From IMG/VR virus record IMGVR_UViG_2874968258_000008: DNA of 38,535 bases. One strand, written 5' to 3'. The notes beneath the pieces are model-generated. The model had not been told where the DNA came from, searched no databases, and saw only the letters and a list, made by a program, of their open reading frames with translations. Numbering within the stretch: position 1 is the first letter of the stretch; each line of letters opens with the position of its first letter. The DNA comes from a virus. Taxonomy: Duplodnaviria > Heunggongvirae > Uroviricota > Caudoviricetes. The translations under genes were made by a program, and so were the position numbers. This document shows, piece after piece, positions 1 through 38,535 of the stretch.

Positions 1-141
1 TTACTGCTTACACTGTAAGAACGCCGCAAACTCCGCTCCCCAGAAGCTCATCCGTATTTCACACAGCGAACCGTGCAACATCCAGATGATGAGGATTGCC
101 GTCACGCAGAACGTGATGGTCGTAAGCGATTTTTGCGACAT
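1..141 (-). CDS. hok: Hok/Gef-family type I toxin peptide (46 aa); below the size cutoff of the supplied ORF track
   Basis: Manual translation of minus strand from ATG (141-139) to TAA (3-1): MSQKSLTTITFCVTAILIIWMLHGSLCEIRMSFWGAEFAAFLQCKQ; N-terminal hydrophobic helix followed by SLCEIR...AAF signature typical of Hok/Gef toxins; overlapped out of frame by a 70-codon ORF (59..271). Confidence 0.5.
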   Translation of the reverse strand: MSQKSLTTITFCVTAILIIWMLHGSLCEIRMSFWGAEFAAFLQCKQ

Positions 142-271
142 AGCACTTGCTCCTTTTCCGGAGAGGCGCTAACCTTTCACTTGTCAAGGTAATGCGGTTA
201 GGGCCTCGGTTAAACAGAGATGTTTTCCGGGGCCTTTCCACATCTGGCCTTCGGGTATTCCCTCCGACCAT
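59..271 (-). CDS. mok: mok-like overlapping reading frame of the hok locus (70 codons)
   Basis: 70-aa ORF in the supplied track overlapping the hok frame in another frame, same arrangement and length as mok in hok/sok loci; function inferred only from architecture. Confidence 0.3.
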   Translation of the reverse strand: MVGGNTRRPDVERPRKTSLFNRGPNRITLTSERLAPLRKRSKCYVAKIAYDHHVLRDGNPHHLDVARFAV

Positions 272-331
272 CAGCCGAAAGGCACCCGCGCGTAATCTAT
301 CGCTTTTTTGTTACTCCGGCAATTCTGCCTG

Positions 332-592
332 TTAATTCTGAGGTAAAGGCAAGCTCATCTGATTGTTTCCCCTGTGTGAAGCTGGCAGATCATGCCACGG
401 GATATCTTCTGAAGAGTGAACGCCGGAGGCGTGTTTTGATGTGAATTTATGGAAAGCTTCCAGTGTTGAGAAGCATACGCCGCATTCCAGATTGTTACAC
501 TGGTAATACTTTTGCCGCACGGTGTTTGAATCATTTTCCGGACGACTGGTGCGGATACGGGCAGATGCGCCACAAAGCGGACAACGGAACAT
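332..592 (-). CDS. ogr: Ogr/Delta-family zinc-finger late-gene transcription activator
   Basis: 86-aa ORF starting MFRCPLCGASARIRTSR...YYQCNNLECGVCF, matching the CxxC...CxxC N-terminus of P2 Ogr; located downstream of D as in P2. Confidence 0.8.
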   Translation of the reverse strand: MFRCPLCGASARIRTSRPENDSNTVRQKYYQCNNLECGVCFSTLEAFHKFTSKHASGVHSSEDIPWHDLPASHRGNNQMSLPLPQN

Positions 593-835
593 AGCGACCT
601 CCCTTAACGTAGTGCAGGGGCTATTCTAAGTTGTTCTGGCTCATACTCCAACAGCCAGTCCGTTTCGAGCGAAAAGCGGTGATTTAACTCTTGAAGAAAT
701 AGGCTTTGATACGATTTATCCAAAGCCTGTAAAAGATTGGAATGTTTTTTATCCTGTCATCTATTTTGGGAAAAGATCAGGAAATAGTTATGCACTTATA
801 GATTTACTATAGCATTGTATTATTTGAGTACACCC

Positions 836-2338
836 TCATGTTTTGATTTGTGCGCTAATAGAACTTTTCTGTCTTTTCTTCTGCTCTTGAATGTATGTCT
901 GCACCATTTCTGTTATGGTTGAAAATGCACTATGTTCTTCTATAGTTATTTTTAATTTAAATGTTTTAATGACCGGATTGGTAAGGTTATTTGCATCAAC
1001 TCTCACCTCAATTGCACCATTCACTTTCTTTGGTTTGTTGGCTGTATATACGAACAACGGGAATATTTCTTCTTTGACTTGATGACGCCACTCTTCGCAT
1101 TCCAGCGATACAACTTGAACTGGCTCATTTCTCTTTTCTTTATAATAAAAATCGTTTTTATCCCTTTCTGTTGGAGTAAGAGATAACAAAGGACCAATTT
1201 CTTTTGAAATTATACTGGATAGCGGTGTTTCCAAAGCTCCCCCAGCGTAAGGCATTCTTTCTGTTACGCCACATACACTACGCCATTTTCCTTTGGGGGC
1301 GGTAGGGGCTGAAGGTAGGTCAATCCTTTTGCTTTCAGTCAGCTCTTCCATTATCTCCCAATTAAATCCACACAGACGAAAATCTCCTTTTGCTGTAAAT
1401 GTTACCACAGCACGTTCAGCGATAGTATAACCTGTGTTTTGTAATAAAAACGACAGCGGGTAATTTATTGCCTTCGGATTAATATGAGTATGACAGTTTT
1501 TCAGTATTTCTTCACACTGCTTTTTCCAAAGTGGATAATGTTTTTCTTTATAAAGAGAAATATCATCTGCTGATACAGGGAAATACTCCTGTTGACTAAA
1601 TGACTTGATGATTTTTTCTAGTGATTGTGGGGTAGTTTGTTCATTGTCAAAGTTTGTAACCAATGGGAATGCATCCGTTAGTTGACAAAGCAAATTATCA
1701 ACTTCATATTCAGATAAAGCTGTATAATAAGGAAGTACAATATTTAATTGCTCGTCATCGGCTACTTTAATGCTGAAATCGGGCATAGACTGAGTGAATT
1801 GCTTCAGCTTAGCTTCCAGCAATTTAATTTGTTTATCCTTTTCATCTGGCTCAGCAGGAAGCAACCATGAAGAAGGCACTTTATAGCAGATTATATTATG
1901 TTTTATTGCTGAAAAACGTGGACCGCTATCATTGGTAATGATTGCCACCTCCGAATCTGGATCGTCAGCGCAATACCCTGCCGCAATACCAACAAAACGA
2001 TCGTCGGCCTCCTGATAATCCAATTGTTCAGATAACTGTTCACATGGTTTCAGGCTTAGATCCATGGTAAGAAAAACTCGCGGCGAGCGTTCACGAATAA
2101 CAAGAGTCATGTCAGTTGAATCAACTACTTGATTAAATAGGCTAGCAGCCTTCCTTGCTTTTTTGGATAGGCGGGAATTACCTTGCCCTTTCTGGCGGTC
2201 AATCTCTTGCTGAATGGGCCTTGTAATAATGATACATACTTCATCACAAGCAGTAATCTCGGAAAAATTTACCTGCGTCAAGTCCTTGCATTGTAGAAAA
2301 ATGTTTGAGTCTGGGAATAAATACAGCTTTTTGTTCAT
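836..2338 (-). CDS. Cargo protein, 500 aa, N-terminal PIN-like nuclease domain plus about 350 aa of unknown C-terminal region
   Basis: Long ORF in a markedly AT-rich island between D and ogr; N-terminus LYLFPDSNIFL...VCIIITRPIQQEIDR...VAIITNDSGPRF has the spaced acidic residues on predicted strand ends typical of PIN domains; RBS-like GAGG before ATG; no P2 counterpart at this position. Confidence 0.7.
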   Translation of the reverse strand: MNKKLYLFPDSNIFLQCKDLTQVNFSEITACDEVCIIITRPIQQEIDRQKGQGNSRLSKKARKAASLFNQVVDSTDMTLVIRERSPRVFLTMDLSLKPCEQLSEQLDYQEADDRFVGIAAGYCADDPDSEVAIITNDSGPRFSAIKHNIICYKVPSSWLLPAEPDEKDKQIKLLEAKLKQFTQSMPDFSIKVADDEQLNIVLPYYTALSEYEVDNLLCQLTDAFPLVTNFDNEQTTPQSLEKIIKSFSQQEYFPVSADDISLYKEKHYPLWKKQCEEILKNCHTHINPKAINYPLSFLLQNTGYTIAERAVVTFTAKGDFRLCGFNWEIMEELTESKRIDLPSAPTAPKGKWRSVCGVTERMPYAGGALETPLSSIISKEIGPLLSLTPTERDKNDFYYKEKRNEPVQVVSLECEEWRHQVKEEIFPLFVYTANKPKKVNGAIEVRVDANNLTNPVIKTFKLKITIEEHSAFSTITEMVQTYIQEQKKRQKSSISAQIKT

Positions 2339-2563
2339 TCAAACCTCAACTATGTCAATGGTGTTAGATTAATATAATAATAGTTATCAATTGGTTATCA
2401 AAGCATGATTCTTACCACCCCTGATGTCAGGTAGGAAAACACCATATGTTTCTGCTCTGTTTTTCCTTAGAAATAGGCATCCTTGCTGGAACAAAGCGAG
2501 CAGCTATATTGACTCTATGTTGTGAGTGTGTTGATCCGTTCTGAGTTAATACATTTAAGTTGC

Positions 2564-3673
2564 TCACTCTGTTTCTGCTATCCATTCCGGGATTTTTGCC
2601 TCAAGCTCAAGCTGCGTGGTAAAGCCGCTGTTATCAATGGTGTGCTCGGCTTTTGCAATAATCCAGTCCTGATTATCAATCTCGCTTTTAAATCCTGTTA
2701 CCGTGCCATGCATTTCGGGGTAGAGTTCTGCACGTCCATGCGCCAGTGTGATGGAGAATGATGCGGCTCCGCGTTGTAGCTGCTGCCACTTTGCCGCCGC
2801 TGCACGTCTTGCTGCCTGCTCGTTCTGATAAGTTTTGCGTAACACAAACACGTTGCCTTCCGCACCTTCCATATAGTCGCCTTCCCGGCTGCTGCTTTTC
2901 TCCTTTTTTGGTTTTGACGGTTTGCGGCGTTTCACGCTGACTTTTTTCTTTTTCCCGTAATTAAGATCAAGCCAGTAAGCGCGTACCCCCGTATACGCTT
3001 CGCGGTCAGCAATGCGGAACTGATGGCGATCGCCGCTGCTGCGTGTGATGGCGAACGAGGGCAACGGCTGGCCCTGTGCGTTCACGCCACCACCGGGCAT
3101 GATGAATAACAGATTACCGCTTTTTACCGTGGTGATTGCGCCCAGCATTTCCGCCATGCGCGTAAGGAAGGACATGTCGCTTTCTTCGGTCTGGTCGGCG
3201 TGGTCGATTTCGATATCCATCAGCATTTCGCTGATTTGCGGTTTCAGACCATACCGATGAGCGATGGCGGATACCACACGCTCAACGGTCACATCATGCC
3301 AGGACACCTCACGTTTAACGTTAAATTCAGCCCGAAAATCTGCGCTTCTGGCTGAAACAGTCAGCCTGTCCGGCGGTCCTTCGTGAGCGATTTCATCAAC
3401 AATGTAAGTGCCTTTTTCTGTCAGCGGTTCTCCCTTCCAGCCAATGAGAACCGTCAGGCGCGCGCCCCGTGGCGGTAGCTGCAACTGACCATCCGCATCA
3501 TCCAGCGTGATGGTGAGCTGGTCCGCCTCAAATCCCCGGTTGTCGGTCAGTGACAGGCTCATCAGGCGCTCTGCCACGCCTGACAGCGTTTTACCCTCCG
3601 CGAGAATATCAAAATCCGGCATTTTCACGGGGTCTGTGCCCTGACTGAGCAATTGCATGGTGGTGTCGGTCAT
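2564..3673 (-). CDS. D: Tail protein gpD (late control D protein family)
   Basis: 369-aa reading frame from internal ATG at 3673 preceded by GGGAGGGAG RBS (ORF track extends to 3805); sequence typical of P2 gpD / Mu gpP family. Confidence 0.85.
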   Translation of the reverse strand: MTDTTMQLLSQGTDPVKMPDFDILAEGKTLSGVAERLMSLSLTDNRGFEADQLTITLDDADGQLQLPPRGARLTVLIGWKGEPLTEKGTYIVDEIAHEGPPDRLTVSARSADFRAEFNVKREVSWHDVTVERVVSAIAHRYGLKPQISEMLMDIEIDHADQTEESDMSFLTRMAEMLGAITTVKSGNLLFIMPGGGVNAQGQPLPSFAITRSSGDRHQFRIADREAYTGVRAYWLDLNYGKKKKVSVKRRKPSKPKKEKSSSREGDYMEGAEGNVFVLRKTYQNEQAARRAAAAKWQQLQRGAASFSITLAHGRAELYPEMHGTVTGFKSEIDNQDWIIAKAEHTIDNSGFTTQLELEAKIPEWIAETE

Positions 3674-3830
3674 CTGCTCCCTCCCTGTGTGGCATGGTCG
3701 CATGTGCGTGCGGAGGGGGTTACTGCTTTTTGTTGTCGCCGTGGCGGGAGAATGGCGCAGGGGTGAGATTACGCGCGTGGTGGGTGATGATTGTTGCCGA
3801 ATCATTTAACGGATACAAGGGGTTGAAGCT

Positions 3831-5015
3831 ATGAGTGAAACTCGTTTTCATGGTGCCCGTGTTACGGAAAATACCGACCTGGTAACAGCGATTAACGATG
3901 TTGATTCCAGCGTTATCGGTATCGTGGCAACGGCGGATGATGCGGACGCGGAGCTGTTCCCGCTGAACAAGCCCACACTGCTGCCCCGCGTCAATGACGT
4001 GCTGGGAAAATGCGGAACAACGGGGACGCTTTATCGTGCGCTTAAGGCCATCGCAGACCAGGTGAGCACAAAGGTGATCGTCGTTCGCGTGGCTGAACAC
4101 AAAGAAGAAGACGGAAAAACGCAGGATCAACTGGTTATCGGTGGTTCTGAATCTGACGGCAGCTATACGGGGATGTATGCGCTGCTTGTTGCAGAGCAGG
4201 ATGAAAGCATCGGATACCGTCCGCGTATTCTGGCCGCGCCGGAGCTGGACACGGAGGCGGTGACAAAATCCCTGTGCGTGATTGCGGGTAAACTGCGCGC
4301 GTTTGTGTATGCCTCATGTCATGACTGTAACACGATGGCTGAGGCAATTACCTACCGCCAGAAATTCAACGAACGTGAGGTGATGCTCTTATGGCCGGAC
4401 TTCATCGCCTACAACCCGAAAAGTGGCAAAAACGAAACGTTCCCCGCGCCTGCCTATGCGTGCGGCCTTCGTGCGTACATTGACCATGAGCAGGGCTGGC
4501 ACAAATCGCTGTCCAACGTTCCGGTTAAAAATGTGCTGGGGATGTCCAGGCATGTGTTCTGGTCGTTGCAGGCCGAAGACAGTGATGCCAACAGCCTCAA
4601 CAACAAAGAAATCACGACCATTATTCGTCGCAACGGGTTCCGCTTCTGGGGCAACCGCACACCGGAAACGAACGCCTACATCTTTGAGGTGTATACCCGA
4701 ACCGCACAGGTGCTGGCTGATTCAATTGCGGAAGCGCAGTTTGAAACCATCGACAGTCCACTGACGCCTGCGAACGTGAAGGATGTTATCGGTGCCATCA
4801 GGGCAAAACTGGATTCACTGGTTACTGCCGGGAAACTGATTGGGGCGTCGTGCTGGTATGACGTGGTGGATAACGGCACCACGAATTTACGTCAGGGGCG
4901 CGTGCGTATTCGCTACAAATATACGCCTGTTCCCCCGCTGGAAGACATGGAGCTTTACCAGTCGTTTACTGATGAATTCTTTGGTCCCGCATTTGCGGTG
5001 CTGGGAGGTGCCTGA
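3831..5015 (+). CDS. FI: Tail sheath protein gpFI
   Basis: 394-aa ORF; conserved DADAE.FPLNKP and GTLY.AL.AIADQ motifs of P2 FI. Confidence 0.9.
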   Translation: MSETRFHGARVTENTDLVTAINDVDSSVIGIVATADDADAELFPLNKPTLLPRVNDVLGKCGTTGTLYRALKAIADQVSTKVIVVRVAEHKEEDGKTQDQLVIGGSESDGSYTGMYALLVAEQDESIGYRPRILAAPELDTEAVTKSLCVIAGKLRAFVYASCHDCNTMAEAITYRQKFNEREVMLLWPDFIAYNPKSGKNETFPAPAYACGLRAYIDHEQGWHKSLSNVPVKNVLGMSRHVFWSLQAEDSDANSLNNKEITTIIRRNGFRFWGNRTPETNAYIFEVYTRTAQVLADSIAEAQFETIDSPLTPANVKDVIGAIRAKLDSLVTAGKLIGASCWYDVVDNGTTNLRQGRVRIRYKYTPVPPLEDMELYQSFTDEFFGPAFAVLGGA

Positions 5016-5527
5016 TGGCTGTACCAAAACATCTTCGCTTTTTTACGCTGTTTGTGGATGGTGAAAACGAAGTGGGTAAGGTGACGTCCGTCACTCTGCC
5101 TAAGCTGACGCGCAAAACCGACAGCTACCGGGGTGGTGGCATGATGGGAGCGGTAAGTATTGATCTCGGCCTGGATGACTCCGCGCTTGATGCGAGCTTT
5201 GTCATGGGGGGCGCAGTTCGTGAGCTGTTCCTTAAGTATGGCGGCACGATTGACGGTACGCTGCTGCGTTTTGCGGGTGAATACTACACCGACGCTGAAA
5301 GCGACCTGTATGAAGTCGAAATGCGCGGACGTGTGACGGAAATTGATATGGGGGAAGCCAAACAGGGCGAAGCCACATCACACACTTACGCCATTAAAAA
5401 CACCTACTACAAGCTGAGTGTTAACGATCGCCCGTTGTGGGAGATTGACCTGCTGAACTTCATTTACCGGAAGGACGGCAGGGACATTGTGCCCGATCGC
5501 ATCCGTTCCGCGCTCGGGCTTGGCTGA
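5015..5527 (+). CDS. FII: Tail tube protein gpFII
   Basis: 170-aa ORF immediately after FI with ATGA start/stop overlap; P2 FII-like sequence. Confidence 0.9.
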   Translation: MAVPKHLRFFTLFVDGENEVGKVTSVTLPKLTRKTDSYRGGGMMGAVSIDLGLDDSALDASFVMGGAVRELFLKYGGTIDGTLLRFAGEYYTDAESDLYEVEMRGRVTEIDMGEAKQGEATSHTYAIKNTYYKLSVNDRPLWEIDLLNFIYRKDGRDIVPDRIRSALGLG

Positions 5528-5581
5528 TAAGTAATATGCAGGCGGCGCAGTGCGTCGCCTCTGACTGAAAGGAGTTTCCTG

Positions 5582-5947
5582 ATGAAAGAGACGAAAAACA
5601 TCGATACCGAAAACACGGTCGTTGCTGACACTGTGAAAGAAACCAGTGAGCGTGGCGTAAAACTTACCCAACCAATTGAGCGAGGCGGCGAAAAAATCAC
5701 GTATGTGGAGATCACCGGGGCTATTGAGCAGGCTGGATCTCTGCGAGATTTGTCGCTGTCTGATGTGCTGAATTTGAAAGCGGAATCCATGTTTACGCTG
5801 CTGTCACGCGTGACATCACCGCGACTGGATGAAGTGACGATCAAAAAAATGGCATCCCGTGACTTTATTCAGTTATGTGTGGTTGCCGTAAATTTTTTGA
5901 GCGGTGCGGACTCTGGCGAGAAGAACGAACAGGCGACGGAAGCCTGA
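5582..5947 (+). CDS. E: Tail assembly chaperone gpE
   Basis: 121-aa ORF between FII and the tape measure gene, position and size as P2 E. Confidence 0.8.
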   Translation: MKETKNIDTENTVVADTVKETSERGVKLTQPIERGGEKITYVEITGAIEQAGSLRDLSLSDVLNLKAESMFTLLSRVTSPRLDEVTIKKMASRDFIQLCVVAVNFLSGADSGEKNEQATEA

Positions 5948-6111
5948 TCACGGTTGTGTGCTTTGAGCACATAGAAGACTTTGTGGCGGATATTGCCGCC
6001 ATTTTTAACTGGTCGCCCGCCGAAATCTTCATGATGACGCCCGGCGAAGTGGTTAGCTGGCGTGAGCGGGCGGCACTTCGCAGCGGGAATGCAGACAATG
6101 AAGACTCTTGA
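5582..6111 (+). CDS. gpE+E' frameshift fusion (programmed -1 ribosomal frameshift)
   Basis: Slippery heptamer T_TTT_TTG at 5893-5899 in E frame; -1 frame continues open to TGA at 6109-6111 (ORF 5875..6111) overlapping the start of T, as for P2 E/E' and lambda G/GT. Confidence 0.55.
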
Positions 6112-8905
6112 TATCCGGGTCGCTTTCAGCGCCGTTGACAGGCTGACCCGGCCTGCCGAAAACGCCCGCCGCCTGATGGGGCAGTTTGGTGACTCCATCC
6201 AGCGAACGCAGGGGGCGATCAAAAATCTCGAGCGTCAGGCGCGTTCATTTGAGCGCGCCCGTGACGCTGTCAGTAAAGCGGATGCGGGCATCGTGAAAGC
6301 ACGACGCCAGCTTAACGCCCTTAATCAGTTACAACGCACGGGTACAGTGCTCAGCGAAAAACAACAAAAGCTGATGCAGCAGTTAAGCACCCGGCTTGAA
6401 CGCCTGAATGAATCGCGCACACGGGAAATTCAGAAAATGCGGGAACTTGGCGGAGAGCTGAAACGCCACGGCATTTCCCTGACAGGCAGCGATAACACCA
6501 TCCAGCAGGCCATCAGACGCACCGGACAATACAACAACCAGCTTGAACGCGAACGGCGGGCGCTTGCGCGTGTAACGCAGGCGCGTGAGCGGTATTCACG
6601 CGCGCAGGAAACAGCGGGAAAACTGAAAACAGGTGGTGCGCTGGCAACAGGTGCGGCGGCAGCGGGCGGCTATGCTGCCGGGCGTTTTTTGCAGCCCGCT
6701 ATCGGGTTCGGGAAAGAGATGTCCCGTGTTCAGGCACTGACGCGAATCGATAAAAACAGCCCGCAGTTTAAGGCGCTGCGTGAGCAGGCGTTAAAACTTG
6801 GCTCTGAAACGCAGTTCACCGCAGGCGATGCCGCCAGTGGACAGGCATTTCTTGCAATGGCTGGTTTCACACCGCAGGCCATTCAGGCTGCGCTTCCCGG
6901 CGTGCTGAGCATGGCAACGGCTGGCGGTATGGACCTCGGCGAGACGGCGGATATTGGTTCCAATATCCTGACGCAGTTCGGCCTCTCTGCTGACCAGATG
7001 GACCGGGTCGGTGACACACTTACCGCAGCGTTTACCCGTACCAACACTGACCTTCGCGCACTGGGCGAAACCATGAAATATGCAGGTCCGGTGGCGGGTA
7101 AGCTGGGAATATCGCTGGAGCAGGCCGCAGCGATGGCGGGCGTGCTGGCGAAGATGGGTATCAGGGGGAGTGATGCAGGTACAGCGTTGCGTAAAAGCCT
7201 GGCCAATCTGTCATCACCGCCAAAGGCAGCGGCAGAAGCACTGAAAGAGCTGGGGGTGTCAGTTGCTGACGCCAAAGGCAAAATGCGCCCGATGGAGAAT
7301 GTGCTGGCCGATCTCTATAAAGCCACCCGCAAATACGGGGAGGTTGACCGGGTATCGTTCTTTAAGGACATTGCCGGAGAAGAGGCTTTCACATCATTTA
7401 TGGGCCTCGTTGATGCGGCAGGTGACGGCTTCTTAGCCAAACTGAGAAAAGAACTTGAAGGCGCGCGCGGTGAGGCAGAACGCACGGCAAAGGTTATGGC
7501 CAATAACCTTGATGGCAACCTGAAATCACTCGGCAGTGCATGGGAAGGTCTGCGTATTCGCATCAGTGATCTGGTTGACGGTCCGCTGCGTTCTGTCACG
7601 CAGTGGCTCACGCGGGTTGTCTCAAAGGTGACGGCGCTGGCGCAGGCCCACCCGGCACTGACGCGCCAGTTACTGATAGCGGGAGGCGCACTGCTGGCGA
7701 CAACAGCAACGGTTGGTTCGTTGTCTCTGGTTATTGGGGTGCTTCACGGGAAGCTGGCTACGTTGCGTCTCGGTTTTTCTCTCCTGACCGAATCAATGAA
7801 TGTTGTCAGGGTTCTGCCTGCATTATGGGGAATGGTGACGGGTTCCGTTTCTTTACTTGGTGGCGCTATCGGGGCGCTGTTCAGTCCGGTTAGTCTTATC
7901 GTGGCTGCGCTTGCCGGAGCTGCCGTTCTTATCTGGAAATACTGGGATCCCATCAGGGCATTTTTTGCCGGGGTGTTCAGCGGGATTATGGAAAGGCTGA
8001 CCCCGTTGCGCGAAACCTTTGAACGGTTTGGCCCTGTTTTTGATGTCGTGCGCGATGGGATTATTCAGGTCTTTAACTGGTTTAAATCGCTGCTGTCACC
8101 GATGGAGTCCAGCAAGGAAACGCTGGATAAATGTGCCAGTGCTGGCGAGATATTCGGTAACGTTCTTGGCGGTGCGTTACAACTTGTTCTGACACCTGCA
8201 AAAATGCTACTGGATACGCTGGCGTGGATACTTGAAAAACTTGGCGTCCTTCCGGATGAAGCGGAAAGGGCGCGCAAGAAAATCGAAGACGCACAGCGTG
8301 CGGCCATTCTTCAGGACAAGGTTGCCTTGCTTCAGGGGAACCTGGCGAAAATCAATCCGCCGAAGCCTGTGGAAAATGGCAATGGCACCGGAGGTGATAA
8401 ACCCAAAGACAACAAACCGCTCACAGACAGCAATACCGGGACGCTACGCAGACTCAGCAAAATTGCTGATAACACAGGTAAGCTGGTTGATGAGACGAAA
8501 AAACGCATTGGCCCCGGCGATATTGTCTTTAAGAACCTGCCCCGCGCACTTGCTGTTCGTGGGGAGTGGCAGGAGCGGAAGATTGCGCAGGTCAGTAAGC
8601 CTGCCCCCGCAATTAATATCACACCCGTGGTCCCGGCTCCGCTGCCTCCGGCGCTGGTCCCTGTTGTTGCGGCCAGCTCCCGCCCGGTGGCGGAGGCCAT
8701 ACGCTCTCCAGTGGCATCAGTTCCTGTAACTTCCCGTAACCGGGAGCCTGTTGCCTCCGGATTTGGTGGTGAAATTCATGTTCATCTGCATAACGTTGTT
8801 ACGCAGAATCCCCGCGAACTGGCGAAACTGGTCGGTGAAATGGTCAGGGCAGAAATGGAACGGCGCGCCCGTGCCGGGCGTGGCAGTTTTTACGATAAAG
8901 ATTGA
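6089..8905 (+). CDS. T: Tail tape measure protein gpT
   Basis: About 940-aa ORF, Ala/Gly-rich with central hydrophobic segments, follows E/E'; start could be ATG 6089 or 6098 (ORF track opens at 6062). Confidence 0.85.
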   Translation: MQTMKTLDIRVAFSAVDRLTRPAENARRLMGQFGDSIQRTQGAIKNLERQARSFERARDAVSKADAGIVKARRQLNALNQLQRTGTVLSEKQQKLMQQLSTRLERLNESRTREIQKMRELGGELKRHGISLTGSDNTIQQAIRRTGQYNNQLERERRALARVTQARERYSRAQETAGKLKTGGALATGAAAAGGYAAGRFLQPAIGFGKEMSRVQALTRIDKNSPQFKALREQALKLGSETQFTAGDAASGQAFLAMAGFTPQAIQAALPGVLSMATAGGMDLGETADIGSNILTQFGLSADQMDRVGDTLTAAFTRTNTDLRALGETMKYAGPVAGKLGISLEQAAAMAGVLAKMGIRGSDAGTALRKSLANLSSPPKAAAEALKELGVSVADAKGKMRPMENVLADLYKATRKYGEVDRVSFFKDIAGEEAFTSFMGLVDAAGDGFLAKLRKELEGARGEAERTAKVMANNLDGNLKSLGSAWEGLRIRISDLVDGPLRSVTQWLTRVVSKVTALAQAHPALTRQLLIAGGALLATTATVGSLSLVIGVLHGKLATLRLGFSLLTESMNVVRVLPALWGMVTGSVSLLGGAIGALFSPVSLIVAALAGAAVLIWKYWDPIRAFFAGVFSGIMERLTPLRETFERFGPVFDVVRDGIIQVFNWFKSLLSPMESSKETLDKCASAGEIFGNVLGGALQLVLTPAKMLLDTLAWILEKLGVLPDEAERARKKIEDAQRAAILQDKVALLQGNLAKINPPKPVENGNGTGGDKPKDNKPLTDSNTGTLRRLSKIADNTGKLVDETKKRIGPGDIVFKNLPRALAVRGEWQERKIAQVSKPAPAINITPVVPAPLPPALVPVVAASSRPVAEAIRSPVASVPVTSRNREPVASGFGGEIHVHLHNVVTQNPRELAKLVGEMVRAEMERRARAGRGSFYDKD

Positions 8906-8911
8906 GGAGTC

Positions 8912-9406
8912 ATGGCCATGATGATGATCTACGGCATGTTTGTTTTTGAGCTGCGTACATTGCCGCATCAGCAGTTACAGCAAAACAAAAGCTGGCGGCA
9001 TGTGAAAAATGAACGCGTTAACCGTTCGGCAAGCTGGCAGTATATCGGTGCAGGTGATGAGCGCATCGTTCTTTCTGGTGTGCTTTATCCTGAAATTACA
9101 GGTGGCGAAGTGTCGCTGTCGCTGCTGACCACGCAGGCGTATACAGGACGACCCTGGCCTCTGATTGATGGCGTCGGGCAGATTTACGGCATGTATGTCC
9201 TGACCGAAACGAATACGACCCGCTCCGAGTTTGATCGCTACGGTAAGGCGAAAAAGATAGAATTTTCACTGACTCTTGAACGCTGTGATGAGGATTTGCG
9301 GGAGCGCCTGCAATCCTCATCGTTCAGCGATATGCTGTCCGGCTTCAAAGATAAGGTAACATCATCCCTTAACAGCGCGGCCAGTTCAGTTAAAGGGTTG
9401 TTCTGA
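8912..9406 (+). CDS. U: Tail protein gpU
   Basis: 164-aa ORF, YGMFVFELRTLPHQ N-terminus similar to P2 U; directly after T. Confidence 0.85.
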   Translation: MAMMMIYGMFVFELRTLPHQQLQQNKSWRHVKNERVNRSASWQYIGAGDERIVLSGVLYPEITGGEVSLSLLTTQAYTGRPWPLIDGVGQIYGMYVLTETNTTRSEFDRYGKAKKIEFSLTLERCDEDLRERLQSSSFSDMLSGFKDKVTSSLNSAASSVKGLF

Positions 9407-9414
9407 TTTAACAC

Positions 9415-9452
9415 AAAAACCGCTAATGGTCAGATTAGCGGTTATTTTGTTT
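9415..9452. terminator. Bidirectional rho-independent terminator between convergent U and invertase genes
   Basis: Hairpin ACCGCTAAT-GGTCAG-ATTAGCGGT flanked by A-run upstream and TATTTTGTTT downstream, so it carries a U-tract on either strand. Confidence 0.5.
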
Positions 9453-10029
9453 CCTGACTCTTCTCTATTGTTCCGATTGATTCTCCTGCGGGGTGGTAAC
9501 GATAAATCGTCGATATACCAATGCCGTAAATTATTGCCAGTTGTTTTCTGTCGTGCCCGTTTTTGATCAGCCTTGCTATTTGCTCATGCTGTTCTTTTGT
9601 CAGCTTCGGTCGACGTCCGCCTGTGCGCCCCCGTGCGCGTGCTGCCGCCAGTCCGGCCAGTGTACGTTCAACAATTAATTCACGTTCCATTTCAGCCAGG
9701 GCACCCATCACGTGGAAGAAAAAACGCCCCATTGGAGAAGATGTATCTATGCTGTCGGTCAGACTGCGAAAATTAATTCCTCGCTCCCGTAGTTCCCCGA
9801 CGAGAGAAATCAGATGTTTCATGCTTCGCCCGAGGCGATCCAGTTTCCAGACAACCAGCGTGTCACCTTTTTGAAGGCGCTTTAAAGCGCGTTTTAATCC
9901 CGGTCGGTCTGTCTTTGTCCCGCTTAATTTATCTTCAAATATTTGTTCACATCCTGCACAAACAAGAGCGTTTCGTTGCAGGTCTGTATTCTGGTCATTT
10001 GTTGATACCCTTACATAGCCAATCAGCAC
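9442..10029 (-). CDS. Serine-recombinase DNA invertase (Gin/Pin/Cin/Hin family)
   Basis: Translation LIGYVRVSTNDQNTDLQRNAL...GDTLVVWKLDRLGRS...GRRPKLT is near-identical to Mu Gin / e14 Pin; GTG start at 10029 with GGGAG RBS preferred over the upstream ATG at 10047 used by the ORF track. Confidence 0.85.
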   Translation of the reverse strand: MLIGYVRVSTNDQNTDLQRNALVCAGCEQIFEDKLSGTKTDRPGLKRALKRLQKGDTLVVWKLDRLGRSMKHLISLVGELRERGINFRSLTDSIDTSSPMGRFFFHVMGALAEMERELIVERTLAGLAAARARGRTGGRRPKLTKEQHEQIARLIKNGHDRKQLAIIYGIGISTIYRYHPAGESIGTIEKSQETK

Positions 10030-10083
10030 GCTGAATCTCCCGTCCAAAAGCGCAAATCATGTCATGCAGGCCGGAAACGGCCA

Positions 10084-10094
10084 TTATCTAAAAC
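10084..10094. repeat. Outer part of the left inversion crossover site (gix-like), separated from the rest by the IS insertion
   Basis: TTATCTAAAAC immediately left of IS copy A; joined to 11362..11376 (minus one copy of the 3-bp duplication) it reconstitutes TTATCTAAAACCTCGGTTTACAGGAA, the inverted partner of the site at 15693..15718. Confidence 0.55.
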
Positions 10095-10158
10095 TGAGGT
10101 AGCCTGAGTTTAACGGACACTCCTTCCTGAAATAGAATGGCATCAGAAGGAGCTAATA

Positions 10159-10461
10159 ATGAGCAGAAAAACCCAACGTTACTCTAAAGAGTTCAAAGCC
10201 GAAGCTGTCAGAACGGTTCTTGAAAATCAACTTTCGATCAGTGAAGGCGCTTCCCGATTATCTCTTCCTGAAGGCACTTTAGGACAATGGGTTACCGCCG
10301 CCAGAAAAGGGCTCGGTACTCCTGGTTCCCGCACGGTGGCTGAACTGGAATCTGAAATTCTGCAACTGCGTAAGGCGTTAAATGAAGCTCGCCTTGAGCG
10401 AGATATATTAAAAAAAGCAACAGCGTATTTTGCACAGGAGTCGCTGAAAAATACGCGTTAA
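10159..10461 (+). CDS. IS3-family transposase OrfA (HTH)
   Basis: 100-aa ORF; slippery A_AAA_AAG at 10418-10425 near its 3' end. Confidence 0.85.
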   Translation: MSRKTQRYSKEFKAEAVRTVLENQLSISEGASRLSLPEGTLGQWVTAARKGLGTPGSRTVAELESEILQLRKALNEARLERDILKKATAYFAQESLKNTR

Positions 10462-10496
10462 TCGAACAATGGCGACAACAATTTCCCATTGAAGCG

Positions 10497-11315
10497 ATGT
10501 GTCAGGTATTTGGTGTATCCAGGAGCGGTTATTACAACTGGGTACAGCATGAACCCTCAGACAGAAAACAAAGTGATGAGCGGCTAAAACTGGAGATTAA
10601 GGTGGCACATATCCGCACTCGCGAAACATATGGAACCCGGCGGCTCCAGACGGAGCTGGCAGAGAATGGCATCATCGTTGGTCGTGACCGACTGGCACGT
10701 CTTCGTAAGGAGCTAAGGCTACGCTGTAAGCAGAAACGCAAGTTCAGAGCGACTACGAACTCGAACCACAATCTGCCAGTTGCGCCAAATCTGCTGAACC
10801 AGACGTTCGCTCCTACAGCACCAAATCAGGTCTGGGTGGCGGACCTGACGTATGTTGCCACACAGGAGGGATGGTTGTACCTCGCTGGCATCAAAGATGT
10901 TTATACGTGCGAAATTGTCGGCTACGCCATGGGAGAGCGCATGACAAAAGAGCTGACAGGTAAAGCCCTGTTTATGGCGCTCAGGAGCCAGCGCCCACCT
11001 GCCGGGCTAATCCACCACTCTGATCGAGGTTCACAGTACTGCGCATACGATTACCGGGTCATACAGGAGCAGTTTGGTCTGAAAACATCAATGTCGCGTA
11101 AAGGTAACTGTTACGACAACGCTCCGATGGAAAGCTTCTGGGGAACGCTGAAAAATGAGAGCCTGAGCCACTATCGTTTTAATAACCGGGATGAAGCCAT
11201 CTCAGTAATACGGGAATACATTGAGATTTTCTACAATCGTCAGCGTCGTCACTCTCGTCTGGGGAATATCTCCCCGGCAGCCTTCAGGGAAAAATATCAT
11301 CAGATGGCTGCTTAA
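10497..11315 (+). CDS. IS3-family transposase OrfB (DDE integrase domain), expressed as OrfAB by -1 frameshift
   Basis: 272-aa ORF in the -1 frame relative to orfA; DDE region HHSDRGSQY...CYDNAPMESFWGTLK. Confidence 0.85.
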   Translation: MCQVFGVSRSGYYNWVQHEPSDRKQSDERLKLEIKVAHIRTRETYGTRRLQTELAENGIIVGRDRLARLRKELRLRCKQKRKFRATTNSNHNLPVAPNLLNQTFAPTAPNQVWVADLTYVATQEGWLYLAGIKDVYTCEIVGYAMGERMTKELTGKALFMALRSQRPPAGLIHHSDRGSQYCAYDYRVIQEQFGLKTSMSRKGNCYDNAPMESFWGTLKNESLSHYRFNNRDEAISVIREYIEIFYNRQRRHSRLGNISPAAFREKYHQMAA

Positions 11316-11358
11316 AAAAAGAACAAATGGTAGTGTCCGCTATTGCCAGTACACCTCA

Positions 11359-11376
11359 AACCTCGGTTTACAGGAA
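11359..11376. repeat. Inner part of the left inversion crossover site (gix-like) including the AAC target duplication
   Basis: AACCTCGGTTTACAGGAA directly right of IS copy A; CCTCGGTTTACAGGAA is the exact inverted copy of TTCCTGTAAACCGAGG in the H gene. Confidence 0.6.
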
Positions 11377-12387
11377 ACGGTAAACAAGGCTGGTAACGCC
11401 GTGCAAAAAAATGGCGATACGTTGTCCGGTGGACTTACTTTTGAAAACGACTCAATCCTTGCCTGGATTCGAAATACTGACTGGGCAAAGATTGGGTTTA
11501 AAAATAATTCGGATGCAGACACCGATTCCTACATGTGGTTTGAAACAGGCAACAACGGCAATGAATATTTCAAATGGAGACACCGCATCATTGGCACCCG
11601 GCCTAAAGACCTGATGAATCTTAAATGGAATGCTTTGTCTGTTCTTGTTGAAGCCCTTTTCAGCAGTGAAGTGAAAATATCGACAGTCAATGCACTGAGG
11701 ATATTTAATTCATCTTTTGGTGCCATTTTTCGTCGTTCTGAAGAATGCCTGCATATCATCCCTACACGAGAGAATGAAGGGGAAAATGGTAATATAGGGC
11801 CACTACGCCCCTTTACGCTTAATCTCAGAACTGGCCGGATAAGCATGGGGCATGGTCTTGATGTTACAGGGGATATATTTGCAAACCGTTTTGCAATTAA
11901 CAGTAGTACCGGCATGTGGATTCATATGCGTGACCAGAATGTTATTTTGGGACGTAATGCGGTATCCACTGATGGTGCTCAGGCTTTGCTCCGTCAGGAC
12001 CATGCCGACCGCAAATTTATGATTGGCGGTCTGGGAAATAAGCAATTTGGCATCTACATGATTAATAACTCAAGGACAGCCAATGGCACCGATGGTCAGG
12101 CGTACATGGATAATAACGGGAACTGGCTTTGCGGCTCGCAAGTTATTCCCGGCAACTATGGCAATTTTGATTCCAGATATGTGAAAGATGTTCGACTTGG
12201 TTCACAGCAATATTATGGAGTGAACAACTGGCAAACATGGAATTTTCAGTGCCCGTCAGGCTATGTACTGACGGGGATTAACGTACAGGATACCGGAAAA
12301 AACTCTGCCGATAATATTGCAGGCGTTCATTACAGGCCAGTGCAAAAGTATATAAATGGCACTTGGTATAATGTGGCGAGTATTTAA
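11359..12387 (+). CDS. Alternative tail-fibre C-terminal cassette (Hv'), silent in this orientation
   Basis: Open frame begins at the crossover site with LGLQETVN, the same junction peptide found in H, and ends ...[11 protein letters not shown] like the H C-terminus (...[11 protein letters not shown]); no start codon of its own; the ORF-track start at 11221 lies inside the IS. Confidence 0.7.
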
Positions 12388-12388
12388 T

Positions 12389-12916
12389 ATGATGCACTTA
12401 AAGAACATAAAAGCAGGTAATGCTAAAACAGTGGAGCAGTATGAGTTAACAAAGAAGCACGGAGTCATCTGGCTTTACTCTGAGGACGGAAAAAACTGGT
12501 ATGAGGAAGTGAAGAACTTTCAGCCAGACACAATAAAGATTGTTTACGATGCAAATAATATTATTGTCGCCATCACCAAAGATGCCTCCACGCTTAACCC
12601 TGAAGGTTATAGCGTCGTTGAGGTTCCTGATATTACAGCTAATCGTCGTGCTGATGATTCCGGTAAGTGGATGTTTAAGGACGGAGCTGTGGTTAAACGG
12701 ATTTATACGGCTGACGAACAGCAACAACAGGCCGAATCACAAAAGGCCGCATTGCTTTCCGAAGCTGAATCAGTCATCCAGCCGCTGGAACGCGCTGTCA
12801 GGCTGAATATGGCGACGGACGAGGAACGCACACGACTGGAAGCATGGGAACGCTACAGTGTTCTGGTCAGCCGTGTGGATACGGCAAAGCCAGAATGGCC
12901 ACAAAAGCCTGAGTAA
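12389..12916 (+). CDS. Tail fibre assembly chaperone G' (partner of Hv')
   Basis: 175-aa frame from [11 protein letters not shown]; paralog of the G gene at 14332..14745; conserved C-terminus ...[15 protein letters not shown]. Confidence 0.8.
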
Positions 12917-12921
12917 AAATT

Positions 12922-12941
12922 AAGGCCCGATATCGGGCCTT
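12922..12941. terminator. Palindromic hairpin between convergent G' and G 3' ends
   Basis: Perfect palindrome AAGGCCCGATATCGGGCCTT flanked by A/T runs. Confidence 0.45.
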
Positions 12942-12944
12942 GTT

Positions 12945-13075
12945 TCATTCTGGTTGTTCGGGAAACGTTACTGGCAGGCTGGAGGTGTCTGTGGATTCGA
13001 CCTTCTGCGCATAGAGCATCCACTCGGTTAATTTTTGTTTATTCTCGTCGGAAATAATGCCCAGCCGTAGCTGTG
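12945..13075 (-). pseudogene. G: 3' fragment of tail fibre assembly gene G, cut off by IS copy B
   Basis: Minus-strand frame continuous with G across the IS (after removing IS plus one GTG duplication) translates QLRLGIISDENKQKLTEWMLYAQKVESTDTSSLPVTFPEQPE then TGA at 12947-12945, a typical Tfa C-terminus. Confidence 0.6.
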
Positions 13076-13118
13076 TGAGGTGTACTGGCAATAGCGGACA
13101 CTACCATTTGTTCTTTTT

Positions 13119-13937
13119 TTAAGCAGCCATCTGATGATATTTTTCCCTGAAGGCTGCCGGGGAGATATTCCCCAGACGAGAGTGACGACGCTGACGATTG
13201 TAGAAAATCTCAATGTATTCCCGTATTACTGAGATGGCTTCATCCCGGTTATTAAAACGATAGTGGCTCAGGCTCTCATTTTTCAGCGTTCCCCAGAAGC
13301 TTTCCATCGGAGCGTTGTCGTAACAGTTACCTTTACGCGACATTGATGTTTTCAGACCAAACTGCTCCTGTATGACCCGGTAATCGTATGCGCAGTACTG
13401 TGAACCTCGATCAGAGTGGTGGATTAGCCCGGCAGGTGGGCGCTGGCTCCTGAGCGCCATAAACAGGGCTTTACCTGTCAGCTCTTTTGTCATGCGCTCT
13501 CCCATGGCGTAGCCGACAATTTCGCACGTATAAACATCTTTGATGCCAGCGAGGTACAACCATCCCTCCTGTGTGGCAACATACGTCAGGTCCGCCACCC
13601 AGACCTGATTTGGTGCTGTAGGAGCGAACGTCTGGTTCAGCAGATTTGGCGCAACTGGCAGATTGTGGTTCGAGTTCGTAGTCGCTCTGAACTTGCGTTT
13701 CTGCTTACAGCGTAGCCTTAGCTCCTTACGAAGACGTGCCAGTCGGTCACGACCAACGATGATGCCATTCTCTGCCAGCTCCGTCTGGAGCCGCCGGGTT
13801 CCATATGTTTCGCGAGTGCGGATATGTGCCACCTTAATCTCCAGTTTTAGCCGCTCATCACTTTGTTTTCTGTCTGAGGGTTCATGCTGTACCCAGTTGT
13901 AATAACCGCTCCTGGATACACCAAATACCTGACACAT
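13119..13937 (-). CDS. IS3-family transposase OrfB (copy B)
   Basis: 272-aa ORF identical in translation to 10497..11315. Confidence 0.85.
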   Translation of the reverse strand: MCQVFGVSRSGYYNWVQHEPSDRKQSDERLKLEIKVAHIRTRETYGTRRLQTELAENGIIVGRDRLARLRKELRLRCKQKRKFRATTNSNHNLPVAPNLLNQTFAPTAPNQVWVADLTYVATQEGWLYLAGIKDVYTCEIVGYAMGERMTKELTGKALFMALRSQRPPAGLIHHSDRGSQYCAYDYRVIQEQFGLKTSMSRKGNCYDNAPMESFWGTLKNESLSHYRFNNRDEAISVIREYIEIFYNRQRRHSRLGNISPAAFREKYHQMAA

Positions 13938-13972
13938 CGCTTCAATGGGAAATTGTTGTCGCCATTGTTCGA

Positions 13973-14275
13973 TTAACGCGTATTTTTCAGCGACTCCTGT
14001 GCAAAATACGCTGTTGCTTTTTTTAATATATCTCGCTCAAGGCGAGCTTCATTTAACGCCTTACGCAGTTGCAGAATTTCAGATTCCAGTTCAGCCACCG
14101 TGCGGGAACCAGGAGTACCGAGCCCTTTTCTGGCGGCGGTAACCCATTGTCCTAAAGTGCCTTCAGGAAGAGATAATCGGGAAGCGCCTTCACTGATCGA
14201 AAGTTGATTTTCAAGAACCGTTCTGACAGCTTCGGCTTTGAACTCTTTAGAGTAACGTTGGGTTTTTCTGCTCAT
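13973..14275 (-). CDS. IS3-family transposase OrfA (copy B)
   Basis: 100-aa ORF identical in translation to 10159..10461. Confidence 0.85.
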   Translation of the reverse strand: MSRKTQRYSKEFKAEAVRTVLENQLSISEGASRLSLPEGTLGQWVTAARKGLGTPGSRTVAELESEILQLRKALNEARLERDILKKATAYFAQESLKNTR

Positions 14276-14331
14276 TATTAGCTCCTTCTGATGCCATTCT
14301 ATTTCAGGAAGGAGTGTCCGTTAAACTCAGG

Positions 14332-14745
14332 CTACCTCAGTGAGTCCCATAGCTGGGTTTTATCCCTGACGAGCTGTAGCAGGCTTTGCTTTTCATTTTC
14401 CGCTTGTTGCCTCTGCTCTTCCCCGGTATAAGTTCGCTTTATCACTACGCCATCTTTGAACATCCATTTACCTGAAATATCAGCCCGGCGATTTGCTGTA
14501 ATATCAGGAACCTCAACGACGCTTGCGCCTTCCGGATTAATTGCTGAAACATCCTTTTCAATACAAATAATAACGCCGTTGTGGTCATAGACCATTTTCA
14601 ACGTATCAGGCTGAAAGTTCTTTTGTTCCTCATACCAGTTTTTCCCATCCTCTGTATAAAGCCATTTGATGTTAAATTGTTTCGTTAGCTGGTATTGCTC
14701 TTTTGTTTCAGGATTACCAGCAGAAATGTTTTTTAAGTGCATCAT
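14332..14745 (-). pseudogene. G: Tail fibre assembly gene G, 5' portion, truncated by IS copy B
   Basis: 137-aa ORF whose last two codons and stop lie in the IS terminus; about 40 aa shorter than paralog G' and missing the conserved C-terminus found at 12945..13075. Confidence 0.7.
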
Positions 14746-14747
14746 CG

Positions 14748-16718
14748 TTAAATACTCCCCGCGTTATACCACGTCCCATTAATGCAATACTGAATTGGCC
14801 TTGCCTGAGTTGTATCAATTAGTTCATCTCTGTTTGAGTTAACGGAACCGGTAACAACATAACCTGACCTGTCAGACCATCCGGGACCATTCCATGTCTG
14901 AACAGATAACAGACCACCAAGGCGAATACCTGTAATAAACCTTGAGTTACATTCTGCCTGCGTATATGCACCAACATCTCCCGCAGAGGGTTTGCGGGTT
15001 GTGGTGTAAAACTCTGACCAGTCAGCTTCAAAGCCATAACCATCACGCGCTGAACGATAAAAAATACCGCCGTTCCTGTAATTCACGCGGAACTGTACAG
15101 CAGGGCAGCTCCCCGTATTCATATTGAAGTGGAGGATTAATGTCGATGCGCCACCAATGTTTGCGTTATAGACCCCGCTATTCCAGTTCCAGCCAACAGC
15201 TTTATCATTTCCGACAGTGCTTCCTGTTTGCCCTAAAGCAAATGCAGGTTGTTGATTTTTCGTGTTGTAGTCTCGTCGCCAGCCAGGAGCGTAAGCATCA
15301 CCATGATTAATATAAGTGAATTGAGCGTTAGTAATTCCGCCACCGCTGGACGTGCTCGGCGTGGTAACGCGTATGGTCATTGCGCCGCGAGTGCCAATAA
15401 CTTCCACCACAGCACCTGCAAGACAAATATTTCCGCAACCTGTATCTGTAATGACCTTATTATTTGCATAAGCCCATGAGCCTTTGCACATCCAGTAAGG
15501 ATGGTTAAATGCTCCCTGACTCTCCAGCCACGAAATAAATTGCGCGGTTGTCCAGACCTGACTATCGCCACCAATATTCAGCCATGAGCTATATGCGCGG
15601 CAGGCACCAATATTTTTGGTGAAGGTATCTTTCCCCGGAATATCTGCGCCGTTCTGGTTTTTCTGTAATGCGCCAGAAGCCTGATTTACCGTTTCCTGTA
15701 AACCGAGGTATTCGATAACGGCGGCAACGGTCGATTTCGCAAGAATATCCCGCCCGACTTTTGTCAGGGTTGCCAGGCTGGCGACATCATTCCCCGTAAA
15801 ATACGGAAACCTGTCTGCCGCAGTAGCAAGCCCCGCCAGCGCCGTCAGAGTGGCATCTTTCGGTTGCTTACCCGCAAGCGCGTTAGTCATGGTGGTCGCA
15901 AAATTCGGGTCGTTGCCCAGCGCCGCCGCCAGCTCGTTCAGTGTGTTCAGTGCATCAGGCGAAGAGTCTACAAGTGCGGCAATCGCAGCCATAACGAAAG
16001 CCGTGCTTGCGATTTGGGTATTATTCGTTCCCTGTCGCGCAGTTGGTGTTGTTGGCGTTCCGGTCAGTGCCGGGCTGTTTAATGGGGCTTTCTTGTTCGT
16101 TTCATCCATTACTGCCTTAACGGCTTTTGGTGTCGCTGCCAGCGTTTCAGACGTGCTGTTGGTGGCGTTGCTGAGCTGGACAAGGCCTTTTGCGGTCAGC
16201 GAGGCGTCCGGGTGACGTCGTGACTGTTCATGCTCTTTCAGTTTGTCATCCACGTAATTCACTGTGGCCATCACCATGGTGTTATCCACGGTAAGCGCCA
16301 CAGTGGCAGTGCTGGATACGGTCAGAATGGTGCGAAATGTTTGTGCACGTCCGGATCCTTCGGCAACGGTTGGCTTGTAACTTTCGGCAGTATTGCCTAC
16401 CGCGATCAAATCGCCGTGCTCATCAAACACACCAATTTCCCGGATCCAGAATCCGCCCGTTTCAGGAGGAATAACCAGCTCCGCAATAATGTGGTTCTGA
16501 TGTGTTGCGTCCAGGGTGACGCGATTAACGGTATGTCGCCACACCTCATGCACAAGACGGGTCTGCTTACTGTCTGGCGTGGGTAAAGTACCGCCGCCGT
16601 CACCCACGGCCATATGTGTCAGGCGGACAGGTTTCCCATCTGGCGCGGTTGCCTGCGCTAATTTTTTTGCACCCGTATCGGTGATAATGGTTTTAAATTT
16701 TCGTGTTGTGGTACTCAT
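14748..16718 (-). CDS. H: Tail fibre protein gpH (constant N-terminal part fused to currently expressed variable part Hv)
   Basis: 656-aa ORF; N-terminus [23 protein letters not shown] typical of P2 H; crossover site lies inside the gene at codons around 337-345. Confidence 0.9.
15693..15718. repeat. Right inversion crossover site (gix/cix-like) inside gene H
   Basis: TTCCTGTAAACCGAGGTATTCGATAA; first 17 nt identical to my recollection of the Mu gix site (TTCCTGTAAACCGAGGTTTTGGATAA), 22 of 26 overall; inverted copy at the start of Hv'. Confidence 0.7.
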
Positions 16719-16720
16719 GC

Positions 16721-17284
16721 TTAATCGTCCGGATAAATGGTAATGACTTCACCGTCGTAAGTTGCTGCTGCCGCGAAAATATCTCCCTGAATCTCCTGAA
16801 TGATATTCAGCCCTGTCATGTGGCGGCTGACCGGGCGGGCATCAGCAATCAACCGCTCCATTTCCAGATACATTTCCTCCGTCACGCCACTGTCCAGCGT
16901 GCCAACATCAATCTTGAATGTTCCGGGTTCGCCGTTGAACTCCCACCACTCAGACACGCGAATGAGGTATCCCAGCGGCTCAATGGCCCGTCGCAGGGCG
17001 CTGATGGTTCCTTTGTGTCGGTGTATCAGCCATGCATCACGAATCACCTGTCGCTTTGTCTCTTCCGGCCAGTTGCGATCCCAGCGGTCAACGGAAAACG
17101 CCCAGGCGAGATAAGGCAGCAGATGCACCGGGCAGGTGTCCGGCGACCACAGCGTGTTGAGGTCTGCCGGAATGTCTGTAATGCGTGTTCCGACGGCTTC
17201 GGCACAACGCATGAAATTGCTGGCTGATGGTGGTAACAGTGAATTACTCATTACGCCCACCTTCGCTGATGGTGAATGACTCAC
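16721..17284 (-). CDS. I: Baseplate assembly protein gpI
   Basis: 187-aa ORF between J and H, P2 order; start may be the internal ATG at 17251. Confidence 0.8.
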   Translation of the reverse strand: MSHSPSAKVGVMSNSLLPPSASNFMRCAEAVGTRITDIPADLNTLWSPDTCPVHLLPYLAWAFSVDRWDRNWPEETKRQVIRDAWLIHRHKGTISALRRAIEPLGYLIRVSEWWEFNGEPGTFKIDVGTLDSGVTEEMYLEMERLIADARPVSRHMTGLNIIQEIQGDIFAAAATYDGEVITIYPDD

Positions 17285-18140
17285 AGCGCGCCGCCTGTAT
17301 GTCGCTGATGGCCATATTCTGTGTGGGTTCGATTATCTCCACGCGTTGCACACCGTGCACATGCAGTGCGGCAGCAATGGCGGACAACGCCACGTCCTGA
17401 CCGATAAGCCCCTGCTCAGCCAGCCACTTCCTGAACGACGATTCAGCCGCAGCCAGAATAGGTTCGGATTCCGGACCGGGGTAAAAGTACAGTTTTGCAT
17501 TCAGCCGCCATGTCACGATTCTGGCACTCTGTACGGTCAGGCGGTCGGCCACCGGGCGGGTATCCTCTGCATTCAGAACGGCGCGAACGGTATTAAGCAA
17601 CGCCTCCGTTGCTGTGCCGTCGCCCTCAGTGGACAGGATGGAAACCGTCACATTTGCCGGAGACGGACTGATGGCCCGCGCATCGCGCACCAGACCGCTG
17701 GTGCTGCGGGCAAAATACTCGTATGCGCCTGACGGGCCTGCAACACTCAGGCCGTCATACGCCCGCTGCGCCCGCAGTCTCAGCGAGGTGTCGTTCTCCA
17801 TCACCACGTCGGTGGTATCCGTTGCCGGAGTGATAACCAGGCGCTTTGTGTTCATATTGCCCGCGAGGTTGTCCAGGTCTGTTCCGGCGCTGTGGCTCAA
17901 CATGCAGGCGCGTGCGGCCTCATTGACCCGCTGGCGTAACAGCATTTCACGAAACGACATGGTTTGAGCGATAACGTTCAGGGGTTCCGATTCCAGTTCC
18001 AGTGCGGCGGAGACGACTTCACGCTGTTCGGCGGGATAAGCTGCAATCATCATGGCCTTTGTGTCAGCCAGAATTGCCTCAAAGTCAGGCTCCGCGATGA
18101 TGGCGGGTTCCGGTAACTGGGAAAGGTCAACGGCAGGCAT
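17244..18140 (-). CDS. J: Baseplate assembly protein gpJ
   Basis: 298-aa ORF, position and size as P2 J. Confidence 0.85.
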   Translation of the reverse strand: MPAVDLSQLPEPAIIAEPDFEAILADTKAMMIAAYPAEQREVVSAALELESEPLNVIAQTMSFREMLLRQRVNEAARACMLSHSAGTDLDNLAGNMNTKRLVITPATDTTDVVMENDTSLRLRAQRAYDGLSVAGPSGAYEYFARSTSGLVRDARAISPSPANVTVSILSTEGDGTATEALLNTVRAVLNAEDTRPVADRLTVQSARIVTWRLNAKLYFYPGPESEPILAAAESSFRKWLAEQGLIGQDVALSAIAAALHVHGVQRVEIIEPTQNMAISDIQAARCESFTISEGGRNE

Positions 18141-18143
18141 GAT

Positions 18144-18494
18144 TTACTCCCTCAGCGTGATGGTTAATTCAACATTCTGCATGGTCTGCATGACAGTGCC
18201 CGACAGCGTCACCCCGGCGTGGCCTCCTGCCTTCCAGACAACGTCGATGGCGTTCAGGGCAATGCGTGGTTCCCATCGTGTCAGTGCAATCACGGTAGCA
18301 CTCATGCATTGCAGACGCGTGGTGTTATTCATGGGTTCGTCAATCAAATCAGGCACAAGGCTGCCATATTCCCGTCGCATAACCCGGCTTGCCAGCGGGG
18401 TGGTCAGGATGTCCCTGACTGACTGTTTCAGGTGCGCCATATCGTTCAGGTTTCCCGTCCCGTCCGGGTTCATTCCTGTGTAGCGGGTTGTCAC
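18144..18494 (-). CDS. W: Baseplate wedge protein gpW (gp25-like)
   Basis: 116-aa ORF between V and J. Confidence 0.85.
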   Translation of the reverse strand: MTTRYTGMNPDGTGNLNDMAHLKQSVRDILTTPLASRVMRREYGSLVPDLIDEPMNNTTRLQCMSATVIALTRWEPRIALNAIDVVWKAGGHAGVTLSGTVMQTMQNVELTITLRE

Positions 18495-19072
18495 TGCGGG
18501 CCTCCTGTCGAATCGCTGCCACCTTTAACGCCACCGTGCTTATGCGTATGCACTGTGATGCCGTTTGAGGTGAAATCGCCGCCGCTGTGCGTGATATTGC
18601 CGCTCATCGTTCCCCCTTTTGTGACGTCAAGCGTCGCTGTTCTCAGAAGGTCTGTGCATTCCACGACAGGCGTGTTCAGTGTCACGCTGATGGATGCCTG
18701 CAAAGTGGCCGTTTTCATGCCGCTTGCGCTCAGTGCGCCTGCGTCCGCGTCGTAGCGGAACACCGCGCCGTCCGGCGCGCTGACCACGATTTCTTTCAGG
18801 CTTTTGCCGGGTGCCGGAATGGCATCACTCCACAGGCTGCCGATTATCATGGCGGTTTCCGGGTTGCCGCCGATGCAGGCAATTGCCACCTGTTCGCCTG
18901 GTGATGGCGGAAACCACACGTTGAAGTCTCCCGCGCGCGTGGTGTTCCAGCGCAGCCAGCCTGTTTCCAGTTCGCCGCTGCGAACGCGCACGCACCAGGA
19001 TTCCTCATCAACTTCAGAGATGATCCCGGTGCGGATGATATTGCTCAGCAGTCGCATGAGTTCTGCGCTCAT
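18491..19072 (-). CDS. V: Baseplate spike/hub protein gpV
   Basis: 193-aa ORF, Gly/Ser/Thr-rich C-terminus, P2 position. Confidence 0.85.
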   Translation of the reverse strand: MSAELMRLLSNIIRTGIISEVDEESWCVRVRSGELETGWLRWNTTRAGDFNVWFPPSPGEQVAIACIGGNPETAMIIGSLWSDAIPAPGKSLKEIVVSAPDGAVFRYDADAGALSASGMKTATLQASISVTLNTPVVECTDLLRTATLDVTKGGTMSGNITHSGGDFTSNGITVHTHKHGGVKGGSDSTGGPQ

Positions 19073-19704
19073 CGTACAGCCTCCGCAATCCGGCCCAGCA
19101 CCGTGTTATAAATCAGGCGCTCATCTGCCTGGCTGATACCCAGCAGCTCACGTACCGGGTAATCGGTGAAAATGCCCGGCGCAACCTGATCGCGCTCACC
19201 GAACTGATGAACGCGTGCAATACGTGCGGCCACGCCGCTGTAACCCACCGTCACACCGGAAGCATCTGCACGGGCTTTCAGGTAGCGGGCGGTGCGCAGT
19301 TTTACGAACATGGAGACGCGCCTGGTGCTGTCCTGGTTGATGCGCCGGGTGCGTATTTCCAGAAAACGGTCGATGTCATCCCGGTAAAACGTGCGGATAT
19401 TGTTTTTATCCTCATCCCACCCGGTGATGGTTCGCCCGTATTTCCCCGTGTCGTGATGCCAGTTTTTCAGCGTGCGTGCTTCGTTATTCCAGATAAAGCG
19501 AATGCGCTCCTGTATCCGGGTTACGCGGCGTCTGCGTGGTGTCCATGCGGTCCCGTCCGGCGCTTTCTGTGACCGGATACGCGCCTGCTGGGCGCGGCGT
19601 AAATCCTGTGCCAGCTTTCTGGCGATGTTATTAATGGCCTGCTGATTCAGGCTGTCGCGGATAGCCTCAAAGGTTTCATCCACGCGGGTGAATGCCTTAT
19701 CCAT
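19069..19704 (-). CDS. S: Tail completion / virion morphogenesis protein gpS
   Basis: 211-aa ORF between R and V, overlapping both neighbours by a few nt; longer than P2 S (about 150 aa). Confidence 0.7.
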   Translation of the reverse strand: MDKAFTRVDETFEAIRDSLNQQAINNIARKLAQDLRRAQQARIRSQKAPDGTAWTPRRRRVTRIQERIRFIWNNEARTLKNWHHDTGKYGRTITGWDEDKNNIRTFYRDDIDRFLEIRTRRINQDSTRRVSMFVKLRTARYLKARADASGVTVGYSGVAARIARVHQFGERDQVAPGIFTDYPVRELLGISQADERLIYNTVLGRIAEAVR

Positions 19705-20164
19705 CGCTTTCCCCCCACGTCACATCCTGGAATACATGCGACCAGTCGCCTTCGGAAGAGGGCAGGCGGGGTTTTGGCTCCGGCAGGTGTTCTGCCTGCG
19801 GTGTGCCCTGACTGCTGCGCGTGATGCGAACGCGTTCCCGCAGGGGGAGCGTAAACAGGAGATCGGCGCTGTCATCGTCATTGATAACGGCGGAAAATTT
19901 GATGTCCTGATTACGCTCCGGATTGAGCAACAACTGTGGCTGATTTTCGGATAACCACGCCAGCAGCGGCAGCGTGAGGTCGTCCAGCTCTCCGGCGTAA
20001 TCCATGACAAACATCACTATCTGATAGCGGTAAACAAACGATGGGGTTTCTCCGGTCGTTTCAATGTTGCCGCTCTCCACGAAAATGGTGAATTTTTCCG
20101 GGTTGGCATGACACCACCGGCATGAACGGGTCATGGCTTCACGCAGGGAATCAGTTTTCAGCAT
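19697..20164 (-). CDS. R: Tail completion protein gpR
   Basis: 155-aa ORF beginning MLKTDSLREAMT, as P2 R. Confidence 0.8.
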   Translation of the reverse strand: MLKTDSLREAMTRSCRWCHANPEKFTIFVESGNIETTGETPSFVYRYQIVMFVMDYAGELDDLTLPLLAWLSENQPQLLLNPERNQDIKFSAVINDDDSADLLFTLPLRERVRITRSSQGTPQAEHLPEPKPRLPSSEGDWSHVFQDVTWGESDG

Positions 20165-20441
20165 GGTTGTTGTCCTCGTTGTTCAGTCGTTGCAGCCTGC
20201 GCTGTTCCAGTAATTCAATGGCCCGCTTATCGGCGTTACAGGTTTCCAGTGCGTCCATGAGGCTGTCGCTCCATATCCCGATGTTTCCCCATGATGGCGT
20301 CACCGGAAACGGCGGGGGAAGTACGGGGGCGGTCAGCCCTTCCGGGATGAAACGGAACGACGGCGGCGGCGCGGACGCGTTCTGCGTGCTGGTGCAACCG
20401 CTCAGTAAAGCGAGCGTCAGGAACAGCGCGGGCACATGCAT
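20151..20441 (-). CDS. lysC: Outer-membrane spanin lipoprotein (LysC/Rz1-like)
   Basis: Frame from internal ATG 20441 gives signal peptide plus lipobox LLSGC and a proline-rich body; overlaps the 3' end of lysB in another frame. Confidence 0.65.
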   Translation of the reverse strand: MHVPALFLTLALLSGCTSTQNASAPPPSFRFIPEGLTAPVLPPPFPVTPSWGNIGIWSDSLMDALETCNADKRAIELLEQRRLQRLNNEDNNHAEN

Positions 20442-20709
20442 CTGTCGTGATATCGTTGCGTAGCTGTTCACGTCGGATTTCCCCTTCCTGTTGTCGGTTC
20501 TGGCGCGCTGTCATGACGTCACGCAGTACACCGGATGCGGTGCTGATGATGGTGCCGGCCTCTTTCAGGGTCCGGCTGTAATCGTCCAGTTGCGCCTGTG
20601 TATAACGGTTGTGTCCGTCTTCCTGCCCCAGTCTGAATGTCTGCCAGAGTGTTATGGTCAGCAGCGTGAGGACGGTCAGTGCCATCATCAGGATGTAACG
20701 CACTTTCAT
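20236..20709 (-). CDS. lysB: Inner-membrane spanin (LysB/Rz-like)
   Basis: 157-aa ORF with N-terminal TM helix (ILMMALTVLTLLTITLW) followed by charged helical region; start overlaps endolysin stop. Confidence 0.7.
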   Translation of the reverse strand: MKVRYILMMALTVLTLLTITLWQTFRLGQEDGHNRYTQAQLDDYSRTLKEAGTIISTASGVLRDVMTARQNRQQEGEIRREQLRNDITTDACARAVPDARFTERLHQHAERVRAAAVVPFHPGRADRPRTSPAVSGDAIMGKHRDMERQPHGRTGNL

Positions 20710-21254
20710 GACTGGCCTCCGGTGTCACGTAAGCACCATGCACGAAAATCAGTACGACGGTTAACCAGTCCCTGTGAGCGTTCGCCGCCGCTGTTCACGA
20801 AGTCAGTCAGTCTGTTGCACATGTCAGGCCAGTTGTGCGCCTGTGCATGTTTCCAGATAGTGGTGCGGTGGTAGTTACGGTTCTTATCCCTGAACCACAT
20901 AAGATTTCTGCATCCAAGATTAAAGGCGGCATCTGTCATTGCCTCAAACGCGGACTGTGGCATGGCGTTGCCGCTGAAGTTCTGATTTATGCAGTTTTCT
21001 GCATGTTGCATATCATTAACCCAGCGCCCGGCGACTTCCGTTTCGGTGTACAGACGATTTTCCACATGCCCGGTCGAGCCGCACCCCACGGTCATTACCC
21101 CGGCAATATCCCGGTAAGGCGTTGCGCGACAGTCCTCCCATGTGGCAATGCGGATTTGCGCTTCCGGGCTGGTCCGGAGTTTGTGAGGGGCAATGGAGAA
21201 CCCCAGCGCCACAATGGCGGCTACGGCGTAACGTTTAACGGGCAGCTTTATCAT
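20706..21254 (-). CDS. K: Endolysin gpK, lysozyme with N-terminal signal-anchor-release (SAR) segment
   Basis: 182-aa ORF; hydrophobic Gly/Ala-rich N-terminus YAVAAIVALGFSIAP then E-x8-D-x5-T motif (WEDCRATPYRDIAGVMT) of T4/P21-type lysozymes. Confidence 0.8.
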   Translation of the reverse strand: MIKLPVKRYAVAAIVALGFSIAPHKLRTSPEAQIRIATWEDCRATPYRDIAGVMTVGCGSTGHVENRLYTETEVAGRWVNDMQHAENCINQNFSGNAMPQSAFEAMTDAAFNLGCRNLMWFRDKNRNYHRTTIWKHAQAHNWPDMCNRLTDFVNSGGERSQGLVNRRTDFRAWCLRDTGGQS

Positions 21255-21537
21255 GTGTATCGTTATCCCGCAGAATGTTCAGAGCCTGACGCTCACTGTC
21301 GTGAAGTGGCCGTGCGTCTGACTGCGCCAGGATACTGGCGATGAGTTCATTGCGACGCTGCATGGCGGTTTCCATCAGGCGGCGATGTCGCCAGGCATGT
21401 AATGCAGACAGAGAACCGAGTAACAACCCGGCAAGGGCGATTTTTTCACTGATGGTCATCACGCCTATTGTGGTGGCTGTGACTGATGCCCAGAAGGTGA
21501 TCCAGTCACTCACCCGCTGAAAAAAACCTGTTACCAT
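21235..21537 (-). CDS. Y: Holin gpY
   Basis: 100-aa frame from internal ATG 21537 (ORF track extends to 21744); two hydrophobic segments; located between X and K as in P2. Confidence 0.6.
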   Translation of the reverse strand: MVTGFFQRVSDWITFWASVTATTIGVMTISEKIALAGLLLGSLSALHAWRHRRLMETAMQRRNELIASILAQSDARPLHDSERQALNILRDNDTHDKAAR

Positions 21538-21728
21538 AGCTGTATCATCTCTCGTTGTTTTTTCTTCTCCGGCTCCGGCATTTCCACCTCCTGTCCGGCT
21601 TCCAGAAATACCTGTCGGCAGAGTCCGGGGTTGGCATCCAGCACCTTTTCGGTGACGCCCTGCGTCGTGCCGTAGTACCGGAAACAGAGCGAATCCACGG
21701 TGTCGCCTTCCAGTGTCTTCACTTTCAT
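21531..21728 (-). CDS. X: Tail protein gpX (LysM-like)
   Basis: 65-aa frame from MKVKTLEGDTVDSLCFRYYG..LDANPGL, matching P2 X (QGDTLDAICVRYYG..LAANPGL). Confidence 0.8.
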   Translation of the reverse strand: MKVKTLEGDTVDSLCFRYYGTTQGVTEKVLDANPGLCRQVFLEAGQEVEMPEPEKKKQREMIQLW

Positions 21729-22231
21729 CAGCACAACTCCGCAAAGATTCGCGGGCGGCACAGAATGTCAGAGATGGCCCAGCTCACATCGCGCCACAAA
21801 TCCGATGTCTGTATATCCAGTGCGTCCGCCCGGCGGTCGCCCTTGTCCGTTGTGTCCGCATCGCGGTAACGCTCCAGAATCAGGGCGCGTGTGGCGGTAT
21901 AAACAGCATTGCGCCAGTGCCAGAGATTGACGCTTTCTCCGTTAATTACAGGTGCCGGAACATCGGCCAGCGTCTGATGGCCAGCCGCCTGCTGTTCCTG
22001 CTGCCATGCTTCCAGCTCGCGGGTAACGTGTGCCACGGCCCCGGTGGCGGTATGCAGCAGGCGGGAGGTGGTCACGCGGCCCGGCAGTCGTACCGCCAGA
22101 CGCAGCTCGCGCAGCACAATATCCGGCCAGAATGCACCCGCTGAAATACGGGTATCGCCATCTTCGGTGTCGGTGATGTCGTCCTCTGCGGGTCCGGGTT
22201 CAGTTCTGGCAACCATACTCATGGGGTTCAC
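21728..22231 (-). CDS. L: Head completion/stabilisation protein gpL
   Basis: 167-aa ORF between M and X. Confidence 0.75.
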   Translation of the reverse strand: MNPMSMVARTEPGPAEDDITDTEDGDTRISAGAFWPDIVLRELRLAVRLPGRVTTSRLLHTATGAVAHVTRELEAWQQEQQAAGHQTLADVPAPVINGESVNLWHWRNAVYTATRALILERYRDADTTDKGDRRADALDIQTSDLWRDVSWAISDILCRPRIFAELC

Positions 22232-22323
22232 TCCTGAAAAAATCGGGCGGTGGGTGCGCGGTGTAAACGGTCACGGAGCCAAACCGGAACACCGCGCACG
22301 CCGCCCGCTGACGGGGTCAGTCG

Positions 22324-23124
22324 TTAACCGCGCTTCGCCTTCTGCGTCGCGGTGGTTTTTCGTGTTGCAGGCTTCCGCGTTGTCTTTTTACTTTCGCTGC
22401 TTTCGTCCTGCGCCTGCTGTGCGCTGGCGTCTTCTGGTGCGGCTGCGGAATCGGCTTTTTTCAGGGCGCGGGAAAGGGTTGCAATCTCGCGTTTCACACC
22501 TGCGTTCTGGTTCAGATGCATCGCTTTGCGCAGCAGCTTCAGTGATGAGGCCATGCTGTCCGCATCGCTCAGGCCACGGCGGGCAAAGGCGCACGCCTTG
22601 CATAATTTGGCGCGCACTTCGTCCGGCATATCCTGGTTGGCGACAATTTCCCAAAGTGTGTCCAGTGGTTCGATAAAGACGGACAAATCCGCGTCGGCAT
22701 CCGTCCCGGCCTGCGTCAGTACCGGATTGCAGATTTCTTCGGTCAGCACTGTGGCAGCAGTACGGCCAAAGTTATCCGGCATGATGAGGTTGTGACGGAC
22801 CGCATACGCACCAATACGCAGCGCAAGCGGAAGATCGCCGCAGTCAATCGCCCACACCATCAGCGTGGCAATCACTTCGTCCTGTTGCCCGCCGTCAGCC
22901 TCCAGCGTTCCCTCAATCCAGCCGGAAAAGTCCGGCAACAACGCTTTTTTGATGTCGGCTTTCGCGCTTCTGGCCTGTACGCCCTTAAGCCGGGCCTGTG
23001 CCAGACGCAGACGATACAGCACCTCTTCATGCGCGGTACGCGCGGCGTGGTCCACACCTTCATTCGCCCGGCCTGCGCGCTGTGCCATCACGTTCTGCCA
23101 GTGTTGCTGTGCAGGAGTAATCAT
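22324..23124 (-). CDS. M: Terminase small (endonuclease) subunit gpM
   Basis: 266-aa ORF between N and L; basic C-terminus. Confidence 0.8.
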   Translation of the reverse strand: MITPAQQHWQNVMAQRAGRANEGVDHAARTAHEEVLYRLRLAQARLKGVQARSAKADIKKALLPDFSGWIEGTLEADGGQQDEVIATLMVWAIDCGDLPLALRIGAYAVRHNLIMPDNFGRTAATVLTEEICNPVLTQAGTDADADLSVFIEPLDTLWEIVANQDMPDEVRAKLCKACAFARRGLSDADSMASSLKLLRKAMHLNQNAGVKREIATLSRALKKADSAAAPEDASAQQAQDESSESKKTTRKPATRKTTATQKAKRG

Positions 23125-23169
23125 TTTTTCTCTCCGTTACAGGCGGGCATGATGCCCGCCGTGAGTTGA

Positions 23170-24222
23170 TTAGCTGTCGGCGAACTTCAGGCCAGTGACC
23201 ATCGCGCACTTGCCATAGTCTTCAACGACATAAGCGTCATTGATGGACTGGTAGGTGGCGATGCGGTTGTATTCCGGTTCGTCTTTCATCAGACGACGCA
23301 TTGAACCTTTCTGCCAGTAAATCGACAGGTTGTTGAATGAGGTGATCAGCATCGTTGCATCCGGGAAGAACGGTGCAAGGAACACACCCAGCCCGCCAAT
23401 GGTGCGCGATGACAGGATGAGCTGCCCGGCAAGTAATTCCGCATTGGGATTCTGGCCGCTGATGCTGTTCAGCACTGGCAGACGCAGCGAGTTAAACAGG
23501 TTGCGCCCCATAATCACCACGAGGTCGTCAGCTTCCTTGTGCCATTCATCCAGCAGAGATGAGCGCGCGTCCTGTACCAGTGCATCAGGGTTCGCGTATT
23601 TACCCGCGTGCGCCACGGTGTTGTCCATGTTGCGGGAAGTCAGCGTCACGTCATTCATTACGCGCTCGCTGGCATTGGTTCTGATGTGCTCCAGCCACCC
23701 CACGTTAACGTCCTGAAGCAGCTTGTTGGTGCTGAAGTTGGACTCATCCGCGTGAGATGTGCCGTTGAAACCGATCATGATGCGGTCAAGTGCCACCTGT
23801 CGGGCAATCTGTGCGCTGATGCGGGACTGAAAATCGCTGTGTGCCGACCAGGCATCAAGCTGCGGATACGAAATAAACGTGTCGTAGTTCACCTGTTCGC
23901 ACTGGTATTTGCGGTTTTTCAGATCAACCACGTTATTCGGGTTACGGCGTTTTGTTCCGTCATAACTGGTATTTGTGCGTGCAATCGGTCCTGTGGTGTC
24001 CAGGAGGATTTTTTCGCCTTTCTGGTCGGTCACGCCGATCACGTTAATTTTTTTTGTAAGTTCGGTGCTATCCTTTGAGGCGTTTTCAAAACGTTGCTGC
24101 ACCGCAGGTTCCACGGTAAATCGCGATACCAGTGCAGAAACCGGGATATTGTTAAGCGACGCCTGCTGCGCCATATAGCAACCCAGCTTGTTGCGGGTAA
24201 TATCTGACATCACCAGATTCAT
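23170..24222 (-). CDS. N: Major capsid protein gpN
   Basis: 350-aa ORF; FTVEP..Q motif near N-terminus as in P2 N. Confidence 0.85.
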   Translation of the reverse strand: MNLVMSDITRNKLGCYMAQQASLNNIPVSALVSRFTVEPAVQQRFENASKDSTELTKKINVIGVTDQKGEKILLDTTGPIARTNTSYDGTKRRNPNNVVDLKNRKYQCEQVNYDTFISYPQLDAWSAHSDFQSRISAQIARQVALDRIMIGFNGTSHADESNFSTNKLLQDVNVGWLEHIRTNASERVMNDVTLTSRNMDNTVAHAGKYANPDALVQDARSSLLDEWHKEADDLVVIMGRNLFNSLRLPVLNSISGQNPNAELLAGQLILSSRTIGGLGVFLAPFFPDATMLITSFNNLSIYWQKGSMRRLMKDEPEYNRIATYQSINDAYVVEDYGKCAMVTGLKFADS

Positions 24223-24245
24223 AAAAAATTTGCTCCTTTGTCTTA

Positions 24246-25082
24246 TCAGAAGTCAGCCAGCTGGTCGGAGGCTGCGCCCGTTGCGGTGAACCGGTTCTGC
24301 GGATCGCCGTCCTGCGTGCGCAGTTTTTCCTTCAGTGCTGTCAGCTCCGTGGTCAGTAAAGTGATTTTCTGGCTGTCCTGCTGATGGCGTGTTTCCAGCG
24401 CATTAAAACGGTCGATAATGTCGGCCTGTGACGTTGCGACGCTTTCCACCGCTTCCTGAATACGGGAGAAACTGGCGTCATCCGCTTTGCGGCCACGACC
24501 AATAATCCCCATTACGCGGTTAAACCACTGGGTGCCTTCTTCCTGGCGTTGTTCTGCCATTTCGATGATTTCAGACTCGATGGCTTCGGAGATAAGCGGT
24601 GCTTCACCCTGGATACTGTTGAACGTCATCACCGCCTGACGTTGCTGTGCCGTGAATTTCAGGCGCTCAGTGCCCAGGCTTGCCGGGGTGTCGGTCATCG
24701 CCAGCCCGACCAGATAGGCGCGCCCGTTAACGGAGAACTGCGGGTGCAGTTCGATACTGGAATAGATTTTCTTGCCGTCCGCGACAAGCTGCTTCATGCG
24801 CTCGGTCGGTTCGATTTCTGCATACAGCGCAGTACGTCCGGCCAGCGGACCTTCCGTAATGTCTTCCGTACTCAGTGCGGTGACATCGCCCATTGCGGAA
24901 AATTCGCTTGACGGGCATGGCGAGAGATAGTGCTCAACGTTCACGCGGGCAGCGTAAACATCCGGGTTGAAGTTCTCGGCGGCTTCACGCAGATGCACCG
25001 GACTGATTTCACGGCCATCAACAGTTGATCCGGAGACAGCCACGCGAAACTTTTTGCGGGATGTCTTTTTTTCATTAGCCAT
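24246..25082 (-). CDS. O: Capsid scaffolding protein gpO
   Basis: 278-aa frame from MANEKKTSRKKFRVAVSGSTVDGREISPVHLREAAENFNPDVY, matching the P2 O N-terminus pattern. Confidence 0.85.
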   Translation of the reverse strand: MANEKKTSRKKFRVAVSGSTVDGREISPVHLREAAENFNPDVYAARVNVEHYLSPCPSSEFSAMGDVTALSTEDITEGPLAGRTALYAEIEPTERMKQLVADGKKIYSSIELHPQFSVNGRAYLVGLAMTDTPASLGTERLKFTAQQRQAVMTFNSIQGEAPLISEAIESEIIEMAEQRQEEGTQWFNRVMGIIGRGRKADDASFSRIQEAVESVATSQADIIDRFNALETRHQQDSQKITLLTTELTALKEKLRTQDGDPQNRFTATGAASDQLADF

Positions 25083-25236
25083 AGTTTTTGCCCCTCTGAC
25101 TGGTTCTTCAGTCATGATGGCAAAGCGTAACAGGCTGATACAAAGGGCTTTTGTTGTAAGAAAACGGCCAGAACAGGGGGTTAAGGAGAACGGTTTCGCG
25201 CGCGGGTAATCTTCCTGTAATTACTCAGGGGGAGCA

Positions 25237-26988
25237 ATGATTCAGGACGCTTTTGTGCGCCAGCGTGCGCGGCAACTTTACTGGCAGGGTTATCCGCCCG
25301 CAGAAATATCACGTCTGATGGGAATAAACCCGAACACGATTTATGCGTGGAAAAAACGCGACCAGTGGGATGAAACGCCACCCGTGCAGCGTGTCACGCA
25401 GTCCATCGATGCGCGCCTCATCCAGCTTACTGAAAAACAGAATAAAACAGGTGGTGACTTTAAGGAAATAGACCTGCTGACCCGGCAGCTTAAAAAACTG
25501 CATGATGGCCAGCCGGATGCGACGGCCACAGGAAAGAAAGGCCGGGCGAAAAAACTCAAAAATCATTTCACGCCGGAACAGATTGCCGCACTGCGGGAAA
25601 AAATCATCAGCAGGCTGGAGTGGCATCAGCGGGGCTGGTTTGACTCCCTGACGCTTTGCAGGGAAGCCGGGATACGTAACAGGATGATCCTGAAATCCCG
25701 ACAGATTGGGGCGACCTGGTATTTTGCACAGGAAGCACTGCTGATGGCGCTGCGTGACGATGTGGCACAACCTTACCAGCGTAACCAGATTTTTTTGTCT
25801 GCGTCGCGTCGTCAGGCGTTCCAGTTTAAAAGCATTATTCAGAAGGCCGCGGCTGAAGTCGATGTGGAGCTGAAAGGGGGCGATAAAATCATCCTCTCCA
25901 ACGGCGCAGAGATGCATTTTCTCGGCACTTCTGCTGCGACGGCGCAATCTTACACGGGCAATTTTTATTTTGATGAATTTTTCTGGGTCAGTCGCTTTGC
26001 TGAACTGCGCAAGGTGGCTGGCGCTATGGCAACCTTCAGCGGACTGCGGCGCACCTGCTTCTCCACGCCATCCACCGAAACGCACGAGGCATACGCCTAC
26101 TGGAACGGCGACCGCTGGAACGAGAAAAAGGCCGCGCATAAACGCCAGCGTTTTTCTGTGGACTGGAAAACGCTGCATAACGGGCTTATCTGCCCTGACC
26201 GGACGTGGCGGCAAATTGTCACGCTGGAAGATGTGGTTAATCACGGCTGGAAACACACCGATATTGATGAAATTCGTGATGAAAACACCGAAGACGAGTT
26301 CCGCAATCTCTATATGTGTGAGTTTGTCCGCGAAGGGGAATCGGCATTTAACCTGAATATCCTGATTGGCTGCGGTGTTGACGGATACGACGACTGGAAA
26401 GACTGGAAACCCTTTGCCCCCCGCCCGATGGGGAATCGTCCGGTATGGATTGGGTATGACGCAAACGGCAGCAGTGGTAACGGCGACAGCGGCGCTGTGT
26501 CCGTGGTGGTTCCTCCGGCTGTTCCTGGTGGTCGTTTCAGAACGGTGGAGACGCGACGCGTTCAGGGGCTGGAATTTGAAGAGCAGGCCAGAGTTATTGA
26601 AGAGTTCACGTATCGCTACAACGTGGAACACATCGGCATTGATGCGACGGGCGGGCATGGGGATGCCGTCTATCAGATAGTGAAACGGTTTTTTCCCGCC
26701 GCCATCCCTTACACCTTCACGCTGTCATCAAAACGGTCGCTGGTACTGAAAATGCTGCAAATAATGCGTGCCGGGCGGTGGGAATACGATCGCGCCGAAC
26801 GCGAGCTGGTTGCGGCCTTTAACGCCGTGCGTAAGGTGAAAACACCGGGCGGTTTTATCACTTACGAAACGGACCGCGCGAGGGGGATCAGCCACGGCGA
26901 CCTTGCGTGGGCAACCATGCTTGCTGTCATTAACGAACCGATTGGCGGCGAAGGAGAAAACGAGCGTTTCACGGTTATGGAGTTCTGA
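25237..26988 (+). CDS. P: Terminase large (ATPase) subunit gpP
   Basis: 583-aa ORF divergent from O, P2 arrangement. Confidence 0.85.
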   Translation: MIQDAFVRQRARQLYWQGYPPAEISRLMGINPNTIYAWKKRDQWDETPPVQRVTQSIDARLIQLTEKQNKTGGDFKEIDLLTRQLKKLHDGQPDATATGKKGRAKKLKNHFTPEQIAALREKIISRLEWHQRGWFDSLTLCREAGIRNRMILKSRQIGATWYFAQEALLMALRDDVAQPYQRNQIFLSASRRQAFQFKSIIQKAAAEVDVELKGGDKIILSNGAEMHFLGTSAATAQSYTGNFYFDEFFWVSRFAELRKVAGAMATFSGLRRTCFSTPSTETHEAYAYWNGDRWNEKKAAHKRQRFSVDWKTLHNGLICPDRTWRQIVTLEDVVNHGWKHTDIDEIRDENTEDEFRNLYMCEFVREGESAFNLNILIGCGVDGYDDWKDWKPFAPRPMGNRPVWIGYDANGSSGNGDSGAVSVVVPPAVPGGRFRTVETRRVQGLEFEEQARVIEEFTYRYNVEHIGIDATGGHGDAVYQIVKRFFPAAIPYTFTLSSKRSLVLKMLQIMRAGRWEYDRAERELVAAFNAVRKVKTPGGFITYETDRARGISHGDLAWATMLAVINEPIGGEGENERFTVMEF

Positions 26989-28034
26989 TGAGCAGAAAAA
27001 ATAAAAAAGTGCGCATGAGTTCACGCATTGATCTCGCTGATGCGCTCAGGAAAGAATCGTCGCTCAGTGCATTCACATTTGATGGTCCTTACCGCCTGAC
27101 CGGGCATGACCTGCTGGACAATATGTACTGTGCTGATAACGGGCGGTGGTATGAAACCCCGGTGGACTGGTACGGTCTGGCAAGAGCTGCCCGGCAAACG
27201 TCCTGGCATCAGTCTGCGCTTTACTTTAAGCGCAATGTATTGCTCGGCTGCTATATTCCGCACCCGCTGCTTTCCCGGCAGGATTTCTCGGCGCTGGCGC
27301 TGGACTGGTTTGTGTTCGGTAACGCATTCCTTGAGCTTCGGAGCAATATGCTCGGCGAACCGCTTAAATTACGGCACGCCCTGGCGAAATACATGCGACG
27401 CGGAAGCGATCTTGAATCATGGTGGTATGTGCAGGATGGCAAGGATGCGTTTCAGTTTCGTCCTGGCAAAGTGTGCCACCTGATGAATCCGGATATTAAC
27501 CAGGAAATCTACGGCATGCCGGAATATCTTGGCGCATTACTCTCGGCCAGCCTTTCTCATTCGGCGGACATGTTCAGAAAACTGTACTACGACAACGGAT
27601 CCCACGCCGGGTGCATCATCTACATCGGTGCAGCGCAGGTAAACCGCGAAAGCATGGACTCCCTGAAAGAAACGCTACAGGGGGCACGTGGTGGTGGTGC
27701 GTTTAAAAACGTGCTCATTCATGCGCCCAACGGGGGCAAAGAGGGGGTGCAAATTTTGCCGTTCCAGCAGATCACCGCAAAGGATGAGTTCATGAATGTT
27801 AAGGCGGCATCCCGTGATGATGTGCTGGCTGCGCACCGCGTTCCGCCGCAACTGATGGGGGCGATGCCGGGCGAAAAAAGTGCGTTTGGTGATGTGGAGA
27901 AGGCCGCGCGGGTTTACGCAATTAACGAGCTGATGCCCGTCATGGAGGCCATGAAGCACATCAATGACTGGCTTGGCGAAGAGGTGATCCGCTTTAACCC
28001 TTACGCACTGTTAGACACCCAGCCCACATCCTGA
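26988..28034 (+). CDS. Q: Portal protein gpQ
   Basis: 348-aa ORF coupled to P by ATGA overlap. Confidence 0.85.
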   Translation: MSRKNKKVRMSSRIDLADALRKESSLSAFTFDGPYRLTGHDLLDNMYCADNGRWYETPVDWYGLARAARQTSWHQSALYFKRNVLLGCYIPHPLLSRQDFSALALDWFVFGNAFLELRSNMLGEPLKLRHALAKYMRRGSDLESWWYVQDGKDAFQFRPGKVCHLMNPDINQEIYGMPEYLGALLSASLSHSADMFRKLYYDNGSHAGCIIYIGAAQVNRESMDSLKETLQGARGGGAFKNVLIHAPNGGKEGVQILPFQQITAKDEFMNVKAASRDDVLAAHRVPPQLMGAMPGEKSAFGDVEKAARVYAINELMPVMEAMKHINDWLGEEVIRFNPYALLDTQPTS

Positions 28035-28060
28035 CGCGCTTCGCTTGTCTGCTGCTTCGC

Positions 28061-28085
28061 CGGGGCATAAAAAATTTATGCCCCG
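28061..28085. terminator. Hairpin downstream of Q (possible terminator)
   Basis: CGGGGCATAAA-AAA-TTTATGCCCCG, 11-bp perfect stem; no clear U-tract. Confidence 0.4.
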
Positions 28086-28458
28086 ACTCTCCAGCTCCTG
28101 TATCAGTCAGATAATTTCACGACGCTTTCCTGCTGATTGCCATCATCGACAGTCAGACTCTTACGCAATCCCACCTCGTTGACTGCATATTCTCGCCGTC
28201 TCAGTGCGATTTTGACGGCCTTACCTTTCACCCCATCAAATCAAAAGCCCTCACGTCTTTTTCACGCTCAGCGTGAGAAATACAGCCATTCTGTTGTATC
28301 TCTGCGACATCGTTCAGGGAATGCTATTTACCCCCTGAAACGCGGGCTGTTCCCCCGTCACCTGCGCGCAGAAAAAACGCGTTTTTTTGTGCATGCACGG
28401 ATCCTTGACGGATCCAGCCGCCACGCGGGCCGGAAGGGCAAAAAGTCGTTCAAAAAAA

Positions 28459-28488
28459 TTGTGCAAATTTGTGCACTATTGTGCATTT
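28459..28488. repeat. Three phased direct repeats of TTGTGCA at 10-bp spacing
   Basis: ATTGTGCAAATTTGTGCACTATTGTGCATTT; repeat starts at 28459, 28469 and 28479. Confidence 0.4.
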
Positions 28489-28525
28489 ATAAAATCAACT
28501 AAAAAACACCTAGTGTGACTTACCT

Positions 28526-28711
28526 CTACCACTCGATCGGCACGTAGTCATTAAGTTCCGGAGACCAATTGCACTTTTCACATCTGTGTTTTCCATTCTG
28601 GCAGATACATAAACGATAACGGCCACAATGCGGGCACCCATTTTCACCATTATCATAATCACCGAGCGACCATTCCTGCATAAGCAGCTCTTCTTCATCA
28701 TCATTTAGCAT
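28526..28711 (-). CDS. Small Cys-rich protein (61 aa), putative zinc ribbon, unknown function
   Basis: CPHCGRYRLCICQNGKHRCEKC cysteine pattern; last of three co-directional ORFs. Confidence 0.5.
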   Translation of the reverse strand: MLNDDEEELLMQEWSLGDYDNGENGCPHCGRYRLCICQNGKHRCEKCNWSPELNDYVPIEW

Positions 28712-28725
28712 TAATCCCCCTTGAG

Positions 28726-28965
28726 CTATTTACTCTTCTCGGCCCTCAAAATCATACGAGAACCATCATCCAGCTCCCAATTAATTTCACCGCCTTCTGC
28801 CATGACTAGATGCCAAACGAGTTGAGCGGCCTCGTTGGTTACATCGCGACCGCGATCATTTCCTACGCGGCGTTTTGTTCCGTCTCCTAAGTCACGCATT
28901 TTTGCCAATACGATGGTTTTTGATAGCGGTGAAAAACCAAGCTGTAGTCGTGCTGAATTACTCAC
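28726..28965 (-). CDS. Hypothetical protein (79 aa)
   Basis: ORF whose start overlaps the stop of the upstream 174-aa ORF (ATGA). Confidence 0.5.
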   Translation of the reverse strand: MSNSARLQLGFSPLSKTIVLAKMRDLGDGTKRRVGNDRGRDVTNEAAQLVWHLVMAEGGEINWELDDGSRMILRAEKSK

Positions 28966-29486
28966 TGGCTGCCCCCTTTGTACTGTGTTAACTCTTCCTG
29001 CTCCTGCATCATGCGATTGACCTGAACGCGTGTGCGTCGAACGGCAAAATTAAATTGAAACATGAGCCGGAACATTTCTGATGCTTCCGTGTGAGCATCA
29101 CGGATAGGTGACAGGCGGTACAGTTCTGCCTCCGTAGCTTGTTGAATCAATGACAGATCAAATTGAAGTGCGGGTCTGGTACATTTTGCACATCTGGCAG
29201 CAAGCTCCGGTATTAGTCTCTTAACGAAGGTGTTTTGCACCGCTTTGTTGATTTGTGTCTGCATCCAAATCGCAAATTTCAGCGAACGCATAAGTTTGAT
29301 AGCCTCGGGCAGCGGCAGATAGATCATGCTGGTAGATTTGGGTGGTTGGTGAACCATCTTCACGGATACGCGATTTCGCAGCGTTCGGAAAATCGTGTTC
29401 CCAACAACAGCTTCTACGGATACAGGACAGGGAGCCAGACCAGCCCGCAGTGCTTCTTTCATTAGCATGTATTCGTATTTTTTCAT
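28962..29486 (-). CDS. Hypothetical protein (174 aa)
   Basis: First ORF of a three-gene cluster downstream of parR; lower GC than the phage core. Confidence 0.55.
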   Translation of the reverse strand: MKKYEYMLMKEALRAGLAPCPVSVEAVVGNTIFRTLRNRVSVKMVHQPPKSTSMIYLPLPEAIKLMRSLKFAIWMQTQINKAVQNTFVKRLIPELAARCAKCTRPALQFDLSLIQQATEAELYRLSPIRDAHTEASEMFRLMFQFNFAVRRTRVQVNRMMQEQEELTQYKGGSQ

Positions 29487-29546
29487 CGTGTTTTCCTCGT
29501 GCGGGGCGACAGTGCACCCCGATAAAATTAAAAGCCGTCAAATTCG

Positions 29547-29858
29547 TCATTCAGGAAATAATGCCCGGATATTCCCTGCTATCTGACTGGTTATCTGTGC
29601 GGTTGGTACTGGCTGTGGCACGGGGCGTTCTGTCCTGGTTTGTGTCACCGATAACGCCTCATCGTCAGCCCATGCAGCCAGTCGGTAAGCCTCTGCTGGA
29701 TTCATTTTCAGAAGTGCCAGCCCGGCCAGAAAAGCCACGCGTTGGCCGCTTTTGCGGGCTTCTGGTGTAAGGCTGCCCAGCCAGGCGCATGCTTCGCTTT
29801 CGTTCTTGACGGCCGCAGGCTTCAGATAGAAACTTATCCGTCTGGTTGGTGTCGTCAT
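29547..29858 (-). CDS. parR: ParR-like centromere-binding adaptor protein
   Basis: 103-aa frame from MTTPTRRISFYLKP (ORF track extends to 29993); alignable from memory to plasmid R1 ParR (IAFKLNPD.., ..AALTAGLALYRQDP.., ..NILRSLFP); starts 4 nt after the parM stop. Confidence 0.65.
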   Translation of the reverse strand: MTTPTRRISFYLKPAAVKNESEACAWLGSLTPEARKSGQRVAFLAGLALLKMNPAEAYRLAAWADDEALSVTQTRTERPVPQPVPTAQITSQIAGNIRALFPE

Positions 29859-29862
29859 TGGT

Positions 29863-30822
29863 TTACTCCTTGTCCATTGCGTACAGCCCATTAACCAGAG
29901 CAAACTGTGGCACCCCGTCCGCGATGAAAGTCGCATTAACTCCGCAGGCTTCGCGGATAGCGGGTGCCACAATCTCCGCCCCTCCACCGACAACCATCAC
30001 CCGCCCGTAACCCGAAAAACCCGCCAGCGCGCGGATCACGCGTTGTTTCAGTGTTTCTTCCTTTTCACGAATAACCGCCATCAGGCTGGCGTAATGCGCG
30101 TCATTGTGGATGTGCTGGCGCAGCCAGGCTTCATCATGGCGATGTTCGATAATGGTATTGGCGATGTGGTGACTGGTGCGCATACCGTTAGTGGCCATCA
30201 CCGACAGTACGGCATCGGCCATCAGAGAAACGCCTACGTGTGGATCGCAAAACACCTGGCTGATACCTGCCAGTTGCCCCTGAACCTTTGCCACATCCAG
30301 CGTGGTTCCGCCCAAATCCACAATCAGCAGGGATTCAAACGGACTCATGTCAGCCAGTGCCTTAAAGCCAGCCGGAATGGATTCAGGCATAACCCGCACG
30401 TTACGGATAGTGAATGCTTCGCCGTTCTGGTACTCCACCGGGCGCATAACGTTCGCTTTTTTGCGGTTGATGTTGGCCATGTCCGGCTGTGCGTTTGTGT
30501 CGAAATACTCGCTCAGTGGCAGGGTGACAACCACATCCACCTCCTGTGGCGTGATGCCTGATTTGACCAGCGCGTGATGAATGGCAATGACATTTACATC
30601 GCTGTACTGGTATTGCGTGTCGGTTGTCTGGACAAAGCGATCGCTGACCGGATCAAAACCATAGCGCACGCCATCAAGCATGTAGTTCGCGGGCTGCATG
30701 CCACCGAACGGCGCAGACCATTCCGACTTGAAGCTGTTCGGGCTGATGGCGTTGCGGCGTTCGCCGTTCTCAGTCCATGCCAGCTTGATGTTGGTGGAGC
30801 CGTCGTCGATACAAATTTTCAT
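29863..30822 (-). CDS. parM: ParM/StbA-family actin-like segregation ATPase
   Basis: 319 aa; actin-fold motifs DDGSTNIK (phosphate 1), IVDLGGTTLDVA (phosphate 2), VVGGGAE (adenosine); extended similarity to R1 ParM along the whole length. Confidence 0.8.
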   Translation of the reverse strand: MKICIDDGSTNIKLAWTENGERRNAISPNSFKSEWSAPFGGMQPANYMLDGVRYGFDPVSDRFVQTTDTQYQYSDVNVIAIHHALVKSGITPQEVDVVVTLPLSEYFDTNAQPDMANINRKKANVMRPVEYQNGEAFTIRNVRVMPESIPAGFKALADMSPFESLLIVDLGGTTLDVAKVQGQLAGISQVFCDPHVGVSLMADAVLSVMATNGMRTSHHIANTIIEHRHDEAWLRQHIHNDAHYASLMAVIREKEETLKQRVIRALAGFSGYGRVMVVGGGAEIVAPAIREACGVNATFIADGVPQFALVNGLYAMDKE

Positions 30823-30853
30823 GTCGCTTTTCCTTATGTTGATTAATTAATCG

Positions 30854-30892
30854 TTTACGGGATTCTGAAATCCCGTTTTTGCCTGTTTTGTG
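30854..30892. repeat. Hairpin-containing direct repeat, copy 1, upstream of parM
   Basis: TTTACGGGATTCTGAAATCCCGTTTTTGCCTGTTTTGTG; near-duplicate of 30927..30965, which encodes the C-terminus of A. Confidence 0.5.
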
Positions 30893-30898
30893 CGCGCT

Positions 30899-33721
30899 TC
30901 ATATATCGCTGCGCGTTTTTTGCTCATTTACGGGATTCGTGAGTCCCGTTTCTGTCTGTTTTTTGTTTCCACTGGTCAGGCCACCCCGCAGCAGGTCTGC
31001 TTTGCGGCGGGCGCGTTCAGTGGTTTCACTGATTCTCTGTGCGTGCTCTGCGTCGCGGATGGCGCGCAGCATGTCAGAAAGCACGGTAACGGGTGTTTTC
31101 ATGGTGTTCTGGTCCTGCTGAAGTGTGGATGCCAGGCGTGCGGCGGCTTCAGGGTCTGATGCCCCCAGCTGTGTCAGATAGCTGGCGACCGGGTTATGGC
31201 GGATCTCCGTGCTGCTTACGCCATGATTACGGCTCAGGCGCTGCCAGAGCTGCGTGATTCGGCTGTCCGGGCGGGTATCCGGTTTGCGTACAATTTCAAA
31301 TCCCTGCGGTGCAATGATGCTGCCGTCAACGTACAGACTGCCGCCCCGTAACAGGTGCTGCATCTGTTGTTCACCGATATGCAGGCCGAGAGATTCAGCA
31401 GACTCCCGCCATTCTTTAGCGAGTAATTCGTGGTTATCAGGCAAAGGCCGCTGCTGTTTGCGGCTCTGTGTCCAGCTCTGCATTTCATCACTGCTGTTTT
31501 TTGCCTGTTTGTCACGAAGCGAACGCATCAGCGCCCGGCGTTCGTGCCGTTTCAGTGAGCGCATCCATTCATCCACATCAACGCCGTCAGGGAGCTGCGG
31601 CCACGGTGCTGGCCGTTCTTCCGGCTGTTCTGTCCCGTTGTTGTCCGTTTCCTGTACACGGGGACAGTTATTGCCACGAGTCCAAGGGGCGGCAGGGCCG
31701 CCCTGAAGGTCAAAACCATTTTCGCGGGCGCTGTCTTCCGCTTCCGGTTTGCGTCTTACCAGCTTCCAGTTATCCGGATGCGTGCACACACGGGAGGATT
31801 CCCCGATGAGTGGTGACCAGATCCCGTAAATCTGTACGCTCTGTTCGCCGTAATCGTTCAGCTCATCGGCGAGGTCGTAGGCGGTGCGAATCAGGTAGTC
31901 TTTGCGTGGAACAAGTACGCCGCCCTGTTTCTCTATGTAGGTGGCAAAACATCCGGCATCAGCGGCGGCAAGAACCGCATCCATTGCGTCATCCTTCAGC
32001 CGTTGCGGGCCTTCCGGGTTGCGTGCCATCTGGCTGGCAAGGCGGCGCAGTTCACGCCATACCTGGCAGGAGGGGATGCCAAAGAACTGGAACTGGCGGA
32101 CCCGGTGAAGGCGCGCCCAGCCGATGGCGCGTTCCACGCTCTCGGCCATTGATTTTCCGGTTTCGTGGTCAACGCGTGGCTTGCCCGTTTTCGGGTCGAT
32201 GCCATCCACGGCGCGGCTGTCCAGGTTTTTCCCGATGTAGGTGGCGATGTAGCTGGTTGGCGTGCCTTTTGAGCCGTCTACATACTCCGCCTTAAAGCGC
32301 GGAGTTATGTCATCGCCCAGCTCGTGACGATCTTCCTGAATGGCAATATCGCGGGTGTGGGACACAATGGTGTCGATTTCTTCCGGATGAGCAAAGACCA
32401 TCATATGCCAGTGCACGGTGCCGTCATGGTGAGGCTCCGCCGTGCGGATGCCATACCAGCGCAGGCCGTCGCGGTTCAGTTTTTTGCGGACCGTCGCAAA
32501 AAACGTGTTAACCAGGTAATCGCTGGAGTCGCGCATTGTGGCCCCGTTCCATTTGGGATTCGGATGACCGTTCTCCGTTGTGGCGTGGTATTTTGACGGG
32601 CAGGTGACAGTCAGAAACACCGCTTTGTCGCCACGGGCTTCGGCCAGAAGTTCCAGCCCCTTCATGGTGGCCATCATTTCTGCCTTACGGTGAACCGGGT
32701 TACTTACTCCCGCGTAATACACCGTCTCGAGATCAATCGTGAACCCGTCTTCATTTTCCAGCATGAAACTTTTCAGGAAATCGCGTGTTTTCTCGCGCTG
32801 TGCGCGAAACTCGCTTAACGCGTCCTGGCTCAGATAGGGCGATGTTTTTCTGGAAACCAGACAGGCGGCGCGAAGTTGTTCTTCTCTCCACTCGCAACGT
32901 AACAGCCACAGTTTGCGTTTCCACCATTCCGCACAGGTCAGGCGAAGGATTGCGCCCGGCAGCAGTTCTGTGTCCGGTTCGTGCCTCCGGTCTTTGTCTG
33001 TTGTCAGTGCGTCATAATGCGGAGGCATGGCGTGTAAGTGTAACGCCATGCGGGCCAGCATCTGATACGCCTTCAGCGTTACATCCATGGTCAGCTCGCC
33101 ATCAGTCGCGCCAAAACCATCGCAGAGTTTTTCGAAGGTGCTGCTGAACATCGCCGCCGTCATGGTGGCCAGCGTCTGTATCTGGTGTTTGTTGAGTTGC
33201 GGCAGGTAAAGCAAATCGTCCAGGCGTTCACGTCCGGCAAGGGAGCGATAACCCGGTGTCAGCCAGTGTCCGTCAGTGCGATCCAGACGTTCGAATATTT
33301 TGCGCAGGGTTCCGCGTGCATAGCGTTCCGCCTGCCAGCTCTTTTTGCCTTTCCGGCGATCGGCTTCCTGTTTTTTGCGCAGGAAGGAGAGGTGGCGAAT
33401 AAGCGGATCGCGCAGATAGGACGGCAGCAGGCGCAGCGAGGCCATGGCTTCATCCACCGCGCCGTGTGCCTGTTTTCTGGCGTCTCCTGCCAGTGTGATG
33501 GTTTTGTCCTGTTTTTCCTGTGCGTCCAGGCTTTTATTAATCAGGTTGCCCAGTGGCGTGGCGGAGAACGCCGCATCAGCCATTTCCTGGCGGCGCTCGT
33601 TCTCTGCCCGGTGGGCATCCAGCCAGGAGGAAAGCGCGGATTCAGGAGCGGGGATCCCCGTTCCTTCACGCCCCACTGCGTGGCGCGGTTGTTGCCAGTC
33701 CCTGATGTACTCTGCCGTCAT
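30899..33721 (-). CDS. A: Replication initiation endonuclease gpA (rolling-circle HUH family)
   Basis: 940-aa ORF with HUH metal-binding motif GTVHWHMMVFAHP and downstream Tyr-containing region, as in P2 A. Confidence 0.85.
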   Translation of the reverse strand: MTAEYIRDWQQPRHAVGREGTGIPAPESALSSWLDAHRAENERRQEMADAAFSATPLGNLINKSLDAQEKQDKTITLAGDARKQAHGAVDEAMASLRLLPSYLRDPLIRHLSFLRKKQEADRRKGKKSWQAERYARGTLRKIFERLDRTDGHWLTPGYRSLAGRERLDDLLYLPQLNKHQIQTLATMTAAMFSSTFEKLCDGFGATDGELTMDVTLKAYQMLARMALHLHAMPPHYDALTTDKDRRHEPDTELLPGAILRLTCAEWWKRKLWLLRCEWREEQLRAACLVSRKTSPYLSQDALSEFRAQREKTRDFLKSFMLENEDGFTIDLETVYYAGVSNPVHRKAEMMATMKGLELLAEARGDKAVFLTVTCPSKYHATTENGHPNPKWNGATMRDSSDYLVNTFFATVRKKLNRDGLRWYGIRTAEPHHDGTVHWHMMVFAHPEEIDTIVSHTRDIAIQEDRHELGDDITPRFKAEYVDGSKGTPTSYIATYIGKNLDSRAVDGIDPKTGKPRVDHETGKSMAESVERAIGWARLHRVRQFQFFGIPSCQVWRELRRLASQMARNPEGPQRLKDDAMDAVLAAADAGCFATYIEKQGGVLVPRKDYLIRTAYDLADELNDYGEQSVQIYGIWSPLIGESSRVCTHPDNWKLVRRKPEAEDSARENGFDLQGGPAAPWTRGNNCPRVQETDNNGTEQPEERPAPWPQLPDGVDVDEWMRSLKRHERRALMRSLRDKQAKNSSDEMQSWTQSRKQQRPLPDNHELLAKEWRESAESLGLHIGEQQMQHLLRGGSLYVDGSIIAPQGFEIVRKPDTRPDSRITQLWQRLSRNHGVSSTEIRHNPVASYLTQLGASDPEAAARLASTLQQDQNTMKTPVTVLSDMLRAIRDAEHAQRISETTERARRKADLLRGGLTSGNKKQTETGLTNPVNEQKTRSDI
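30927..30965. repeat. Hairpin-containing direct repeat, copy 2, inside the 3' end of gene A
   Basis: TTTACGGGATTCGTGAGTCCCGTTTCTGTCTGTTTTTTG; encodes ...KKQTETGLTNPVNEQ at the A C-terminus. Confidence 0.5.
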
Positions 33722-33727
33722 AGTGAT

Positions 33728-34093
33728 TTACTTCGTCATGCCATTCAGGGTGTCGCGGCAGACTGTAGCCAGCCGCTGAATTTCCAGCACGGTGTCTTCT
33801 GTGTCGGCATGGCGATGTGTGATGCGGATGCTGTCGGCAATCACATCGACGATTGCAGAGGATGGGCGCTGGTAAATGCCAATAACGGACGGGGTGCCAC
33901 CTTCAATGCGGTAAAGCCTGTAATTTCCCTCGTGGCTGTCAATCATGTAGCGACCATCAATAACAATCTTTCCGTCAGCGAGCTGCGGTACAGGCAGGGA
34001 TTTCAGGTACATGTCATAACGATCACGCACGCGAGCGGCAAGATCACGCTCTGTGTTGAGCAGGTATTCAAGAAAGTCGTTGGCGAGAATCAT
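33728..34093 (-). CDS. Early-operon hypothetical protein (121 aa)
   Basis: ORF immediately upstream of A with AGAGGA RBS. Confidence 0.6.
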   Translation of the reverse strand: MILANDFLEYLLNTERDLAARVRDRYDMYLKSLPVPQLADGKIVIDGRYMIDSHEGNYRLYRIEGGTPSVIGIYQRPSSAIVDVIADSIRITHRHADTEDTVLEIQRLATVCRDTLNGMTK

Positions 34094-34234
34094 TGCGGCA
34101 ATCCTCTTGTTACAGATGTGCGAAGGCCTCCCGCCGCAAGGTGCAGGAAAGGCCCGGAACAGGAATTAATGGAGTTTGTTTTGCTGCCGGATGAGCTGCT
34201 GAAGCCCGACGTGGTTTCCGGCAGTTGGAGGTGC

Positions 34235-34480
34235 TCATGCTCTGATTTCCCTCAGTAGCTGGTTGAACATCTGGGTTAGTGGGTTGCTACACCCAAACGG
34301 CATCAGGTTTACCTGATAAGAAAAGCGACCGCCTGTTTTGCGCTCTTTTCTTGTGACTAAACCGCTGCGCCAGAGACGGCGTAGCTCCGCATTAATGGTT
34401 GTGGTTGGTGTATTCAGTGCTGCGGCGATTTCTCCACTGCTACAACCCGGATTGGCAGCGATGTAGTCCAGAATGGTCAT
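34235..34480 (-). CDS. Small winged-helix DNA-binding protein (81 aa)
   Basis: MTILDYIAANPGCSSGEIAAALNTPTTTINAELRRLWRSGLVTRK resembles wHTH transcription regulators. Confidence 0.55.
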   Translation of the reverse strand: MTILDYIAANPGCSSGEIAAALNTPTTTINAELRRLWRSGLVTRKERKTGGRFSYQVNLMPFGCSNPLTQMFNQLLREIRA

Positions 34481-34680
34481 CTGCGTGACTCCTGTACCTG
34501 TCTGATAAGATTCACCTGCACCACGTTGGTGGCGCAGAAGTAAGTGCCGTCAGTGAGATAGATATGATGTGCATCCTTTTCTGAACGGTGTTTGTCGATT
34601 GTGGTAATCAGGCGTTCGTCAACTTCGTATTCACGTCCTCTGGAGGTGAAACGAACGACAGGAAAATGCTTAATTGCCAT
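34477..34680 (-). CDS. Early-operon hypothetical protein (67 aa)
   Basis: Frame from ATG 34680 preceded by AAGGAGG RBS (ORF track extends to 34731); stop overlaps the next start. Confidence 0.55.
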   Translation of the reverse strand: MAIKHFPVVRFTSRGREYEVDERLITTIDKHRSEKDAHHIYLTDGTYFCATNVVQVNLIRQVQESRR

Positions 34681-34766
34681 TACGCCTCCTTGGCGTGTGC
34701 GAATACCTCCGCGAATGCGGATTGTTTTCACATTTTCTTATTTAACCTAGGGTCTTATTTGCGCGG

Positions 34767-34880
34767 TTATTCTTCAGTGAAAAAGCGTTCAATCTTTTTT
34801 ACTGAATTAATAATTCGCATAATCCCAATGGCGCAGACCACCGAAATAATCAGAACAAGCCATGAAATAAATATACTCAT
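34767..34880 (-). CDS. Small hydrophobic peptide (37 aa), single predicted TM helix
   Basis: Manual translation MSIFISWLVLIISVVCAIGIMRIINSVKKIERFFTEE; start overlaps stop of upstream gene (ATGA); below ORF-track cutoff. Confidence 0.35.
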   Translation of the reverse strand: MSIFISWLVLIISVVCAIGIMRIINSVKKIERFFTEE

Positions 34881-35122
34881 GCGATATTTCCCAGCTTATA
34901 CGGTTCAATATGTTCCCCGCATTCTGCGGCACAGATCAGCTCGGAAAGTTCGTTAAGTGCATCCAGATCATCAGCGTAAAAAGCCACGTCATACAGACTT
35001 CGGATTGCTCTGGTCAATGAGTCACGGGCCGCACGTTCAGCATGAGCGCCTGATGCACTTAAGCGAAAATAAAAACGCTCAAGTGCTTTGTTAATGAGAG
35101 TTTTATATTCTTTGCCCATCAC
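34877..35122 (-). CDS. Early-operon hypothetical protein (81 aa)
   Basis: ORF in early leftward operon. Confidence 0.55.
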   Translation of the reverse strand: MMGKEYKTLINKALERFYFRLSASGAHAERAARDSLTRAIRSLYDVAFYADDLDALNELSELICAAECGEHIEPYKLGNIA

Positions 35123-35130
35123 AACGCCCT

Positions 35131-35418
35131 TTAATCTGCTTTCTGTATTTCAGCTTCTGAATCCATACAAATAATTTCGATACAGGGTTCATCGCCATTA
35201 ACCTGGCGTGCCTTTTCATCTTCGCTGATGATTTCTCGTACGGTCTGGTACGGAAGTTCCACAAGCAGTCGCGTGCCGTTCAGATAAACGTAAGTGGCTT
35301 CGTCGGCTCCGTTTTTACCCGCCGGAGTCACTCCGTCAATAGCGGATGCACGTAATAACAGTTCACCGCGAAAATCAATAAAACGGATAAATACACCTTG
35401 TGCATTGTCTTTGGTCAT
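35131..35418 (-). CDS. Early-operon hypothetical protein (95 aa)
   Basis: Frame from ATG 35418 with AGGTG RBS; the longer ORF-track version would overlap the upstream gene by about 100 nt. Confidence 0.5.
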   Translation of the reverse strand: MTKDNAQGVFIRFIDFRGELLLRASAIDGVTPAGKNGADEATYVYLNGTRLLVELPYQTVREIISEDEKARQVNGDEPCIEIICMDSEAEIQKAD

Positions 35419-35428
35419 AAAGCACCTG

Positions 35429-35767
35429 TTATAAATCAGCCTGTTTAATAAAACTTTGCCCGCGAAGCAGACGATCAACCGTGCGAAGTGCTTCGTATAA
35501 TGTGAAATCCTGCCCGAACTGATTGTCGCCACAGCTCAGTGCAAAAATGCGGTTTCCGGTAAACGGATTGCGTGGGCATTTGTGGATCACGATTCCAGCT
35601 TTCTCAATCAGCCAGGCGTGCTCGCCGATTTGTTTTACTGGGTAGCCATCCGGCGTTGCGTGTGTATCACTCAGGCTGTAGCGGATGTTGCTGCGTGATG
35701 CACTGGTAGTGAAACGGTTAGCGTGGCGTTCTGTTCCGGTACAAAAATTACGGCGTTGCTTCAGCAT
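35429..35767 (-). CDS. Early-operon hypothetical protein (112 aa)
   Basis: ORF directly downstream of the cox-like gene. Confidence 0.55.
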   Translation of the reverse strand: MLKQRRNFCTGTERHANRFTTSASRSNIRYSLSDTHATPDGYPVKQIGEHAWLIEKAGIVIHKCPRNPFTGNRIFALSCGDNQFGQDFTLYEALRTVDRLLRGQSFIKQADL

Positions 35768-35781
35768 AAAATGACACCTCG

Positions 35782-36060
35782 TTATTTTGTCATCTGCACG
35801 TATTTCTCTGCGTTTCTGATGGTTTTCAGGAAAATTGCGAAGAGATTTACTTTGCGTTTTGTGTTTCTTCCTTCTTGAGTAACGGGAATTACCGATCTAT
35901 CAGCCTGCCTTCTTACAGCGAGAATGCTTTGATTTGTGCGTTTCGCATAATCCTCTAGGCTTTCTTCAAGTACCGGTAGCCCATGTTCATTACGGTATGG
36001 GTAGAACGCCGCCAAACGCTCAAAATCCGCTTGTTCGTATGTGTTAAGGACTTTTGCCAT
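35782..36060 (-). CDS. cox: Cox-like excisionase / early transcriptional regulator
   Basis: 92 aa; YAKRTNQSILAVRRQADRSVIPV resembles the P2 Cox helix-turn-helix region (FAKLIGKSTGAVRRMIDKGKLPV); first gene of the operon divergent from C. Confidence 0.6.
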   Translation of the reverse strand: MAKVLNTYEQADFERLAAFYPYRNEHGLPVLEESLEDYAKRTNQSILAVRRQADRSVIPVTQEGRNTKRKVNLFAIFLKTIRNAEKYVQMTK

Positions 36061-36155
36061 GGTGTGATAACCTATTCAATCTGGTGCTATTTGTGGCTCT
36101 TTGTAGCGTCAAGTGGTACTCAACTGATAACCAATATAGTATTCAGGTGCACACC
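36061..36155. promoter_or_regulatory. Divergent early (Pe-like) and repressor (Pc-like) promoter/operator region
   Basis: 95-bp gap between divergent cox-like and C genes; TGATAACC occurs twice (36065 and 36125); role inferred from P2 organisation. Confidence 0.4.
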
Positions 36156-36467
36156 ATGTCAATAGAGATATCAAAGAAGCTAAAAGCAATTCGAGAATCT
36201 GAGGGGCTTAGTCAGGCAAAGTTCGCGGATTCAATAGGTATTGCGGTTGGTACGGTTAAGCAATACGAGACTGGTATTCGAGGTGTGGGAACGGAGGTTT
36301 TACTGAAAATCACAATGCACCCGGAATTTAAAAAATACACTACGTGGTTGATGAGTAACGAAACAAATGAGGCTGCTGGGCAGATCAGTCCTTCTCTCTC
36401 CCCTGATGGGCCAGAAAACACATCGTCTTCTCAAAAATCCCGCAAGACTGGCACACAGCCCGGCTAA
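36156..36467 (+). CDS. C: Immunity repressor C (P2 C-like, HTH)
   Basis: Frame from MSIEISKKLKAIRESEGLSQAKFADSIGIAVGTVKQYETG; C-terminal ...HPEFKKYTTWLMSNE...GQISPSLS closely parallels P2 C (...TPQFTKYTLWFMTNQ...GQIAPALA). Confidence 0.8.
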   Translation: MSIEISKKLKAIRESEGLSQAKFADSIGIAVGTVKQYETGIRGVGTEVLLKITMHPEFKKYTTWLMSNETNEAAGQISPSLSPDGPENTSSSQKSRKTGTQPG

Positions 36468-36516
36468 TCATGGAACGCTGGGGGCATGGTGGTCTTGTAA
36501 CGCTGGGGCTTCACGA

Positions 36517-37494
36517 ATGAGCATAAAATCAATTCCGGGAGGGTATCTTCTTGACATGCGTCCTGAGGGGCGTAAAGGCAAACGCATTCGCAAAAAATTT
36601 AAAACGAAATCGGATGCAGTTTTATATGAGCGGTGGGTGCTGGCGCAACAGCATAACAATGAGTGGAAAGGAAACTCCATTGATCGCCGTCCGCTGTCAG
36701 TGCTTATTGACTTGTGGTGGAAATACCACGGCCAGCTAATGAAGTCAGGGCATAACACGCGCCTTAAATTGCTGCGCTTGAGTGAGGCAATGGATGACCC
36801 GTGCGTGCATAAACTTAATACAACGATGCTCACCGAGCTACGTGTGTCCAGGATAGAGCAGGGGATACAGCCCAGCACCATAAATCGAGAGATTGGGGCG
36901 TTAAGCGCGATGTTTACCGCACTCATCTCATCCGGCCATTTTCTTAACGATAACCCCGTTCAAGGCCTTAAAGGAATGAAGGTTAACGAGCGTGAAATGG
37001 GATATCTGAGTAAGTCTGAATGTGTTCAGTTGCTGGATGCACTGGCTGAAAATCCCGATGAACGGCTGGCCGTCGAAATCCTTCTGTCGACCGGGGCGCG
37101 ATGGGGCGAGGTAGCGGCACTGGAGCAGCGCCGTGTTCTTCATTGTCGAATCACTTTTTCAAAAACGAAGAACAGCAAAAACCGTACCGTTCCTATTTCT
37201 GAAAGCCTGTTTGAAAAGATCAAAAAACGGGGCGGGAAACTGGTGTTTCCGACGCTGGATTATTCATTGGTTCGCGATGTCATCAAAACGGTCGCACCTG
37301 ATGTTCCTGACGGCCAGGCTGTTCATGCGCTGCGCCACACCTTCGCCAGTCATTTCATGATGAACGGCGGCAATATTCTGACGCTCCAGAAAATTCTGGG
37401 GCACGCAAAGATTCAGACAACGATGATTTATGCCCATCTTGCGCCGGATTACTTGCAGGATGCGGTGAGGTTTAATCCCTTGGGAGGAATGTAA
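36517..37494 (+). CDS. int: Tyrosine integrase (P2 Int-like)
   Basis: 325-aa frame from MSIKSIPGGYLLDMRPEGRKGKRIRKKF (P2 Int: MAIKKLDDGRYEVDIRPTGRNGKRIRRKF); catalytic region ...HALRHTFASHFMMNGGNILTLQKILGH...MIYAH. Confidence 0.9.
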   Translation: MSIKSIPGGYLLDMRPEGRKGKRIRKKFKTKSDAVLYERWVLAQQHNNEWKGNSIDRRPLSVLIDLWWKYHGQLMKSGHNTRLKLLRLSEAMDDPCVHKLNTTMLTELRVSRIEQGIQPSTINREIGALSAMFTALISSGHFLNDNPVQGLKGMKVNEREMGYLSKSECVQLLDALAENPDERLAVEILLSTGARWGEVAALEQRRVLHCRITFSKTKNSKNRTVPISESLFEKIKKRGGKLVFPTLDYSLVRDVIKTVAPDVPDGQAVHALRHTFASHFMMNGGNILTLQKILGHAKIQTTMIYAHLAPDYLQDAVRFNPLGGM

Positions 37495-37496
37495 CT

Positions 37497-37997
37497 ATGG
37501 AAATAAAAAAACCTACAAAAAAAGAGTTATATGACTATTTACTATCGAAATATATAGAAGATAAATGCAAAGAAGAAGCTGATGAAATCAATAAGAAGTC
37601 GATGAGTCGTGTCAAAAAACATAAAGAGCGGCTGATGGAGATTACGCCAGAAATCTTCTTCCGTTTCTTGTCTGAGAAGGGGGTCTCCAGTGTCTGCCCT
37701 TCATGTGGATCGTCGCGATTATCTGTTCCAGAAAGTATGGATCTTTGCTGGGATAAAAATAAGAAACCAGAAAATTTTAACAATCTACCCCTGGAGGAAC
37801 AGAGTGAGTTAATTAAAGAGAACATAAAGCATTATGTATCTTATGCTTTTTTGGGTGATGTTAAGAGCATACCTGATATGCGCAAAACTTATTACACGCT
37901 GCATTGCCTGAATTGTGGTTACCTGAGCCTTTATCGTACGTCTGCGGTGCTGAAGTGGTTGGAGAAAGACAAAGCGCAGGATGGTGATAATGGGTAA
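37497..37997 (+). CDS. Hypothetical protein (166 aa) with two CxxC pairs, very AT-rich
   Basis: ORF starting 2 nt after the int stop; CPSC...CLNC cysteine pairs; strongly AT-biased codon usage unlike the phage core. Confidence 0.55.
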   Translation: MEIKKPTKKELYDYLLSKYIEDKCKEEADEINKKSMSRVKKHKERLMEITPEIFFRFLSEKGVSSVCPSCGSSRLSVPESMDLCWDKNKKPENFNNLPLEEQSELIKENIKHYVSYAFLGDVKSIPDMRKTYYTLHCLNCGYLSLYRTSAVLKWLEKDKAQDGDNG

Positions 37998-38097
37998 TGT
38001 AGCAAGAAATCTTTTCGGTAATTCAGCAGGTAGTGTGTCGCATTCTGAGCGTGATGTGCTTTATCATGGTGGCGATGGCGGCAGTAGTGGAGGCGGA

Positions 38098-38535
38098 ATG
38101 TCAGATAAACTTGAAAGGCGAATTGAGCGGCTCGAAGGTGATTTATCGCTAACAAGAAACGACCTTGCGACGCTTGCTGAACGCACTACAAACCTCTCAA
38201 CTAAAGCCGATGTTGGTGAGGTGAAAGGTGAACTCAAAGCAGACATAGCACATCTGAAAGGTGATCTTGAATGCGATATTGCGAATCTGAAAGGTGAGCT
38301 TAAATCTGATACAGCTAACCTGAAAGAGCAGCTCAAATCAGACATTAACAGCCTGAAGGGTGAGCTTACCGAAGCGATGGATAAACGCTTTGACAAGATT
38401 ATGGATGAGATGAATCGGCGGTTTGACAAGGTTGATGATAATACGAAGTGGCGTTGGAGTGGCATTATTGTGCCAGTGTGCACAACCATTTTCACAGCGG
38501 CGGTTGCTGTATTTGTTGCTAAATTTGTTGGCTGA
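38098..38535 (+). CDS. Coiled-coil protein with C-terminal transmembrane anchor (possibly XhlA/DUF1640-like)
   Basis: Frame from ATG 38098 with GGAGG RBS (ORF track opens at 37981); heptad-like repeats KGELKADIAHLKGDLECDIANLKGELKSDTANLKEQLKSD and hydrophobic tail IIVPVCTTIFTAAVAVFVAKFVG. Confidence 0.5.
   Translation: MSDKLERRIERLEGDLSLTRNDLATLAERTTNLSTKADVGEVKGELKADIAHLKGDLECDIANLKGELKSDTANLKEQLKSDINSLKGELTEAMDKRFDKIMDEMNRRFDKVDDNTKWRWSGIIVPVCTTIFTAAVAVFVAKFVG

Follow-up and report, generated by a model that had tools for sequence, protein, structure and literature searches.

A probable hok/sok-type toxin-antitoxin cassette beside ogr in a P88-like prophage

The left end of the 38,535-nt stretch of viral DNA analyzed here (IMG/VR record IMGVR_UViG_2874968258_000008; hereafter the window) very probably belongs to a complete hok/sok-type type I toxin-antitoxin (TA) cassette. 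The cassette comprises positions 1-331 of the window together with about 125 nt to the left of it, and forms accessory cargo between ogr and the attachment (att) site of a P88-like prophage at the ihfA terminator. An earlier note on this DNA had described a Hok/Gef type I locus at the left end of the window, and this overall observation holds, with the features lying where the note had put them. The element as a whole is a P88-like prophage (P2 family; Peduoviridae, Xuanwuvirus) integrated in the E. coli chromosome, and the cassette is an ordinary, already catalogued passenger of such prophages.

Results

The toxin gene

The toxin open reading frame (ORF) occupies positions 1..141 on the minus strand and translates to the 46-aa peptide MSQKSLTTITFCVTAILIIWMLHGSLCEIRMSFWGAEFAAFLQCKQ. 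Pfam and PHROG both support its assignment to the Hok/Gef family: PF01848 (HOK_GEF) scores 29 bits against a cutoff of 22 (E 8e-7), with residues 9-44 of the peptide aligned to profile positions 7-42 of 42, and the match to PHROG 251 spans the entire peptide (80.8 bits, E 1e-22). The Hok/Gef-type peptide read earlier from 141 to 1 is thus confirmed in both coordinates and family, the HOK_GEF profile scoring above its cutoff. The peptide has one N-terminal hydrophobic helix, a C..T...LCE core, and the SLCEIR motif. In an alignment with Hok, HokA-E, and PndA, in which the R1 Hok and HokC sequences were confirmed against database records, residues C12, T14, and L26 never vary and C27, E28, and E37 rarely do. 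The Shine-Dalgarno sequence AAGGAG, read from the sequence 8 nt before the ATG (150..155, minus), is nearly invariant in an alignment of 37 sequences. Conservation of the peptide in related genomes, on which the earlier reading depended, was also observed: of 92 homologous loci, 91 have an intact ORF (46-47 aa), and a contig end cuts the last. The dN/dS ratio of hok is 0.03-0.5, below 1, and by this comparison the peptide is under purifying selection.

HokA is the closest curated relative, at 43% identity. The NCBIfam HokA model (NF007290) gives 34.1 bits, far short of its equivalog cutoff of 89 bits, so the window Hok is not an orthologue; the Hok subfamily model NF007279 gives 21.6 bits against a cutoff of 73. 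As in HokA, both cysteines (C27 and C44) are hard-coded in the window peptide, and hard-coded cysteines remove the requirement for RNA editing for toxicity (10.1101/2025.08.07.668861). The Hok catalogue of Escalera-Maurer et al. (10.1101/2025.08.07.668861) covers the peptide in its cluster 72, where the window Hok is one residue (T8A) off the catalogued variant 72_1621. This variant appears in Table S2 of that preprint among 45 tested constructs and is not one of the three homologues named there as nontoxic, from which we infer that a peptide differing from the window Hok by one residue is toxic. The preprint covers coding sequences only, leaving aside Mok, Sok, and mRNA structure, and it names neither P2-like or P88 phages nor an ogr-adjacent position. 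Public annotation of the gene exists as well, since RefSeq names the exact protein (WP_000078923.1) a "Hok/Gef family protein."

The hok mRNA and its leader

A generic sigma-70 scan of the hok region returned no promoter at its threshold, and the promoters were then assigned through homology to R100 and hokC. The hok promoter inferred from the sequence lies at 294..322 (minus), with a -35 hexamer TTGCCG (322..317), a 17-nt spacer, and a -10 hexamer TAGATT (299..294); 8 of its 12 positions agree with the consensus, which puts it just below the threshold of the scan. It is kept in P88, Chuche, and phiSM, and takes the form TTGCCC/TAAATT in the Stx-phage copy. The putative 5' end of the hok mRNA, at about position 287, is where position 1 of Rfam model RF01794 falls, and on R100 hok and K-12 hokC this model likewise begins at the 5' end known for the mRNA. 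The tac-like element GGGUGCCUUUCGGCU occupies 273..287 (minus).

From 287 to 128 on the minus strand, the leader shows homology to the Rfam family "sok" (RF01794) that is significant though subthreshold: a permissive search of 900 nt gave 48.4 bits (E 1.3e-9), short of the gathering score, 59; a whole-window Rfam search at gathering thresholds gave zero matches. In calibration, the model scored 88.9 bits on R100 and 118.3 bits on hokC, in both cases on the hok-sense strand from mRNA +1 to the hok ATG. The hok transcription unit runs past the left edge of the window. Its post-stop hairpin, fbi element, and terminator lie 10-115 nt to the left of position 1 and were read from identical genomes only, the terminator being found at 7913..7886 of locus L001 on the hok strand.

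The 410-nt hok mRNA folds with a free energy of -176.7 kcal/mol (z -6.6), and nucleotides 1-15 (tac) pair with nucleotides ~340-356 (fbi) in both the minimum-energy and the centroid folds. The fold-back structure that had been predicted earlier is therefore found as 5'-3' pairing within the mRNA fold and is accompanied by covariation in 37 homologues. Across these 37 distinct homologues, 95.2% of the alignment cells are paired, against 36-46% when the partners are slid, and 16 pairs carry double-sided changes versus 5.1 ± 1.6 in shuffles (0 of 500 shuffles reach 16); these covariation statistics are inflated because most of the homologues are closely related, and one of the aligned sequences was itself the source of the structure under test. 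The diversity comes mainly from Escherichia albertii, S. diarizonae, C. braakii, and the Stx-phage copy, and the IMG/VR loci included are the 80 closest, found with an alignment of five homologues. The tac/fbi helix (helix 1) is 97% paired in the 37 homologues, with few unpaired cells and with G-U wobbles as its pair-keeping changes, and the aligned sequences of S. diarizonae and C. braakii differ in it in a compensatory manner.

The antisense RNA

The promoter pattern that Sok shares with R100, TTGCNC-N17-TANCCT, has a single match in the 38.5 kb, with 0.05 expected by chance. This match is the predicted Sok-type antisense promoter at 147..175 (plus), with a -35 hexamer TTGCTC (147..152) that agrees with the consensus at only 3 of 6 positions, a 17-nt spacer, and a -10 hexamer TAACCT (170..175). 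In the 37 distinct homologues the -10 hexamer is invariant and the -35 hexamer nearly so, one Citrobacter sequence aligning differently, and the geometry of the promoter agrees with that of annotated K-12 sokC. The predicted Sok-like antitoxin RNA, of about 60 nt, would extend over 182..243 (plus), with a single-stranded 5' tail at 182-199, a hairpin at 200-236 (-26.4 kcal/mol, z -4.0), and a short U-run. The earlier note had proposed looking for a sok-type promoter on the plus strand, and this promoter and its stable hairpin are the candidates that answer to it. Because the standard pairs of the Sok stem are all Watson-Crick, with no G-U, the stem should be able to form on both strands; double-sided changes occur at three of its pairs (helix 5). 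The leader varies most in two patches, the 5' tail and the loop of the predicted Sok, and these are the places where specificity between coresident copies would be set.

The 70-codon overlapping frame

An open frame of 70 codons at 59..271 (minus) had been described as mok-like. The frame is present, and it lies in the same relative register as R100 mok, which also has 70 codons, but its identity as mok did not hold up. From the ATG at mRNA +17 it is open in 53 of 92 loci, the window included, while 26 of the 92 have no in-frame start upstream of hok, a stop codon closing the frame; the closed versions include phages P88 and Chuche, the Stx-phage copy, and copies in Salmonella and Citrobacter. 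No Pfam or PHROG match was found for the frame, and it is probably not a gene. An in-frame mok resembling the RefSeq annotation of K-12 mokC was considered as well and rejected, because a TAG codon in invariant columns interrupts the hok frame 30 nt upstream. The Hok subfamily found here is probably independent of a mok leader ORF, unlike that of R1.

Position in the prophage

The late-gene activator gene ogr lies directly upstream of hok, at 332..592 (minus; Pfam Ogr_Delta, 52 bits), as expected from the earlier placement of hok beside ogr near the prophage end. The cassette begins 10 nt past the end of ogr, and the interval from the ogr stop to the hok transcription start site holds no terminator-like site. 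The attachment junction had been assumed to coincide with the window edge; in a genome with an identical 900-bp end, it is instead found 264 bp further left, where a 25-bp att repeat lies at the ihfA terminator, 264 bp from the cassette. Hence, hok is prophage cargo. The window edge is a gene-call cut rather than an attachment junction, and the provirus boundary should be moved about 290 bp leftward, to the 25-bp repeat. In the one genome with an identical end that was examined in detail, the insertion lies between ihfA and btuC and is flanked by a 25-bp direct repeat that bounds a 32.3-kb insert containing hok. K-12 carries the empty site, and homology to K-12 stops at the ihfA terminator. 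A chromosomal hok lying outside the prophage is ruled out by this end of K-12 homology and by the repeat-bounded insert. The region between ogr and att is variable cargo, holding a methyltransferase gene with Com, TagO, or other genes in relatives. On the other side of ogr, the window encodes a PIN-domain protein.

The phage and its parMR module

P2-type genes in the window were recognized through the Pfam domains Ogr_Delta and Phage_GPA and through integrase domains, and the window is 93-98% identical to P88 and its relatives at both loci tested. A prophage of E. coli O111, on which structural genes are annotated, aligns to the window in blocks of 89-97% identity. Among complete E. coli genomes, none aligns with the right-hand 25 kb of the window at above 97% identity over 85% of its length, and one IMG/VR contig is identical to the first 2.5 kb. 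The tyrosine integrase gene (36367..37494, plus; Int_N 99 bits, Phage_integrase 72 bits) is intact. The element also carries parMR, as the earlier note had claimed: parM lies at 29863..30822 (minus; StbA_N 275 bits, ParM C-terminal domain 230 bits), and a parR/StbB-like gene follows directly downstream (29547..29858, minus; Plasmid_stab_B 81 bits). The module is present at 94-98% identity in P88, PhiR44_2, P884B11, phiSM, Chuche, 520873, and 503458, and the hok/sok unit adjoins ogr in P88, Chuche, PhiR44_2, P884B11, 500465-2, and phiSM; hok/sok and parMR are standard equipment of the P88-like lineage. The R1 parC site consists of two sets of five iterons. The region upstream of parM in the window is unlike this arrangement, holding only two copies of a 25-bp palindromic motif.

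Distribution of the cassette

Outside the P88-like phages, Stx phages carry an 81%-identical copy adjoining lom, and plasmids carry copies at about 87% identity. The Stx-phage copy equals catalogue entry 72_1589 of cluster 72, likewise a tested construct that is not among the three nontoxic ones (10.1101/2025.08.07.668861). A relative is encoded on 255 IMG/VR contigs. Matches to the cassette were found in 1,555 of 5,426 complete E. coli genomes (29%), where the RefSeq label is again "Hok/Gef family protein."

Discussion

The arrangement described above suggests a mechanism modeled on R1 hok/sok. The weak promoter at 322..294 would drive an hok mRNA of about 400 nt, in which tac (287..273) at the 5' end would pair with the 3' fbi element and hold the molecule in a closed, untranslated state until slow 3' trimming opened it. 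A short, unstable antisense RNA from the promoter within the leader (147..175, plus) would pair with the leader (182..243), and this pairing would block expression and/or trigger cleavage. Once antisense synthesis stopped, the 46-aa membrane peptide would be made and the inner membrane damaged. Where the RNAs start and stop, that Sok is unstable, and that the mRNA is processed are all points taken by analogy from R1 hok/sok.

The likeness to R1 and R100 is close in layout. From the 5' end, both have a weak hok promoter, tac, stem-loops, and a Sok-type promoter motif on the opposite strand within the leader (TTGCxC, 17 nt, TAxCCT in both), followed in the same order by AAGGAG, the Hok ORF, a post-stop hairpin, fbi, and a terminator; in both, too, the peptide has a single helix and the SLCEIR motif. 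In contrast, the peptides are only 28% identical (46 aa here versus 52 aa), the leader is about 25 nt shorter than that of R100 and scores 48 rather than 89 bits against RF01794, and the carrier is a phage rather than a plasmid. The Sok 5' end is placed about 41 nt upstream of the hok ATG, compared with about 49 nt for annotated K-12 sokC. The R100 mok gene starts 58 nt before hok and ends at the hok stop, and it has no conserved counterpart here. Since mok is essential in R1 and is not conserved in these homologues, the canonical control circuit is incompletely reproduced, and with no conserved mok frame in cluster 72, Sok may exert its control differently than in R1.

As to what the cassette does for the phage, the most likely role, held with about even confidence, is that of an addiction module that penalizes loss of the phage genome. 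A main service in the lytic cycle, like that of hokW-sokW, is possible but distinctly less probable: Sok would be lost or outtitrated after induction, possibly by read-through from ogr, and Hok would permeabilize the membrane and speed release. hokW-sokW of the Stx2 prophage Sp5 is likewise a prophage-borne hok/sok, belongs to the same PHROG ("MokW-like host killing"), and provides the experimentally supported model for such cassettes, phage release being halved without it (PMC8621323). The close spacing between ogr and the cassette, uninterrupted by any terminator-like site, fits this role, as does the retention of the cassette in phages that were recovered as particles or after induction (Chuche, P88, and phiSM). 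HokW, however, is a different Hok paralogue, a HokD/RelF-like protein of 51 aa (MKQQKAM...) with a different, R1-like leader; the 81%-identical Stx-phage copy is a separate hok gene beside lom and not hokW. Moreover, ordinary plasmids, which lack a lytic cycle, carry the cassette as well, and these phages already possess holin, endolysin, and LysB/C genes. An addiction role and a contribution to lysis are in any case compatible with each other.

The cassette could also be abortive-infection cargo that shields the lysogen from other phages. R1 hok/sok excludes T4, the cassette falls within the variable region between ogr and att, and the PIN-domain protein is encoded across ogr from it; we nonetheless consider a primarily antiphage function unlikely. 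It is less likely still, indeed improbable, that the locus is silent or decaying, with a toxin gene but a nonfunctional RNA circuit, as are several chromosomal hok loci of K-12. The subthreshold leader and the unconserved mok would fit such a fate, as would the inability of chromosomal hokA, hokB, and hokC to mediate postsegregational killing (work cited in 10.1101/2025.08.07.668861), and the prophage of O111 strain 11128 that carries an identical cassette is itself degraded, with IS1203 in gpA and a truncated integrase. Against this, phages, Stx phages, and plasmids alike retain the ORF, the two promoters, tac/fbi, and the terminator in intact form, the peptide is under purifying selection, and the near-identical 72_1621 is probably toxic. 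Furthermore, whereas K-12 hokA and hokC are flanked or disrupted by insertion sequences (IS), the phage-borne unit in the window is intact and free of IS.

The earlier note had gone further and suggested that the two plasmid-type modules mark the element as something other than a plain integrated prophage, namely, a P2-like phage-plasmid maintained as an episome by hok/sok and parMR. We regard this as very unlikely. Both modules are indeed present and kept throughout the P88 lineage, and the lineage includes records (CP025901, CP025923, and CP025874) with genome-assembly-style accessions and host-strain names. The only hint of an episomal form is PLSDB record NZ_CP148288.1, a closed circle of 34,461 bp that comprises a complete P88-like genome, hok, parMR, gpA, and int included; because this "plasmid" phage is 99.9% identical to one integrated in the chromosome of a sister strain, the circle may be excised replicative DNA. 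By contrast, the integrase in the window is intact, each of the 59 complete genomes with a match to at least 80% of the first 900 bp of the window carries the sequence on its chromosome, and 2,004 of 2,021 cassette copies in complete E. coli genomes are chromosomal. The att duplication between ihfA and btuC, seen in one genome, and the empty site in K-12 also argue for integration. The close relatives P88 and phiSM are inducible prophages, having come from chromosomal prophages by induction or spontaneous release (PMC5285337, PMC6456863). On the question of integration or episome that the earlier note had raised, the genomes thus speak for chromosomal integration, and the circular form is limited to the one record.

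The significance of the locus is slight beyond its correct annotation. Cluster 72, abundant (about 29% of complete E. coli genomes) and devoid of a conserved mok, may be of interest chiefly to specialists in type I TA systems. A further, speculative reading, to which we assign very little probability, is that P88-like Peduoviridae are facultative phage-plasmids, in which a circle replicated by gpA following excision or infection would be partitioned by ParMR and stabilized by a mok-independent hok/sok. If so, lysogeny could take an episomal form besides the integrated one, ParMR would use the two palindromes upstream of parM as its centromere, and coresident copies would fall into incompatibility-like specificity classes set by the hypervariable 5' tail of Sok. 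The tail operon and gpD are divergently oriented, which could suggest an inversion, but P88 and Chuche have the same gene order, so this arrangement is normal for the lineage.

Toxin gene and precedent

At the left end of the window lies a complete and probably functional hok/sok-type cassette of a common, widespread kind that has been annotated and catalogued before. Its toxin ORF (1..141, minus strand) encodes a 46-aa peptide, MSQKSLTTITFCVTAILIIWMLHGSLCEIRMSFWGAEFAAFLQCKQ, that scores 29 bits against Pfam HOK_GEF (curated threshold, 22) and, along its entire length, matches PHROG 251 ("MokW-like host killing"; E 1e-22); HokA is the closest NCBIfam model, at 34 bits far below its equivalog cutoff of 89. 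The ogr gene (332..592, minus strand) lies directly upstream, and RefSeq labels E. coli loci identical over 900 bp as "Hok/Gef family protein," ogr, and "PIN domain protein." Together with an overlapping 70-codon ORF at 59..271 (minus strand), these coordinates and family matches indicate that the features described in the earlier note, a Hok/Gef toxin beside ogr with a mok-like frame, are real and correctly placed. The hok ORF is intact (46 to 47 aa) in 91 of the 92 homologous loci collected, whose IMG/VR share is the best 80 of 255 relatives; the remaining one passes its contig end. Its dN/dS is 0.03 to 0.5.

A 2025-26 preprint on Hok diversity counted 6,290 homologues in IMG/VR and found hok genes to be four-fold enriched in prophages. 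Its Table S2 includes the window peptide with T8A (construct 72_1621) and the Stx-phage copy (72_1589), both within a set of 45 tested homologues in which only three others were non-toxic, while Mok, Sok, and mRNA structure were deliberately outside its analysis (10.1101/2025.08.07.668861). Gene, family, and toxicity alike are thus previously documented; new here are the RNA anatomy, the placement with respect to att, and the finding on mok. The cassette would most likely serve host addiction to the prophage. Alternatively, it may help lysis, by analogy with hokW-sokW of prophage Sp5, a toxin-antitoxin pair of type I which aids phage release (PMC8621323), HokW being a different paralogue from the window peptide.

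RNA anatomy and the mok-like frame

On the minus strand, a predicted hok promoter (-35 TTGCCG, 322..317; 17-nt spacer; -10 TAGATT, 299..294) precedes a predicted transcript start at ~287, beginning GGGUGCC, and a Shine-Dalgarno sequence, AAGGAG (155..150), precedes the hok ATG at 141. Rfam RF01794 aligns from 287 to 128 on the hok strand (E 1.3e-9; 48.4 bits, under the gathering score of 59). In calibration on canonical loci, the model scored 88.9 bits on R100 hok/sok and 118.3 bits on K-12 hokC, in both cases on the hok-sense strand and spanning mRNA +1 through the hok ATG. Whatever its name, RF01794 models the hok leader, of which the window leader is a divergent relative. Genomes identical over the first 900 bp supply the sequence to its left, where hairpin GACGGGGGAGCAATCCCCCGTC, the element CCGGAUAAGGCACCC, complementary to the mRNA 5' end, and an intrinsic terminator (7913..7886 in comparison record L001) lie 3' of the hok stop. 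The 410-nt transcript is predicted to fold at -176.7 kcal/mol (z -6.6) with nt 1-15 paired to nt ~340-356, which is the pairing of 5' end (tac) and 3' fold-back element (fbi) that is a hallmark of hok mRNAs. Over 37 distinct homologues, 95.2% of cells in this structure were paired versus 36 to 46% in slid controls, and double-sided changes occurred at 16 pairs versus 5.1 ± 1.6 in shuffles, figures to be read with a structure derived from one alignment member and with most of the 37 closely related.

The plus strand carries a Sok-type promoter (147..175: -35 TTGCTC, 147..152; 17-nt spacer; -10 TAACCT, 170..175) that repeats the R100 Sok layout of TTGCGC, 17 nt, and TATCCT; the pattern common to both has one match in the 38.5-kb window versus 0.05 by chance. 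Among homologues, the -10 hexamer does not vary, and the -35 hexamer hardly does. Placed by R100 and annotated K-12 sokC, transcription would start at ~182-183 and yield a ~60-nt RNA, its 5' tail single-stranded and followed by a strong hairpin (-26.4 kcal/mol; z -4.0); the earlier note had proposed a search for an antisense promoter and fold-back on this strand. Leader variation clusters in two patches, ~185-198 and ~213-225 (columns ~117-133 and 86-100 of alignment A4), the rest being highly conserved. These patches match the predicted Sok 5' tail and hairpin loop, and tail and loop usually determine target specificity in antisense systems. Some genomes carry up to 7 cassette copies, which, with the patchy leader variation, is consistent with distinct Sok specificity classes.

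The mok-like frame exists as described, with the 70 codons and register of R100 mok. R100 mok, in the +1 register, begins 58 nt ahead of hok and runs to the hok stop, whereas the window frame starts 130 nt upstream of hok, at mRNA +17 within the tac helix, and ends just 27 codons into hok. It is open from the +17 ATG in 53/92 homologues and has an alternative in-frame start in 13; in the other 26, including P88, Chuche, the Stx-phage copy, Salmonella, and C. braakii, a stop codon shuts it and no in-frame start lies upstream of hok. In P88, Chuche, and the other phage copies inspected, the interrupting stops fall in the variable leader patch at ~185-198. Since the frame is closed in these 26 homologues and has no match in Pfam or PHROG, we conclude from the comparison that this Hok subfamily has no conserved mok; the open frame in the window is probably incidental. 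An in-frame hok extension, as in RefSeq K-12 mokC, is ruled out by a TAG 30 nt upstream in invariant alignment columns. RefSeq annotates K-12 mokC (352-561 in record L096) as an in-frame N-terminal extension of hokC, whereas R100 mok (293-505 in L098) is in the +1 frame, so "mok" is non-uniform even across textbook loci.

Prophage position and spread

Over its first 900 bp, the window shows 100% identity to the chromosomes of numerous E. coli of EHEC type (O111 and O26 among them); across most of its length, the window differs by ~3 to 4% from every complete genome. In O111:H- strain 11128, the locus sits between ihfA and btuC, which are adjacent in K-12, and K-12 homology ends at the ihfA terminator. 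The 25-bp repeat GGCCGCTCTGCGGCCTTTTTTCTTT is single-copy in K-12 and bounds a 32,268-bp insert on either side in O111, with the hok stop codon 264 bp inward of the repeat. Hok is thus cargo, and the prophage that carries the cassette next to ogr is P88-like and, judging from the O111 strain with the identical end, inserted at the ihfA terminator. The earlier note had expected the attachment junction at the window edge. However, the window starts exactly at the hok stop and ends (38535) exactly at the last ORF's stop, and the same hok stop ends dozens of IMG/VR contigs (among L015 to L094); the edge thus reflects provirus calling that trims at gene boundaries and is not the attachment junction. 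This trim removes the hok 3' UTR (fbi and terminator) as well as the att repeat. In Salmonella (S. enterica, L009; S. diarizonae, L013), too, the cassette is near the ihfA-pheT region, at a distance of between a few hundred and ~1,200 bp, so the attachment site seems to be in use across genera.

The promoter-to-fbi unit is a discrete homology block, with 93 to 97% identity in P2-family phages obtained by isolation or induction (P88, Chuche, PhiR44_2, P884B11, 500465-2, and Citrobacter phiSM). It lies directly beside ogr in the three neighborhoods read (Chuche, phiSM, and a 34.5-kb circular copy); in P88, where ogr is unannotated, it adjoins the gpD tail gene. Stx phages carry a copy ~81% identical adjoining lom, and ordinary plasmids carry copies ~87% identical. 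A relative is encoded on 255 IMG/VR contigs, and at least one copy occurs in 1,555 of 5,426 complete E. coli genomes (29%). Species representatives place the cassette only in Escherichia, Salmonella, and Citrobacter, bar three contigs labeled Planococcaceae MAG, Vagococcus sp., and Xanthomonas pisi (L008, L010, and L012), whose near-identical hok loci are most likely assembly contamination.

Plasmid-type maintenance

The earlier note also proposed a P2-like element maintained plasmid-style by hok/sok and parMR. Both partition genes are genuine (parM, 29863..30822; ParR/StbB-like gene, 29547..29858), and the PLSDB record NZ_CP148288.1 is a closed 34,461-bp circle comprising an entire P88-like genome. 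However, the integrase is intact in the window, the locus is chromosomal in all 59 genomes with a match to 80% or more of the first 900 bp, the one examined in detail shows an att duplication, and chromosomes account for 2,004 of the 2,021 cassette copies counted across complete genomes. The sister strain Z1323HEC0067 (NZ_CP148378.1), moreover, has a 99.9%-identical phage integrated in its chromosome, and both P88 and phiSM are prophages that can be induced or are active spontaneously (PMC5285337, PMC6456863). The circle may thus be excised replicative DNA, and an episomal state, though conceivable in general, is unsupported for this element. As parMR is 94 to 98% identical in every P88-like phage examined and hok/sok is likewise conserved, both modules are typical of the lineage. 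The "plasmid" NZ_CP148288.1 encodes hok, ogr, parMR, gpA, cox, and int.

Just upstream of parM, a 25-bp palindromic motif, AAACGGGAYTYMSGAATCCCGTAAA, occurs twice (30854-30878 and 30927-30951), one copy falling inside the gpA 3' end. The pair is a candidate ParR-binding centromere, although R1 parC, with two sets of five iterons, is far more complex.

Other cargo varies. Between ogr and gpD, a 500-aa ORF (836-2338, minus strand) has an N-terminal PIN_4 domain (34 bits), while NCBIfam gives no match and PHROG none that is significant; in P88 and Chuche the corresponding site is without a gene, which makes the ORF an extra cargo insertion in the window's prophage. Relatives differ in what lies between hok and att, 3' of fbi (L016, 2716 onward; L005, 1456-2398; L007, 165-1395): a zinc-ribbon/membrane protein, a Com and DNA methyltransferase pair, or TagO, which makes hok the inner edge of a variable region. 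Past the integrase, ORFs at 37497-37997 (plus strand; PHROG 4293) and 37981-38535 (plus strand; PHROG 9415, coiled-coil-looking) replace a single small gene in 11128, indicating a second variable cargo slot at the other att end. The 11128 prophage (L002, 9674-13969), with its identical hok end, is degraded, its integrase truncated and IS1203 within gpA, whereas the window's copy is full-length (gpA, 30899-33721; integrase, 36367-37494).

Follow-up and report, generated by a model that had tools for sequence, protein, structure and literature searches.

A low-GC PIN_4/Ig-like cargo gene between D and ogr of a P2-like prophage encodes a candidate single-protein anti-phage defence factor

The PIN domains of SMG6, Nmd4 and Dis3 (Rrp44; N-terminal domain) fall into the Pfam PIN_4 clade, as does the protein described here, but they belong to eukaryotic RNA surveillance, are combined with unrelated partner domains, have no similar C-terminal module and show no link to phages. 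The acidic residues of the SMG6 metal site are D1251, E1282, D1353 and D1392. SMG6 and Dis3 carry an equivalent D/E/D/D set and cleave single-stranded RNA with Mn2+ (PMC5499597). In bacterial immunity, DS-3 (DefensePredictor; E. coli WP_022645725.1) is a validated single-protein defence system with a split PIN domain, whose catalytic residues are needed for defence and for which auto-inhibition until infection has been proposed, and DS-5 is a validated system of a PIN_12 protein with a DUF5830 partner (PMC13092281). In VapC, HEC-03 and DS-5 the toxic or effector part is a PIN ribonuclease, as may be the case in the protein described here, and all three occur in islands and around restriction-modification (R-M) genes; they are short PIN proteins with a separately encoded partner, whereas the present protein is a 500-aa fusion for which no conserved partner was found.

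PrrC and RloC, too, are latent RNases of bacterial immunity, which join an ABC-ATPase N-domain to an anticodon-nuclease C-domain. The prrC gene is located between hsdS and hsdR, and to our knowledge PrrC has been almost the sole studied model of a restriction-guard RNase for 30 years. As to gene position, the old/tin and Z/fun hotspots of P2-like phages hold low-GC single genes or small operons that are swapped between core genes (Rousset 2022; Vassallo 2022), and a 2026 survey names additional minor P2 hotspots. As far as the P2/P4 cargo table of Rousset was accessible, it lists PIN_12 proteins, and the PIN_4 family was not found in it.

The gene lies in a prophage contained in IMG/VR record IMGVR_UViG_2874968258_000008, the whole analysed stretch of which (38,535 nucleotides) is referred to here as the window. 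A reading of the sequence alone had claimed a long ORF between gpD and ogr, set in an island of lower GC content at 593..2563, and both are present as claimed. The ORF starts with ATG and is complete, with 500 codons and a stop (Table 1). The GC content is 0.382 for the island and 0.383 for the ORF (GC3 0.319), as compared to 0.526 for the window outside the island, where every other 1,971-bp stretch has at least 0.451, so that about 38% stands against about 53% in the rest of the window. In the 243-bp and 225-bp stretches that flank the ORF inside the island there is no plausible small partner ORF, and a scan with Rfam gave no match inside the island, its only match in the first 4 kb being sok, beside hok and outside the island. 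Promoter-like sites in the region are no more numerous than in shuffled sequence. The exact E. coli protein is present on 540 contigs, including ones from Shigella sonnei and E. albertii, and RefSeq names it only 'PIN domain-containing protein' or 'DNA-binding protein'.

Table 1. Features of the cargo gene, its island and the flanking core genes (positions in the window)
Feature	Position	Strand	Remarks
ogr, flanking core gene	332..592	-	Pfam Ogr_Delta 5e-14
Inserted segment as compared to the empty D-ogr allele	634..2555		7-bp direct repeat TAAGTTG at 627-633 and 2556-2562
PIN_4/Ig-like cargo protein, complete ORF	836..2338	-	500 aa
C-terminal helix, residues 471-500	839..928	-	AlphaFold model
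C-terminal module, residues 186-470, putative sensor/regulatory	929..1783	-	alpha/beta unit and Ig-like beta-sandwich
Hypervariable beta-sandwich loop, residues 355-390	1169..1276	-	indel-rich, predicted disordered
Long linker helix, residues 161-185, joining the two protein halves	1784..1858	-	AlphaFold helix 166-183
PIN domain, SMG6/Nmd4/Dis3 type, residues 1-160	1859..2338	-	conserved D10, E45, D112, D137
GAGG, 5 nt ahead of ATG	2344-2347	-	consensus match only
Promoter-like TTGATA-16-TATTAT, 36 nt 5' of ATG	2374..2401	-	consensus match only
gpD, flanking core gene	2564..3673	-	369-aa start as in RefSeq annotation of related prophages; ORF reaches 3805 (2564..3805); Pfam Phage_GPD 5e-17

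The N-terminal region is a PIN domain, as the sequence-only reading had proposed from three acidic motifs. Pfam PIN_4 (PF13638) matches residues 10-151 (model positions 4-128 of 132) with 33.9 bits, well over its gathering cut-off of 21.9, and the predicted structure has the three-layer alpha/beta/alpha PIN fold. All three are genuine and conserved, with D10 in LFPD, E45/D47 in QQEIDR and D137 in TNDSG, and a fourth conserved acidic position, overlooked earlier, is D112/D113 in EADD. In an alignment of 43 sequences with identities down to 28%, E45, D112 and D137 do not vary, and conservation of D10 is at least 90%. All four residues occupy canonical PIN positions in the AlphaFold model, where D10 follows beta1, E45 lies in the helix after beta2, D112 starts the helix after beta3 and D137 follows beta4. 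Conservation and predicted secondary-structure position thus both point to a metal site of four acidic residues. Neither the family profile nor the isolated PIN domain gave more than chance matches when searched against PDB sequences; at the level of structure and Pfam family, the closest PIN proteins (SMG6, Nmd4, Dis3, Utp24 and VapC) are all ribonucleases. By analogy with this closest PIN clade, the domain is predicted to be a metal-dependent endoribonuclease with RNA as its probable substrate. The substrate could be DNA instead, and the protein would then be a PIN-like structure-specific or single-strand DNase directed against phage replication intermediates. The ribonuclease activity of all the nearest PIN structures and of the Pfam family speaks against a DNA target. 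The 'DNA-binding' label was assigned automatically and is not backed by evidence, and the matches of the C-terminal beta-sandwich are non-specific. We regard such a DNA-directed defence as distinctly improbable.

The remaining 350 residues had been described as resembling nothing that could be placed, which holds for all sequence-family resources searched: residues 186-470 have no match in Pfam, NCBIfam, PADLOC or PDB sequences, and the sole PHROGs match (0.0027, over 47 residues) is to a family of unknown function. Modelled alone, residues 186-470 give a pLDDT of 86 and a pTM of 0.75. In this model a helical hairpin is part of a small alpha/beta unit, which packs on an Ig-like beta-sandwich; the C-terminal helix follows. 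One loop of the sandwich stands out, as pLDDT falls below 50 at residues 358-388 and mean identity among homologs is 12% over residues 355-390, as compared to 48% in the PIN domain and 33-35% in the rest of the C-terminal module. Outside the loop, the C-terminal part has conserved motifs of its own (YPxW..C, NxGxRPAxDA, LPxPPxxPxGxW, RDPNxFYYK, SLECEQWRH and HAxNL), and the conserved residues C275, H283, C414 and H419 could constitute a zinc site.

What, then, would a protein of this build do in the cell? We suggest that its effector is the N-terminal SMG6-type PIN domain, acting as a metal-dependent endoribonuclease, that the alpha/beta and Ig-like module with its hypervariable loop would keep this effector inactive and probably acts as a sensor or regulator, and that the nuclease would be set free when an infection-specific cue is bound. 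This cue might be a phage protein or, for relatives embedded in R-M operons, the loss of the restriction complex or interference with it. The freed nuclease would then cut cellular and/or phage RNA, bringing translation to a halt and aborting the infection. The full-length model, with a pTM of 0.55, leaves the orientation of the two halves relative to each other uncertain and therefore lends the assumed auto-inhibition no structural support. The better conservation of the effector half as compared to the C-terminal half is in support of a role in defence, and so is the fact that PIN nucleases of other architectures (DS-3, DS-5 and HEC-03) are validated defence effectors.

Like DS-3, the protein is encoded by one gene without an antitoxin. 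Different from DS-3 however, its PIN domain is contiguous, and DS-3 lacks an Ig-like module. Alignment of the family profile with DS-3 and with the PIN protein of DS-5 by hhalign gave a probability of 0.2% in each case, that is, no relationship. HEC-03 consists of an ABC ATPase and a VapC-like PIN protein, and the island contains no ATPase gene. A PhoH2 protein (PIN_4 with a PhoH ATPase) can be dismissed, as there is no match to PhoH and the C-terminal module is a beta-sandwich. Judged by domain content the protein is no PrrC or RloC either, PIN_4 being its sole Pfam match and matches to NCBIfam and PADLOC being absent. PADLOC-DB 2.0 contains no family that matches at E<=1, and neither a study of the PIN_4/Ig-like family nor a report of an experiment on the protein or any homolog was found in the literature and paper supplements that could be searched. 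The effector and the logic of the design are thus familiar; what is new is the putative sensor module, in a family that neither PADLOC-DB 2.0 and NCBIfam nor the searchable literature contains.

The gene is carried by a P2-like prophage that belongs to the P88 type (genus Xuanwuvirus). Its unusual layout is shared with phage P88, in which hok, ogr and D lie on one strand and FI-FII-E-T-U on the other, followed by a DNA invertase and then an invertible tail-fibre segment. We therefore consider the orientation of the FI-U block a trait of the lineage and dismiss an anomalous inversion. In E. coli O111:H- 11128 the prophage adjoins ihfA and contains the same island with 99.9% identity.

The earlier statement that P2 has nothing between D and ogr is true of the empty allele, in which the two genes are separated by 42 bp (L011) or, in P88, are adjacent. 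Relative to this allele the inserted segment is framed by a short direct repeat (Table 1), and no terminal inverted repeats or transposon ends beyond chance were found around the island. Both ends of the segment, about 25 bp on the ogr side (~634-660) and about 70 bp on the D side (~2490-2555), are absent from the empty allele and common to alleles with different cargo. When complete-genome E. coli records matching the D and ogr flanks (n=1,266; flank identity 94-99%) were surveyed, 59 of them contained the PIN island. Among 33 evenly spaced records in which both flanks were located, the junction was empty in 19, held the PIN island in 2 and other cargo in the remaining 12. The junction has at least eight alternative cargos, each of one gene; those other than the PIN gene number at least seven and include YecA-family, DUF3800, DUF2971 and ParA-family proteins as well as three further, distinct hypothetical proteins of 340, 221 and 487 aa. 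One of these cargos (L077) had been suspected to be a DS-3 homolog as both proteins have 340 aa, but BLASTP finds no similarity between them.

The D-ogr junction, flanked by core genes and filled in close relatives with different genes or none, is a recurrent site of exchange in E. coli. Hence the remark of the sequence-only reading that the insertion site is not a classic P2 hotspot is right in so far as the site is neither old/tin nor Z/fun, but the insertion is not a one-off. Like the classic P2 cargo, the gene is a low-GC single gene between core genes, and it has homologs in the gpA-portal slot elsewhere; what sets the window copy apart is its place at D-ogr. As only a minority of the flank-sharing records carry it and P88 is without it, the gene is cargo rather than part of the core of the lineage, in agreement with the earlier reading.

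From one prophage gene a family of such size and spread would not be expected. An exhaustive search with a profile limited to the C-terminal module gave 1,321 representatives (clusters at 50% identity), and 669 of these reach E<=1e-30; the tiny family of 52 clusters returned by a word-indexed homolog search was an artefact of sensitivity. The architecture is fixed, since nearly all representatives have about 500 aa, the module begins near residue 185, and PIN_4 is found in 9 of 10 sampled distant homologs, the remaining one (P0055) scoring just under the cut-off. Among the top 150 matches only one, a membrane-protein fusion (P0054), offered another effector on the C-terminal module, and its garbled tail is most likely an artefact of assembly or gene calling. 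A phylum survey, in which one genome per species was scanned, returned 60 loci, in Alpha-, Beta-, Gamma- and Deltaproteobacteria, in many Dehalococcoidia, in Planctomycetota and Acidobacteriota, and further in Gemmatimonadota, Latescibacterota and others, a spread both wide and patchy.

Could the gene serve the phage itself? As an RNase it might act in lytic growth or induction, by shutting off the host or by destroying RNAs used in defence (crRNA or retron ncRNA, for instance); alternatively, it might regulate lysogeny. Its co-directional position between the late gene D and ogr would allow read-through of the late transcript, and PIN_4 proteins are known from phages, for example as PhoH2-type fusions (PMC5499597). 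Yet tblastn against 50,697 phage genome records found zero homologs, a homolog occurs on only 11 IMG/VR contigs, all of P2-type prophage appearance, and most homologs are chromosomal, many of them in R-M operons with no phage genes nearby. Moreover, since P88 and most relatives lack the gene, it is dispensable. We therefore hold a phage-benefit role to be very unlikely.

Genomic context points to defence instead. Close homologs occupy four distinct cargo slots of P2-like prophages: the D-ogr slot of the window (also L085 and L087), the gpS-gpV slot in Rahnella (L002; 73% identity), the gpA-portal slot, which is the classic old/tin locus, in Enterobacter (L004; 52% identity) and on an IMG/VR contig (L089; 68% identity), and the slot directly after the integrase (integrase-att) in a 186-like prophage (L008). 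One homolog resides in an integrative conjugative element, and another adjoins a Gabija-like ATPase and UvrD pair amid integrases. From this context we incline, with somewhat better than even confidence, to the view that the protein is a self-contained single-protein factor of defence against phages or other mobile elements, carried as exchangeable cargo of P2-like prophages. The cargo slots, the conjugative element, the adjacency to Gabija and the embedding in type I R-M operons described below strengthen the anti-phage interpretation. As relatives of the gene occupy phage cargo slots and R-M operons, it is a good candidate for a new anti-phage defence protein.

A selfish function would place some of these associations in a different light. 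The protein might be a toxin-antitoxin fusion, with the C-terminal part as the antitoxin that acts in cis on the PIN toxin, and might secure the retention of a prophage, a conjugative element or an R-M island, with no anti-phage role. The classic VapC toxins are PIN domains, which are found in clusters with R-M systems and islands (PMC5499597), VapBC pairs or VapC-type genes lie beside the gene in two loci (L009 and L010), and the present prophage also encodes the stability genes hok/sok and ParM/StbB. A VapBC pair as such can be dismissed, given the 500 aa of the protein as opposed to about 130-150 aa for the toxin of such a pair, whose antitoxin gene is adjacent and in most cases overlaps, the lack of a small flanking ORF and the lack of a conserved neighbour among 65 loci. 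As for a fused module, a single stable polypeptide with neither a labile antitoxin gene nor a conserved partner offers no obvious route to post-segregational killing, and the hypervariable loop and the exchange of the gene as cargo fit better with recognition of a changing target. Such an addiction function is, in our view, quite unlikely.

To return to defence and its genomic setting, clustering of the eight nearest genes (four per side) at 65 loci gave no conserved or universal partner gene. In 18 of the 65 loci (28%), co-directional type I R-M genes lie within four genes, in most cases with HsdS immediately upstream and HsdR downstream (hsdM..hsdS-PIN-..hsdR). The neighbours of the window gene are ogr and gpD, with no R-M genes, as in about 72% of the loci. 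Recurring neighbours at the loci without R-M genes include AbiEii/AbiEi pairs, WYL regulators, AAA_16 ATPases, Fic proteins and transposases. Only 2 of the contexts had an ABC-type ATPase nearby. For many chromosomal homologs the neighbours are ordinary metabolic or housekeeping genes. The association with defence genes concerns a minority of the loci, and the enrichment is qualitative.

The placement inside R-M operons is the most intriguing lead, and it recalls PrrC and RloC. The protein may be a restriction guard of this kind, silent on a type I R-M complex and triggered by a phage anti-restriction protein; the prophage copy would then work in trans with the chromosomal type I enzyme of the host, unless it has become autonomous. 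Such a guard would be a special case of the defence function, with a specific trigger. The 18 co-directional loci inside type I R-M operons argue for it, and so does the precedent of PrrC, which is genetically linked to the type Ic enzyme EcoprrI, silenced by it and activated when it is inhibited (PMC1484252, PMC3458546); RloC, moreover, is also only sometimes linked to R-M genes (PMC3458546). It is less easily reconciled with the roughly 72% of loci, the window included, that have no adjacent R-M genes. The fold differs as well: the PIN family has no NTPase domain and thus lacks the ABC-ATPase that regulates PrrC and RloC, and there is no sign of physical contact with Hsd subunits. On this evidence we rate a restriction guard as unlikely.

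If defence is confirmed, the family would be a new single-gene immune family with a sensor module without known relatives, carried by prophages of Shiga-toxin-producing E. coli O111, Shigella sonnei and E. albertii and widespread in environmental phyla. Its frequent hsdS/hsdR placement would then also mark a possible second, independent case of an RNase guarding restriction, which could be tested in many organisms. In its most far-reaching form, which we regard as rather doubtful, the gene would be the founding example of a widespread immune family in which an SMG6-type RNase is held under an Ig-like sensor with a CDR-like loop. This family would be a second, structurally unrelated solution to the strategy of PrrC, placed in the slot of prrC and firing when phages disarm restriction, and P2-like phages would have captured autonomous copies that protect their lysogens.

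Finally, the D-ogr junction of P88-type phages adds a further exchangeable slot, whose other uncharacterised single genes, at least seven in number, could be screened like those of old/tin and Z/fun. One of them also supports a role of the slot's cargo in defence, as the DUF2971 protein found there matches the PADLOC defence candidate PDC-S31 with 5.6e-27.

The junction between gpD and ogr that carries the PIN gene is occupied by single genes in other E. coli prophages as well, where we found seven other cargos (loci L012, L013, L014 and L076-L079). These comprise a YecA-family protein of 379 aa, a DUF3800 protein of 389 aa, a DUF2971 protein of 261 aa that matches the PADLOC candidate PDC-S31, a ParA-family protein of 352 aa and hypothetical proteins of 340, 221 and 487 aa. 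Most of the seven have no match in the defence databases, and they may be further candidates. Comparison of the alleles at loci L011-L014 shows that those with unrelated cargos have short end sequences in common, roughly 25 bp next to ogr and roughly 70 bp next to D (window 627-660 and 2490-2562), that the empty allele is devoid of these shared ends, and that a TAAGTTG direct repeat borders the whole insert. Judged from these sequences, the junction resembles either a site of cassette-style exchange or an ancestral longer spacer, from which the empty state would have arisen by deletion between the repeats.

Outside this slot, members of the PIN-protein family, that is, proteins combining a PIN_4 domain with the C-terminal module, lie between hsdS and hsdR and co-directional with them in type I R-M operons (18 of the 65 loci, namely L010, L039, L045, L048, L056, L057 and 12 others). 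VapBC pairs are often interleaved in these operons, and many of the R-M-embedded members come from Dehalococcoidia genomes assembled from metagenomes.

Four residues of the C-terminal module, C275, H283, C414 and H419 (window ~1082-1516, minus strand), are kept across the family. Located in the SLECEQWRH strand and a helical hairpin, these two Cys and two His might together make up a zinc site, either structural or regulatory; RloC is Zn-responsive. In one metagenomic match of the profile search, P0054 (745 aa), the module is joined not to a PIN domain but to a polytopic membrane protein with a weak Wzy_C match. The tail of P0054 is of low complexity, and the protein most likely arose as a chimera in assembly or gene calling; should the fusion be genuine, the membrane protein would be the sole alternative N-terminal partner of the module seen.

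Elsewhere in the prophage, accessory genes are found at the end adjoining ogr and in the classic old/tin hotspot (see table). The hok/gef and sok pair is found in phage P88 too; the sok RNA scores 48.4 bits against Rfam RF01794, which is under the gathering score of 59. Within the hotspot, the 174-aa ORF has no Pfam match. The same ParM/StbB pair occurs in the related Enterobacter prophage L004, where it is adjoined by a PIN homolog and an ABC ATPase.

Accessory features of the prophage (window coordinates)
Feature	Position	Strand	Remarks
hok/gef toxin gene	1-141	-	prophage end, adjoining ogr
sok antisense RNA	128-287	-	prophage end, adjoining ogr
DNA invertase	9442..10047	-
IS3-family element, copy 1	10093-11361		1,269 bp; inverted relative to copy 2, 100% identical
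IS3-family element, copy 2	13073-14341		1,269 bp
Classic old/tin hotspot	28035-30898		between portal Q and gpA
Unannotated ORF, 174 aa	28962..29486	-	in old/tin hotspot
ParM- and StbB-like plasmid partition/stability genes	29547..30822	-	in old/tin hotspot

The tail genes FI-FII-E-T-U (3831-9406) lie on the strand opposite to D (2564-3805) and G/H (14332 onward). This strand layout differs from that of P2 but is identical in P88, which rules out a rearrangement of the present prophage and makes the opposite-strand arrangement a trait of the Xuanwuvirus lineage. The tail-fibre switch of the prophage has probably been disrupted or rearranged. Both IS3-family copies, each coding for ORFs of 100 and 272 aa with rve integrase domains, lie within the invertase-controlled segment adjoining the DNA invertase gene, and the 1.7-kb piece between them holds an alternative tail-fibre tip and assembly gene.

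Finally, gpD is annotated in RefSeq in many such prophages as an 801-nt 'VgrG/Pvc8 family' CDS with an overlapping 93-nt pseudogene fragment (21972-22825 in the E. coli O111 11128 prophage, L001, versus window 2564-3805). A full-length D of 369 aa is supported by the window as well as by other records, and the split call probably represents an annotation artefact where the divergent D and FI genes meet.

Follow-up and report, generated by a model that had tools for sequence, protein, structure and literature searches.

The window, that is the whole stretch of 38,535 nucleotides analysed here, is a P88-like (Xuanwuvirus, Peduoviridae) prophage in which the tail genes FI to U are turned against D, ogr and the other late genes. 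This is a fixed layout inherited throughout a large clade of P2-like phages of Enterobacterales, and we consider it very probable that it goes back to one old inversion of the F operon which left D in place and included the promoter PF; the origin of the layout would then be a single inversion in situ. The assignment to Xuanwuvirus is based on 96.5% nucleotide identity to P88 over 97% of positions 2400-10200, in one piece and with matching strands, within a comparison to P88 that covers the D-to-invertase region and the tail-fibre segment.

Gene content and strands of the late region

The P2-like contractile-tail module of the window is complete (Table 1), comprising FI, FII, the chaperone E/E' with its -1 frameshift, T, U, D and an activator of Ogr/Delta type. 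The canonical P2 order FI-FII-E-T-U-D-ogr on one strand is not found, since FI to U are on the plus strand and D and ogr on the minus strand. A preliminary description made from the sequence had placed FI to U (3831-9406) opposite D, ogr and the late genes G to O, and both the ORF map and the Pfam domains agree with it. The ORF map has H, I, J, W, V and the genes that follow as far as N and O on the minus strand, where the late genes other than D and ogr form the V-to-G and O-to-S sets. D is set apart from the F operon and is divergent from FI, and the block from FI to U is an intact P2-type F operon without D. An E/E' gene pair is also annotated in P88, and the start of T at 6098 overlaps the end of E' (6111).

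Table 1. Features of the tail-gene block and its flanks in the window
Feature	Position	Strand	Basis or remark
ogr-type late activator gene	332-592	-	Pfam Ogr_Delta, E = 5e-14
D (tail/baseplate hub)	2564-3673	-	Pfam Phage_GPD
D-FI spacer (control region)	3674-3830		157 bp, between D start and FI start
Candidate -10 of the D promoter, GACCAT	3694-3699	-	centred 46 bp from dyad centre
Putative Ogr-type dyad, TGTCGCCGTGGCGGGAGA	3734-3751		TGT-N12-AGA, one mismatch to TGT-N12-ACA
Candidate -10 of the F promoter, GATGAT	3786-3791	+	centred 46 bp from dyad centre
FI, tail sheath	3831-5015	+	Pfam sheath domains
FII, tail tube	5015-5527	+	Pfam Phage_tube, E = 2e-46
E	5582-5947	+	read from sequence and ORF frames
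E', -1 frameshift extension of E	5582-6111	+	-1 frame open to 6111; sequence and ORF frames
Slippery T-TTT-TTG of E/E'	5893-5899	+	read from sequence
T, tape measure	6098-8905	+	Pfam PhageMin_Tail; start set via P88 annotation
U, tail protein, last gene of block	8912-9406	+	Pfam Phage_P2_GpU, E = 8e-39
Two-way intrinsic terminator of the F operon and the invertase gene	9418-9443	both	10-pair stem, T runs
Gin-type DNA invertase	9442-10047	-	Pfam Resolvase and HTH_7

The D protein matches, at 99% identity, a protein cluster with 6052 members that carries the source name "phage late control D family protein". A 413-aa D reading frame beginning at 3805 was rejected as an extension made by the ORF caller, because the true start is the ATG at 3673 behind the ribosome-binding site GGGAGGGAG; the limits of the D-FI spacer in the preliminary description (3674-3830) are therefore correct. 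The ogr gene is located downstream of D, and the two genes share a strand in all related loci. The cargo between D and ogr is a 500-aa PIN-domain protein in the window, which had no match in PADLOC or NCBIfam, whereas P88 has a hok/gef-type gene at this place. The window further differs from P88 by two IS600 insertions in its tail-fibre segment. At the far end of the block, U is convergent with the invertase gene, whose nucleotide sequence is 91-96% identical to gin of Mu and D108, and the two-way terminator that had been proposed between them is present as a hairpin serving both strands.

The block agrees with the F operon of P2 (FI-FII-E/E'-T-U-D, transcribed from PF) in its genes and their internal order, in the -1 frameshift of E/E', in the overlap of T with the end of E', and in an activator-dependent promoter that contains a dyad and precedes FI, which in the window is predicted. 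It differs in that D stands outside the operon with a divergent promoter region of its own, likewise predicted, and in the inverted orientation of FI to U with respect to D, ogr and the V operon. The order in P2 is collinear, as the preliminary description had stated, and so is that in Fels-2 and phiCTX; the description was also right that one inversion of about 5.8 kb relates the P2 order to the layout of the window.

Distribution of the layout among phages and prophages

Comparison of positions 2400-10200 with deposited phages by megablast recovered the stretch from D to the invertase gene as a single collinear piece of 94-97% identity in P88, Citrobacter phage phiSM, Xuanwuvirus P884B11, 500465-2, 520873 and 503458. 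Gene order is the same in P88, phiSM, P884B11 and 500465-2 (Xuanwuvirus), and the annotated strands in P88 and the other phages checked are identical to those of the window. Induced P88 was purified from plaques and sequenced from particles, and imaging showed it to be a myovirus (PMC5285337); phiSM is reported to be a fully functional, active temperate phage (PMC6456863). Since viable P88 and phiSM carry this arrangement, it belongs to viable phages. The more distant SEN5 is also an intact, inducible, plaque-forming relative with the arrangement of the window (PMC5261728).

The same stretch was found in 1349 of 5426 complete E. coli genomes, about a quarter of the total, counting those that contain at least 80% of the query in one place. 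The actual junction of D with FI is intact in 1110 E. coli genomes. A synthetic junction, in which the start of D is joined with the end of U as in a restored P2 order, is intact in 0 of the 1413 E. coli genomes that match its halves. These counts exclude both an assembly artefact and a switch at the population level. A mis-oriented contig segment has nothing in its favour beyond the unusual gene order relative to P2; closed genomes from independent assemblies and DNA from phage particles hold both junctions in single aligned pieces, and we give this explanation next to no probability.

For a wider view, D homologues were aligned and the alignment was used to fetch 160 loci from species-representative genomes and viral contigs, to which P2, Fels-2, SEN5, phiCTX, VP58.5 and a Klebsiella Reginaelenavirus phage were added; the proteins of the window were then placed on all loci with tblastn. 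The sampling comprises the best 80 matches per collection, and rare exceptions may occur beyond them. Within this sample, FI, FII, T and U are opposite D in all 144 loci whose D is 59-99% identical to that of the window, and the strand of D also carries ogr, H, I, J, W and V in the same loci. The 24 loci whose D is no more than 54% identical, P2, Fels-2, phiCTX and VP58.5 included, are without exception collinear (again among the best 80 matches per collection). The loci with the inverted layout span more than 20 genera of Enterobacterales plus Aeromonas, with Escherichia, Salmonella, Citrobacter, Klebsiella, Enterobacter, Kosakonia, Serratia, Pantoea, Erwinia, Pectobacterium, Brenneria, Symbiopectobacterium, Edwardsiella, Hafnia, Yersinia, Providencia, Morganella, Xenorhabdus and Photorhabdus among their hosts. 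In SEN4 and SEN5 (Senquatrovirus, D 63% identical to the window) and in the Klebsiella Reginaelenavirus phage (D 70% identical), FI to U are inverted and the D-FI spacer has about 157 bp, as in the window.

The preliminary description gave most weight to a recent, one-off inversion in this prophage, and named a natural arrangement of the lineage as its second choice. A single flip of 5.8 kb does restore the P2 order. The layout is nevertheless kept in 144 loci down to 59% identity in D, in isolated phages of three genera and in the 1349 complete E. coli genomes, and the sequences at the junctions are conserved functional elements, all of which makes a recent event highly unlikely. The second choice was right, given that the inducible, plaque-forming P88, phiSM and SEN5 are arranged in the same way.

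Neighbour-joining trees were built for D, which lies outside the block, for FI and U, which lie inside it, and for the baseplate gene J, with sequences filtered at 93% identity. In each of the D, FI and U trees the two layouts are divided by one clean split, in keeping with one old inversion, and the P88-type loci group as a clade when phiCTX serves as outgroup. That phiCTX, VP58.5 and Burkholderia phages are collinear points to the P2 order as the ancestral one, and the P88 order would derive from a single old event. The J tree does not separate the two layouts; this fits mosaicism in the J module, and the late region as a whole may not have been inherited strictly vertically.

This incongruence of the J tree, together with the mosaic nature of P2-like genomes and the 91-96% identity of the adjacent invertase and tail-fibre module to Mu and SfMu, would also suit a different history, in which the block from FI to U was acquired as a foreign module and inserted in reverse instead of being inverted in place. 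A foreign module is at odds with the divergence of its genes, as FI (about 45-49% identity to P2-type loci) and U (38-49%) have diverged from P2 to about the same extent as D (49-54%). Moreover, the FI and U trees have the same split as the D tree, and the predicted late promoter of P2 type still precedes FI. Module replacement is accordingly an improbable explanation, to which we would allow some small weight, and inversion of the resident F operon is preferred.

Junctions of the block and the neighbouring invertase

The position of the Gin-type invertase gene beside the right junction, with two IS600 copies within 4 kb of it, raises the question of a programmed or recurrent inversion driven by either of them, in which case the block would be a switch. 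Full- and half-site scoring for gix and hix gave values at the junctions that are not above the background of the window (best 11/18 and 10/18). Cryptic gix sites, for which the preliminary description had proposed a search, are not supported, and an inverted 26-bp gix/hix pair is absent from the ends of the block. The true gix sites belong to the tail-fibre segment, one at 15693-15718 and the other split by IS600 at 10084/11359-11376. No inverted repeat above chance connects the two junctions, in agreement with the preliminary description; the best linking pair has 26 nt at 77% identity and lies outside both junction intervals (3674-3830 and 9407-9441).

As for insertion sequences, none is present in either interval, so that part of the preliminary description stands, with the correction that the window has two IS600 copies elsewhere. 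These are located in the tail-fibre segment at 10095-11358 and 13076-14339, each with a 3-bp target duplication of its own, and P88 lacks both of them, yet has the same layout. Both orientations of the block were not found within either set: the flipped junction occurs in 0 of 1413 E. coli genomes, and one orientation is seen in 144 of 144 loci of the clade.

Two relatives separate the invertase from the orientation of the block. SEN5 has the inverted layout without an invertase, and its U converges directly on the tail-fibre assembly gene G. Salmonella phage Fels-2 (Felsduovirus) resembles the window in its succession of H, an invertible tail-fibre segment, the invertase, the F genes, D and ogr, whereas its order is the collinear one of P2, in which FI comes after the invertase and shares its strand, and its D is only 54% identical. 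The invertase is therefore unrelated to the orientation of the block, being its neighbour and not the cause, and a switch made by the invertase or the IS copies is scarcely credible.

The right junction instead has a recurrent feature of another kind. In 85 of 89 non-redundant relatives, a stable hairpin is present within about 100 nt after the U stop codon, often only a few bases away, and many of them are flanked by an A tract on the near side and a T tract on the far side. Their sequences vary between subclades, and such hairpins are consistent with a two-way terminator that the converging transcripts would share.

The D-FI spacer as a candidate two-way late promoter

In a P2-type Ogr-dependent late promoter, transcription starts about 55 bp downstream of the centre of a TGT-N12-ACA dyad. 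With this consensus, drawn from knowledge of the P2 literature and from the annotated sites of the P2 record, two exact matches were found in the whole window and none in the D-FI spacer. The view that the spacer lacks an Ogr site was dropped, since the alignment of relatives reveals a variant with one mismatch at the conserved position. A generic sigma-70 scan of the spacer did not find a promoter, as expected for activator-dependent late promoters.

In an alignment of 40 non-redundant D-FI spacers of relatives, the architecture of the spacer is strongly conserved around a central dyad, TTGTTGT-N-ACAAC, and the flanking sequence is variable. The exact TGT-N12-ACA is present in the spacers of 49 of 111 relatives compared with 4% of shuffled sequences, and a dyad with at most one mismatch occupies the homologous position in 109 of the 111, in every case 74-88 bp ahead of the start codon of FI. 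An nAnnAT hexamer centred at a distance of exactly 46 bp from the centre of the dyad is found on the FI side in 98 of these 109 relatives and on the D side in 78. On the FI side, the -10 element is followed by a conserved CGAACTCA near the predicted FI start. The elements of an Ogr-dependent late promoter are thus present in the window as a dyad with one mismatch and as symmetric -10 elements around one site.

Based on this conservation and on the analogy with P2, we infer that the D-FI spacer is a two-way Ogr-dependent late promoter, in which Ogr would bind at the dyad and transcription would start near 3798 on the plus strand and near 3687 on the minus strand. Two features speak against this model, namely the short predicted leader of D (about 14-16 nt) and the right half-site, which is AGA in the window in place of the consensus ACA; the same TGT-N12-AGA variant occurs at 25155, in the O-P spacer of the window.

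The closest counterpart is the PP/PO pair of P2. In the P2 record, one activator site (3057-3087) is annotated for both pO and pP, which start at 3127 and 3016, 55-56 bp from the site in each case, and the -10 of PO is GAAACT at -12 to -7. The spacer of the window resembles this pair in its central dyad and in its -10 elements about 45-46 bp to each side, and the start codons are 157 bp apart in comparison with 173 bp in P2. Differences are the location elsewhere in the genome, the flanking genes (D and FI instead of P and O), and the function, which for the spacer is predicted.

The following scheme is proposed for the inversion in situ. An ancestral inversion of the F operon would have excluded D and moved PF along with the operon, so that the symmetric Ogr operator of PF came to lie beside D. 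The single dyad would then serve two mirror-image late promoters, the rightward one driving FI to U and the leftward one driving D and then ogr, in an arrangement that copies the geometry of the PP/PO pair with its one activator site. At the far end, transcripts of the F operon and of the tail-fibre and invertase genes would stop at the common two-way terminator. The arrival of a symmetric operator in front of D may be the reason why the inversion was tolerated. On balance we favour, with reservations, a joint reading in which the inversion created a second two-way late promoter (PD/PF) and a separate D-ogr late unit, and in which the resulting layout is derived and marks a large clade of Peduoviridae comprising Xuanwuvirus, Senquatrovirus, Reginaelenavirus and many unnamed prophages.

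The layout as such is ordinary and already known, being visible in the annotated reference genomes of at least three ICTV genera. The literature searched on P88, phiSM, SEN4/5, Burkholderia P2-like phages and carotovoricin does not comment on the orientation of FI to U; Casjens & Grose 2016, which was outside this search, may describe it. Our addition is a modest one, and consists only of the predicted two-way late promoter and the clean split of the clade.

The main value of the case is as a caution that P2 is not a template for all P2-like prophages, and that an "inversion" of this kind should not be flagged as a rearrangement or a misassembly in genome scans. The layout provides a clean marker by which a clade of P2-like prophages that is very common can be told apart from the P2, 186 and Fels-2 types. 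Finally, the D-FI spacer offers a compact, testable example of how one activator site may serve two late promoters.

Gene content and gene calls around D

The interval between D and ogr carries cargo that varies among relatives, with a D-to-ogr distance of 1.1 to 5.2 kb. Phage P88 has a hok/gef-type gene at this position, whereas the window has a gene of low GC content (about 38-39%) whose 500-aa product carries a PIN_4 domain at its N-terminus; neither PADLOC nor NCBIfam gave a match for this product. A sigma-70-like promoter-like site in this region belongs to the cargo gene itself.

Features of the window discussed in this part
Feature	Position	Strand	Remark
PIN_4 cargo gene	836-2338	-	between D and ogr
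Promoter-like site	2401-2374		sigma-70-like
N-terminal extension of D	3674-3805		from ORF caller
Gin-type invertase gene	9442-10047	-	
IS600 copy 1	10095-11358		1264 bp, 100% identical to annotated IS600
Tail-fibre variable segment	11359-14760		
IS600 copy 2	13076-14339		1264 bp, 100% identical to annotated IS600
Tail-fibre assembly gene	14332-14745		partial Caudo_TAP
TGT-N12-AGA dyad	25155-25172		O-P divergent spacer
TGT-N12-ACA dyad (exact)	28292-28309		downstream of Q

On the other side of D, the conserved D-FI promoter region is overlapped by annotated small ORFs in phage P88 (gp50, positions 2529-2660 of locus L001) and in Salmonella phage SEN5 (SEN5_27, positions 8800-8952 of locus L165), and likewise by the extension of D proposed by the ORF caller; all three are probably spurious gene calls.

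One prophage-bearing contig among the related loci, NZ_JBQPOM010000071.1, is labelled as Vagococcus sp. WN89Y, a Firmicute. Its prophage has a complete enterobacterial P88-type layout, in which the FI-U block lies on the strand opposite to D, and its D is 98% identical to that of the window. The contig is probably a contamination or comes from a mislabelled assembly.

Further candidate Ogr-type dyads

Further candidate dyads of the Ogr type in the window include one in the O-P divergent spacer and an exact one downstream of Q. The dyad in the O-P spacer is probably the PO/PP activator site. The distance between this dyad and the O ORF's first ATG is only about 48 bp, so the true start of O may be located further downstream.

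IS600 insertions in the tail-fibre region

The two IS600 copies are mutually inverted, being detected in the window as a near-perfect inverted repeat of 1269 nt, and each has a target duplication of its own, 3 bp long (AAC and GTG). Copy 1 interrupts the invertase-proximal gix recombination site, which is regenerated as TTATCTAAAACCTCGGTTTACAGGAA when the element is taken out, and copy 2 cuts short the tail-fibre assembly gene. Tail-fibre switching is probably disabled in this prophage, and possibly tail-fibre assembly as well.

Probable exchange of baseplate and tail-fibre modules

Among the related loci, the two layouts, P88-type and collinear P2-type, are separated in the trees of D, FI and U but not in the tree of the baseplate gene J, which suggests recombination of the baseplate and tail-fibre module across both clades. 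The invertase gene shares 91-96% DNA identity with gin of Mu and D108. For the tail-fibre variable segment, identity is 96% with its counterpart in Shigella phage SfMu and about 90% with the C segments of phages P1 and P7. These sequence identities point to a recent exchange of modules among P2-like, Mu-like and P1-like phages.

What the first reader, a model, noticed from the sequence alone, without database searches (positions are those of the whole stretch)
9442..15718. Gin/Pin-type invertible tail-fibre (host-range) switch in a P2-like prophage
A Gin/Pin-like serine invertase lies beside a segment containing two alternative tail-fibre C-terminal cassettes in opposite orientation (Hv inside H, Hv' at 11359..12387), each followed by its own assembly chaperone (G and G'). 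The segment is bounded by inverted 26-bp sites nearly identical to Mu gix. The active and silent cassettes share the junction peptide LGLQETVN and the C-terminal motif INGTWYN(A/V).
Basis: partly seen in the sequence, partly recalled or inferred. Interest (0 to 1): 0.55.

Follow-up and report, generated by a model that had tools for sequence, protein, structure and literature searches.

The report
IS600-hit PinB tail-fibre inversion switch
This is the already described PinB/B-segment (Mu Gin-like) DNA-inversion switch that swaps tail-fibre tips in a P2-family prophage of Shigella sonnei, here hit by two IS600 insertions, one of which splits a crossover site; related genomes show the segment has nevertheless kept flipping.

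Summary
The invertase, both fibre-tip cassettes, both chaperone genes and the shared peptides are real. IS-1 (10095-11358, duplication AAC) sits inside the invertase-proximal crossover site. IS-2 (13076-14339, duplication GTG) truncates the chaperone of the expressed cassette from 177 to 137 aa. Only one contiguous 26-bp site remains (15693-15718).

With the IS copies removed, the two sites equal the published PinB sites bixL and bixR. The invertase is Mu Gin-like (E 4e-101, Ser9 present). The cassettes match the Mu G segment (98% to S'v and U'). The prophage is P88-like (Xuanwuvirus). So the switch is already known.

Both orientations are common in E. coli relatives with intact sites: 70 versus 63 complete genomes.

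Less expected, Shigella genomes that share the same IS-1 insertion also occur in both orientations, with and without IS-2. A small SNP tree needs at least three flips after IS-1 arrived. The IS600 end plus its duplication rebuilds half-site positions 2-6, which the Gin catalytic domain reads. I infer continued invertase action on this hybrid site. Short-homology recombination is not excluded. In the window's orientation the fibre lacks an intact chaperone.

The parts
9418..9443 (.). Bidirectional terminator hairpin between tail gene U (8912-9406, +) and the invertase gene
   Evidence: Terminator-like on both strands. The same hairpin is present in E. coli FDAARGOS_943.
9442..10029 (-). PinB-type (Gin-family) serine DNA invertase, 195 aa, GTG start, catalytic Ser9
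   Evidence: PF00239 Resolvase plus PF02796 HTH_7. phmmer E 3.7e-101 to Mu Gin 4M6F over residues 1-182. The exact protein is seen on 991 contigs.
9790..10029 (-). First 240 nt of the invertase gene, the region where the Fis-dependent enhancer lies in Mu gin and hin (inferred, not mapped here)
   Evidence: 234 of 240 nt identical to Mu gin. The enhancer position in Hin/Gin systems and its action from kilobases away are taken from PMC3798978.
10084..10094 (+). Orphaned outer 11 bp of the invertase-proximal crossover site (bixR): TTATCTAAAAC
   Evidence: Joining it to 11362-11376 gives TTATCTAAAACCTCGGTTTACAGGAA. This equals published bixR and the intact site of P88, FDAARGOS_943 and MSI001.
10095..11358 (+). 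IS600 copy 1 (IS-1), 1264 bp, TG...CA ends, orfA 10159-10461 and orfB 10497-11315; target duplication AAC at 10092-10094 and 11359-11361
   Evidence: 100% identical to elements annotated as IS3-like element IS600 in S. sonnei plasmids.
11351..11376 (+). Hybrid crossover site ACACCTCAAACC TC GGTTTACAGGAA: the IS600 right end supplies positions 13-6 of the left half, and the duplicated AAC supplies positions 5-3
   Evidence: It differs from the restored site only at left-half positions 13, 12, 10 and 7. Flipped genomes carry exactly this junction fused to Hv.
11362..12387 (+). Silent alternative fibre tip Hv' (341 codons)
   Evidence: Begins LGLQETVN and ends [11 protein letters not shown]. 67% identical to Mu Sv and 80% to the P88 H C-terminus. 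PF21446 Gp34_trimer. Fused to Hc as a 678-aa H' in flipped genomes.
12389..12916 (+). Chaperone G' (175 aa, intact) for Hv'
   Evidence: PF02413 Caudo_TAP. 90% identical to Mu U.
12945..13075 (-). 3' remnant of chaperone gene G, cut off by IS-2
   Evidence: Joining it to 14343-14745 restores a 177-aa protein that is 97.7% identical to Mu U'.
13076..14339 (-). IS600 copy 2 (IS-2), identical to copy 1; target duplication GTG at 13073-13075 and 14340-14342
14332..14745 (-). Truncated chaperone G (137 aa: 133 native residues plus 4 residues and the stop from IS600)
   Evidence: The exact protein is named in S. sonnei records and found on 15 contigs.
14748..15707 (-). Expressed fibre tip Hv (319 aa), part of H
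   Evidence: 98.4% identical to Mu S' variable part.
15693..15718 (-). Intact crossover site inside H (identical to bixL): TTATCGAATACCTCGGTTTACAGGAA
   Evidence: Identical to published bixL.
15708..16718 (-). Constant N-terminal part of tail fibre H (Hc, 337 aa)
   Evidence: PF12571 and PF03406. 83-95% identical to P88 H.

Best explanation
The locus is the PinB/B-segment inversion switch of a P88-like (Xuanwuvirus, P2-family) prophage in Shigella sonnei. It is a close relative of the Mu Gin/G-segment module.

Normal mechanism: a Gin-family serine invertase binds two inverted 26-bp sites, bixL inside fibre gene H and bixR next to the invertase gene. With a Fis-bound enhancer inside its own gene, it inverts about 3.1 kb. 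The constant part of H is thereby joined either to tip Hv with chaperone G (Mu S'/U' type) or to tip Hv' with chaperone G' (Mu S/U type).

In this window two IS600 copies have landed in the switch. IS-1 splits bixR. IS-2 truncates chaperone G, which belongs to the cassette now in the expression position.

Shown: the anatomy; the identity of the restored sites with bixL and bixR; both orientations in relatives with intact sites; and both orientations in Shigella genomes that share the very same IS-1 insertion, with and without IS-2.

Inferred: inversion continued after IS-1 arrived because the hybrid site still works. The IS600 terminal A plus the duplicated AAC rebuild half-site positions 6-3. 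The inner core AAACC-TC-GGTTT and one full half-site are therefore intact, and only four outer positions read by the helix-turn-helix domain have changed.

Inferred consequence: in IS-1+IS-2 strains the switch toggles between a defective state (this window: fibre H-Hv without a complete chaperone) and a complete state (H-Hv' plus G').
For: Anatomy and insertions.

IS600 identity.

Invertase: Gin-like with Ser9. The first 360 nt are 87-100% identical to Mu gin per 60-nt block, 341 of 360 overall.

Sites: the restored site and the H site equal bixR and bixL of PinB. They differ from Mu gix at 1 and 3 positions.

Cassettes: Mu S'v 98%, U' 98%, U 90%, Sv 67%.

Prophage: 97% identical to phage P88 with the same gene order.

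Inversion with intact sites: the IS-free reconstruction is colinear in 70 E. coli complete genomes and its in-silico flipped form in 63. One of the latter is a 99.9% match, FDAARGOS_943.

Inversion with the split site: the same IS-1 position and AAC duplication occurs in both orientations.
- Unflipped: L003, L005, L007, L023, L030.
- Flipped: L004, L006, L009, L011, L015, L019.
- L006 equals the window inverted in silico, with 1 SNP in 8.5 kb.

Single origin of IS-1: all carriers with data at that position share allele 8339A, while IS-free genomes have G. Allele 17702T groups window/L003 (unflipped), L004 (flipped) and L005 (unflipped). Parsimony then needs at least 3 flips after IS-1 arrived.

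No IS-IS inversion is seen in the three unflipped assemblies that span both copies, despite 1264 bp of perfect inverted homology.

Literature:
- The Gin catalytic domain is strict at positions 6-4, specific at 3-2 and non-specific at 10-7 (PMC3985619).
- The enhancer works from kilobases away (PMC3798978).
- Natural Din-family sites (mix, pix, cix) have very degenerate outer halves (PMC3241671).
Against: No direct evidence shows that the invertase, rather than homology-driven recombination, made the flips after IS-1 arrived. The two sites share 25 identical bases inside a 52-nt, 81% inverted repeat, and any crossover within that stretch gives the same product.

The SNP tree rests on three single sites and about ten genomes.

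Binding of this invertase's own C-terminal domain to the hybrid half-site is untested. That domain is only about 55% identical to Gin's at the DNA level.

IS-1 lies 65 nt upstream of the invertase start codon. The consensus scan found no promoter for the invertase in either the window or the IS-free relative, so expression in IS-1 strains is unknown.

The absence of IS-IS inversions rests on only three informative assemblies.

Within-culture mixtures could not be examined.
Confidence: 0.7

Rival explanations
1. Fossil switch. IS-1 destroyed bixR and froze the segment. The two orientations seen among IS-1 carriers arose before the insertion, with IS600 hitting the same nucleotide independently in each isomer.
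For: The contiguous 26-bp site is gone. Four outer positions of the half-site have changed.
Against: The position, orientation and AAC duplication of IS-1 are identical in all carriers. All carriers with data share SNP 8339A, which IS-free genomes lack. IS-1+IS-2 genomes, which also share the identical IS-2 insertion, occur in both orientations. This reading would need several coincident insertions. The two IS600 target sequences show no similarity that would suggest a hotspot.
Confidence: 0.05
2. Flips after IS-1 arrived are made by host homologous or short-homology recombination across the 25-nt identical (52-nt, 81%) inverted repeat, not by the invertase. The hybrid site is dead as a recombinase substrate.
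For: The repeat exists (I5). The product would be indistinguishable in sequence from a site-specific event.
Against: At least three independent flips among about ten genomes of one clonal lineage imply a high rate for 25 bp of homology. IS-1 carriers sit near 1:1, much like relatives with intact sites at 70:63. The far better recombination substrate, two 1264-bp identical IS600 copies, shows no exchange in the three informative assemblies. The catalytic-core positions of the hybrid site are intact.
Confidence: 0.2
3. The hybrid site is recombined in trans by another Din-family invertase resident in the genome, while the local invertase is silent after IS-1 displaced its upstream region.
For: Din-family invertases cross-complement. 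This is established knowledge, and PinB itself was found by complementing hin (Tominaga et al. 1991, as cited in PMC3241671). IS-1 sits 65 nt upstream of the start codon.
Against: The local invertase ORF is intact in L003, L004 and L005. No second invertase gene is present in the window. The rest of the genome was not available.
Confidence: 0.05

Closest known systems
PinB / invertible B segment of Shigella (GenBank D00660; Tominaga, Ikemizu and Enomoto 1991, J Bacteriol 173:4079; reassigned to S. sonnei according to PMC3241671)
   Same: Both crossover sites are identical base for base once IS-1 is removed: bixL TTCCTGTAAACCGAGGTATTCGATAA and bixR TTCCTGTAAACCGAGGTTTTAGATAA. The segment is about 3.1 kb in both. 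The host genus is the same, with the invertase adjacent to the segment.
   Different: In the window bixR is split by IS600 and one chaperone gene is cut by a second IS600. The D00660 sequence itself could not be fetched, so identity of the pinB protein was not checked directly.
Phage Mu Gin / G segment (S-U / U'-S' / gin)
   Same: Same architecture and mechanism. The invertase N-terminal two thirds are nearly identical. The sites differ from gix at 1 and 3 of 26 positions. Hv is 98% identical to S'v, restored G is 98% identical to U', and G' is 90% identical to U.
   Different: The carrier is a P2-family prophage, not a transposable Mu-type phage. The invertase DNA-binding third is divergent, about 55% at the DNA level. 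Hv' is only 67% identical to Mu Sv. The constant part of the fibre is P2 H-like.
Escherichia phage P88 and other Xuanwuvirus (Peduoviridae)
   Same: 97% DNA identity across the tape-measure, U and invertase region. Identical gene order, including the FI-U block convergent on the invertase. The same two sites.
   Different: P88 has no IS600. Its expressed fibre tip is a different allele, with H of 764 aa.
Phase-variable P2-like prophage inversions shown by sequencing in EPEC E2348/69 (PMC4272514)
   Same: Invertase plus inverted repeats alternating tail-fibre C-termini, with both isomers coexisting in cultures.
   Different: Those loci have intact sites. One of them has three repeats and four isomers.
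Min system of plasmid p15B and the Cin system of P1
   Same: Natural functional crossover sites with one well-conserved half and a very degenerate outer half (Table 3 of PMC3241671). This is a precedent for activity on a site such as the IS600 hybrid.
   Different: The invertases are different. The degeneracy there is native sequence rather than a transposon end.

Membership tests
Din/Gin-Hin-Cin-Pin subfamily of small serine DNA invertases | Resolvase-type catalytic domain with the nucleophilic Ser9, followed by a C-terminal helix-turn-helix domain, about 190 aa in all | tested here: met
   PF00239 plus PF02796. Aligned over residues 1-182 to Mu Gin 4M6F at E 3.7e-101, with Ser9 aligned.
Din/Gin-Hin-Cin-Pin subfamily of small serine DNA invertases | Two 26-bp crossover sites in inverted orientation with matching central dinucleotides | tested here: inconclusive
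   One intact site lies at 15693-15718. The partner is split by IS600, leaving a hybrid 26-mer at 11351-11376 with the same centre (TC) and 22 of 26 matches to the restored site. IS-free relatives have both sites intact.
Din/Gin-Hin-Cin-Pin subfamily of small serine DNA invertases | Fis-dependent recombinational enhancer in cis | not testable with these tools
   Only indirect evidence: the first 240 nt of the gene, where the Mu and Hin enhancers lie, are 234 of 240 identical to Mu gin (PMC3798978).
Din/Gin-Hin-Cin-Pin subfamily of small serine DNA invertases | The segment is found in both orientations, with breakpoints exactly at the sites | tested here: met
   70 versus 63 E. coli complete genomes. 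Shigella loci occur in both orientations. L006 is a precise reciprocal inversion of the window.
PinB / B segment system | Crossover sites bixL and bixR as published | tested here: met
   Exact identity after removing IS-1 and one copy of its duplication.
PinB / B segment system | Identity of the invertase with the pinB product of D00660 | not tested
   The D00660 record and the 1991 paper are not held by the tools.
Mu G-segment-type tail-fibre cassette module | A constant fibre N-terminus joined at the site to either of two tips, each followed by its own Caudo_TAP chaperone, arranged tail to tail | tested here: met
   One chaperone is truncated by IS-2.
Peduoviridae (P2-family), genus Xuanwuvirus | P2-type capsid, terminase, baseplate and tail genes, with P88 gene order and high DNA identity | tested here: met
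   Pfam families, annotation, and 97% identity to P88.
IS600 (IS3 family) | 1264 bp, TG...CA ends, orfA and orfB, 3-bp target duplication | tested here: met

The most novel reading that the evidence does not exclude
A Din-family crossover site whose outer half-site has been replaced by the end of an insertion sequence is still an efficient in vivo substrate. The IS600 terminal base and its 3-bp target duplication happen to rebuild the catalytic-core positions. This would be a natural experiment showing that one helix-turn-helix half-site plus an intact inner core is enough for inversion. In S. sonnei it would turn a host-range switch into an on/off switch for fibre assembly.
Probability: 0.55. 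Interest if true: 0.45.

Novelty: already known. Interest (0 to 1): 0.3.

Why it matters
As a switch it adds nothing new. PinB/B segment, Mu Gin/G and inversions in P2-like prophages are all established.

The useful points are practical.
- Annotation of this locus in S. sonnei should record two IS600 insertions, a split bixR and a truncated chaperone. It should not record an intact switch, nor the spurious 366-aa and 388-aa "tail proteins" that read out of IS600.
- The segment is a recurrent structural polymorphism in S. sonnei assemblies and should not be used as a stable marker.
- The IS-split site that still changes orientation is a cheap, testable natural case for how much of a half-site a Gin-type invertase needs.

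Tried and rejected
1. IS-IS homologous inversion as the source of the orientation differences. Rejected: both IS copies keep their own direct target duplications. The flipped genomes have the arrangement predicted for site-to-site inversion, not for IS-to-IS inversion.

2. The idea that the FI-U tail block, inverted relative to P2, is a secondary product of the invertase. Rejected as a strain event: viable phage P88 and all relatives have the same order. The sequence at the U/invertase border is an ordinary terminator hairpin.

3. A scan of genome contigs for the IS600/site junction in either orientation found nothing, so it gave no extra genomes.

4. A consensus promoter scan for the invertase gene found nothing usable in the window or in the IS-free relative. 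The effect of IS-1 on expression stays open.

5. Contig length as a proxy for orientation in draft assemblies. Abandoned after L010, a short contig, proved to carry the unflipped junction. Junctions were read directly instead.

G' and H were used instead.

7. The 1991 PinB paper is not held. A literature search for Cin quasi-sites returned nothing relevant.
Full report
WHAT IS IN THE SEQUENCE

The interval holds a 195-aa serine recombinase gene at 9442-10029 on the minus strand. It starts with GTG, as Mu gin does.

To its right lies the tail-fibre gene H (14748-16718, minus strand, 656 aa). The peptide LGLQETVN at residue 338 marks the start of its variable tip, Hv.

A promoterless alternative tip, Hv', lies on the plus strand at 11362-12387. 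It begins with the same peptide. Both tips end in INGTWYN(A/V).

Each tip is followed by a Caudo_TAP chaperone gene.

A 26-bp site sits at 15693-15718, inside H. It is the only match in the window, at up to 3 mismatches, to the restored invertase-proximal site. Chance expectation is 0.00.

The repeat search shows a 1269-nt inverted repeat reported as 100% complementary. Its core is two 1264-bp elements that are exact reverse complements of each other. They lie at 10095-11358 (plus) and 13076-14339 (minus). Both have TG...CA ends and an orfA/orfB pair. They are 100% identical to elements annotated as IS600 in S. sonnei plasmids.

Each copy has its own 3-bp direct target duplication: AAC for IS-1 and GTG for IS-2. 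Both are therefore simple insertions, and the DNA between them has not been inverted by IS-IS recombination.

IS-1 lies inside the invertase-proximal crossover site. The sequence reads TTATCTAAAAC | IS600 | AACCTCGGTTTACAGGAA.

IS-2 lies in codon 133 of chaperone gene G. The product is 137 aa, of which the last four residues and the stop come from IS600. Joining 14343-14745 to 12945-13075 restores a 177-aa protein.

IDENTITY OF THE SYSTEM

Removing both IS copies and one copy of each duplication gives a 4867-bp reconstruction. It is colinear with 70 complete E. coli genomes at about 95% identity.

Its in-silico flipped form matches 63 genomes. One of these, E. coli FDAARGOS_943, matches at 99.9% in a single piece. 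This confirms the reconstruction base for base.

The restored site is TTATCTAAAACCTCGGTTTACAGGAA and the H site is TTATCGAATACCTCGGTTTACAGGAA. They differ from Mu gix, read directly from NC_000929, at 1 and 3 positions.

They are identical to bixR and bixL, the published crossover sites of the PinB/invertible B segment system. That system is GenBank D00660 (Tominaga et al. 1991). It was first attributed to S. boydii and later reassigned to S. sonnei (Table 3 and text of PMC3241671).

The invertase matches Mu Gin at E 3.7e-101, with Ser9 in place.
- At the DNA level the first 360 nt are 87-100% identical to Mu gin per 60-nt block, 341 of 360 overall.
- The last third, which encodes the DNA-binding domain, is only about 55% identical.

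The cassettes are essentially the Mu G segment:
- Hv is 98% identical to S'v.
- Restored G is 98% identical to U'.
- G' is 90% identical to U.
- Hv' is 67% identical to Sv.

The surrounding prophage is 97% identical to the inducible phage P88 (Xuanwuvirus, Peduoviridae) and has the same gene order.

The window is 100% identical over 8.5 kb to S. sonnei chromosome CP032523.1.

Coexisting isomers of such P2-like prophage segments have also been shown experimentally in EPEC (PMC4272514).

DOES IT INVERT?

With intact sites it clearly does. The two isomers are about equally common among E. coli complete genomes, 70 versus 63. Strain MSI001 carries one copy in each orientation.

The less expected result concerns the split site. 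Exact-protein look-ups retrieved Shigella loci in every combination of IS state and orientation. I read all junctions directly.

| IS state | Unflipped | Flipped |
|---|---|---|
| IS-free | L014, L017, L027 | L018 (S. sonnei 53G), L021 |
| IS-1 only | L030, L023 | L015, L019 |
| IS-1 + IS-2 | L003, L005, L007, L008, L010 | L004, L006, L009, L011 |

In every carrier IS-1 sits at the same nucleotide, in the same orientation, with the same AAC duplication.

In flipped carriers the IS600 right end is joined through the hybrid site to Hv, and Hc is joined to Hv'. L006 equals the window inverted in silico between the two site centres, with one SNP in 8.5 kb.

Counting the similar places the tool did not display, IS-1 carriers split about 13 to 13. 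These counts may include duplicate records.

HOW MANY FLIPS SINCE IS-1 ARRIVED?

Three SNPs order the genomes.
- Position 8339 is G in the IS-free Shigella genomes with data there (L014, L017, L018, L021, L027). It is A in every IS-1 carrier with data there. This supports a single IS-1 insertion.
- Position 17702 is T only in window/L003 (unflipped), L004 (flipped) and L005 (unflipped).
- Position 10062 is T only in window/L003.

On this tree parsimony needs at least three inversions after IS-1 arrived. The IS states alone need at least two.

The tree is thin: single sites and about ten genomes. Recurrence is therefore indicated rather than proven.

MECHANISM AT THE HYBRID SITE (INFERENCE)

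I number half-site positions outward from the central dinucleotide. The hybrid left half is A13 C12 A11 C10 C9 T8 C7 A6 A5 A4 C3 C2.
- Position 6 is the terminal A of IS600.
- Positions 5-3 are the duplicated AAC.
- Position 2 is original sequence.

The hybrid differs from the restored site only at positions 13, 12, 10 and 7.

Three published observations make activity plausible.
- The Gin catalytic domain is strict at positions 6-4, specific at 3-2 and non-specific at 10-7 (PMC3985619). The inner core AAACC-TC-GGTTT and the whole right half-site are untouched.
- Natural functional Din-family sites such as mix, pixL and cixL have outer halves at least as degenerate (PMC3241671).
- The enhancer, now 1.26 kb further from the site, is known to act from kilobases away (PMC3798978).

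Continued invertase-mediated inversion is therefore plausible.

The main rival is host recombination across the 25 identical bases shared by the two sites (I5). It gives the same product and cannot be excluded from sequence alone.

Two observations argue against it. The flips appear to be frequent. The much better substrate, two 1264-bp inverted IS600 copies, shows no exchange in the three informative assemblies.

CONSEQUENCE FOR THIS COPY (INFERENCE)

In the window's orientation H-Hv (Mu S' type) is expressed with a chaperone that lacks its last 44 residues. In the flipped state H-Hv' and the intact G' would be expressed.

In IS-1+IS-2 strains the switch therefore behaves as complete versus defective rather than as two host ranges.

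From memory of the Mu literature, not tested here, the S'/U' (G-minus) fibre type is the one that adsorbs to S. sonnei itself.

VERDICT

- The system is already known as PinB/B segment.
- The only mildly new element is the IS600-split crossover site that has evidently kept changing orientation.
- Interest is low to moderate.

Noticed in passing
window 2564-9406, compared with L001 and L013: The tail genes FI-FII-E-T-U (3831-9406, +) lie on the opposite strand from gene D (2564-3805, -) and from V-W-J-I-H. This is an inversion of that block relative to the canonical P2 order. The viable phage P88 and all E. coli relatives share it, so it is a lineage (Xuanwuvirus) trait rather than a strain rearrangement.
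   Followed up: partly
window 9442-10029: The invertase gene is a mosaic. Its first 360 nt are 87-100% identical to Mu gin per 60-nt block. The last ~230 nt, which encode the DNA-binding domain, are about 55% identical. The breakpoint falls near codon 120-135. Together with the 98% matches of Hv and G to Mu S' and U', this indicates exchange of the G-segment/gin module between Mu-type and P2-type phages.
   Followed up: partly
window 10062: A SNP lies in the 54-nt leader between the invertase start codon and bixR. The plus strand has T, found only in the window and CP032523.1. All other Shigella and E. coli loci checked have C, and Mu has the equivalent base. Whether it affects invertase expression is unknown.
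   Followed up: no
window 11221-12387; L015 6093-7193: Long ORFs read from inside the IS600 right end, through the hybrid site, into the silent fibre tip. They are 388 aa here and 366 aa in flipped IS-1-only genomes. The 366-aa version is named 'phage tail protein [Shigella]' (WP_244758614.1) in public sources. They look like annotation artefacts of the insertion.
   Followed up: partly
L023 (CP029794.1) 3461-3971; L004 7773-9035: IS-1 is reduced to 511 bp by an internal deletion in L023. It is 1 bp shorter (1263 bp) in L004. The insertion is therefore itself decaying in some strains.
   Followed up: no
L029 (CXDC01000039.1) about 10500-13700: A draft S. sonnei contig shows H, G, then an extra Hv fragment (203 aa), a 48-aa ORF and a second full G before G' and Hv'. 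This is either a duplication that creates a three-cassette segment or a misassembly.
   Followed up: no
L010 (QWSW01000394.1) position 1: A 1.49-kb contig carrying the unflipped Hc-bixL-Hv junction breaks 60 nt upstream of the site. The break does not fit the roughly 52-nt overlap seen at the IS ends of contigs from the same project. It might reflect a second related fibre gene or a mixed population. Unexplained.
   Followed up: no
window 836-2338 and 29547-30822: The prophage carries a 500-aa PIN_4-domain protein next to gene D. It also carries ParM/StbB-type partition genes beside the gpA replication gene. These are cargo or maintenance genes not typical of P2 itself.
   Followed up: no
window 12922-12941: A GC-rich hairpin (AAGGCCCGATATCGGGCCTT) lies between the convergent chaperone genes G' and G. 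It is probably a bidirectional terminator at the centre of the invertible segment.
   Followed up: no

Follow-up and report, generated by a model that had tools for sequence, protein, structure and literature searches.

Invertible tail-fiber switches and the insertion sequence IS600 are both textbook elements. In the transposable phages Mu and D108 the switch is the G segment (invertase Gin, gix sites), in which the order is Hc, site, Hv and tfa, followed by tfa', Hv', site and the invertase gene. The invertase gene reads away from the segment, and the site lies ~55 bp before its start codon. Invertible tail-fiber segments of this kind have already been described in Escherichia coli (PMC4134206; PMC4272514). 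The P2-like E. coli prophages among these (Phi1 and Phi4 of EC958; EPEC E2348/69) have an invertible segment of ~3.1 kb, similar in size to the one described here, and inversion in P2-like E. coli prophages was observed in culture and could be driven in trans (PMC4134206; PMC4272514).

The locus analyzed here differs from the G segment of Mu and D108 in that one of the two crossover sites is interrupted by IS600, and one of the two assembly genes by a second IS600. Because the core and the AAACCNNGGTTT palindrome are kept in the site formed at the right junction of the element, we consider it likely that the end of IS600 and its own 3-bp duplication rebuilt a working hybrid site, which would let the Gin-type switch outlast an insertion into one of its sites.

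The prophage and its tail-fiber locus

The window, i.e., the whole stretch of 38,535 nucleotides that was analyzed, is, by gene content and identity, a prophage of Shigella sonnei of the P2-like type (Peduoviridae). It was found to be 100% identical to S. sonnei AR-0030 (CP032523.1) over the 20.4 kb compared; the AR-0030 record belongs to S. sonnei genotype 2.1 (PMC10924462). Exact-protein look-ups found the same prophage at >99.9% identity in many S. sonnei assemblies. Escherichia phage 500465-2, which is classified as Peduoviridae, genus Gemsvirus, was collinear with the window at ~94% identity. The P2-type gene set was present (D, sheath, tube (FII), E, tape measure (T), U, V, W, J, I, and H), as were capsid, portal-side, terminase, gpA and integrase genes, and gpD, sheath and gpU were recognized by Pfam. 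The prophage thus carries the P2-type structural, replication and integration genes by which P2-like prophages are recognized. A PADLOC scan of the accessory genes gave no match.

The genes and gene segments of the tail-fiber locus are:

9442..10029, minus strand: intact gene for a Gin-type serine DNA invertase of 195 aa, starting with GTG (Pfam Resolvase and HTH_7)
9944..10011, minus strand: putative recombinational enhancer, by homology, within the 5' part of the invertase gene
11362..12387, plus strand: Hv', alternative C-terminal tail-fiber segment, silent in the window orientation and fused in flipped genomes
11365..15704, no strand: invertible segment between the cores, 4340 bp including the second IS600 (IS_B), ~3.07 kb without it
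12389..12916, plus strand: tfa', intact assembly gene paired with Hv', 175 aa (Pfam Caudo_TAP)
12945..13075, minus strand: 3' remnant of tfa, severed by IS_B, with the left GTG at 13073-13075
14332..14745, minus strand: truncated tfa, 137 aa, assembly gene of the window orientation (Pfam Caudo_TAP)
14748..16718, minus strand: tail-fiber gene H, 656 aa, made up of a constant part (Hc) and a variable part (Hv) (Pfam Phage_tail_fib, Phage_fiber_2, gp37_C)

Read along the minus strand, the order is Hc, the site within H, Hv, truncated tfa, IS_B, tfa', Hv' and the hybrid site, followed by the first IS600 copy (IS_A), an orphaned 11 bp of the original site, a 55-bp spacer and the invertase gene. In the IS-free layout the invertase-proximal site is found 55 bp upstream of the invertase gene, and the arrangement is that of Mu and D108. 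As judged from sequence and layout, the tail module of the P2-like prophage has acquired a G-segment switch of the Mu type; Mu and D108 themselves are transposable phages, while the carrier here is a P2-like prophage.

The invertase matched the Mu Gin structures 4M6F and 3UJ3 with E = 4e-101, with the 4M6F alignment spanning residues 1-182. It was 85% identical to D108 Gin, and its catalytic domain was nearly identical to that of Mu Gin. The YVRVSTNDQ motif with Ser9 was present, and the protein combines an N-terminal catalytic Ser9 with a C-terminal helix-turn-helix, as is characteristic of small serine recombinases. By these comparisons it is an orthologue of Gin, and it was identical across the S. 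sonnei copies compared. The first ~100 nt of the invertase gene, which include the putative enhancer, match D108 gin without a difference, and the sequence across the enhancer region is thus the same as in the Mu/D108 system. The predicted enhancer stretch corresponds to the annotated enhancer of P7 cin (offsets +18..+85). In switches of the Gin type the enhancer acts in cis and depends on Fis. Sigma-70 promoter scans of the region upstream of the invertase gene gave no minus-strand match, whether the IS was included or left out.

In the window orientation the expressed fiber set, H of 656 aa with a truncated tfa, is predicted to be defective, and the silent set, Hv' with tfa', is intact. The Caudo_TAP match to the truncated tfa covers only profile positions 2-87 of 131. 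In IS-free copies tfa is intact and encodes 177 aa, and the empty site of IS_B is exact.

IS600 copies and crossover sites

The two IS600 copies and the sites for recombination are:

10084..10094, plus strand: outer 11 bp (TTATCTAAAAC) of the crossover site next to the invertase gene, orphaned to the left of IS_A
10092..10094, no strand: left AAC of the IS_A target-site duplication (a single AAC at empty sites)
10095..11358, plus strand: IS600 copy A (IS_A), 1264 bp, TG...CA ends
11351..11376, plus strand: hybrid crossover site ACACCTCAAACC-TC-GGTTTACAGGAA, core TC at 11363-11364
11359..11361, no strand: right AAC of the IS_A target-site duplication
13076..14339, minus strand: IS600 copy B (IS_B), GTG duplication at 13073-13075 and 14340-14342
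15693..15718, minus strand: intact crossover site in H, TTATCGAATACC-TC-GGTTTACAGGAA, core at 15705-15706

IS600 is abundant in Shigella, and IS insertions in Shigella prophages are routine. Along its entire length IS_A showed 100% identity to elements that carry the PGAP annotation 'IS3-like element IS600 family transposase', and IS_A and IS_B were 100% identical to each other and oppositely oriented. In IS_A, orfA (10159..10461) overlaps the orfB frame, which ends at 11315, and an A6G slippery motif of the -1 frameshift type (AAAAAAG) is located at 10411..10417. The fused 385-aa IS600 product is annotated in one of the loci compared (L002), and rve (DDE) domains were found in IS_A by Pfam. 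The terminal inverted repeats of IS600 are imperfect; the ends here read TGAGGT... and ...ACCTCA, and the 3-bp duplications, AAC for IS_A and GTG for IS_B, are each single at the empty sites. The size of ~1.26 kb and the ends, the frameshifted orfA/orfB with DDE and the 3-bp duplication are those of IS600 of the IS3 family. The element itself shows no difference from IS600; only its target is unusual.

An uninterrupted IS-less junction was found, at 93-95% identity, in 45 complete genomes of E. coli. E. coli 755 carries the exact uninterrupted 26-mer together with its flanks. A search of 5,426 E. coli genomes showed none with the IS at this site. Within S. sonnei, too, the prophage occurs without the IS, at >99.9% identity, including strain 53G (HE616528.1; locus L010), in which the empty sites of both IS copies are exact. 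There are thus three structural alleles, i.e., IS-free (53G), IS_A only (CP180280.1 and AATFNM01; loci L026 and L032/L041) and IS_A with IS_B (the window). Since genomes with IS_A only exist, the sequences place the insertion of IS_A first and that of IS_B later, in one lineage marked by a derived A at position 8339.

Joining 10084-10094 to 11362-11376, i.e., removing IS_A and one AAC, gave TTATCTAAAACCTCGGTTTACAGGAA, a 26-bp sequence identical in 26 of 26 positions to the annotated right inverted repeat (gixR) of the D108 G segment. The sole other match to this reconstituted site in the window was TTATCGAATACCTCGGTTTACAGGAA at 15693..15718, on the opposite strand with two mismatches, while none of 100 shuffled controls gave a match. 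The two 26-bp sites are inverted relative to each other with matching cores (TC/GA), the invertase-proximal one being complete only once IS_A is removed. Crossover sites of this class comprise two 12-bp halves of imperfect symmetry on either side of a 2-bp core. The inverted repeats around the sites extend over 52 nt at 81% identity, including a perfect stretch of 25 nt. In EC958 Phi4 the 5' site is identical to the H site of the window, and the 3' site differs by one nucleotide from the reconstituted site (PMC4134206).

The first-pass annotation, made from the DNA sequence alone, had placed an IS600-like element with an AAC duplication at 10095..11358, inside the left site of an inversion system with its partner in H. 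These boundaries proved exact, the AAC was seen on both sides of IS_A, the alignment to gix sites bore out the reconstructed site, and its partner does lie in H. The break lies between site positions 11 and 12 and the core is positions 13-14, i.e., one base short of the core, as had been proposed. The annotation was also right that the invertase gene had been separated from the invertible segment, as IS_A places the gene 1.27 kb further away. The enhancer of this invertase family works at kilobase distances. Invertases of the Gin-type family also act in trans, on the sites of other prophages (PMC4134206). For both reasons the 1.27-kb separation should not matter in itself.

The duplicated AAC represents site positions 9-11, and the right junction therefore keeps positions 9-26 intact. 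The hybrid site consists of 8 bp of the IS600 end and 18 bp of the original site; the latter comprise the complete inner half, the core TC and, from the outer half, AACC. Of the eight replaced positions, four are matched by the bases at the very end of IS600, ...ACACCTCA; by our own count 22 of 26 positions match the original site. The central palindrome AAACCTCGGTTT is perfect in the hybrid site. Outside it, the motif TTATC was replaced by ACACC. In the Hin-hix structure TTATC is reportedly the main helix-turn-helix contact, and its loss counts against function of the hybrid site.

A scan of the window for the gix-like centre AAACCNNGGTTT, allowing one mismatch, found it perfect at the hybrid site and with one mismatch at the H site. 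No further centres were found in the window, and there is thus no alternative partner site. A secondary gix-like site was also considered as the cause of a reversed FI-U block and was discarded on the same scan.

Degenerate outer halves are known from other sites. The outer half of P7 cixL, CAATCCTAAACC, is naturally degenerate and resembles the hybrid site in this respect. In work on Cin of phage P1 attributed to Iida and Hiestand-Nauer in 1987, a quasi site with one poorly matching half reportedly recombines with a good site if the core dinucleotide fits. The hybrid site differs from the Cin quasi sites in that its degenerate half was made by an IS end and a target duplication. The Cin quasi-site work is cited in PMC4134206. 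The 3' site of EC958 Phi2, with the outer half GAGAGATAAACG and a TT core, is naturally inverting (PMC4134206). By this comparison, sites that invert in nature tolerate outer halves at least as divergent as that of the hybrid site.

Orientation of the segment in IS-bearing genomes

We scored the orientation of the segment from consensus assemblies, either as in the window or flipped. Among genomes that share the insertion point of IS_A, its AAC duplication and IS_B, the window orientation was found in AR-0030, CP044191.1, AKNC01 and QWTA01, while the flipped orientation was found in AR-0426 (CP044151.1; L003), AKND01 (L005) and CXEB01 (L008). The IS right end is joined to Hv' and Hc to Hv in the window and in loci L002, L004 and L006, whereas the IS right end is joined to Hv and Hc to Hv' in L003, L005 and L008. 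In AR-0426 and AKND01 the block 11360..15709 (4350 nt) is inverted at 100% identity, and the flipped junctions, running from the IS end through AAC and the site into Hv and from Hc through the site into Hv', are clean and reciprocal. A 1.5-kb contig of CXEB01 reads straight from the IS600 right end into Hv, which shows that this junction is no scaffolding artefact.

Neither the position of IS_A nor its orientation relative to the invertase gene changes between the two forms, and the exchange must therefore lie to the right of IS_A. It is bounded to the 25-nt stretch that is identical between the two sites and has the core inside, which is consistent with an exchange at the core. The segment was found both ways, with exchange at the sites, among IS-free as well as IS-bearing copies. 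In the flipped genomes H is an in-frame Hc-Hv' fusion of 678 aa that adjoins the intact tfa'; the two alternative fiber C-termini, each with its cognate assembly gene, thus both fuse in frame to the constant part.

Both IS copies are common to genomes of either orientation. Polarized against the IS-free outgroup, the derived alleles at positions 22527, 17702 and 10062 form a clean nested series, into which orientation does not fit. The combinations of orientation with the nucleotides at 17702/22527 were:

Flipped, C/C: L005
Window orientation, C/C: L006 and L039
Flipped, T/T: L003
Window orientation, T/T: L004

Orientation is therefore incompatible with the SNPs at 17702 and 22527 by the four-gamete argument, which here uses two informative SNPs in ~20 kb and seven informative IS-bearing genomes. 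Under clonal descent this pattern would require that the segment inverted at least twice once both IS copies were in place.

These observations do not agree with the expectation of the first-pass annotation that the insertion abolishes switching. Sister strains bearing the IS exist in both orientations, and at least two flips appear to separate them. Nor is the fiber locked in its current orientation, since AR-0426 and AKND01 carry the exact inversion of 11360..15709. The annotation had itself named inversion products in spite of the insertion as evidence against its claim, and the flipped IS-bearing genomes are such products. The check it had proposed, a look for strains with the prophage but not the IS, turned up 53G and others, where the site is uninterrupted. 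A truly locked switch would leave the prophage with a defective fiber set. As flipping continues, the complete fiber set can come into register, as it has in AR-0426.

Origin and meaning of the flipped forms

In the mechanism that we propose, a switch of the Mu G-segment type would operate by a Gin-like invertase exchanging DNA at two inverted 26-bp sites, and the exchange would swap two alternative fiber C-termini, each with its own assembly gene. Entry of IS600 into the invertase-proximal site would have split the site physically and left its function, with the AAC duplication and the IS600 end rebuilding a hybrid, or 'quasi', site at the right junction. Pairing of the hybrid site with the H site would then fall to the intact invertase, or to a related one supplied in trans, together with the putative enhancer. 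The second IS600 would later have struck the assembly gene of one fiber set. Overall, invertase-mediated exchange at the hybrid site appears to be the best explanation and the most likely mechanism, with a probability of roughly 0.75. That the hybrid site is where the invertase catalyzes the flips is inferred from the sequences, as is a lowered rate; inversion is probably slower than in IS-free strains.

The flips could instead result from homologous recombination that depends on RecA and uses the short inverted repeats, with the invertase uninvolved. The exchange can be mapped only to the 25-nt identical stretch, a length close to the lower limit for exchange by RecA. However, two identical IS600 copies of 1264 bp lie 1.7 kb apart and would be far better RecA substrates, yet no inversion or deletion between them was seen in five spanning assemblies, compared to at least two flips at the 25-nt stretch. 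As all components for invertase action also appear intact, we find recombination by RecA unlikely. Inversion between the inverted IS600 copies as such was set aside, as it predicts that 11359..13075 is inverted with swapped flanks, and no genome shows this structure. It is still less probable that the IS destroyed the site, that invertase switching stopped and that the fiber was frozen in the orientation it had at insertion. The 26-bp site is indeed split, with the outer 11 bp including TTATC now 1.27 kb away, and the window orientation is the commoner one among contigs with IS_A and IS_B (roughly 9 versus 5). Against such freezing, three independent assemblies combine the identical insertion with the opposite orientation and clean reciprocal junctions, and orientation is homoplastic on the SNP tree.

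Two further explanations would account for the flipped IS-bearing genomes without any flip after insertion, and both seem highly improbable to us. If both orientations existed before the insertions, as the IS-free copies in both orientations would allow, IS600 could have inserted repeatedly at the same nucleotide or been moved by recombination; the target ACCTC resembles the IS600 end ACCTCA and could, speculatively, be a preferred target. This would need identical position, orientation and duplication for both IS_A and IS_B in each background, as well as the shared A at 8339, and the four-gamete pattern would demand several independent double insertions. That the flipped structures are assembly artefacts might be suspected from the presence of two IS copies and short inverted repeats, which are classic sources of misassembly, and the IS-free draft L017 is in fact chimeric, with both junction types. 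Misjoining at the IS copies would, however, invert 11359..13075 and not 11360..15709. In addition, a short-read contig (L008), a draft (L005) and a finished genome (L003) each show the junction of the IS end with Hv directly, and the 32-nt repeat is spanned by ordinary reads.

Within the literature library searched, we found no paper linking IS600 with an invertase site, or IS600 with an invertase and a tail fiber together. The locus is for the most part a case of ordinary genome decay, in which a known switch was struck by a known IS, and the new part is a hybrid site that evidently still recombines. It cautions against taking a structural 'disruption' at a phase-variable locus for loss of function unless comparative or read-level evidence supports this. 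The IS-free, IS_A-only and IS_A with IS_B alleles are lineage markers inside S. sonnei genotype 2.1, while orientation at such sites is homoplastic and should be masked in phylogenies. If the proposed exchange at the hybrid site is true, one full half-site, the core and no more than the AACC of the other half would suffice for inversion in vivo, and the insertion would represent a natural site-truncation experiment on what a gix-type site requires in vivo. The allelic series in genotype 2.1 could then be used to gauge the role of the outer half-site in inversion rate and orientation bias.

IS600 copies and the surroundings of the invertase gene

The features considered here were located as follows.

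9410..9451, hairpin of 18 bp with 89% complementarity (arms AACACAAAAACCGCTAAT / ATTAGCGGTTATTTTGTT)
13076..14339, second IS600 copy, identical to the other copy, with target duplication GTG
14332..14745, truncated tail-fibre assembly gene, cut from 177 to 137 aa by the second IS600

The assembly gene broken by the second IS600 is the partner of the currently expressed fibre. The alternative fibre set, consisting of the silent variable part Hv' and its assembly gene tfa', was found to be complete in the window. The IS600 copy located within the invertase-proximal crossover site (copy A) lacks one base in S. sonnei AR-0426 (CP044151.1), in the A-run of the frameshift motif at the position equivalent to window 10410. 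The missing base may reflect a homopolymer sequencing error; alternatively, it may be a mutation joining orfA and orfB in frame.

The hairpin is placed between the convergent genes U and the invertase gene, and is probably a bidirectional terminator. Upstream of the invertase gene, position 10062 is a T only in the window and in S. sonnei AR-0030, while every other copy from S. sonnei and E. coli carries a C. Since it lies 33 nt before the GTG start, the T variant could affect expression of the invertase.

Variation in the fibre region of related copies

One copy (QWTA01000045.1) was found to be near-identical apart from 12 SNPs clustered in a 165-bp stretch of the constant region of H, corresponding to window 15811..15975. 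The cluster looks like a gene-conversion patch with the fibre gene of another prophage as donor. An IS-free draft contig (FTYM01000015.1) contained both the inv|Hv and the inv|Hv' junctions together with a partial second copy of the invertase gene. Either the region is duplicated, or the contig is a chimera assembled from a culture in which both orientations were present. In the S. sonnei assemblies FUCQ01000048.1 and CXDC01000039.1 further cassettes of fibre-tip and assembly genes form a second set beside the first; this additional set possibly stems from an adjacent prophage or from an arrangement with several segments.

Accessory genes and orientation of the FI-FII-E-T-U block

836..2338, PIN_4-domain protein of 500 aa, adjoining gene D
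2564..9406, D (minus strand); FI, FII, E, T and U (plus strand)
29863..30822, ParM-like actin, within the prophage

The PIN_4-domain protein and the ParM-like actin are accessory cargo, and no PADLOC defence-system match was found for their genes. In the 53G lineage of S. sonnei, represented by 53G and a relative (L010 and L012), a different IS, with transposase ORFs of 121 aa and 301 aa, was found between the PIN-domain gene and D. This insertion is not present in the window.

The FI-FII-E-T-U block has an orientation opposite to both D and H. The window thereby differs from the canonical P2 gene order. No gix-like site was found beside the block when the window was searched. As the reversed arrangement is also present in E. 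coli 755 and Escherichia phage 500465-2, it is typical of this prophage lineage.

Follow-up and report, generated by a model that had tools for sequence, protein, structure and literature searches.

The tail-fibre region of the window (the whole 38,535 nt stretch of DNA that was analysed) contains a fibre gene, H, followed by a tail-fibre assembly (chaperone) gene of the U' type that is split by a copy of IS600 and, converging on this pair, a silent S-type fibre segment and an intact assembly gene of the U type (Table 1). A second copy of IS600 and a gene for a serine DNA invertase lie beyond the silent pair. The C-terminal 325 aa of H were 96.9% identical to Mu S'. The invertase, in which Resolvase (171.6 bits) and C-terminal HTH_7 (50.9 bits) domains were recognized, was 85.6% identical to Mu Gin and, over its full length, 98.5% identical to the invertase of phage P88. 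As judged from sequence similarity, the fibre end of the prophage is homologous to the Mu G segment and is present in the window in the G(-)-like orientation. In an arrangement of this kind a Gin-type serine invertase would flip ~3 kb between two 26-bp sites, and the constant part of H would be joined either to the S'-type end, with U' following, or to the S-type end, with U following. The hosts of Mu in its G(-) state include E. coli C, Citrobacter freundii and Shigella sonnei (PMC4406740).

Table 1. Features of the invertible fibre segment and its surroundings, in order of position in the window
Feature	Position	Strand	Remarks
Gin-family serine DNA invertase (195 aa, GTG start)	9442..10029	-	Uninterrupted ORF
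Outer remnant of the original gixR, cut off by copy A and lying next to the invertase	10084..10094	+	TTATCTAAAAC
IS600 copy A	10095..11358	+	1264 bp; duplication AAC at 10092..10094 and 11359..11361
Hybrid crossover site, IS600 end plus remaining gixR	11351..11376	+	ACACCTCAAACC TC GGTTTACAGGAA
Silent S-type variable fibre segment	11362..12387	+	66.7% identical to the C-terminal part of Mu S; expressed only after inversion
Intact U-type tail-fibre assembly gene (175 aa)	12389..12916	+	Caudo_TAP 128.4 bits; 90.3% identical to Mu U
Hairpin resembling a bidirectional terminator, between the convergent chaperone genes	12921..12942		
Displaced 3' part of the U'-type gene	12945..13075	-	Last 42 codons and stop; from the IS-free reconstruction
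Target-site duplication GTG at copy B, first copy	13073..13075		Direct reading of the sequence
IS600 copy B (IS3 family)	13076..14339	-	1264 bp; same orientation as the fibre operon
Truncated U'-type tail-fibre assembly gene	14332..14745	-	137 aa; from the ORF list
Target-site duplication GTG at copy B, second copy	14340..14342		Direct reading of the sequence
Tail fibre gene H (656 aa)	14748..16718	-	Constant N-terminal part and S'-type variable end; Pfam Phage_tail_fib, Phage_fiber_2
Intact 26-bp crossover site (gixL-like) in H	15693..15718	-	TTATCGAATACC TC GGTTTACAGGAA

The window represents a P88-like (Xuanwuvirus, P2-family) prophage, presumably of S. sonnei. Positions 4332..24745 were 100% identical to CP032523.1, and an 18.5-kb query (window 15710..34200) matched P88, a functional phage, with 96.6% nucleotide identity over 88%. 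A full P2-type set of head, tail, baseplate and replication genes was present and collinear, and all other head, tail, baseplate, replication and packaging genes of P88 had full-length, stop-free counterparts; Ogr, D, the invertase and an integrase were also found in the prophage. From hok to the integrase the element measures ~37.5 kb, including 2.5 kb of IS, which is within the size range of packaged relatives such as phage 520873 (37,583 bp). The FI-FII-E-T-U tail block converges on the fibre operon and was considered as a possible large secondary inversion; this was rejected, as the genes are arranged likewise in P88 and in the IS-free E. coli prophage.

IS600 copies and the interrupted chaperone gene

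The two IS copies are exact reverse complements of 1264 bp each, and both were 100% identical over this length to elements annotated as 'IS3-like element IS600 family transposase' on plasmids of S. sonnei and E. coli. The termini (TGAGGT...ACCTCA) are imperfect inverted repeats of the TG...CA type, with a 3-bp target duplication; orfA (100 aa) carries an HTH_Tnp_1 domain, and orfB (272 aa) carries rve, rve_2 and rve_3 domains and matched NCBIfam transpos_IS3 with 334.7 bits (cut-off 160). Each copy is flanked by its own matching duplication, AAC for copy A and GTG for copy B, and both are therefore taken to be simple transposition events. Inversion through recombination between the two inverted copies had been suspected from repeat arms of 1269 nt that run past the IS ends; it was ruled out by the matching duplication at each copy and by the flipped genomes described below, which are recombined at the gix repeat and not in the IS.

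Copy B has inserted into U' after codon 135, duplicating GTG. The gene starts at position 14745, 2 bp past the stop of H, and its product now consists of 135 native codons (14341..14745) followed by L, R and a TAG stop contributed by the IS end. When the IS and one GTG were removed (13075 joined to 14343), a single 177-aa ORF ending ...QLRLGIISDENKQKLTEWMLYAQKVESTDTSSLPVTFPEQPE was obtained. The reconstructed protein showed 100% identity to the Tfa of Shigella phage SfMu and 97.7% to Mu U', which serves as the chaperone in G(-) phage; it matched Pfam Caudo_TAP with 126.9 bits over profile positions 2-131 of 131, and matched the Mu U structure PDB 5YVQ_B with E = 1.8e-63. A tblastn search of P88 gp41 against the window covered residues 1-135 of 177 in the truncated gene. 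An IS-free allele was found in E. coli FDAARGOS_943 (99.9% identity over 1345 bp); by exact look-up, the 177-aa sequence occurred on 590 contigs and the 137-aa product on 15, the named ones among the latter being only S. sonnei. The identity of the IS, the duplication, the in-frame reconstruction and the IS-free allele cannot be explained by chance.

These results agree with much of the initial annotation of the locus. It had placed an IS copy with a 3-bp GTG duplication within a tail-fibre assembly gene, at borders that were read directly from the sequence here, and had described a 5' part that reads into the IS and stops after 137 aa, as the ORF list also gives. Its statement that the displaced 3' part is in frame once the IS is removed was borne out by the 177-aa reconstruction with its conserved C-terminal module, and the gene that was hit is indeed the chaperone of the expressed orientation, as it follows H and belongs to the U'/S' pair.

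The residues lost are those of a conserved part of the protein. Alignment to Mu U, P2 G and lambda Tfa placed the 42 lost residues (LRLGIISDENKQKLTEWMLYAQKVESTDTSS...P) inside the sole region that lambda Tfa has in common with the Mu and P2 proteins, and ending the product at native residue 135 removes the segment that aligns with a 29-residue stretch of lambda Tfa. The conserved C-terminal helical module is absent from the 137-aa product and present only in the IS-free reconstruction. In the passage of PMC9608196 that deals with these chaperones (after North et al. 2019), the N-terminal domain is described as binding the fibre tip and the conserved C-terminal helical domain as leading to trimerisation and assembly. 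The truncated product would thus retain its fibre-binding domain and lack the last 42 residues of the module that this passage links to fibre trimerisation, and loss of function is likely. The S'-type fibre expressed in the orientation of the window, with its chaperone incomplete, probably does not fold or assemble.

Crossover sites and orientation in related genomes

IS copy A splits the invertase-proximal 26-bp crossover site, after TTATCTAAAAC. The IS-free form of this site, present in the related locus L001, reads TTATCTAAAACC TC GGTTTACAGGAA; the corresponding Mu gix sequence is TTATCCAAAACC TC GGTTTACAGGAA, and the crossover sites of the prophage differ from Mu gix at 1-2 positions. Because IS600 ends in A and AAC was duplicated, the junction created by the insertion reads ACACCTCAAACC TC GGTTTACAGGAA, a hybrid site in which the TC core and the entire right half are kept. 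In its left half, numbered away from the core, the original bases are found at positions 1-6, 8, 9 and 11, and other bases at positions 7, 10, 12 and 13 (4/13); the terminal A of the IS and the duplicated AAC would have rebuilt positions 3-6 beside the unchanged position 2 and core. In a systematic study, the catalytic domain of Gin had requirements at three places only, namely the central dinucleotide, positions 3-2 (a CC-type sequence) and positions 6-4 (A/T), whilst positions 10-7 showed no preference (PMC3616721). Set against these rules, the hybrid appears to keep every catalytic-domain requirement, the loss being confined to some of the outer helix-turn-helix contacts.

Over 326 nt, from the outer crossover-site part to the end of the first 261 nt of the invertase gene, the sequence was 93% identical to the corresponding stretch of Mu (~97% in its coding part). 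In switches of the Gin/Cin/Pin/Hin type the 5' part of the invertase gene contains a recombinational enhancer with Fis sites, and Kahmann and colleagues are said to have placed the Mu enhancer in the 5' part of gin in 1985. Copy A shifts the 5' region of the prophage invertase gene 1267 bp further from the hybrid site. A promoter scan of the interval from IS copy A to the invertase gene found no sigma-70-like promoter.

The orientation of the segment was compared among the S. sonnei contigs returned by the exact look-up of the 137-aa product. Four contigs (CP032523.1, CP044191.1, AKNC01000050.1 and QWSW01000394.1) matched the window, whilst in CP044151.1, AKND01000018.1 and CXEB01000294.1 window positions 11360..15709 were precisely inverted (4350 nt, 100% identical, copy B included). 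By locus, the unflipped state was found in the window, L004, L006, L008 and L011 and the flipped state in L005, L007 and L010; the IS-free L001 also carries the segment in the inverted orientation relative to the window. Both orientations had the same insertion sites and the same duplications, AAC and GTG. In the flipped genomes copy A occupied the same base, with the same AAC, and was joined via the same 32-nt repeat to the S'-type end; the hybrid site is the junction at which these genomes are recombined. Exact look-ups of a 48-aa junction ORF and of a 247-aa fragment returned, respectively, two contigs and mostly IS-free E. coli prophages.

In the flipped genomes the S-type segment is fused to H, and a 678-aa H followed by the intact 175-aa U-type chaperone lies downstream of the late operon. 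This 678-aa protein, encoded in L005, L007 and L001, is identical to H on the E. coli FDAARGOS_943 chromosome in the flipped genomes, and the operon order H, U and terminator-like hairpin is free of lesions. In the state of the window the IS600 copies are inverted repeats that flank the silent S-type/U pair. In the flipped state they are direct repeats that flank the S'-type end and the broken U', a possible route to deletion of the damaged half.

Three SNPs (positions 10062, 17702 and 22527) were available for grouping the genomes, with the IS-free E. coli prophage as outgroup for their polarity. At 17702 and 22527 the derived T was found in the window, L004, L005 and L006, and the ancestral C in L007 and L008. 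Since the flipped L005 groups with the lineage of the window and the flipped L007 with the unflipped L008, at least two inversions would have taken place after both insertions. This estimate is based on the three SNPs and on a single insertion of copy A, an assumption that is reasonable because the site, orientation and duplication are identical.

Two further claims of the initial annotation were not supported. The switch had been described as locked, which is contradicted by the occurrence of both orientations with the same insertions and of flipped genomes in two SNP lineages. It had also been concluded that the prophage probably has no functional fibres and is likely defective, whereas the flipped state has an intact 678-aa fibre and 175-aa chaperone and the other morphogenetic genes of P88 are full length.

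Readings of the locus and comparison with known systems

The explanation that we favour, with a probability of about three in four, is that an IS-broken U' lies in a Mu-like G segment of a P88-like prophage and that the segment still inverts. Of the two states of the host-range switch, one would now probably be fibre-defective and the other would have a wild-type fibre and chaperone. The prophage would then not be permanently fibre-less, the defect being specific to one orientation, and the insertion can be regarded as ordinary IS decay by which one of the two fibre states has probably become non-functional. The prophage may still release particles with a G(+)-like host range, the G(-)-like range being lost; in Mu the latter includes S. 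sonnei (PMC4406740). More tentatively, the IS600/gix hybrid could still be used by a Gin-family invertase in vivo; the host-range switch would thereby have become an on/off switch of fibre competence, and each flip would change the IS600 repeats from inverted to direct or back, opening a deletion route that depends on the state of the segment.

It is very improbable that copy A destroyed the crossover site and froze the segment with a broken chaperone, in a defective prophage that never makes fibres. Copy A does sit in the 26-bp site, where 4/13 left-half positions are replaced, the promoter scan left no promoter-like site upstream of the invertase, and the chaperone is truncated; these points are outweighed by the presence of the same two insertions in both orientations, with flipped genomes in two SNP lineages, by the retention of the core and positions 2-6 in the hybrid, and by the intact invertase ORF. 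Another alternative, which we also consider unlikely, accepts the inversions and attributes them to RecA, acting on the inverted repeat (32 bp perfect; 52 bp at 81%), or to the invertase of another prophage. The crossover point cannot be placed inside 32 identical bases, one half-site has half of its outer positions altered, and the scan that found no promoter for the invertase would also suit such an origin. At 32 bp, however, the repeat is close to the shortest that RecA can use, and at least two events would be needed in a handful of very close genomes; every position read by the Gin catalytic domain survives, and an enzyme acting in trans would still need the same hybrid site.

The consequence of the truncation can also be questioned, as the 135-residue fragment might work, or U or the Tfa of another prophage might substitute for the complete protein. 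The fragment retains the whole N-terminal fibre-binding domain, U and U' share 57% identity overall and are closer in their N-terminal two thirds, the C-terminal module is generic across Tfa families, and copy A points towards the silent S-type segment and U, which makes read-through conceivable. A harmless truncation is nevertheless doubtful, about as much so as inversion by RecA or a foreign enzyme: the module that was cut is the conserved one, found in lambda as well as in Mu, to which the passage cited above assigns trimerisation, and in the orientation of the window U is not downstream of the late promoter.

A broken gene in an invertible cassette, or an IS in a recombination site, should not be read as 'dead' from one genome, because the orientation seen is one of two states. 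Nothing in the sequence of this prophage appears to prove it dead. The hybrid site may be an example from nature that inversion can continue after one half-site has lost some of its outer contacts, and such tolerance would fit the sequence requirements mapped for the Gin catalytic domain (PMC3616721). Insertions of IS600 in Shigella prophage genes are routine, the architecture of the locus is the one known from P88 and from the Mu G segment, and the sequences are public; only two points are mildly unusual, namely that inversion apparently continues with a crossover site split by an IS, and that each flip changes the relation of the two IS copies between inverted and direct repeats. No paper on this insertion came up in the literature searches.

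Phage P88 (Xuanwuvirus, Peduoviridae) has the same gene order as the prophage, and the agreement extends to the convergent FI-U tail block as well as to the invertase with the invertible fibre cassette. It differs in being free of IS600, in having another lysis cassette and another integrase/immunity region, and in lacking the 500-aa PIN-domain ORF found in the window at 836..2338, for which PADLOC and NCBIfam searches gave no matches. The likeness to the Mu G segment extends to the succession of fibre constant part, 26-bp gix, two convergent pairs of variable end and chaperone, second gix and invertase. Unlike in Mu, the segment is located in a P2-family (P88-like) prophage with a P2-type constant part of H, IS600 interrupts U', and the gix next to the invertase is formed in part by an IS600 end.

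SfMu shares with the prophage a Tfa that is 100% identical to the IS-free reconstruction, and its authors likewise raised the question of whether inversion is stopped by damage to a gix site (PMC4406740). SfMu is, in contrast, a transposable Mu-like phage with an intact chaperone, and its gix change is one base beside the core, with no IS insertion. Finally, the insertion resembles IS pseudogenisation as found in Shigella, with a multicopy IS600 that is identical to plasmid copies, a 3-bp duplication and a non-essential prophage gene as target; compared with the usual cases, it is unusual only in that the target lies inside a segment that apparently still inverts.

Orientation of the IS600 copies

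The silent, intact pair of fibre genes (the S-type end and chaperone gene U) is bracketed in the window by the two IS600 copies, which lie there as inverted repeats. In genomes in which the fibre segment is inverted relative to the window (L005, CP044151.1, and L007, AKND01000018.1), the copies are direct repeats and bracket the S′-type end and the broken chaperone gene U′. Homologous recombination between the copies in this flipped state would remove the 1.4-kb stretch carrying the S′-type end and broken U′ together with one IS. Copy B is co-directional with the late fibre operon, and upon prophage induction late transcripts passing through the tail fibre gene H and the truncated chaperone would enter the IS600 transposase genes of this copy in the sense direction.

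Variation at the invertase gene

Within the short remnant separating IS copy A from the gene for the Gin-family invertase, a SNP was found at position 10062, 33 nt upstream of the GTG start codon. T was present only in the window and in CP032523.1, and the remaining S. sonnei loci, the E. coli relative and Mu all carried C; the substitution might affect invertase expression. The invertase of a related prophage (L025, CWST01000056.1, 893..1820) was annotated in pieces of 128 and 60 aa, and that of AKND01000018.1 (L007/L013) was called as 88 aa. Several further genes of AKND01 were also shortened, which suggests draft-sequence frameshifts in this assembly.

Accessory and edge ORFs

Three further ORFs are listed below together with the IS copies and the modules compared with P88. 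The entire 633..2553 stretch, which includes the PIN-domain ORF, was missing from both P88 and the IS-free E. coli relative. This ORF, for which neither PADLOC nor NCBIfam returned a match, is a candidate for a moron gene or for defence cargo. The coiled-coil ORF gave weak PADLOC matches to the coiled-coil regions of LmuB, LeoBC and ZorA (E = 4e-5 to 3e-3), which are probably compositional, and this ORF may lie outside the prophage.

Features of the window
Feature	Position	Strand	Remarks
Hok/Gef-family toxin gene	4..141	-	Left edge of window; 95.7 % identical to P88 hok-like gene
500-aa ORF, N-terminal PIN_4 domain	836..2338	-	Flanked by ogr and tail gene D
IS600 copy A	10095..11358	+	
IS600 copy B	13076..14339	-	
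Lysis cassette	20236..21744		
Immunity/integrase region	35782..37494		
Coiled-coil ORF	37981..38535	+	Past integrase; continues beyond right end of window

Modules differing from P88

The lysis cassette is of the lysozyme type, whereas P88 carries an M15 peptidase. The immunity/integrase region, in which no match to Cox was found, is also of another type than that of P88, its integrase being 43 % identical to the P88 integrase. These differences in both regions show that modules have been exchanged within the genus.

Follow-up and report, generated by a model that had tools for sequence, protein, structure and literature searches.

Three small genes, here designated A, B and C, are located on the minus strand of the window, by which we mean the whole stretch of 38,535 nucleotides that was analysed. 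Gene A (174 aa, ATG start) extends from position 29486 to 28962, gene B (79 aa, GTG start) from 28965 to 28726 and gene C (61 aa, ATG start) from 28711 to 28526, in agreement with a preliminary description of this DNA, which had listed three co-directional ORFs of these sizes. The same description took all three ORFs to be overlapping and translationally coupled. An overlap exists between A and B, where the stop codon of A and the start codon of B share 4 nt (GTGA), but not between B and C, which are separated by a 14-nt spacer that contains the Shine-Dalgarno sequence AAGGGGGA. Gene A is preceded by the Shine-Dalgarno sequence GAGGA, while that of B (AGGGGG) is positioned inside the 3′ end of A. 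The GC contents of A (48.0%), B (47.5%) and C (44.6%) were indeed lower than those of the phage core, as had been pointed out, with values of 54–58% for the terminase, portal, parR, parM and repA genes. Comparison of A with homologues 70% and 52% identical at the protein level gave dN/dS values of 0.27 and 0.23, respectively. Judged by these values, and by the family membership and conservation of B and C, we consider A, B and C to be genuine coding genes. Conceivably, the ORFs could be spurious and the region could represent a non-coding spacer or harbour genes on the opposite strand, as several plus-strand ORFs of 60–140 aa overlap it and C was left unannotated by RefSeq in Escherichia coli FDAARGOS_943. 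This is scarcely credible, however, in view of the dN/dS of 0.23–0.27 in the frame of A, the fact that B and C are conserved over their entire length in different genera, including invariant Cys, Trp and Gly residues, the presence of B and C in curated Pfam/PHROG families, and the Shine-Dalgarno sequences that precede all three genes.

One flank of the slot that is occupied by A-B-C consists of the genes for a P2-type large terminase (25237–26988) and portal (26988–28034), which are both encoded on the plus strand. The other, conserved upstream flank is formed by parR and parM on the minus strand, directly upstream of A. The parR gene (about 29547–29861) encodes a 103–104 aa form of the protein that matches Pfam Plasmid_stab_B (5e-23), and parM (29863–30822) matches Pfam StbA_N (2.7e-82) and ParM_N; in both cases the assignment agrees with the RefSeq labels of homologues. 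Located on the same side is the minus-strand repA gene for a 940-aa Phage_GPA replication protein. The gene order, repA-parM-parR-A-B-C followed by an intergenic region and the portal gene, matches the gpA-gpQ (old/tin) slot of P2 by position. By megablast, the flanks are 92–97% identical in phage P88, Chuche, Citrobacter phage Shae_phiSM and other Xuanwuvirus-type phages and prophages, while the ∼1-kb middle of the slot is exchanged in P88, Chuche, Shae_phiSM and other relatives despite the kept flanks. Since these flanks are common to P88/Xuanwuvirus-type phages, the window can be classified by homology as a P88-like (Xuanwuvirus, Peduoviridae) prophage of the P2 family. It has an Ogr_Delta gene of its own at 332–592.

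The gpA-gpQ slot of P2-like phages is a described hotspot in which many defence systems are housed, and a partition system is present in about a quarter of these phages (Rousset et al., PMC9122126). According to a further study, 20.8% of the hotspot cargo groups match DefenseFinder (bioRxiv 10.1101/2024.10.15.618418). The conserved flanks and exchanged middle support the earlier assignment of the three genes to the old/tin position and to a variable hotspot for accessory genes. The genes had, in addition, been placed between the cos region and parR. While parR and parM do lie directly upstream of A, cos itself could not be located: the P2 cos 19-mer was absent from the window even when 3 mismatches were allowed, and no part of the window showed similarity to the right end of P2, so that the term ‘cos region’ denotes synteny only. 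An Rfam search of positions 27900–29700 gave a sub-threshold gyrA-RNA over the portal terminator hairpin as the sole match.

The minus strand encodes every gene from about position 36060 down to 28526, namely, in this order, a 92-aa gene, DUF4761, DUF4754, MarR/HTH_24, a 121-aa gene, repA, parM, parR, A, B and C, and the genes for an HTH_3 repressor and an integrase are divergent from this operon. A crude consensus scan of the 60 nt that separate parR and A detected no sigma-70-like promoter. The leader that extends from the stop codon of parR to the start codon of A (29487–29553, minus strand) moves with the A module, its upstream boundary being located at about 29546–29553 according to blastn breakpoints, and the hairpin in this leader is unexceptional (z = 0.24). 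A consensus scan did detect a terminator-like hairpin with a T-run on the minus strand 50 nt downstream of C (28476–28461), which is likely to mark the end of the transcription unit. The spacing, the strand and these scans suggest that A, B and C probably share a transcript with repA-parMR and that their translation is coupled.

This architecture can be compared with that of the P2 genes known from the same slot. Like old and tin of P2, A-B-C lie between the replication gene (gene A in P2) and the cos/portal end at gene Q, in a slot that is variable and non-essential. However, old and tin are encoded on the strand opposite to P2 gene A and have their own promoter, with mapped transcript starts next to cos, whereas A-B-C are co-directional with repA/parMR and no promoter was found for them in the consensus scan. 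Furthermore, P2 Old is a 586-aa AAA/Toprim nuclease, while A, B and C show no homology to Old or Tin. It is the position and orientation of orf91, the only gene that continues the P2 A operon, that are matched by A-B-C. In their architecture, A-B-C are the counterpart of orf91-type distal early genes and not of the old/tin cassette.

The product of gene A is a basic protein (pI 10.0) without a match in Pfam, PHROG, PADLOC, NCBIfam or, by sequence, the PDB. An exhaustive profile search among 1.84 billion representative proteins recovered just 3 representatives, all from its own narrow family, and this family comprises 8 clusters at 90% identity. The AF2 model of A, based on a 6-sequence alignment, was poor (pLDDT 49.5) and displayed a mostly helical protein after a small N-terminal sheet; a Foldseek search of the PDB with this model gave nothing at E ≤ 0.001. 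We also considered A as a lipoprotein, but its LAPC is not a lipobox, a hydrophobic h-region is absent and the maximum KD19 was 1.23. Gene A usually follows the gene for ParR or, alternatively, a ClpX-type zinc-finger gene, and is itself followed by an Ead/Ea22-like gene, and this association with Ead/Ea22 (18 of 24 loci) was seen only within P2-like phages. By its homologues, A represents a near-orphan family that is confined to enterobacterial P2-like prophages.

According to the preliminary description, the three proteins resemble nothing that can be assigned, which proved to be wrong for both B and C. B belongs to Pfam DUF7446 (PF24233), with 61.0 bits against a cut-off of 24.1 (E 9.7e-17; profile positions 2–67 of 70), and to phrog_1578 (2.1e-32). 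Its homologues form at least 372 clusters at 90% identity from many enterobacterial genera with a mean column identity of 81%, and all 120 homologues of B among the matches listed carried PF24233. By tblastn, B was found in 21 phage records; lambda itself was absent among the matches. At the DNA level, the B module is 70–91% identical to sequences of Lederbergvirus (P22-like), a Lastavirus, Escherichia phage Bas82 and other phages. Within the PL early-left region of Salmonella phage 29485 and the Lederbergvirus (P22-like) vB_EcoP-683R2, B resides between erf/bet and ead/ea22. B is a member of the early-left ‘ea’ gene pool (PL region) of P22-like phages. The Lastavirus SopranoGao, which carries B, has an integrase gene and does not place B in a strictly virulent phage. 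The B protein is basic (pI 9.4). Its AF2 model, built from 36 sequences, had a pLDDT of 59.1, and Foldseek searches of the PDB and BFVD with this model (E ≤ 0.001) recovered only a sequence homologue in Enterobacter phage EcP1. A PDB sequence search with B returned nothing, and the same was true of literature searches for DUF7446.

C matches phrog_24897 over residues 1–60 against profile positions 1–60 of 60 (E 2.6e-46), and its family consists of 36 clusters that reach down to about 60% identity. The CxxC...CxC...CxxC pattern noticed earlier in the 61-aa protein is present as C26xxC29, C35xC37 and C44xxC47, and these Cys residues are invariant or nearly so in 28 homologues. Conserved as well in these homologues are W14, G17, Y19, N39, G40, H42 and W49. 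The protein is strongly acidic (pI 4.4, net charge about −8) with an acidic N-terminal tail. Zinc-ribbon families in Pfam gave sub-threshold matches only (Zn_ribbon_IS1595, Zn_Ribbon_TF, RpoM and L37Ae). C shares two CxxC knuckles, 14 residues apart, with generic rubredoxin-like zinc ribbons, such as TFIIB, the N-terminus of the IS1595 transposase, ribosomal L37Ae/eL43 and RpoM, but it differs from these by the additional conserved CxC, by His42, by the acidic N-terminal tail and by being a stand-alone protein of 61 aa. We rejected the reading of C as an HNH endonuclease or an Ogr/Delta-type activator, which has no Pfam support and in which the spacing of only 14 residues between the CxxC pairs does not fit. 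C can be described as a putative six-Cys zinc-ribbon mini-protein that is widely distributed in proteobacterial phages. The hosts include Erwinia, Rhodanobacter, Lysobacteraceae, Pseudomonas, Methylophaga, Dyella and one betaproteobacterium. A tblastn search with C found no enterobacterial phage record.

The surroundings of C recur in other genomes. In Salmonella, Erwinia, Pseudomonas and Craterilacuibacter, no other gene separates C from a convergent P2-type portal gene, and at these loci the identity of C (66–95%) can be set against that of the portal (48–74%). Other C loci are found near an integrase gene or a tRNA, or upstream of the packaging genes in a phage with a P22-type portal. C is adjoined by a conserved non-coding block (28332–28525, no strand; detected by blastn), which is located where P2-like phages have cos and contains TTGTGCA repeats and palindromes. 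This block is inherited together with C in Salmonella P2-like prophages, with 85–89% identity versus 78% for the portal gene. One could imagine that C is not cargo but a semi-conserved P2-like gene that is tied to the genome end, with a role in cos recognition or packaging, in the control of the convergent portal-terminase operon, or as the early protein that is expressed last. Supporting this idea, 18 of 50 IMG/VR loci with C are convergent with a P2-type portal, C is better conserved than the portal (66–87% versus 48–74% identity) at the portal-adjacent loci of Salmonella, Erwinia, Pseudomonas and a betaproteobacterium, and C has stayed beside the portal in Salmonella where a 532-aa cargo gene was inserted upstream of it. 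We nevertheless regard such a role as improbable. P2 lacks C and so do most P88-like prophages (L001, L003, L004 and L007 among them), a P2-type portal is missing within 2.5 kb of 32 of the 50 C loci, some of which are beside an integrase gene or a tRNA, and C does not resemble the terminase, HNH or Ogr families. Moreover, the conserved non-coding block of Erwinia psidii is located upstream of C, which means that C is found on the other side of the block. The breadth, the conservation and the recurrent portal adjacency of C make it a mildly intriguing element of the locus.

Comparison with related loci by blastn revealed sharp breakpoints that separate the three genes from each other. The A module, with the leader included, spans 29553–28958, the B module extends from 28986/28980 to 28735, and the C module (28741–28332) consists of C and the downstream non-coding block. 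The A module meets the B-C module at a recombination junction (28958–28986, minus strand), where the homology to two related loci (L001 and L004) stops at 28958 and that to another (L002) begins at 28986. This junction encodes the tail QYKGGSQ* and includes the Shine-Dalgarno sequence of B. In E. coli FDAARGOS_943, the gene ahead of B encodes an unrelated 75-aa protein with a similar tail (…QHKGGNQ*), and the A/B junction is a typical boundary-sequence crossover. Other occupants of the slot were also observed. The variant in E. coli FDAARGOS_943 consists of a ClpX-type zinc-finger gene, the gene for the 75-aa protein, B and C, the latter being intact though unannotated. In sister prophages, ParR is followed by A and Ead/Ea22; a further variant encodes a 66-aa protein, SSB, a ClpX zinc finger, A, Ead/Ea22 and proteins of 75 and 167 aa, and one sister prophage has a YafO-family toxin in the slot. 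Together these breakpoints and variants show A, B and C to be three unrelated recombination modules, each with its own boundaries and distribution.

The distribution of the three genes was assessed in IMG/VR loci anchored on each of them; a co-occurrence analysis, across P2-like prophages, had been recommended in the preliminary description. Among 24 loci anchored on A, the arrangement was A-Ead/Ea22 in 18, A-B-C in 4 and A alone in 2. For B, 80 loci included 4 with A and C, most of the others continuing with Ead/Ea22-type genes. Among the 50 loci anchored on C, B was present in 4, a convergent P2-type portal in 18 and neither in 32. The complete trio was found only in 4 near-identical IMG/VR contigs and in one Shigella sonnei contig (FUDY01000038), which is 99.95% identical to the window over 27900–30000 and has kept the A-B-C order. 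None of 5,426 complete E. coli genomes covered ≥80% of the A-B-C cluster at one place. From these counts and the tblastn distributions of B and C it follows that the trio is confined to one near-clonal lineage. The same phage lineage and slot were represented in a 2022 survey, which lists the A-family protein WP_000759755; the window differs in that it has the B-C block in place of Ead_Ea22, as a rare recombinant that accounts for 4 of the 24 A loci in IMG/VR.

The joint transfer of B and C raises the question of whether these two genes could form a functional pair to which A is unrelated. B and C are part of a contiguous DNA block (28986–28485) that is 99% identical between the arrangement of the window and the S. 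sonnei lineage and that of E. coli FDAARGOS_943, their spacer of 14 nt carries a Shine-Dalgarno sequence, and the charges of the two proteins are opposite, with pI values of 9.4 for B and 4.4 for C. We judge a pair to be quite unlikely all the same, as C is missing from 76 of 80 B loci and B from 46 of 50 C loci. The tblastn results also differ, B being found in 21 phage records and C in no enterobacterial one, and the homology of the C module in Salmonella P2-like prophages begins 30 nt upstream of C, leaving B out.

The preliminary description had suggested that a compact operon such as this one could be a toxin-antitoxin or another small accessory system. More generally, A-B-C, or two of these genes, might constitute a toxin-antitoxin, abortive-infection or superinfection-exclusion system that is functionally equivalent to P2 old/tin. 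The location in the gpA-gpQ hotspot with its many defence systems (PMC9122126), the YafO-family toxin in the same slot of a sister prophage and the tight spacing of A, B and C all speak for this idea. Remote homology searches, which had likewise been proposed as a check, gave it no support: A matched only its own family, and B and C matched catalogued families that are not toxin, antitoxin or defence families. The models of A and B from the structure prediction that had also been proposed were too poor to use. PADLOC-DB v2 contained 0 families for A, B and C at E ≤ 1, and neither a toxin-family nor an antitoxin match, as expected of a type II system, was found for any of them in Pfam, NCBIfam or PADLOC. 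Transmembrane segments and nuclease, kinase or ATPase motifs were absent from A, B and C. A conserved pairing of partners was not observed either, as A, B and C occurred together in 4/24, 4/80 and 4/50 of the anchored loci, and co-occurrence was absent outside the one near-clonal lineage. In addition, the three genes are separate modules that run in the direction of the lytic early operon, and the crude consensus scan revealed no dedicated promoter upstream of them. Because of this domain content, co-occurrence and architecture, the toxin-antitoxin and defence readings fail, and we consider them very improbable.

We think it fairly probable that A, B and C are functionally independent early accessory genes that were recombined into the distal part of the early operon, and that they constitute neither a toxin-antitoxin pair nor a defence system. 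Illegitimate or short-homology recombination would have strung the three genes together at the distal end of an early operon that runs from a cox-like gene through repA, parM and parR, in the gpA-gpQ hotspot. Their transcription would occur by read-through from the early promoter or the parMR promoter and would stop at the hairpin past C, while translation would be coupled through the 4-nt overlap and then the 14-nt spacer with its strong Shine-Dalgarno sequence. Each of the three proteins would most likely act singly, as a small and dispensable protein that is expressed early and binds a macromolecule of the host or the phage. Proteins of this type tune host takeover, the lysis-lysogeny decision or counter-defence, much as those of the lambda exo-xis region do.

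Within this proposal, the nearest functional analogue would be the lambda exo-xis region (orf60a, orf61, orf63, orf73, ea22 and ea8.5) together with the P22 ‘ea’ region. These regions also contain small, non-essential mosaic genes that are tightly spaced or overlapping and occupy the distal portion of an early operon. B is physically present in that region in P22-like phages, and A is flanked by Ead/Ea22-like and ClpX-type zinc-finger genes from the same gene pool. Lambda Ea8.5 is a small zinc-binding protein, as C with its putative zinc ribbon may be. By position, however, only B was found in the ‘ea’/exo-xis pool itself, since A lies beside Ead_Ea22 in 18 of 24 loci but exclusively in P2-like phages, and C was not encountered there. 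The window also differs from the lambda/P22 early-left region in that it represents a P2-family phage with a replication/partition operon, not PL. A PDB sequence search revealed no homology of A, B and C to the structurally solved exo-xis proteins, with no matches for A and B and generic zinc ribbons only for C. As there is no homology to characterised exo-xis proteins, our proposal is that A-B-C ‘work like’ these families and not that they are members of them. The small genes of the exo-xis region are reported to be transcribed very early and to modulate the lysis-lysogeny decision (PMC8614690, PMC3824215, PMC7093339).

Several observations run counter to the proposal of independent early accessory genes. 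A parC-type promoter upstream of parM could express A-B-C in the lysogen, which would fit lysogenic conversion. B and C occur together in two different slot arrangements. The models of A and B are of low confidence, the fold searches with them gave no match other than the sequence homologue of B, and no function is predicted for A, B or C. We also considered that C could be a dedicated, conserved mini-protein with a specific target, acting as a counter-defence inhibitor, a DNA mimic or a genome-end factor, and that A and B could be early anti-defence or host-takeover proteins. To this possibility we attach a small but real chance. Literature searches that combined anti-defence, early operon and zinc ribbon returned nothing.

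As an assembly of accessory early genes, the locus would be an instance of ordinary phage mosaicism, with B and C belonging by homology to catalogued families. It serves as a negative control for guilt by location, in that a slot famous for defence genes also gathers ordinary accessory genes of the early operon. Orientation, promoter architecture and co-occurrence are the features that tell defence cargo from such early-operon accessory genes. If it were true that A, B or C, and C above all, is a counter-defence or host-takeover factor, a small, widespread family would be added to the catalogue.

The DNA that encodes the end of A, the basic 174-aa near-orphan, proved to have a counterpart in the related locus of E. 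coli FDAARGOS_943. There, an unrelated 75-aa protein (6483-6710 of that locus) has only its C-terminal residues in common with A, reading QHKGGNQ-stop as compared with QYKGGSQ-stop in A (28958-28986 in the window), and the DNA specifying this shared end overlaps the Shine-Dalgarno sequence and the start of the next gene. The segment at 28958-28986 is a short conserved boundary sequence, which marks the crossover point between the separately recombining modules A and B-C. The same E. coli locus carries, at 6050-6232, an intact copy of the gene for C, the six-cysteine zinc-ribbon protein, with 100% identity to that of the window; this copy is not annotated in the RefSeq record (NZ_CP065615.1).

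C was also encountered in a betaproteobacterial P2-like prophage of Craterilacuibacter sinensis (1988-3168), where a ParA-type ATPase gene is followed by a 113-aa gene, C and then the portal gene. This order of partition system, C and portal parallels that of the window, although the partition type differs, being ParMR in the window. Beside C, the window has a conserved non-coding block in common with Salmonella and Erwinia P2-like prophages (28341-28492 in the window; 2690-2834 in locus L026). It contains three TTGTGCA repeats at 10-11-nt spacing as well as overlapping palindromes (28455-28492), and whereas it lies downstream of C in the window, in Erwinia psidii it is found on the upstream side of the gene. 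The block may function as a site for packaging or for regulation. Upstream of parM, two 20-nt palindromes of the form ACGGGAYT-N4-RATCCCGT (30857-30876 and 30930-30949) lie around the repA stop with a spacing of 73 nt. No further copies are present in the window, and at least four hits were obtained in none of 100 shuffles. The palindromes may be elements that bind ParR or that act as a parC-like centromere/promoter.

As for cargo, a sister prophage in E. coli CDE6306 has, in the matching slot, genes for a YafO-family type II toxin and a 197-aa hypothetical protein (4846-5829); upstream of them are the remnant of an Ead/Ea22 gene and A in intact form. The A-B-C slot does, at times, receive genuine toxin-antitoxin cargo. 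Another recognised variable position in P2-like phages has the tail gene gpD (2564-3805) on one side and an Ogr_Delta gene (332-592) on the other. In the window it holds a minus-strand gene (836-2338), which lies in an island of 37-40% GC (about 500-2500) and whose 500-aa product carries a PIN_4 domain at its N-terminus. This protein had no match in PADLOC; as a candidate for defence or abortive infection, it is more plausible than A, B or C.

Follow-up and report, generated by a model that had tools for sequence, protein, structure and literature searches.

A conserved ParM/ParR partition module between replication gene A and the portal gene of P88-like prophages, with a candidate two-palindrome centromere

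The presence of a partition system is normally taken to distinguish plasmids and phage-plasmids from phages that integrate. The window analyzed here (the whole 38,535-nt stretch of IMG/VR record IMGVR_UViG_2874968258_000008) raises the question of what such a system is doing in the genome of an integrating phage, as parM and parR are placed between the replication gene A and the portal gene Q of a P88-like (Xuanwuvirus) prophage that encodes an integrase. The reading that we favor, with a probability of roughly 60%, is that they form a complete type II (ParMRC-like) cassette in the early/replication block of P88-like and related P2-family phages, and that the cassette acts on the circles made by gpA. 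The gene pair is already publicly annotated in phage P88 and in prophage Sp13 of E. coli O157 Sakai (as stbA/plasmid partition protein), and the families are present in PHROGs. Our literature search found no functional study of the P88-like parMR module. The genes and the neighboring cargo are arranged as follows.

28526..29486, minus strand: variable cargo, from parR to cos/portal, outside the par module
29547..29858, minus strand: parR, predicted 103-aa centromere-binding adaptor (Plasmid_stab_B, PHROG 2515 and a profile match to pB171)
29863..30822, minus strand: parM, predicted 319-aa actin-fold ATPase of the ParM/StbA type (Pfam, PDB and PHROG 691 'partition protein')
30899..33721, minus strand: gene A, 940-aa rolling-circle replication initiator (Pfam Phage_GPA, 7.1e-131)

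The initial annotation had called the 319-aa protein a ParM, and the searches bear this out. The N-terminal domain matches Pfam StbA_N (PF06406) at E = 2.7e-82 and 274.9 bits, against a cut-off of 24.6 bits, over model positions 1-157 of 158, and the C-terminal domain matches PF21523 (E = 1.3e-68, 230.5 bits). R1 ParM (1mwk) was matched by phmmer in PDB with an e-value of 8.5e-93, the alignment running the full length of the proteins (residues 2-316 versus 2-318). The nucleotide-binding motifs DDGSTNIK, MPESIPAG, DLGGTTLD and GGGAE are complete in the window ParM and aligned with those of R1. They supply the phosphate 1 (DxGxxxxK), phosphate 2 (DxGGxT) and adenosine (GGG) signatures as well as the catalytic E, and are unchanged across 11 ParMs of the phage clade. 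The protein is therefore predicted to be a ParM/StbA-family actin-fold ATPase, as found in type II (ParMRC) systems.

The downstream gene, parR, starts 4 nt after the parM stop codon (TAA-ACCA-ATG), and its earlier assignment as ParR likewise holds. The 103-aa product matches Pfam Plasmid_stab_B (PF10784; E = 2e-23, 82.4 bits, cut-off 25 bits) over 71 of 72 model positions. A single ParR sequence had no match in PDB, and a profile built from eight homologs matched ParR/StbB of pB171 (2jd3) over almost its full length (E = 2.8e-14). Both proteins were thus matched by Pfam profiles, the outcome on which the first assignment had been staked; neither scored above the curated cut-off in an NCBIfam scan. 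With its N-terminal RRISFYLKP strand and C-terminal NIxxLFPE tail, the protein has the appearance of a small ParR adaptor, directly downstream of parM, with a predicted N-terminal ribbon-helix-helix domain. The motif N(A/I)xxLFP is located at the extreme C-terminus in all six phage ParRs compared, and the homologs from an ICE and an integrated plasmid have N-A-x-x-M-F.

As had been stated, the module directly follows gene A, which is the immediate upstream neighbor of parM across a gap of 76 nt. The window also encodes a gpP-type terminase, the portal, gpD, gpU and a tyrosine integrase (at ~36.4-37.5 kb). This gene content fits a P2-like temperate phage (Peduoviridae, Xuanwuvirus), for which replication, packaging, head and tail genes in P2 order, an integrase and a C/Cox switch are expected. 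The gene order is collinear with the phage P88 record. The segment from cos through parMR to A is 97.3% identical to P88 over 65% of the segment length, and P88 gp17/gp18 are the same module (ParM 99.7% identical to the window ParM). In a 99.9% identical relative from E. coli O26, the integrase-side end is chromosomal, beside btuC.

The same DNA is found in 1307 of 5426 complete E. coli genomes (~24%), including O157, O26 and ST131. Among relatives in IMG/VR, parM is intact in 80/80 and parR is full length in 77/80, these being population counts, as the scan yielded near-identical E. coli elements and no further lineages. The module is also found in P2-like prophages of Hafnia, Plesiomonas, Serratia, Enterobacter, Salmonella, E. 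albertii and Citrobacter. Where we examined the context of ParM homologs of at least 54% identity (Hafnia, Plesiomonas, two from Serratia, Enterobacter, E. albertii and Salmonella), all were located between A and Q of P2-like prophages, and the diverged prophages share the order A, parM, parR, variable cargo, Q. Homologs at or below 53% identity belong to plasmids, to an ICE or to a plasmid that has integrated. Across five phage lineages the ParMs are 52-74% identical, and A and Q, apart from one close pair, are 32-54% and 28-47% identical, respectively. A phage-only ParM clade was recovered by neighbor joining (bootstrap 28/50) and is likely to be monophyletic. On the sequences compared, parMR is fixed throughout the P88-like genus, with counterparts in related P2-like prophages of other hosts and with existing annotations, so that the module is not the oddity of one prophage that it had first seemed. 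A 44-kb Apirhabdus plasmid (62% in its best segment) was considered as a close relative and rejected; it is an ordinary Rep3/ParA plasmid in which parM is frameshifted.

Capture as cargo was one of two explanations originally offered for the module. A recently acquired plasmid moron that contributes nothing to the phage life cycle would suit a ParM family that is overwhelmingly plasmid-borne (>5000 plasmid records) and a position that adjoins a cargo hotspot. However, among the best 5000 plasmid records a ParM above ~52% identity is found only in six that carry P88-like DNA itself, and the synteny has been kept over the five deeply diverged phage lineages. The cassette is under purifying selection, with a dN/dS for parM of 0.03-0.10, lower than that of gene A (0.09-0.13). 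Even the heavily degraded Sp13, from which the head, packaging and lysis genes are gone, retains the module (ECs_2634/ECs_2635), with an StbA that shares 98% identity with the window ParM. The homology of the window to its relatives ends at the parR stop codon, which is where the variable cargo starts. Judged by these comparisons, the module is not recent plasmid cargo, and a moron without function for the phage is already largely refuted and very improbable.

The cargo itself encodes proteins of 174 aa (no family), 79 aa (DUF7446) and 61 aa (CxxC-rich) in the window, and HicAB, a KAP NTPase or a YafO toxin in other lineages and relatives. The distance from parR to Q ranges from 995 to 4174 nt in 61 relatives. 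Adjacency to this locus would be in keeping with an incompatibility or exclusion device, in which ParR/parC titrates or mis-segregates related incoming phages, satellites or plasmids in a defense-like manner. A second parR allele, only 52% identical, is found in O157 and ST131 prophages, including Sp13. The pair of alleles may recall the plasmids of C. perfringens, where ParR specificity reportedly drives incompatibility (PMC9426499). Nevertheless, the two alleles share the same N-terminal strand of ParR, presumed to read the DNA, and the same upstream palindromes, and therefore have no obvious difference in specificity. A known defense system was rejected because PADLOC matched neither ParM and ParR nor any of the three cargo proteins, and parMR does not turn over as the neighboring cargo does. 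We consider an exclusion device improbable.

Expression of the module bears on when it could act. No sense-strand terminator was found between gene A and parM, and scans upstream of parM found no consensus sigma-70 promoter in three of four lineages (E. coli, Hafnia and Plesiomonas). The Serratia locus has one weak promoter match, which ends on the parM start codon. The suggestion that parMR could be co-transcribed with the replication genes fits the short gap and the absent terminator and promoter signals, and gene A is the probable source of read-through transcription into parMR. The intergenic region and the end of gene A contain the following elements.

30839..30847, minus strand: ATTAATCAA box, directly upstream of the Shine-Dalgarno sequence, possible -10 element or part of an operator
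30851..30965, no strand assigned: proposed split centromere/operator region, spanning two copies of a 42-nt direct repeat
30857..30876, no strand assigned: proximal palindrome ACGGGATT-N4-AATCCCGT, candidate half of parC for ParR binding, 53 nt upstream of the start codon of parM (ATG)
30930..30949, no strand assigned: distal palindrome ACGGGACT-N4-AATCCCGT, candidate half of parC for ParR binding, 126 nt upstream of the start codon of parM (ATG)

The ATTAATCAA box, as read from the sequences, is conserved in the E. coli, Hafnia and Plesiomonas lineages, and the consensus promoter scans lend it no support. The 42-nt direct repeat (family D1; 30851-30892 and 30924-30965) is composed of an A-rich tract plus the palindrome, and the distal palindrome lies within gene A, at its 3′ end. 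Across six P88-like elements the 30851-30965 region is 99% conserved. GGG-N10-CCC palindrome pairs are located at -53/-126 in E. coli, -56/-129 in Hafnia and -60/-132 in Plesiomonas, giving a spacing of 73, 73 and 72 bp, while the sequence between the palindromes is not conserved. Among the IMG/VR relatives, 55 retain both palindromes, and in 52 of these the spacing is likewise 73. The repeat layout of the Serratia/Enterobacter lineage differs from these pairs. In the whole window the 20-nt palindrome pattern has two perfect matches, the proximal and distal sites; the pattern written with N7 spacing has none, N8 being the correct spacing. We found no multi-iteron array upstream of parM, but instead the two 42-nt repeats with their palindromic cores. 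This arrangement suggests that the paired palindromes are a candidate parC to which ParR may bind. The parC of R1 is made up of ten 11-bp iterons. The pSK41 centromere is an uninterrupted array of tandem repeats (PMC5016525). The candidate parC has only two sites, a point against this reading, as a ParM-capturing complex may need more.

The palindromes might alternatively be RNA or transcription elements, e.g., hairpins, antisense terminators or mRNA processing sites, in which case the ParR site would be elsewhere or absent. Both units score as terminator-like on the plus (antisense) strand, and their variation is concentrated in the loop. A C-to-T change that is common at the proximal site (TCCCG to TCCTG) would preserve a G-U pair in the sense RNA. 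However, the plus strand has no gene in need of a terminator at this point, and in Plesiomonas only GGG/CCC is kept, which is too weak as a hairpin because it leaves a 3-4-bp stem with a 10-nt loop. What the lineages do conserve is the identity of the half-sites, a 13-bp register, the 72-73-bp spacing and the distance to parM, and this fits protein binding. An RNA role in place of a ParR site therefore seems unlikely to us.

The second explanation originally offered was that the element persists as a segregating episome. This is not its normal state, as the DNA was chromosomal at 1453 of the 1455 places where it occurs in complete E. coli genomes. A facultative phage-plasmid would combine a gpA replicon with ParMRC partition in a stable, low-copy circle, integration being one of two lysogenic states. 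The par cassette is complete and intact, as such an element would need, and PLSDB includes one 34,461-bp circular 'plasmid' (pZ1323PEC0009-2) that is a whole P88-like genome with integrase. Sp13 excises spontaneously in O157 Sakai and its circles are detectable in uninduced cells; with mitomycin C, circles increase ~30-fold, the DNA is amplified and early transcripts are raised (PMC2669165). The circular record could, however, be excised or induced DNA or an artifact. Over 24.9 kb it matches, at 100% identity, a prophage that is chromosomal in a different strain from the same project, and the matches in the genome collection did not include its own strain's chromosome. The remaining 'plasmid' matches were rejected as episomes, since they are records of hundreds of kb or of megabase size, or else a linear Shigella contig riddled with IS elements. 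Phage-plasmids of the P1, N15 or SSU5 type are extrachromosomal in lysogens and have a plasmid-type initiator with no reliance on integration, whereas here the tyrosine integrase is retained and, of the proteins scanned, only the P2-type gpA is a replication initiator. This protein starts rolling-circle replication in the lytic cycle and is not known to have copy control, both of which count against a plasmid state. We therefore regard a facultative phage-plasmid as rather doubtful and a stable plasmid prophage as unlikely, and the most likely substrate of parMR is the transient, excised, replicating circle.

Under the favored reading of a replication-block cassette, ParR, as a ribbon-helix-helix adaptor, would bind the two 18-20-bp GGG-N10-CCC palindromes that lie 73 bp apart immediately upstream of parM. 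Its C-terminal tail (N-I/A-x-x-L-F-P) would recruit ATP-ParM filaments, and the filaments would push or position the ParR-bound DNA molecules. These molecules would be covalently closed monomeric circles produced by the gpA rolling-circle initiator after infection or excision. Being transcribed together with gene A, the cassette would act in the extrachromosomal phases, where it may spread or position replicating genomes and prevent the loss of excised or not-yet-integrated copies at division, with no maintenance of a permanent plasmid prophage. We infer the binding of ParR to the palindromes, the filament-driven movement, the timing of expression and the biological payoff. A bolder version, which we put forward tentatively, is that this ParMRC is an organelle-positioning system of a temperate phage of Gram-negative bacteria, in which a minimal two-palindrome centromere serves to move the monomeric circles from gpA, and that it is required either for replication and packaging to be efficient or for a heritable episomal 'waiting' state. 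If true, the waiting state would let P88-like elements, including the crippled Sp13, survive excision without lysis, and about a quarter of E. coli strains would carry a conditional phage-plasmid.

Comparison with known systems gives some context to these proposals. The order candidate centromere, parM, parR is that of R1 ParMRC and R100 StbAB, and the likeness to R1 extends to the full-length ParM alignment and to a ParR of the same Pfam family with the N-terminal strand and C-terminal tail. The split parC of R1 also has its repeats upstream of parM in two blocks (PMC5016525). In contrast to R1 and the StbA family, the window ParM is only ~52% identical to the enterobacterial plasmid copies, the ParR is short (103 aa), the candidate centromere consists of two palindromes and not of two sets of direct iterons, and no consensus promoter of its own was detected at parMR. 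The replicon is an integrating rolling-circle phage, whereas R1 is a theta-replicating low-copy plasmid.

Elements that are normally chromosomal offer further parallels. In the C. glutamicum prophage CGP3, the excised circular phage DNA needs AlpAC to replicate efficiently; the AlpA adaptor binds upstream of its own operon and the genes are induced early (PMC4446434). CGP3, with AlpC, AlpA and alpS, thus has an actin-like ATPase and a DNA-binding adaptor in a chromosomally integrated prophage, although AlpC is a distant actin-like protein outside the ParM/StbA family and the gene order and host phylum differ. Both gpA and TraI-type relaxases begin replication with a single-strand nick. SrpMRC, a type II partition locus of the SXT/R391 ICEs, stabilizes a transient excised circle that is replicated from oriT by the relaxase TraI, and SrpM/SrpR are described as only distantly related to R1 ParMR (PMC4489591). 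Like the P88-like module, it belongs to a normally chromosomal element, but that element is conjugative and not a phage. If the substrates of parMR are excised or replicating circles, the module would bring the principle of CGP3 AlpAC and SXT/R391 SrpMRC to phages of E. coli, provide a very small natural centromere for study and help explain why Sp13-like defective prophages keep int, A and parMR and yet circulate as circles.

Whatever its substrate, an intact actin-type partition system is conserved and strongly constrained in an integrating P2-family lineage, and phage-plasmid callers that rely on par genes could misclassify P88-like prophages. The only other phage record, among 50,697, with a ParM homolog at E ≤ 1e-5 is D6 (48% identity), a 91-kb record in which the gene is annotated 'StbA type plasmid stability protein'. 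We take D6 to be a P1-like phage-plasmid, so that plasmid maintenance would be its lysogenic state, whereas the P88-like phages integrate.

The partition module consists of two adjacent genes on the minus strand:

29863-30822, minus strand, parM, a 319-aa ORF
29547-29858, minus strand, parR, a 103-aa ORF 4 nt downstream of parM

The initial annotation had placed a plasmid-type ParM/ParR pair at exactly these coordinates, directly after replication gene A of an integrase-bearing P2-like prophage, and our searches bear this out in full. In ParM, the two Pfam domains specific to this family are matched over their whole length (StbA_N, 2.7e-82; ParM C-terminal domain, 1.3e-68), and residues 2-316 align with the solved structure of R1 ParM (E=8.5e-93). 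The phosphate-1 (DDGSTNIK), catalytic (MPESIPAG), phosphate-2 (DLGGTTLD) and adenosine (GGGAE) motifs are intact. ParR matches Pfam Plasmid_stab_B (ParR/StbB family; 2e-23) over 71 of 72 model positions. As a single sequence it had no match in the PDB, and a profile of eight ParR homologues matched pB171 ParR (2jd3, 'StbB') over almost its full length (2.8e-14). Gene A, a 940-aa Phage_GPA replication initiator, ends 76 nt upstream of parM, and a tyrosine integrase and an HTH repressor lie at 36-37.5 kb. The feature is real and was correctly identified. The genes are already publicly annotated: both proteins are in PHROGs as 'partition protein' families, and in prophage Sp13 of O157 Sakai the same genes are labeled 'stbA / plasmid partition protein', the Sp13 StbA sharing 98% identity with the window ParM. 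The module goes unmentioned in the P88 paper, and we found no functional work on these genes.

The module is ordinary for the P88-like phage genus and unusual among integrating phages in general. Among 50,697 phage records, ParM homologues were found only in 14 records of P88-like phages (at least 95% identity) and in the phage-plasmid D6 (48%). ParM is carried by more than 5000 plasmid records, the best 5000 of which all fall below 60% identity, except six that carry P88-like DNA itself. In complete E. coli genomes, parMR DNA (at least 90% identity) is present in 1307 of 5426, at 1455 places, of which 1453 are chromosomal and two are on plasmids. This ratio of 1453:2 contradicts stable plasmid lysogeny, the episome alternative of the initial annotation. 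One plasmid record (pZ1323PEC0009-2, NZ_CP148288.1; circular, 34,461 bp) is a complete P88-like phage genome with an integrase. Across 24.9 kb it shows 100% identity with a prophage in the chromosome of Z1323HEC0067, a strain from that project too. It may stem from excision or induction, from a true episome or from a cross-sample artefact. A contig filed under the Gram-positive 'Vagococcus sp. WN89Y' (NZ_JBQPOM010000071.1) holds an E. coli-type P88-like prophage (ParM 98%, portal 100% identical), and that assembly is almost certainly contaminated or mislabeled.

A search of 5.8 billion proteins found ParM intermediates of 54-63% identity in Hafnia, Plesiomonas, Serratia and Enterobacter, all inside P2-like prophages. 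These share the order A, at times one or two small ORFs, parM, parR, a few variable genes, at times ogr, then portal and terminase. Among GTDB species representatives, loci with ParM of at least 58% (E. albertii, Salmonella, Serratia quinivorans) have A upstream, and none of the intact loci at or below 53% has either A or Q (the portal gene) close by. The loci examined at 49-50% identity turned out to belong to an ICE and to an integrated Rep3 plasmid. A plasmid ParM from Apirhabdus (62% in its best segment) was considered as a close relative and rejected, the element being an unremarkable Rep3/ParA plasmid whose parM carries a frameshift. Across five phage lineages, identity is 52-74% for ParM, 32-54% for gene A and, one close pair aside, 28-47% for the portal; these values mark the phages as old relatives, judging from the proteins compared, of which ParM is the best conserved. 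All phage-borne ParMs fall in one group of a neighbor-joining tree, with modest bootstrap (28/50). Within E. coli, parM is under purifying selection (dN/dS 0.03-0.10, against 0.09-0.13 for gene A and 0.2-0.4 for parR), and among 80 IMG/VR relatives parM is intact in 80 and parR full length in 77. Recent capture as cargo, the other alternative raised at the outset, is effectively refuted by the shared A-parM-parR synteny in diverged phages, the low parM dN/dS and the plasmid ParMs, which, the six P88-like records aside, reach at most about 52% among the matches listed.

Type II centromeres consist of repeats that precede parM, sometimes as two blocks flanking the promoter (PMC5016525). Upstream of the phage parM we found the following:

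30851-30892 and 30924-30965, upstream of parM, two copies of a 42-nt unit, 73 bp apart
30857-30876 and 30930-30949, palindromic units, scored on the plus strand (antisense) as intrinsic-terminator-like (hairpin and T-rich tail)
30839-30847, just upstream of the parM Shine-Dalgarno, ATTAATCAA box

Each 42-nt unit holds a palindrome, ACGGGAnT-N4-AATCCCGT, and the 38.5-kb window has no further perfect match to this pattern; the 3′ end of gene A contains the distal copy. A YGGG-N10-CCCR pair recurs in diverged lineages, its position relative to parM being -53/-126 for E. coli, E. albertii and Salmonella, -56/-129 for Hafnia and -60/-132 for Plesiomonas. The spacing is thus 73, 73 and 72 bp (E. coli group, Hafnia, Plesiomonas) while the flanking sequence is not conserved, and in Hafnia the upstream gene is not even A. 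In 78 E. coli relatives the palindromes vary mostly in the central 8 nt, and a TCCCG-to-TCCTG change is common in the proximal one. The N-terminal strand of ParR reads RR(I/V)SFYL in the E. coli, Hafnia and Plesiomonas lineages and RKISFYL in Serratia and Enterobacter, whose repeats also differ, with 14-20-nt inverted arms 26-28 nt apart. On comparative evidence, the palindrome pair looks like a minimal, palindromic version of a split type II centromere and is a candidate for the site bound by ParR. Both units also score as terminator-like on the antisense strand, but a role as antisense terminators fits poorly in Plesiomonas, which keeps only GGG and CCC; no plus-strand gene ends at either unit. 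The E. coli, Hafnia and Plesiomonas lineages all retain the ATTAATCAA box, with diverged sequence around it. The most fitting description of the module is a branch of the ParMRC family that is carried by phages and whose candidate centromere is unusually small.

The six phage ParRs all carry a terminal N(A/I)xxLFP, where the homologues from the ICE and the integrated plasmid show N-A-x-x-M-F. A conserved unstructured C-terminal tail of ParR binds ParM (PMC5016525), and these endings would be compatible with such a tail. E. coli ParR is short and has two alleles only 52% identical, with the first 18 and last four residues (LFPE) identical. Allele 2 makes up 20 of the 77 full-length copies in IMG/VR relatives and is carried by O157 (Sp13) and ST131-type prophages. 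Megablast matches to relatives with the other allele end inside parR, near window 29804:

window 29547-29804; 3741-4055 in the relatives L003 and L004; 33402-33716 in L139 (the Sp13 locus): parR allele region, alleles differ
window 28526-29486, variable cargo: 174-aa protein without a family, 79-aa DUF7446 protein, 61-aa CxxC-rich protein

Downstream of parR lie three small genes, followed by the cos region and, on the opposite strand, portal and terminase. Escherichia phage P88 (Peduoviridae, Xuanwuvirus) is collinear with the window and has the same A-ParM-ParR-cargo-portal order. Because homology among relatives runs out at the parR stop codon, the parR-to-Q distance ranges from 995 to 4174 nt and this place is taken by HicAB or a KAP NTPase in other lineages, the variable hotspot starts after parR and excludes the par module. 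YafO toxin or DUF4760 also occupies this spot in relatives. DNA of the DUF7446 gene has 80-91% matches in phages outside the P88 group, one Lambdavirus record among them. The adjoining hotspot and the dimorphic parR suggested an exclusion or incompatibility device, but both alleles share the presumed DNA-reading strand and the upstream sites, and PADLOC gave no match.

Because we found no sense-strand terminator between A and parM, no consensus promoter there in E. coli, Hafnia or Plesiomonas, and the next sense terminator-like site only after the cargo genes (28476-28461), the simplest reading is that parMR would be transcribed with the early/replication operon. The Serratia locus has one weak promoter match upstream of parM. 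P2-type gpA replication gives monomeric closed circles. In physical terms, such circles are just what ParMRC moves in plasmids. Sp13 (NC_002695.2, 2593039-2614158) has lost head, packaging and lysis genes through IS-mediated decay and has kept int, the repressor switch, A and an intact parMR. It excises spontaneously, its circles rise about 30-fold after mitomycin C with DNA amplification and increased early transcripts, and its replication and even packaging have been reported (PMC2669165). Two systems studied in integrating elements show what such a module can do: AlpAC of prophage CGP3 is an early-induced system without which the excised phage DNA does not replicate efficiently (PMC4446434), and SrpMRC of ICE R391 lowers loss of the excised, relaxase-replicated element (PMC4489591). 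Because Sp13 with its module forms circles and these precedents exist, we favor, with a probability of roughly 0.6, a ParMRC machine that would be expressed early, alongside the replication operon, and would position or segregate extrachromosomal phage circles upon infection, upon induction or when excision is abortive. The analysis establishes the identity of the two proteins, the selection on them and the synteny; that ParR binds DNA, that filaments act, when the genes are expressed and what the phage gains are our inferences.

Further features lie elsewhere in the window:

836-2338, minus strand, 500-aa PIN-domain protein, low-GC end beyond gpD
37497-38535, plus strand, 166-aa ORF and coiled-coil DUF1640-type ORF, low-GC end beyond the integrase
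9442-10047, Hin/Gin-type invertase adjoining the invertible tail-fibre region
10093-11361 and 13073-14341, two IS3-family copies, 1269 bp each, inverted to each other, 100% identical

The low-GC ORFs at the two ends are likely further prophage-end cargo. In an E. coli O26 relative (99.9% identical), the integrase-side end is chromosomal and adjoins btuC, which comes directly after the window-end ORFs of that side. Each IS3-family copy has a 100-aa HTH_Tnp_1 ORF and a 272-aa rve ORF, and the pair brackets about 1.7 kb of the invertible tail-fibre region. The prophage is probably tail-fibre defective, or the bracketed segment could be mobile as a composite unit.
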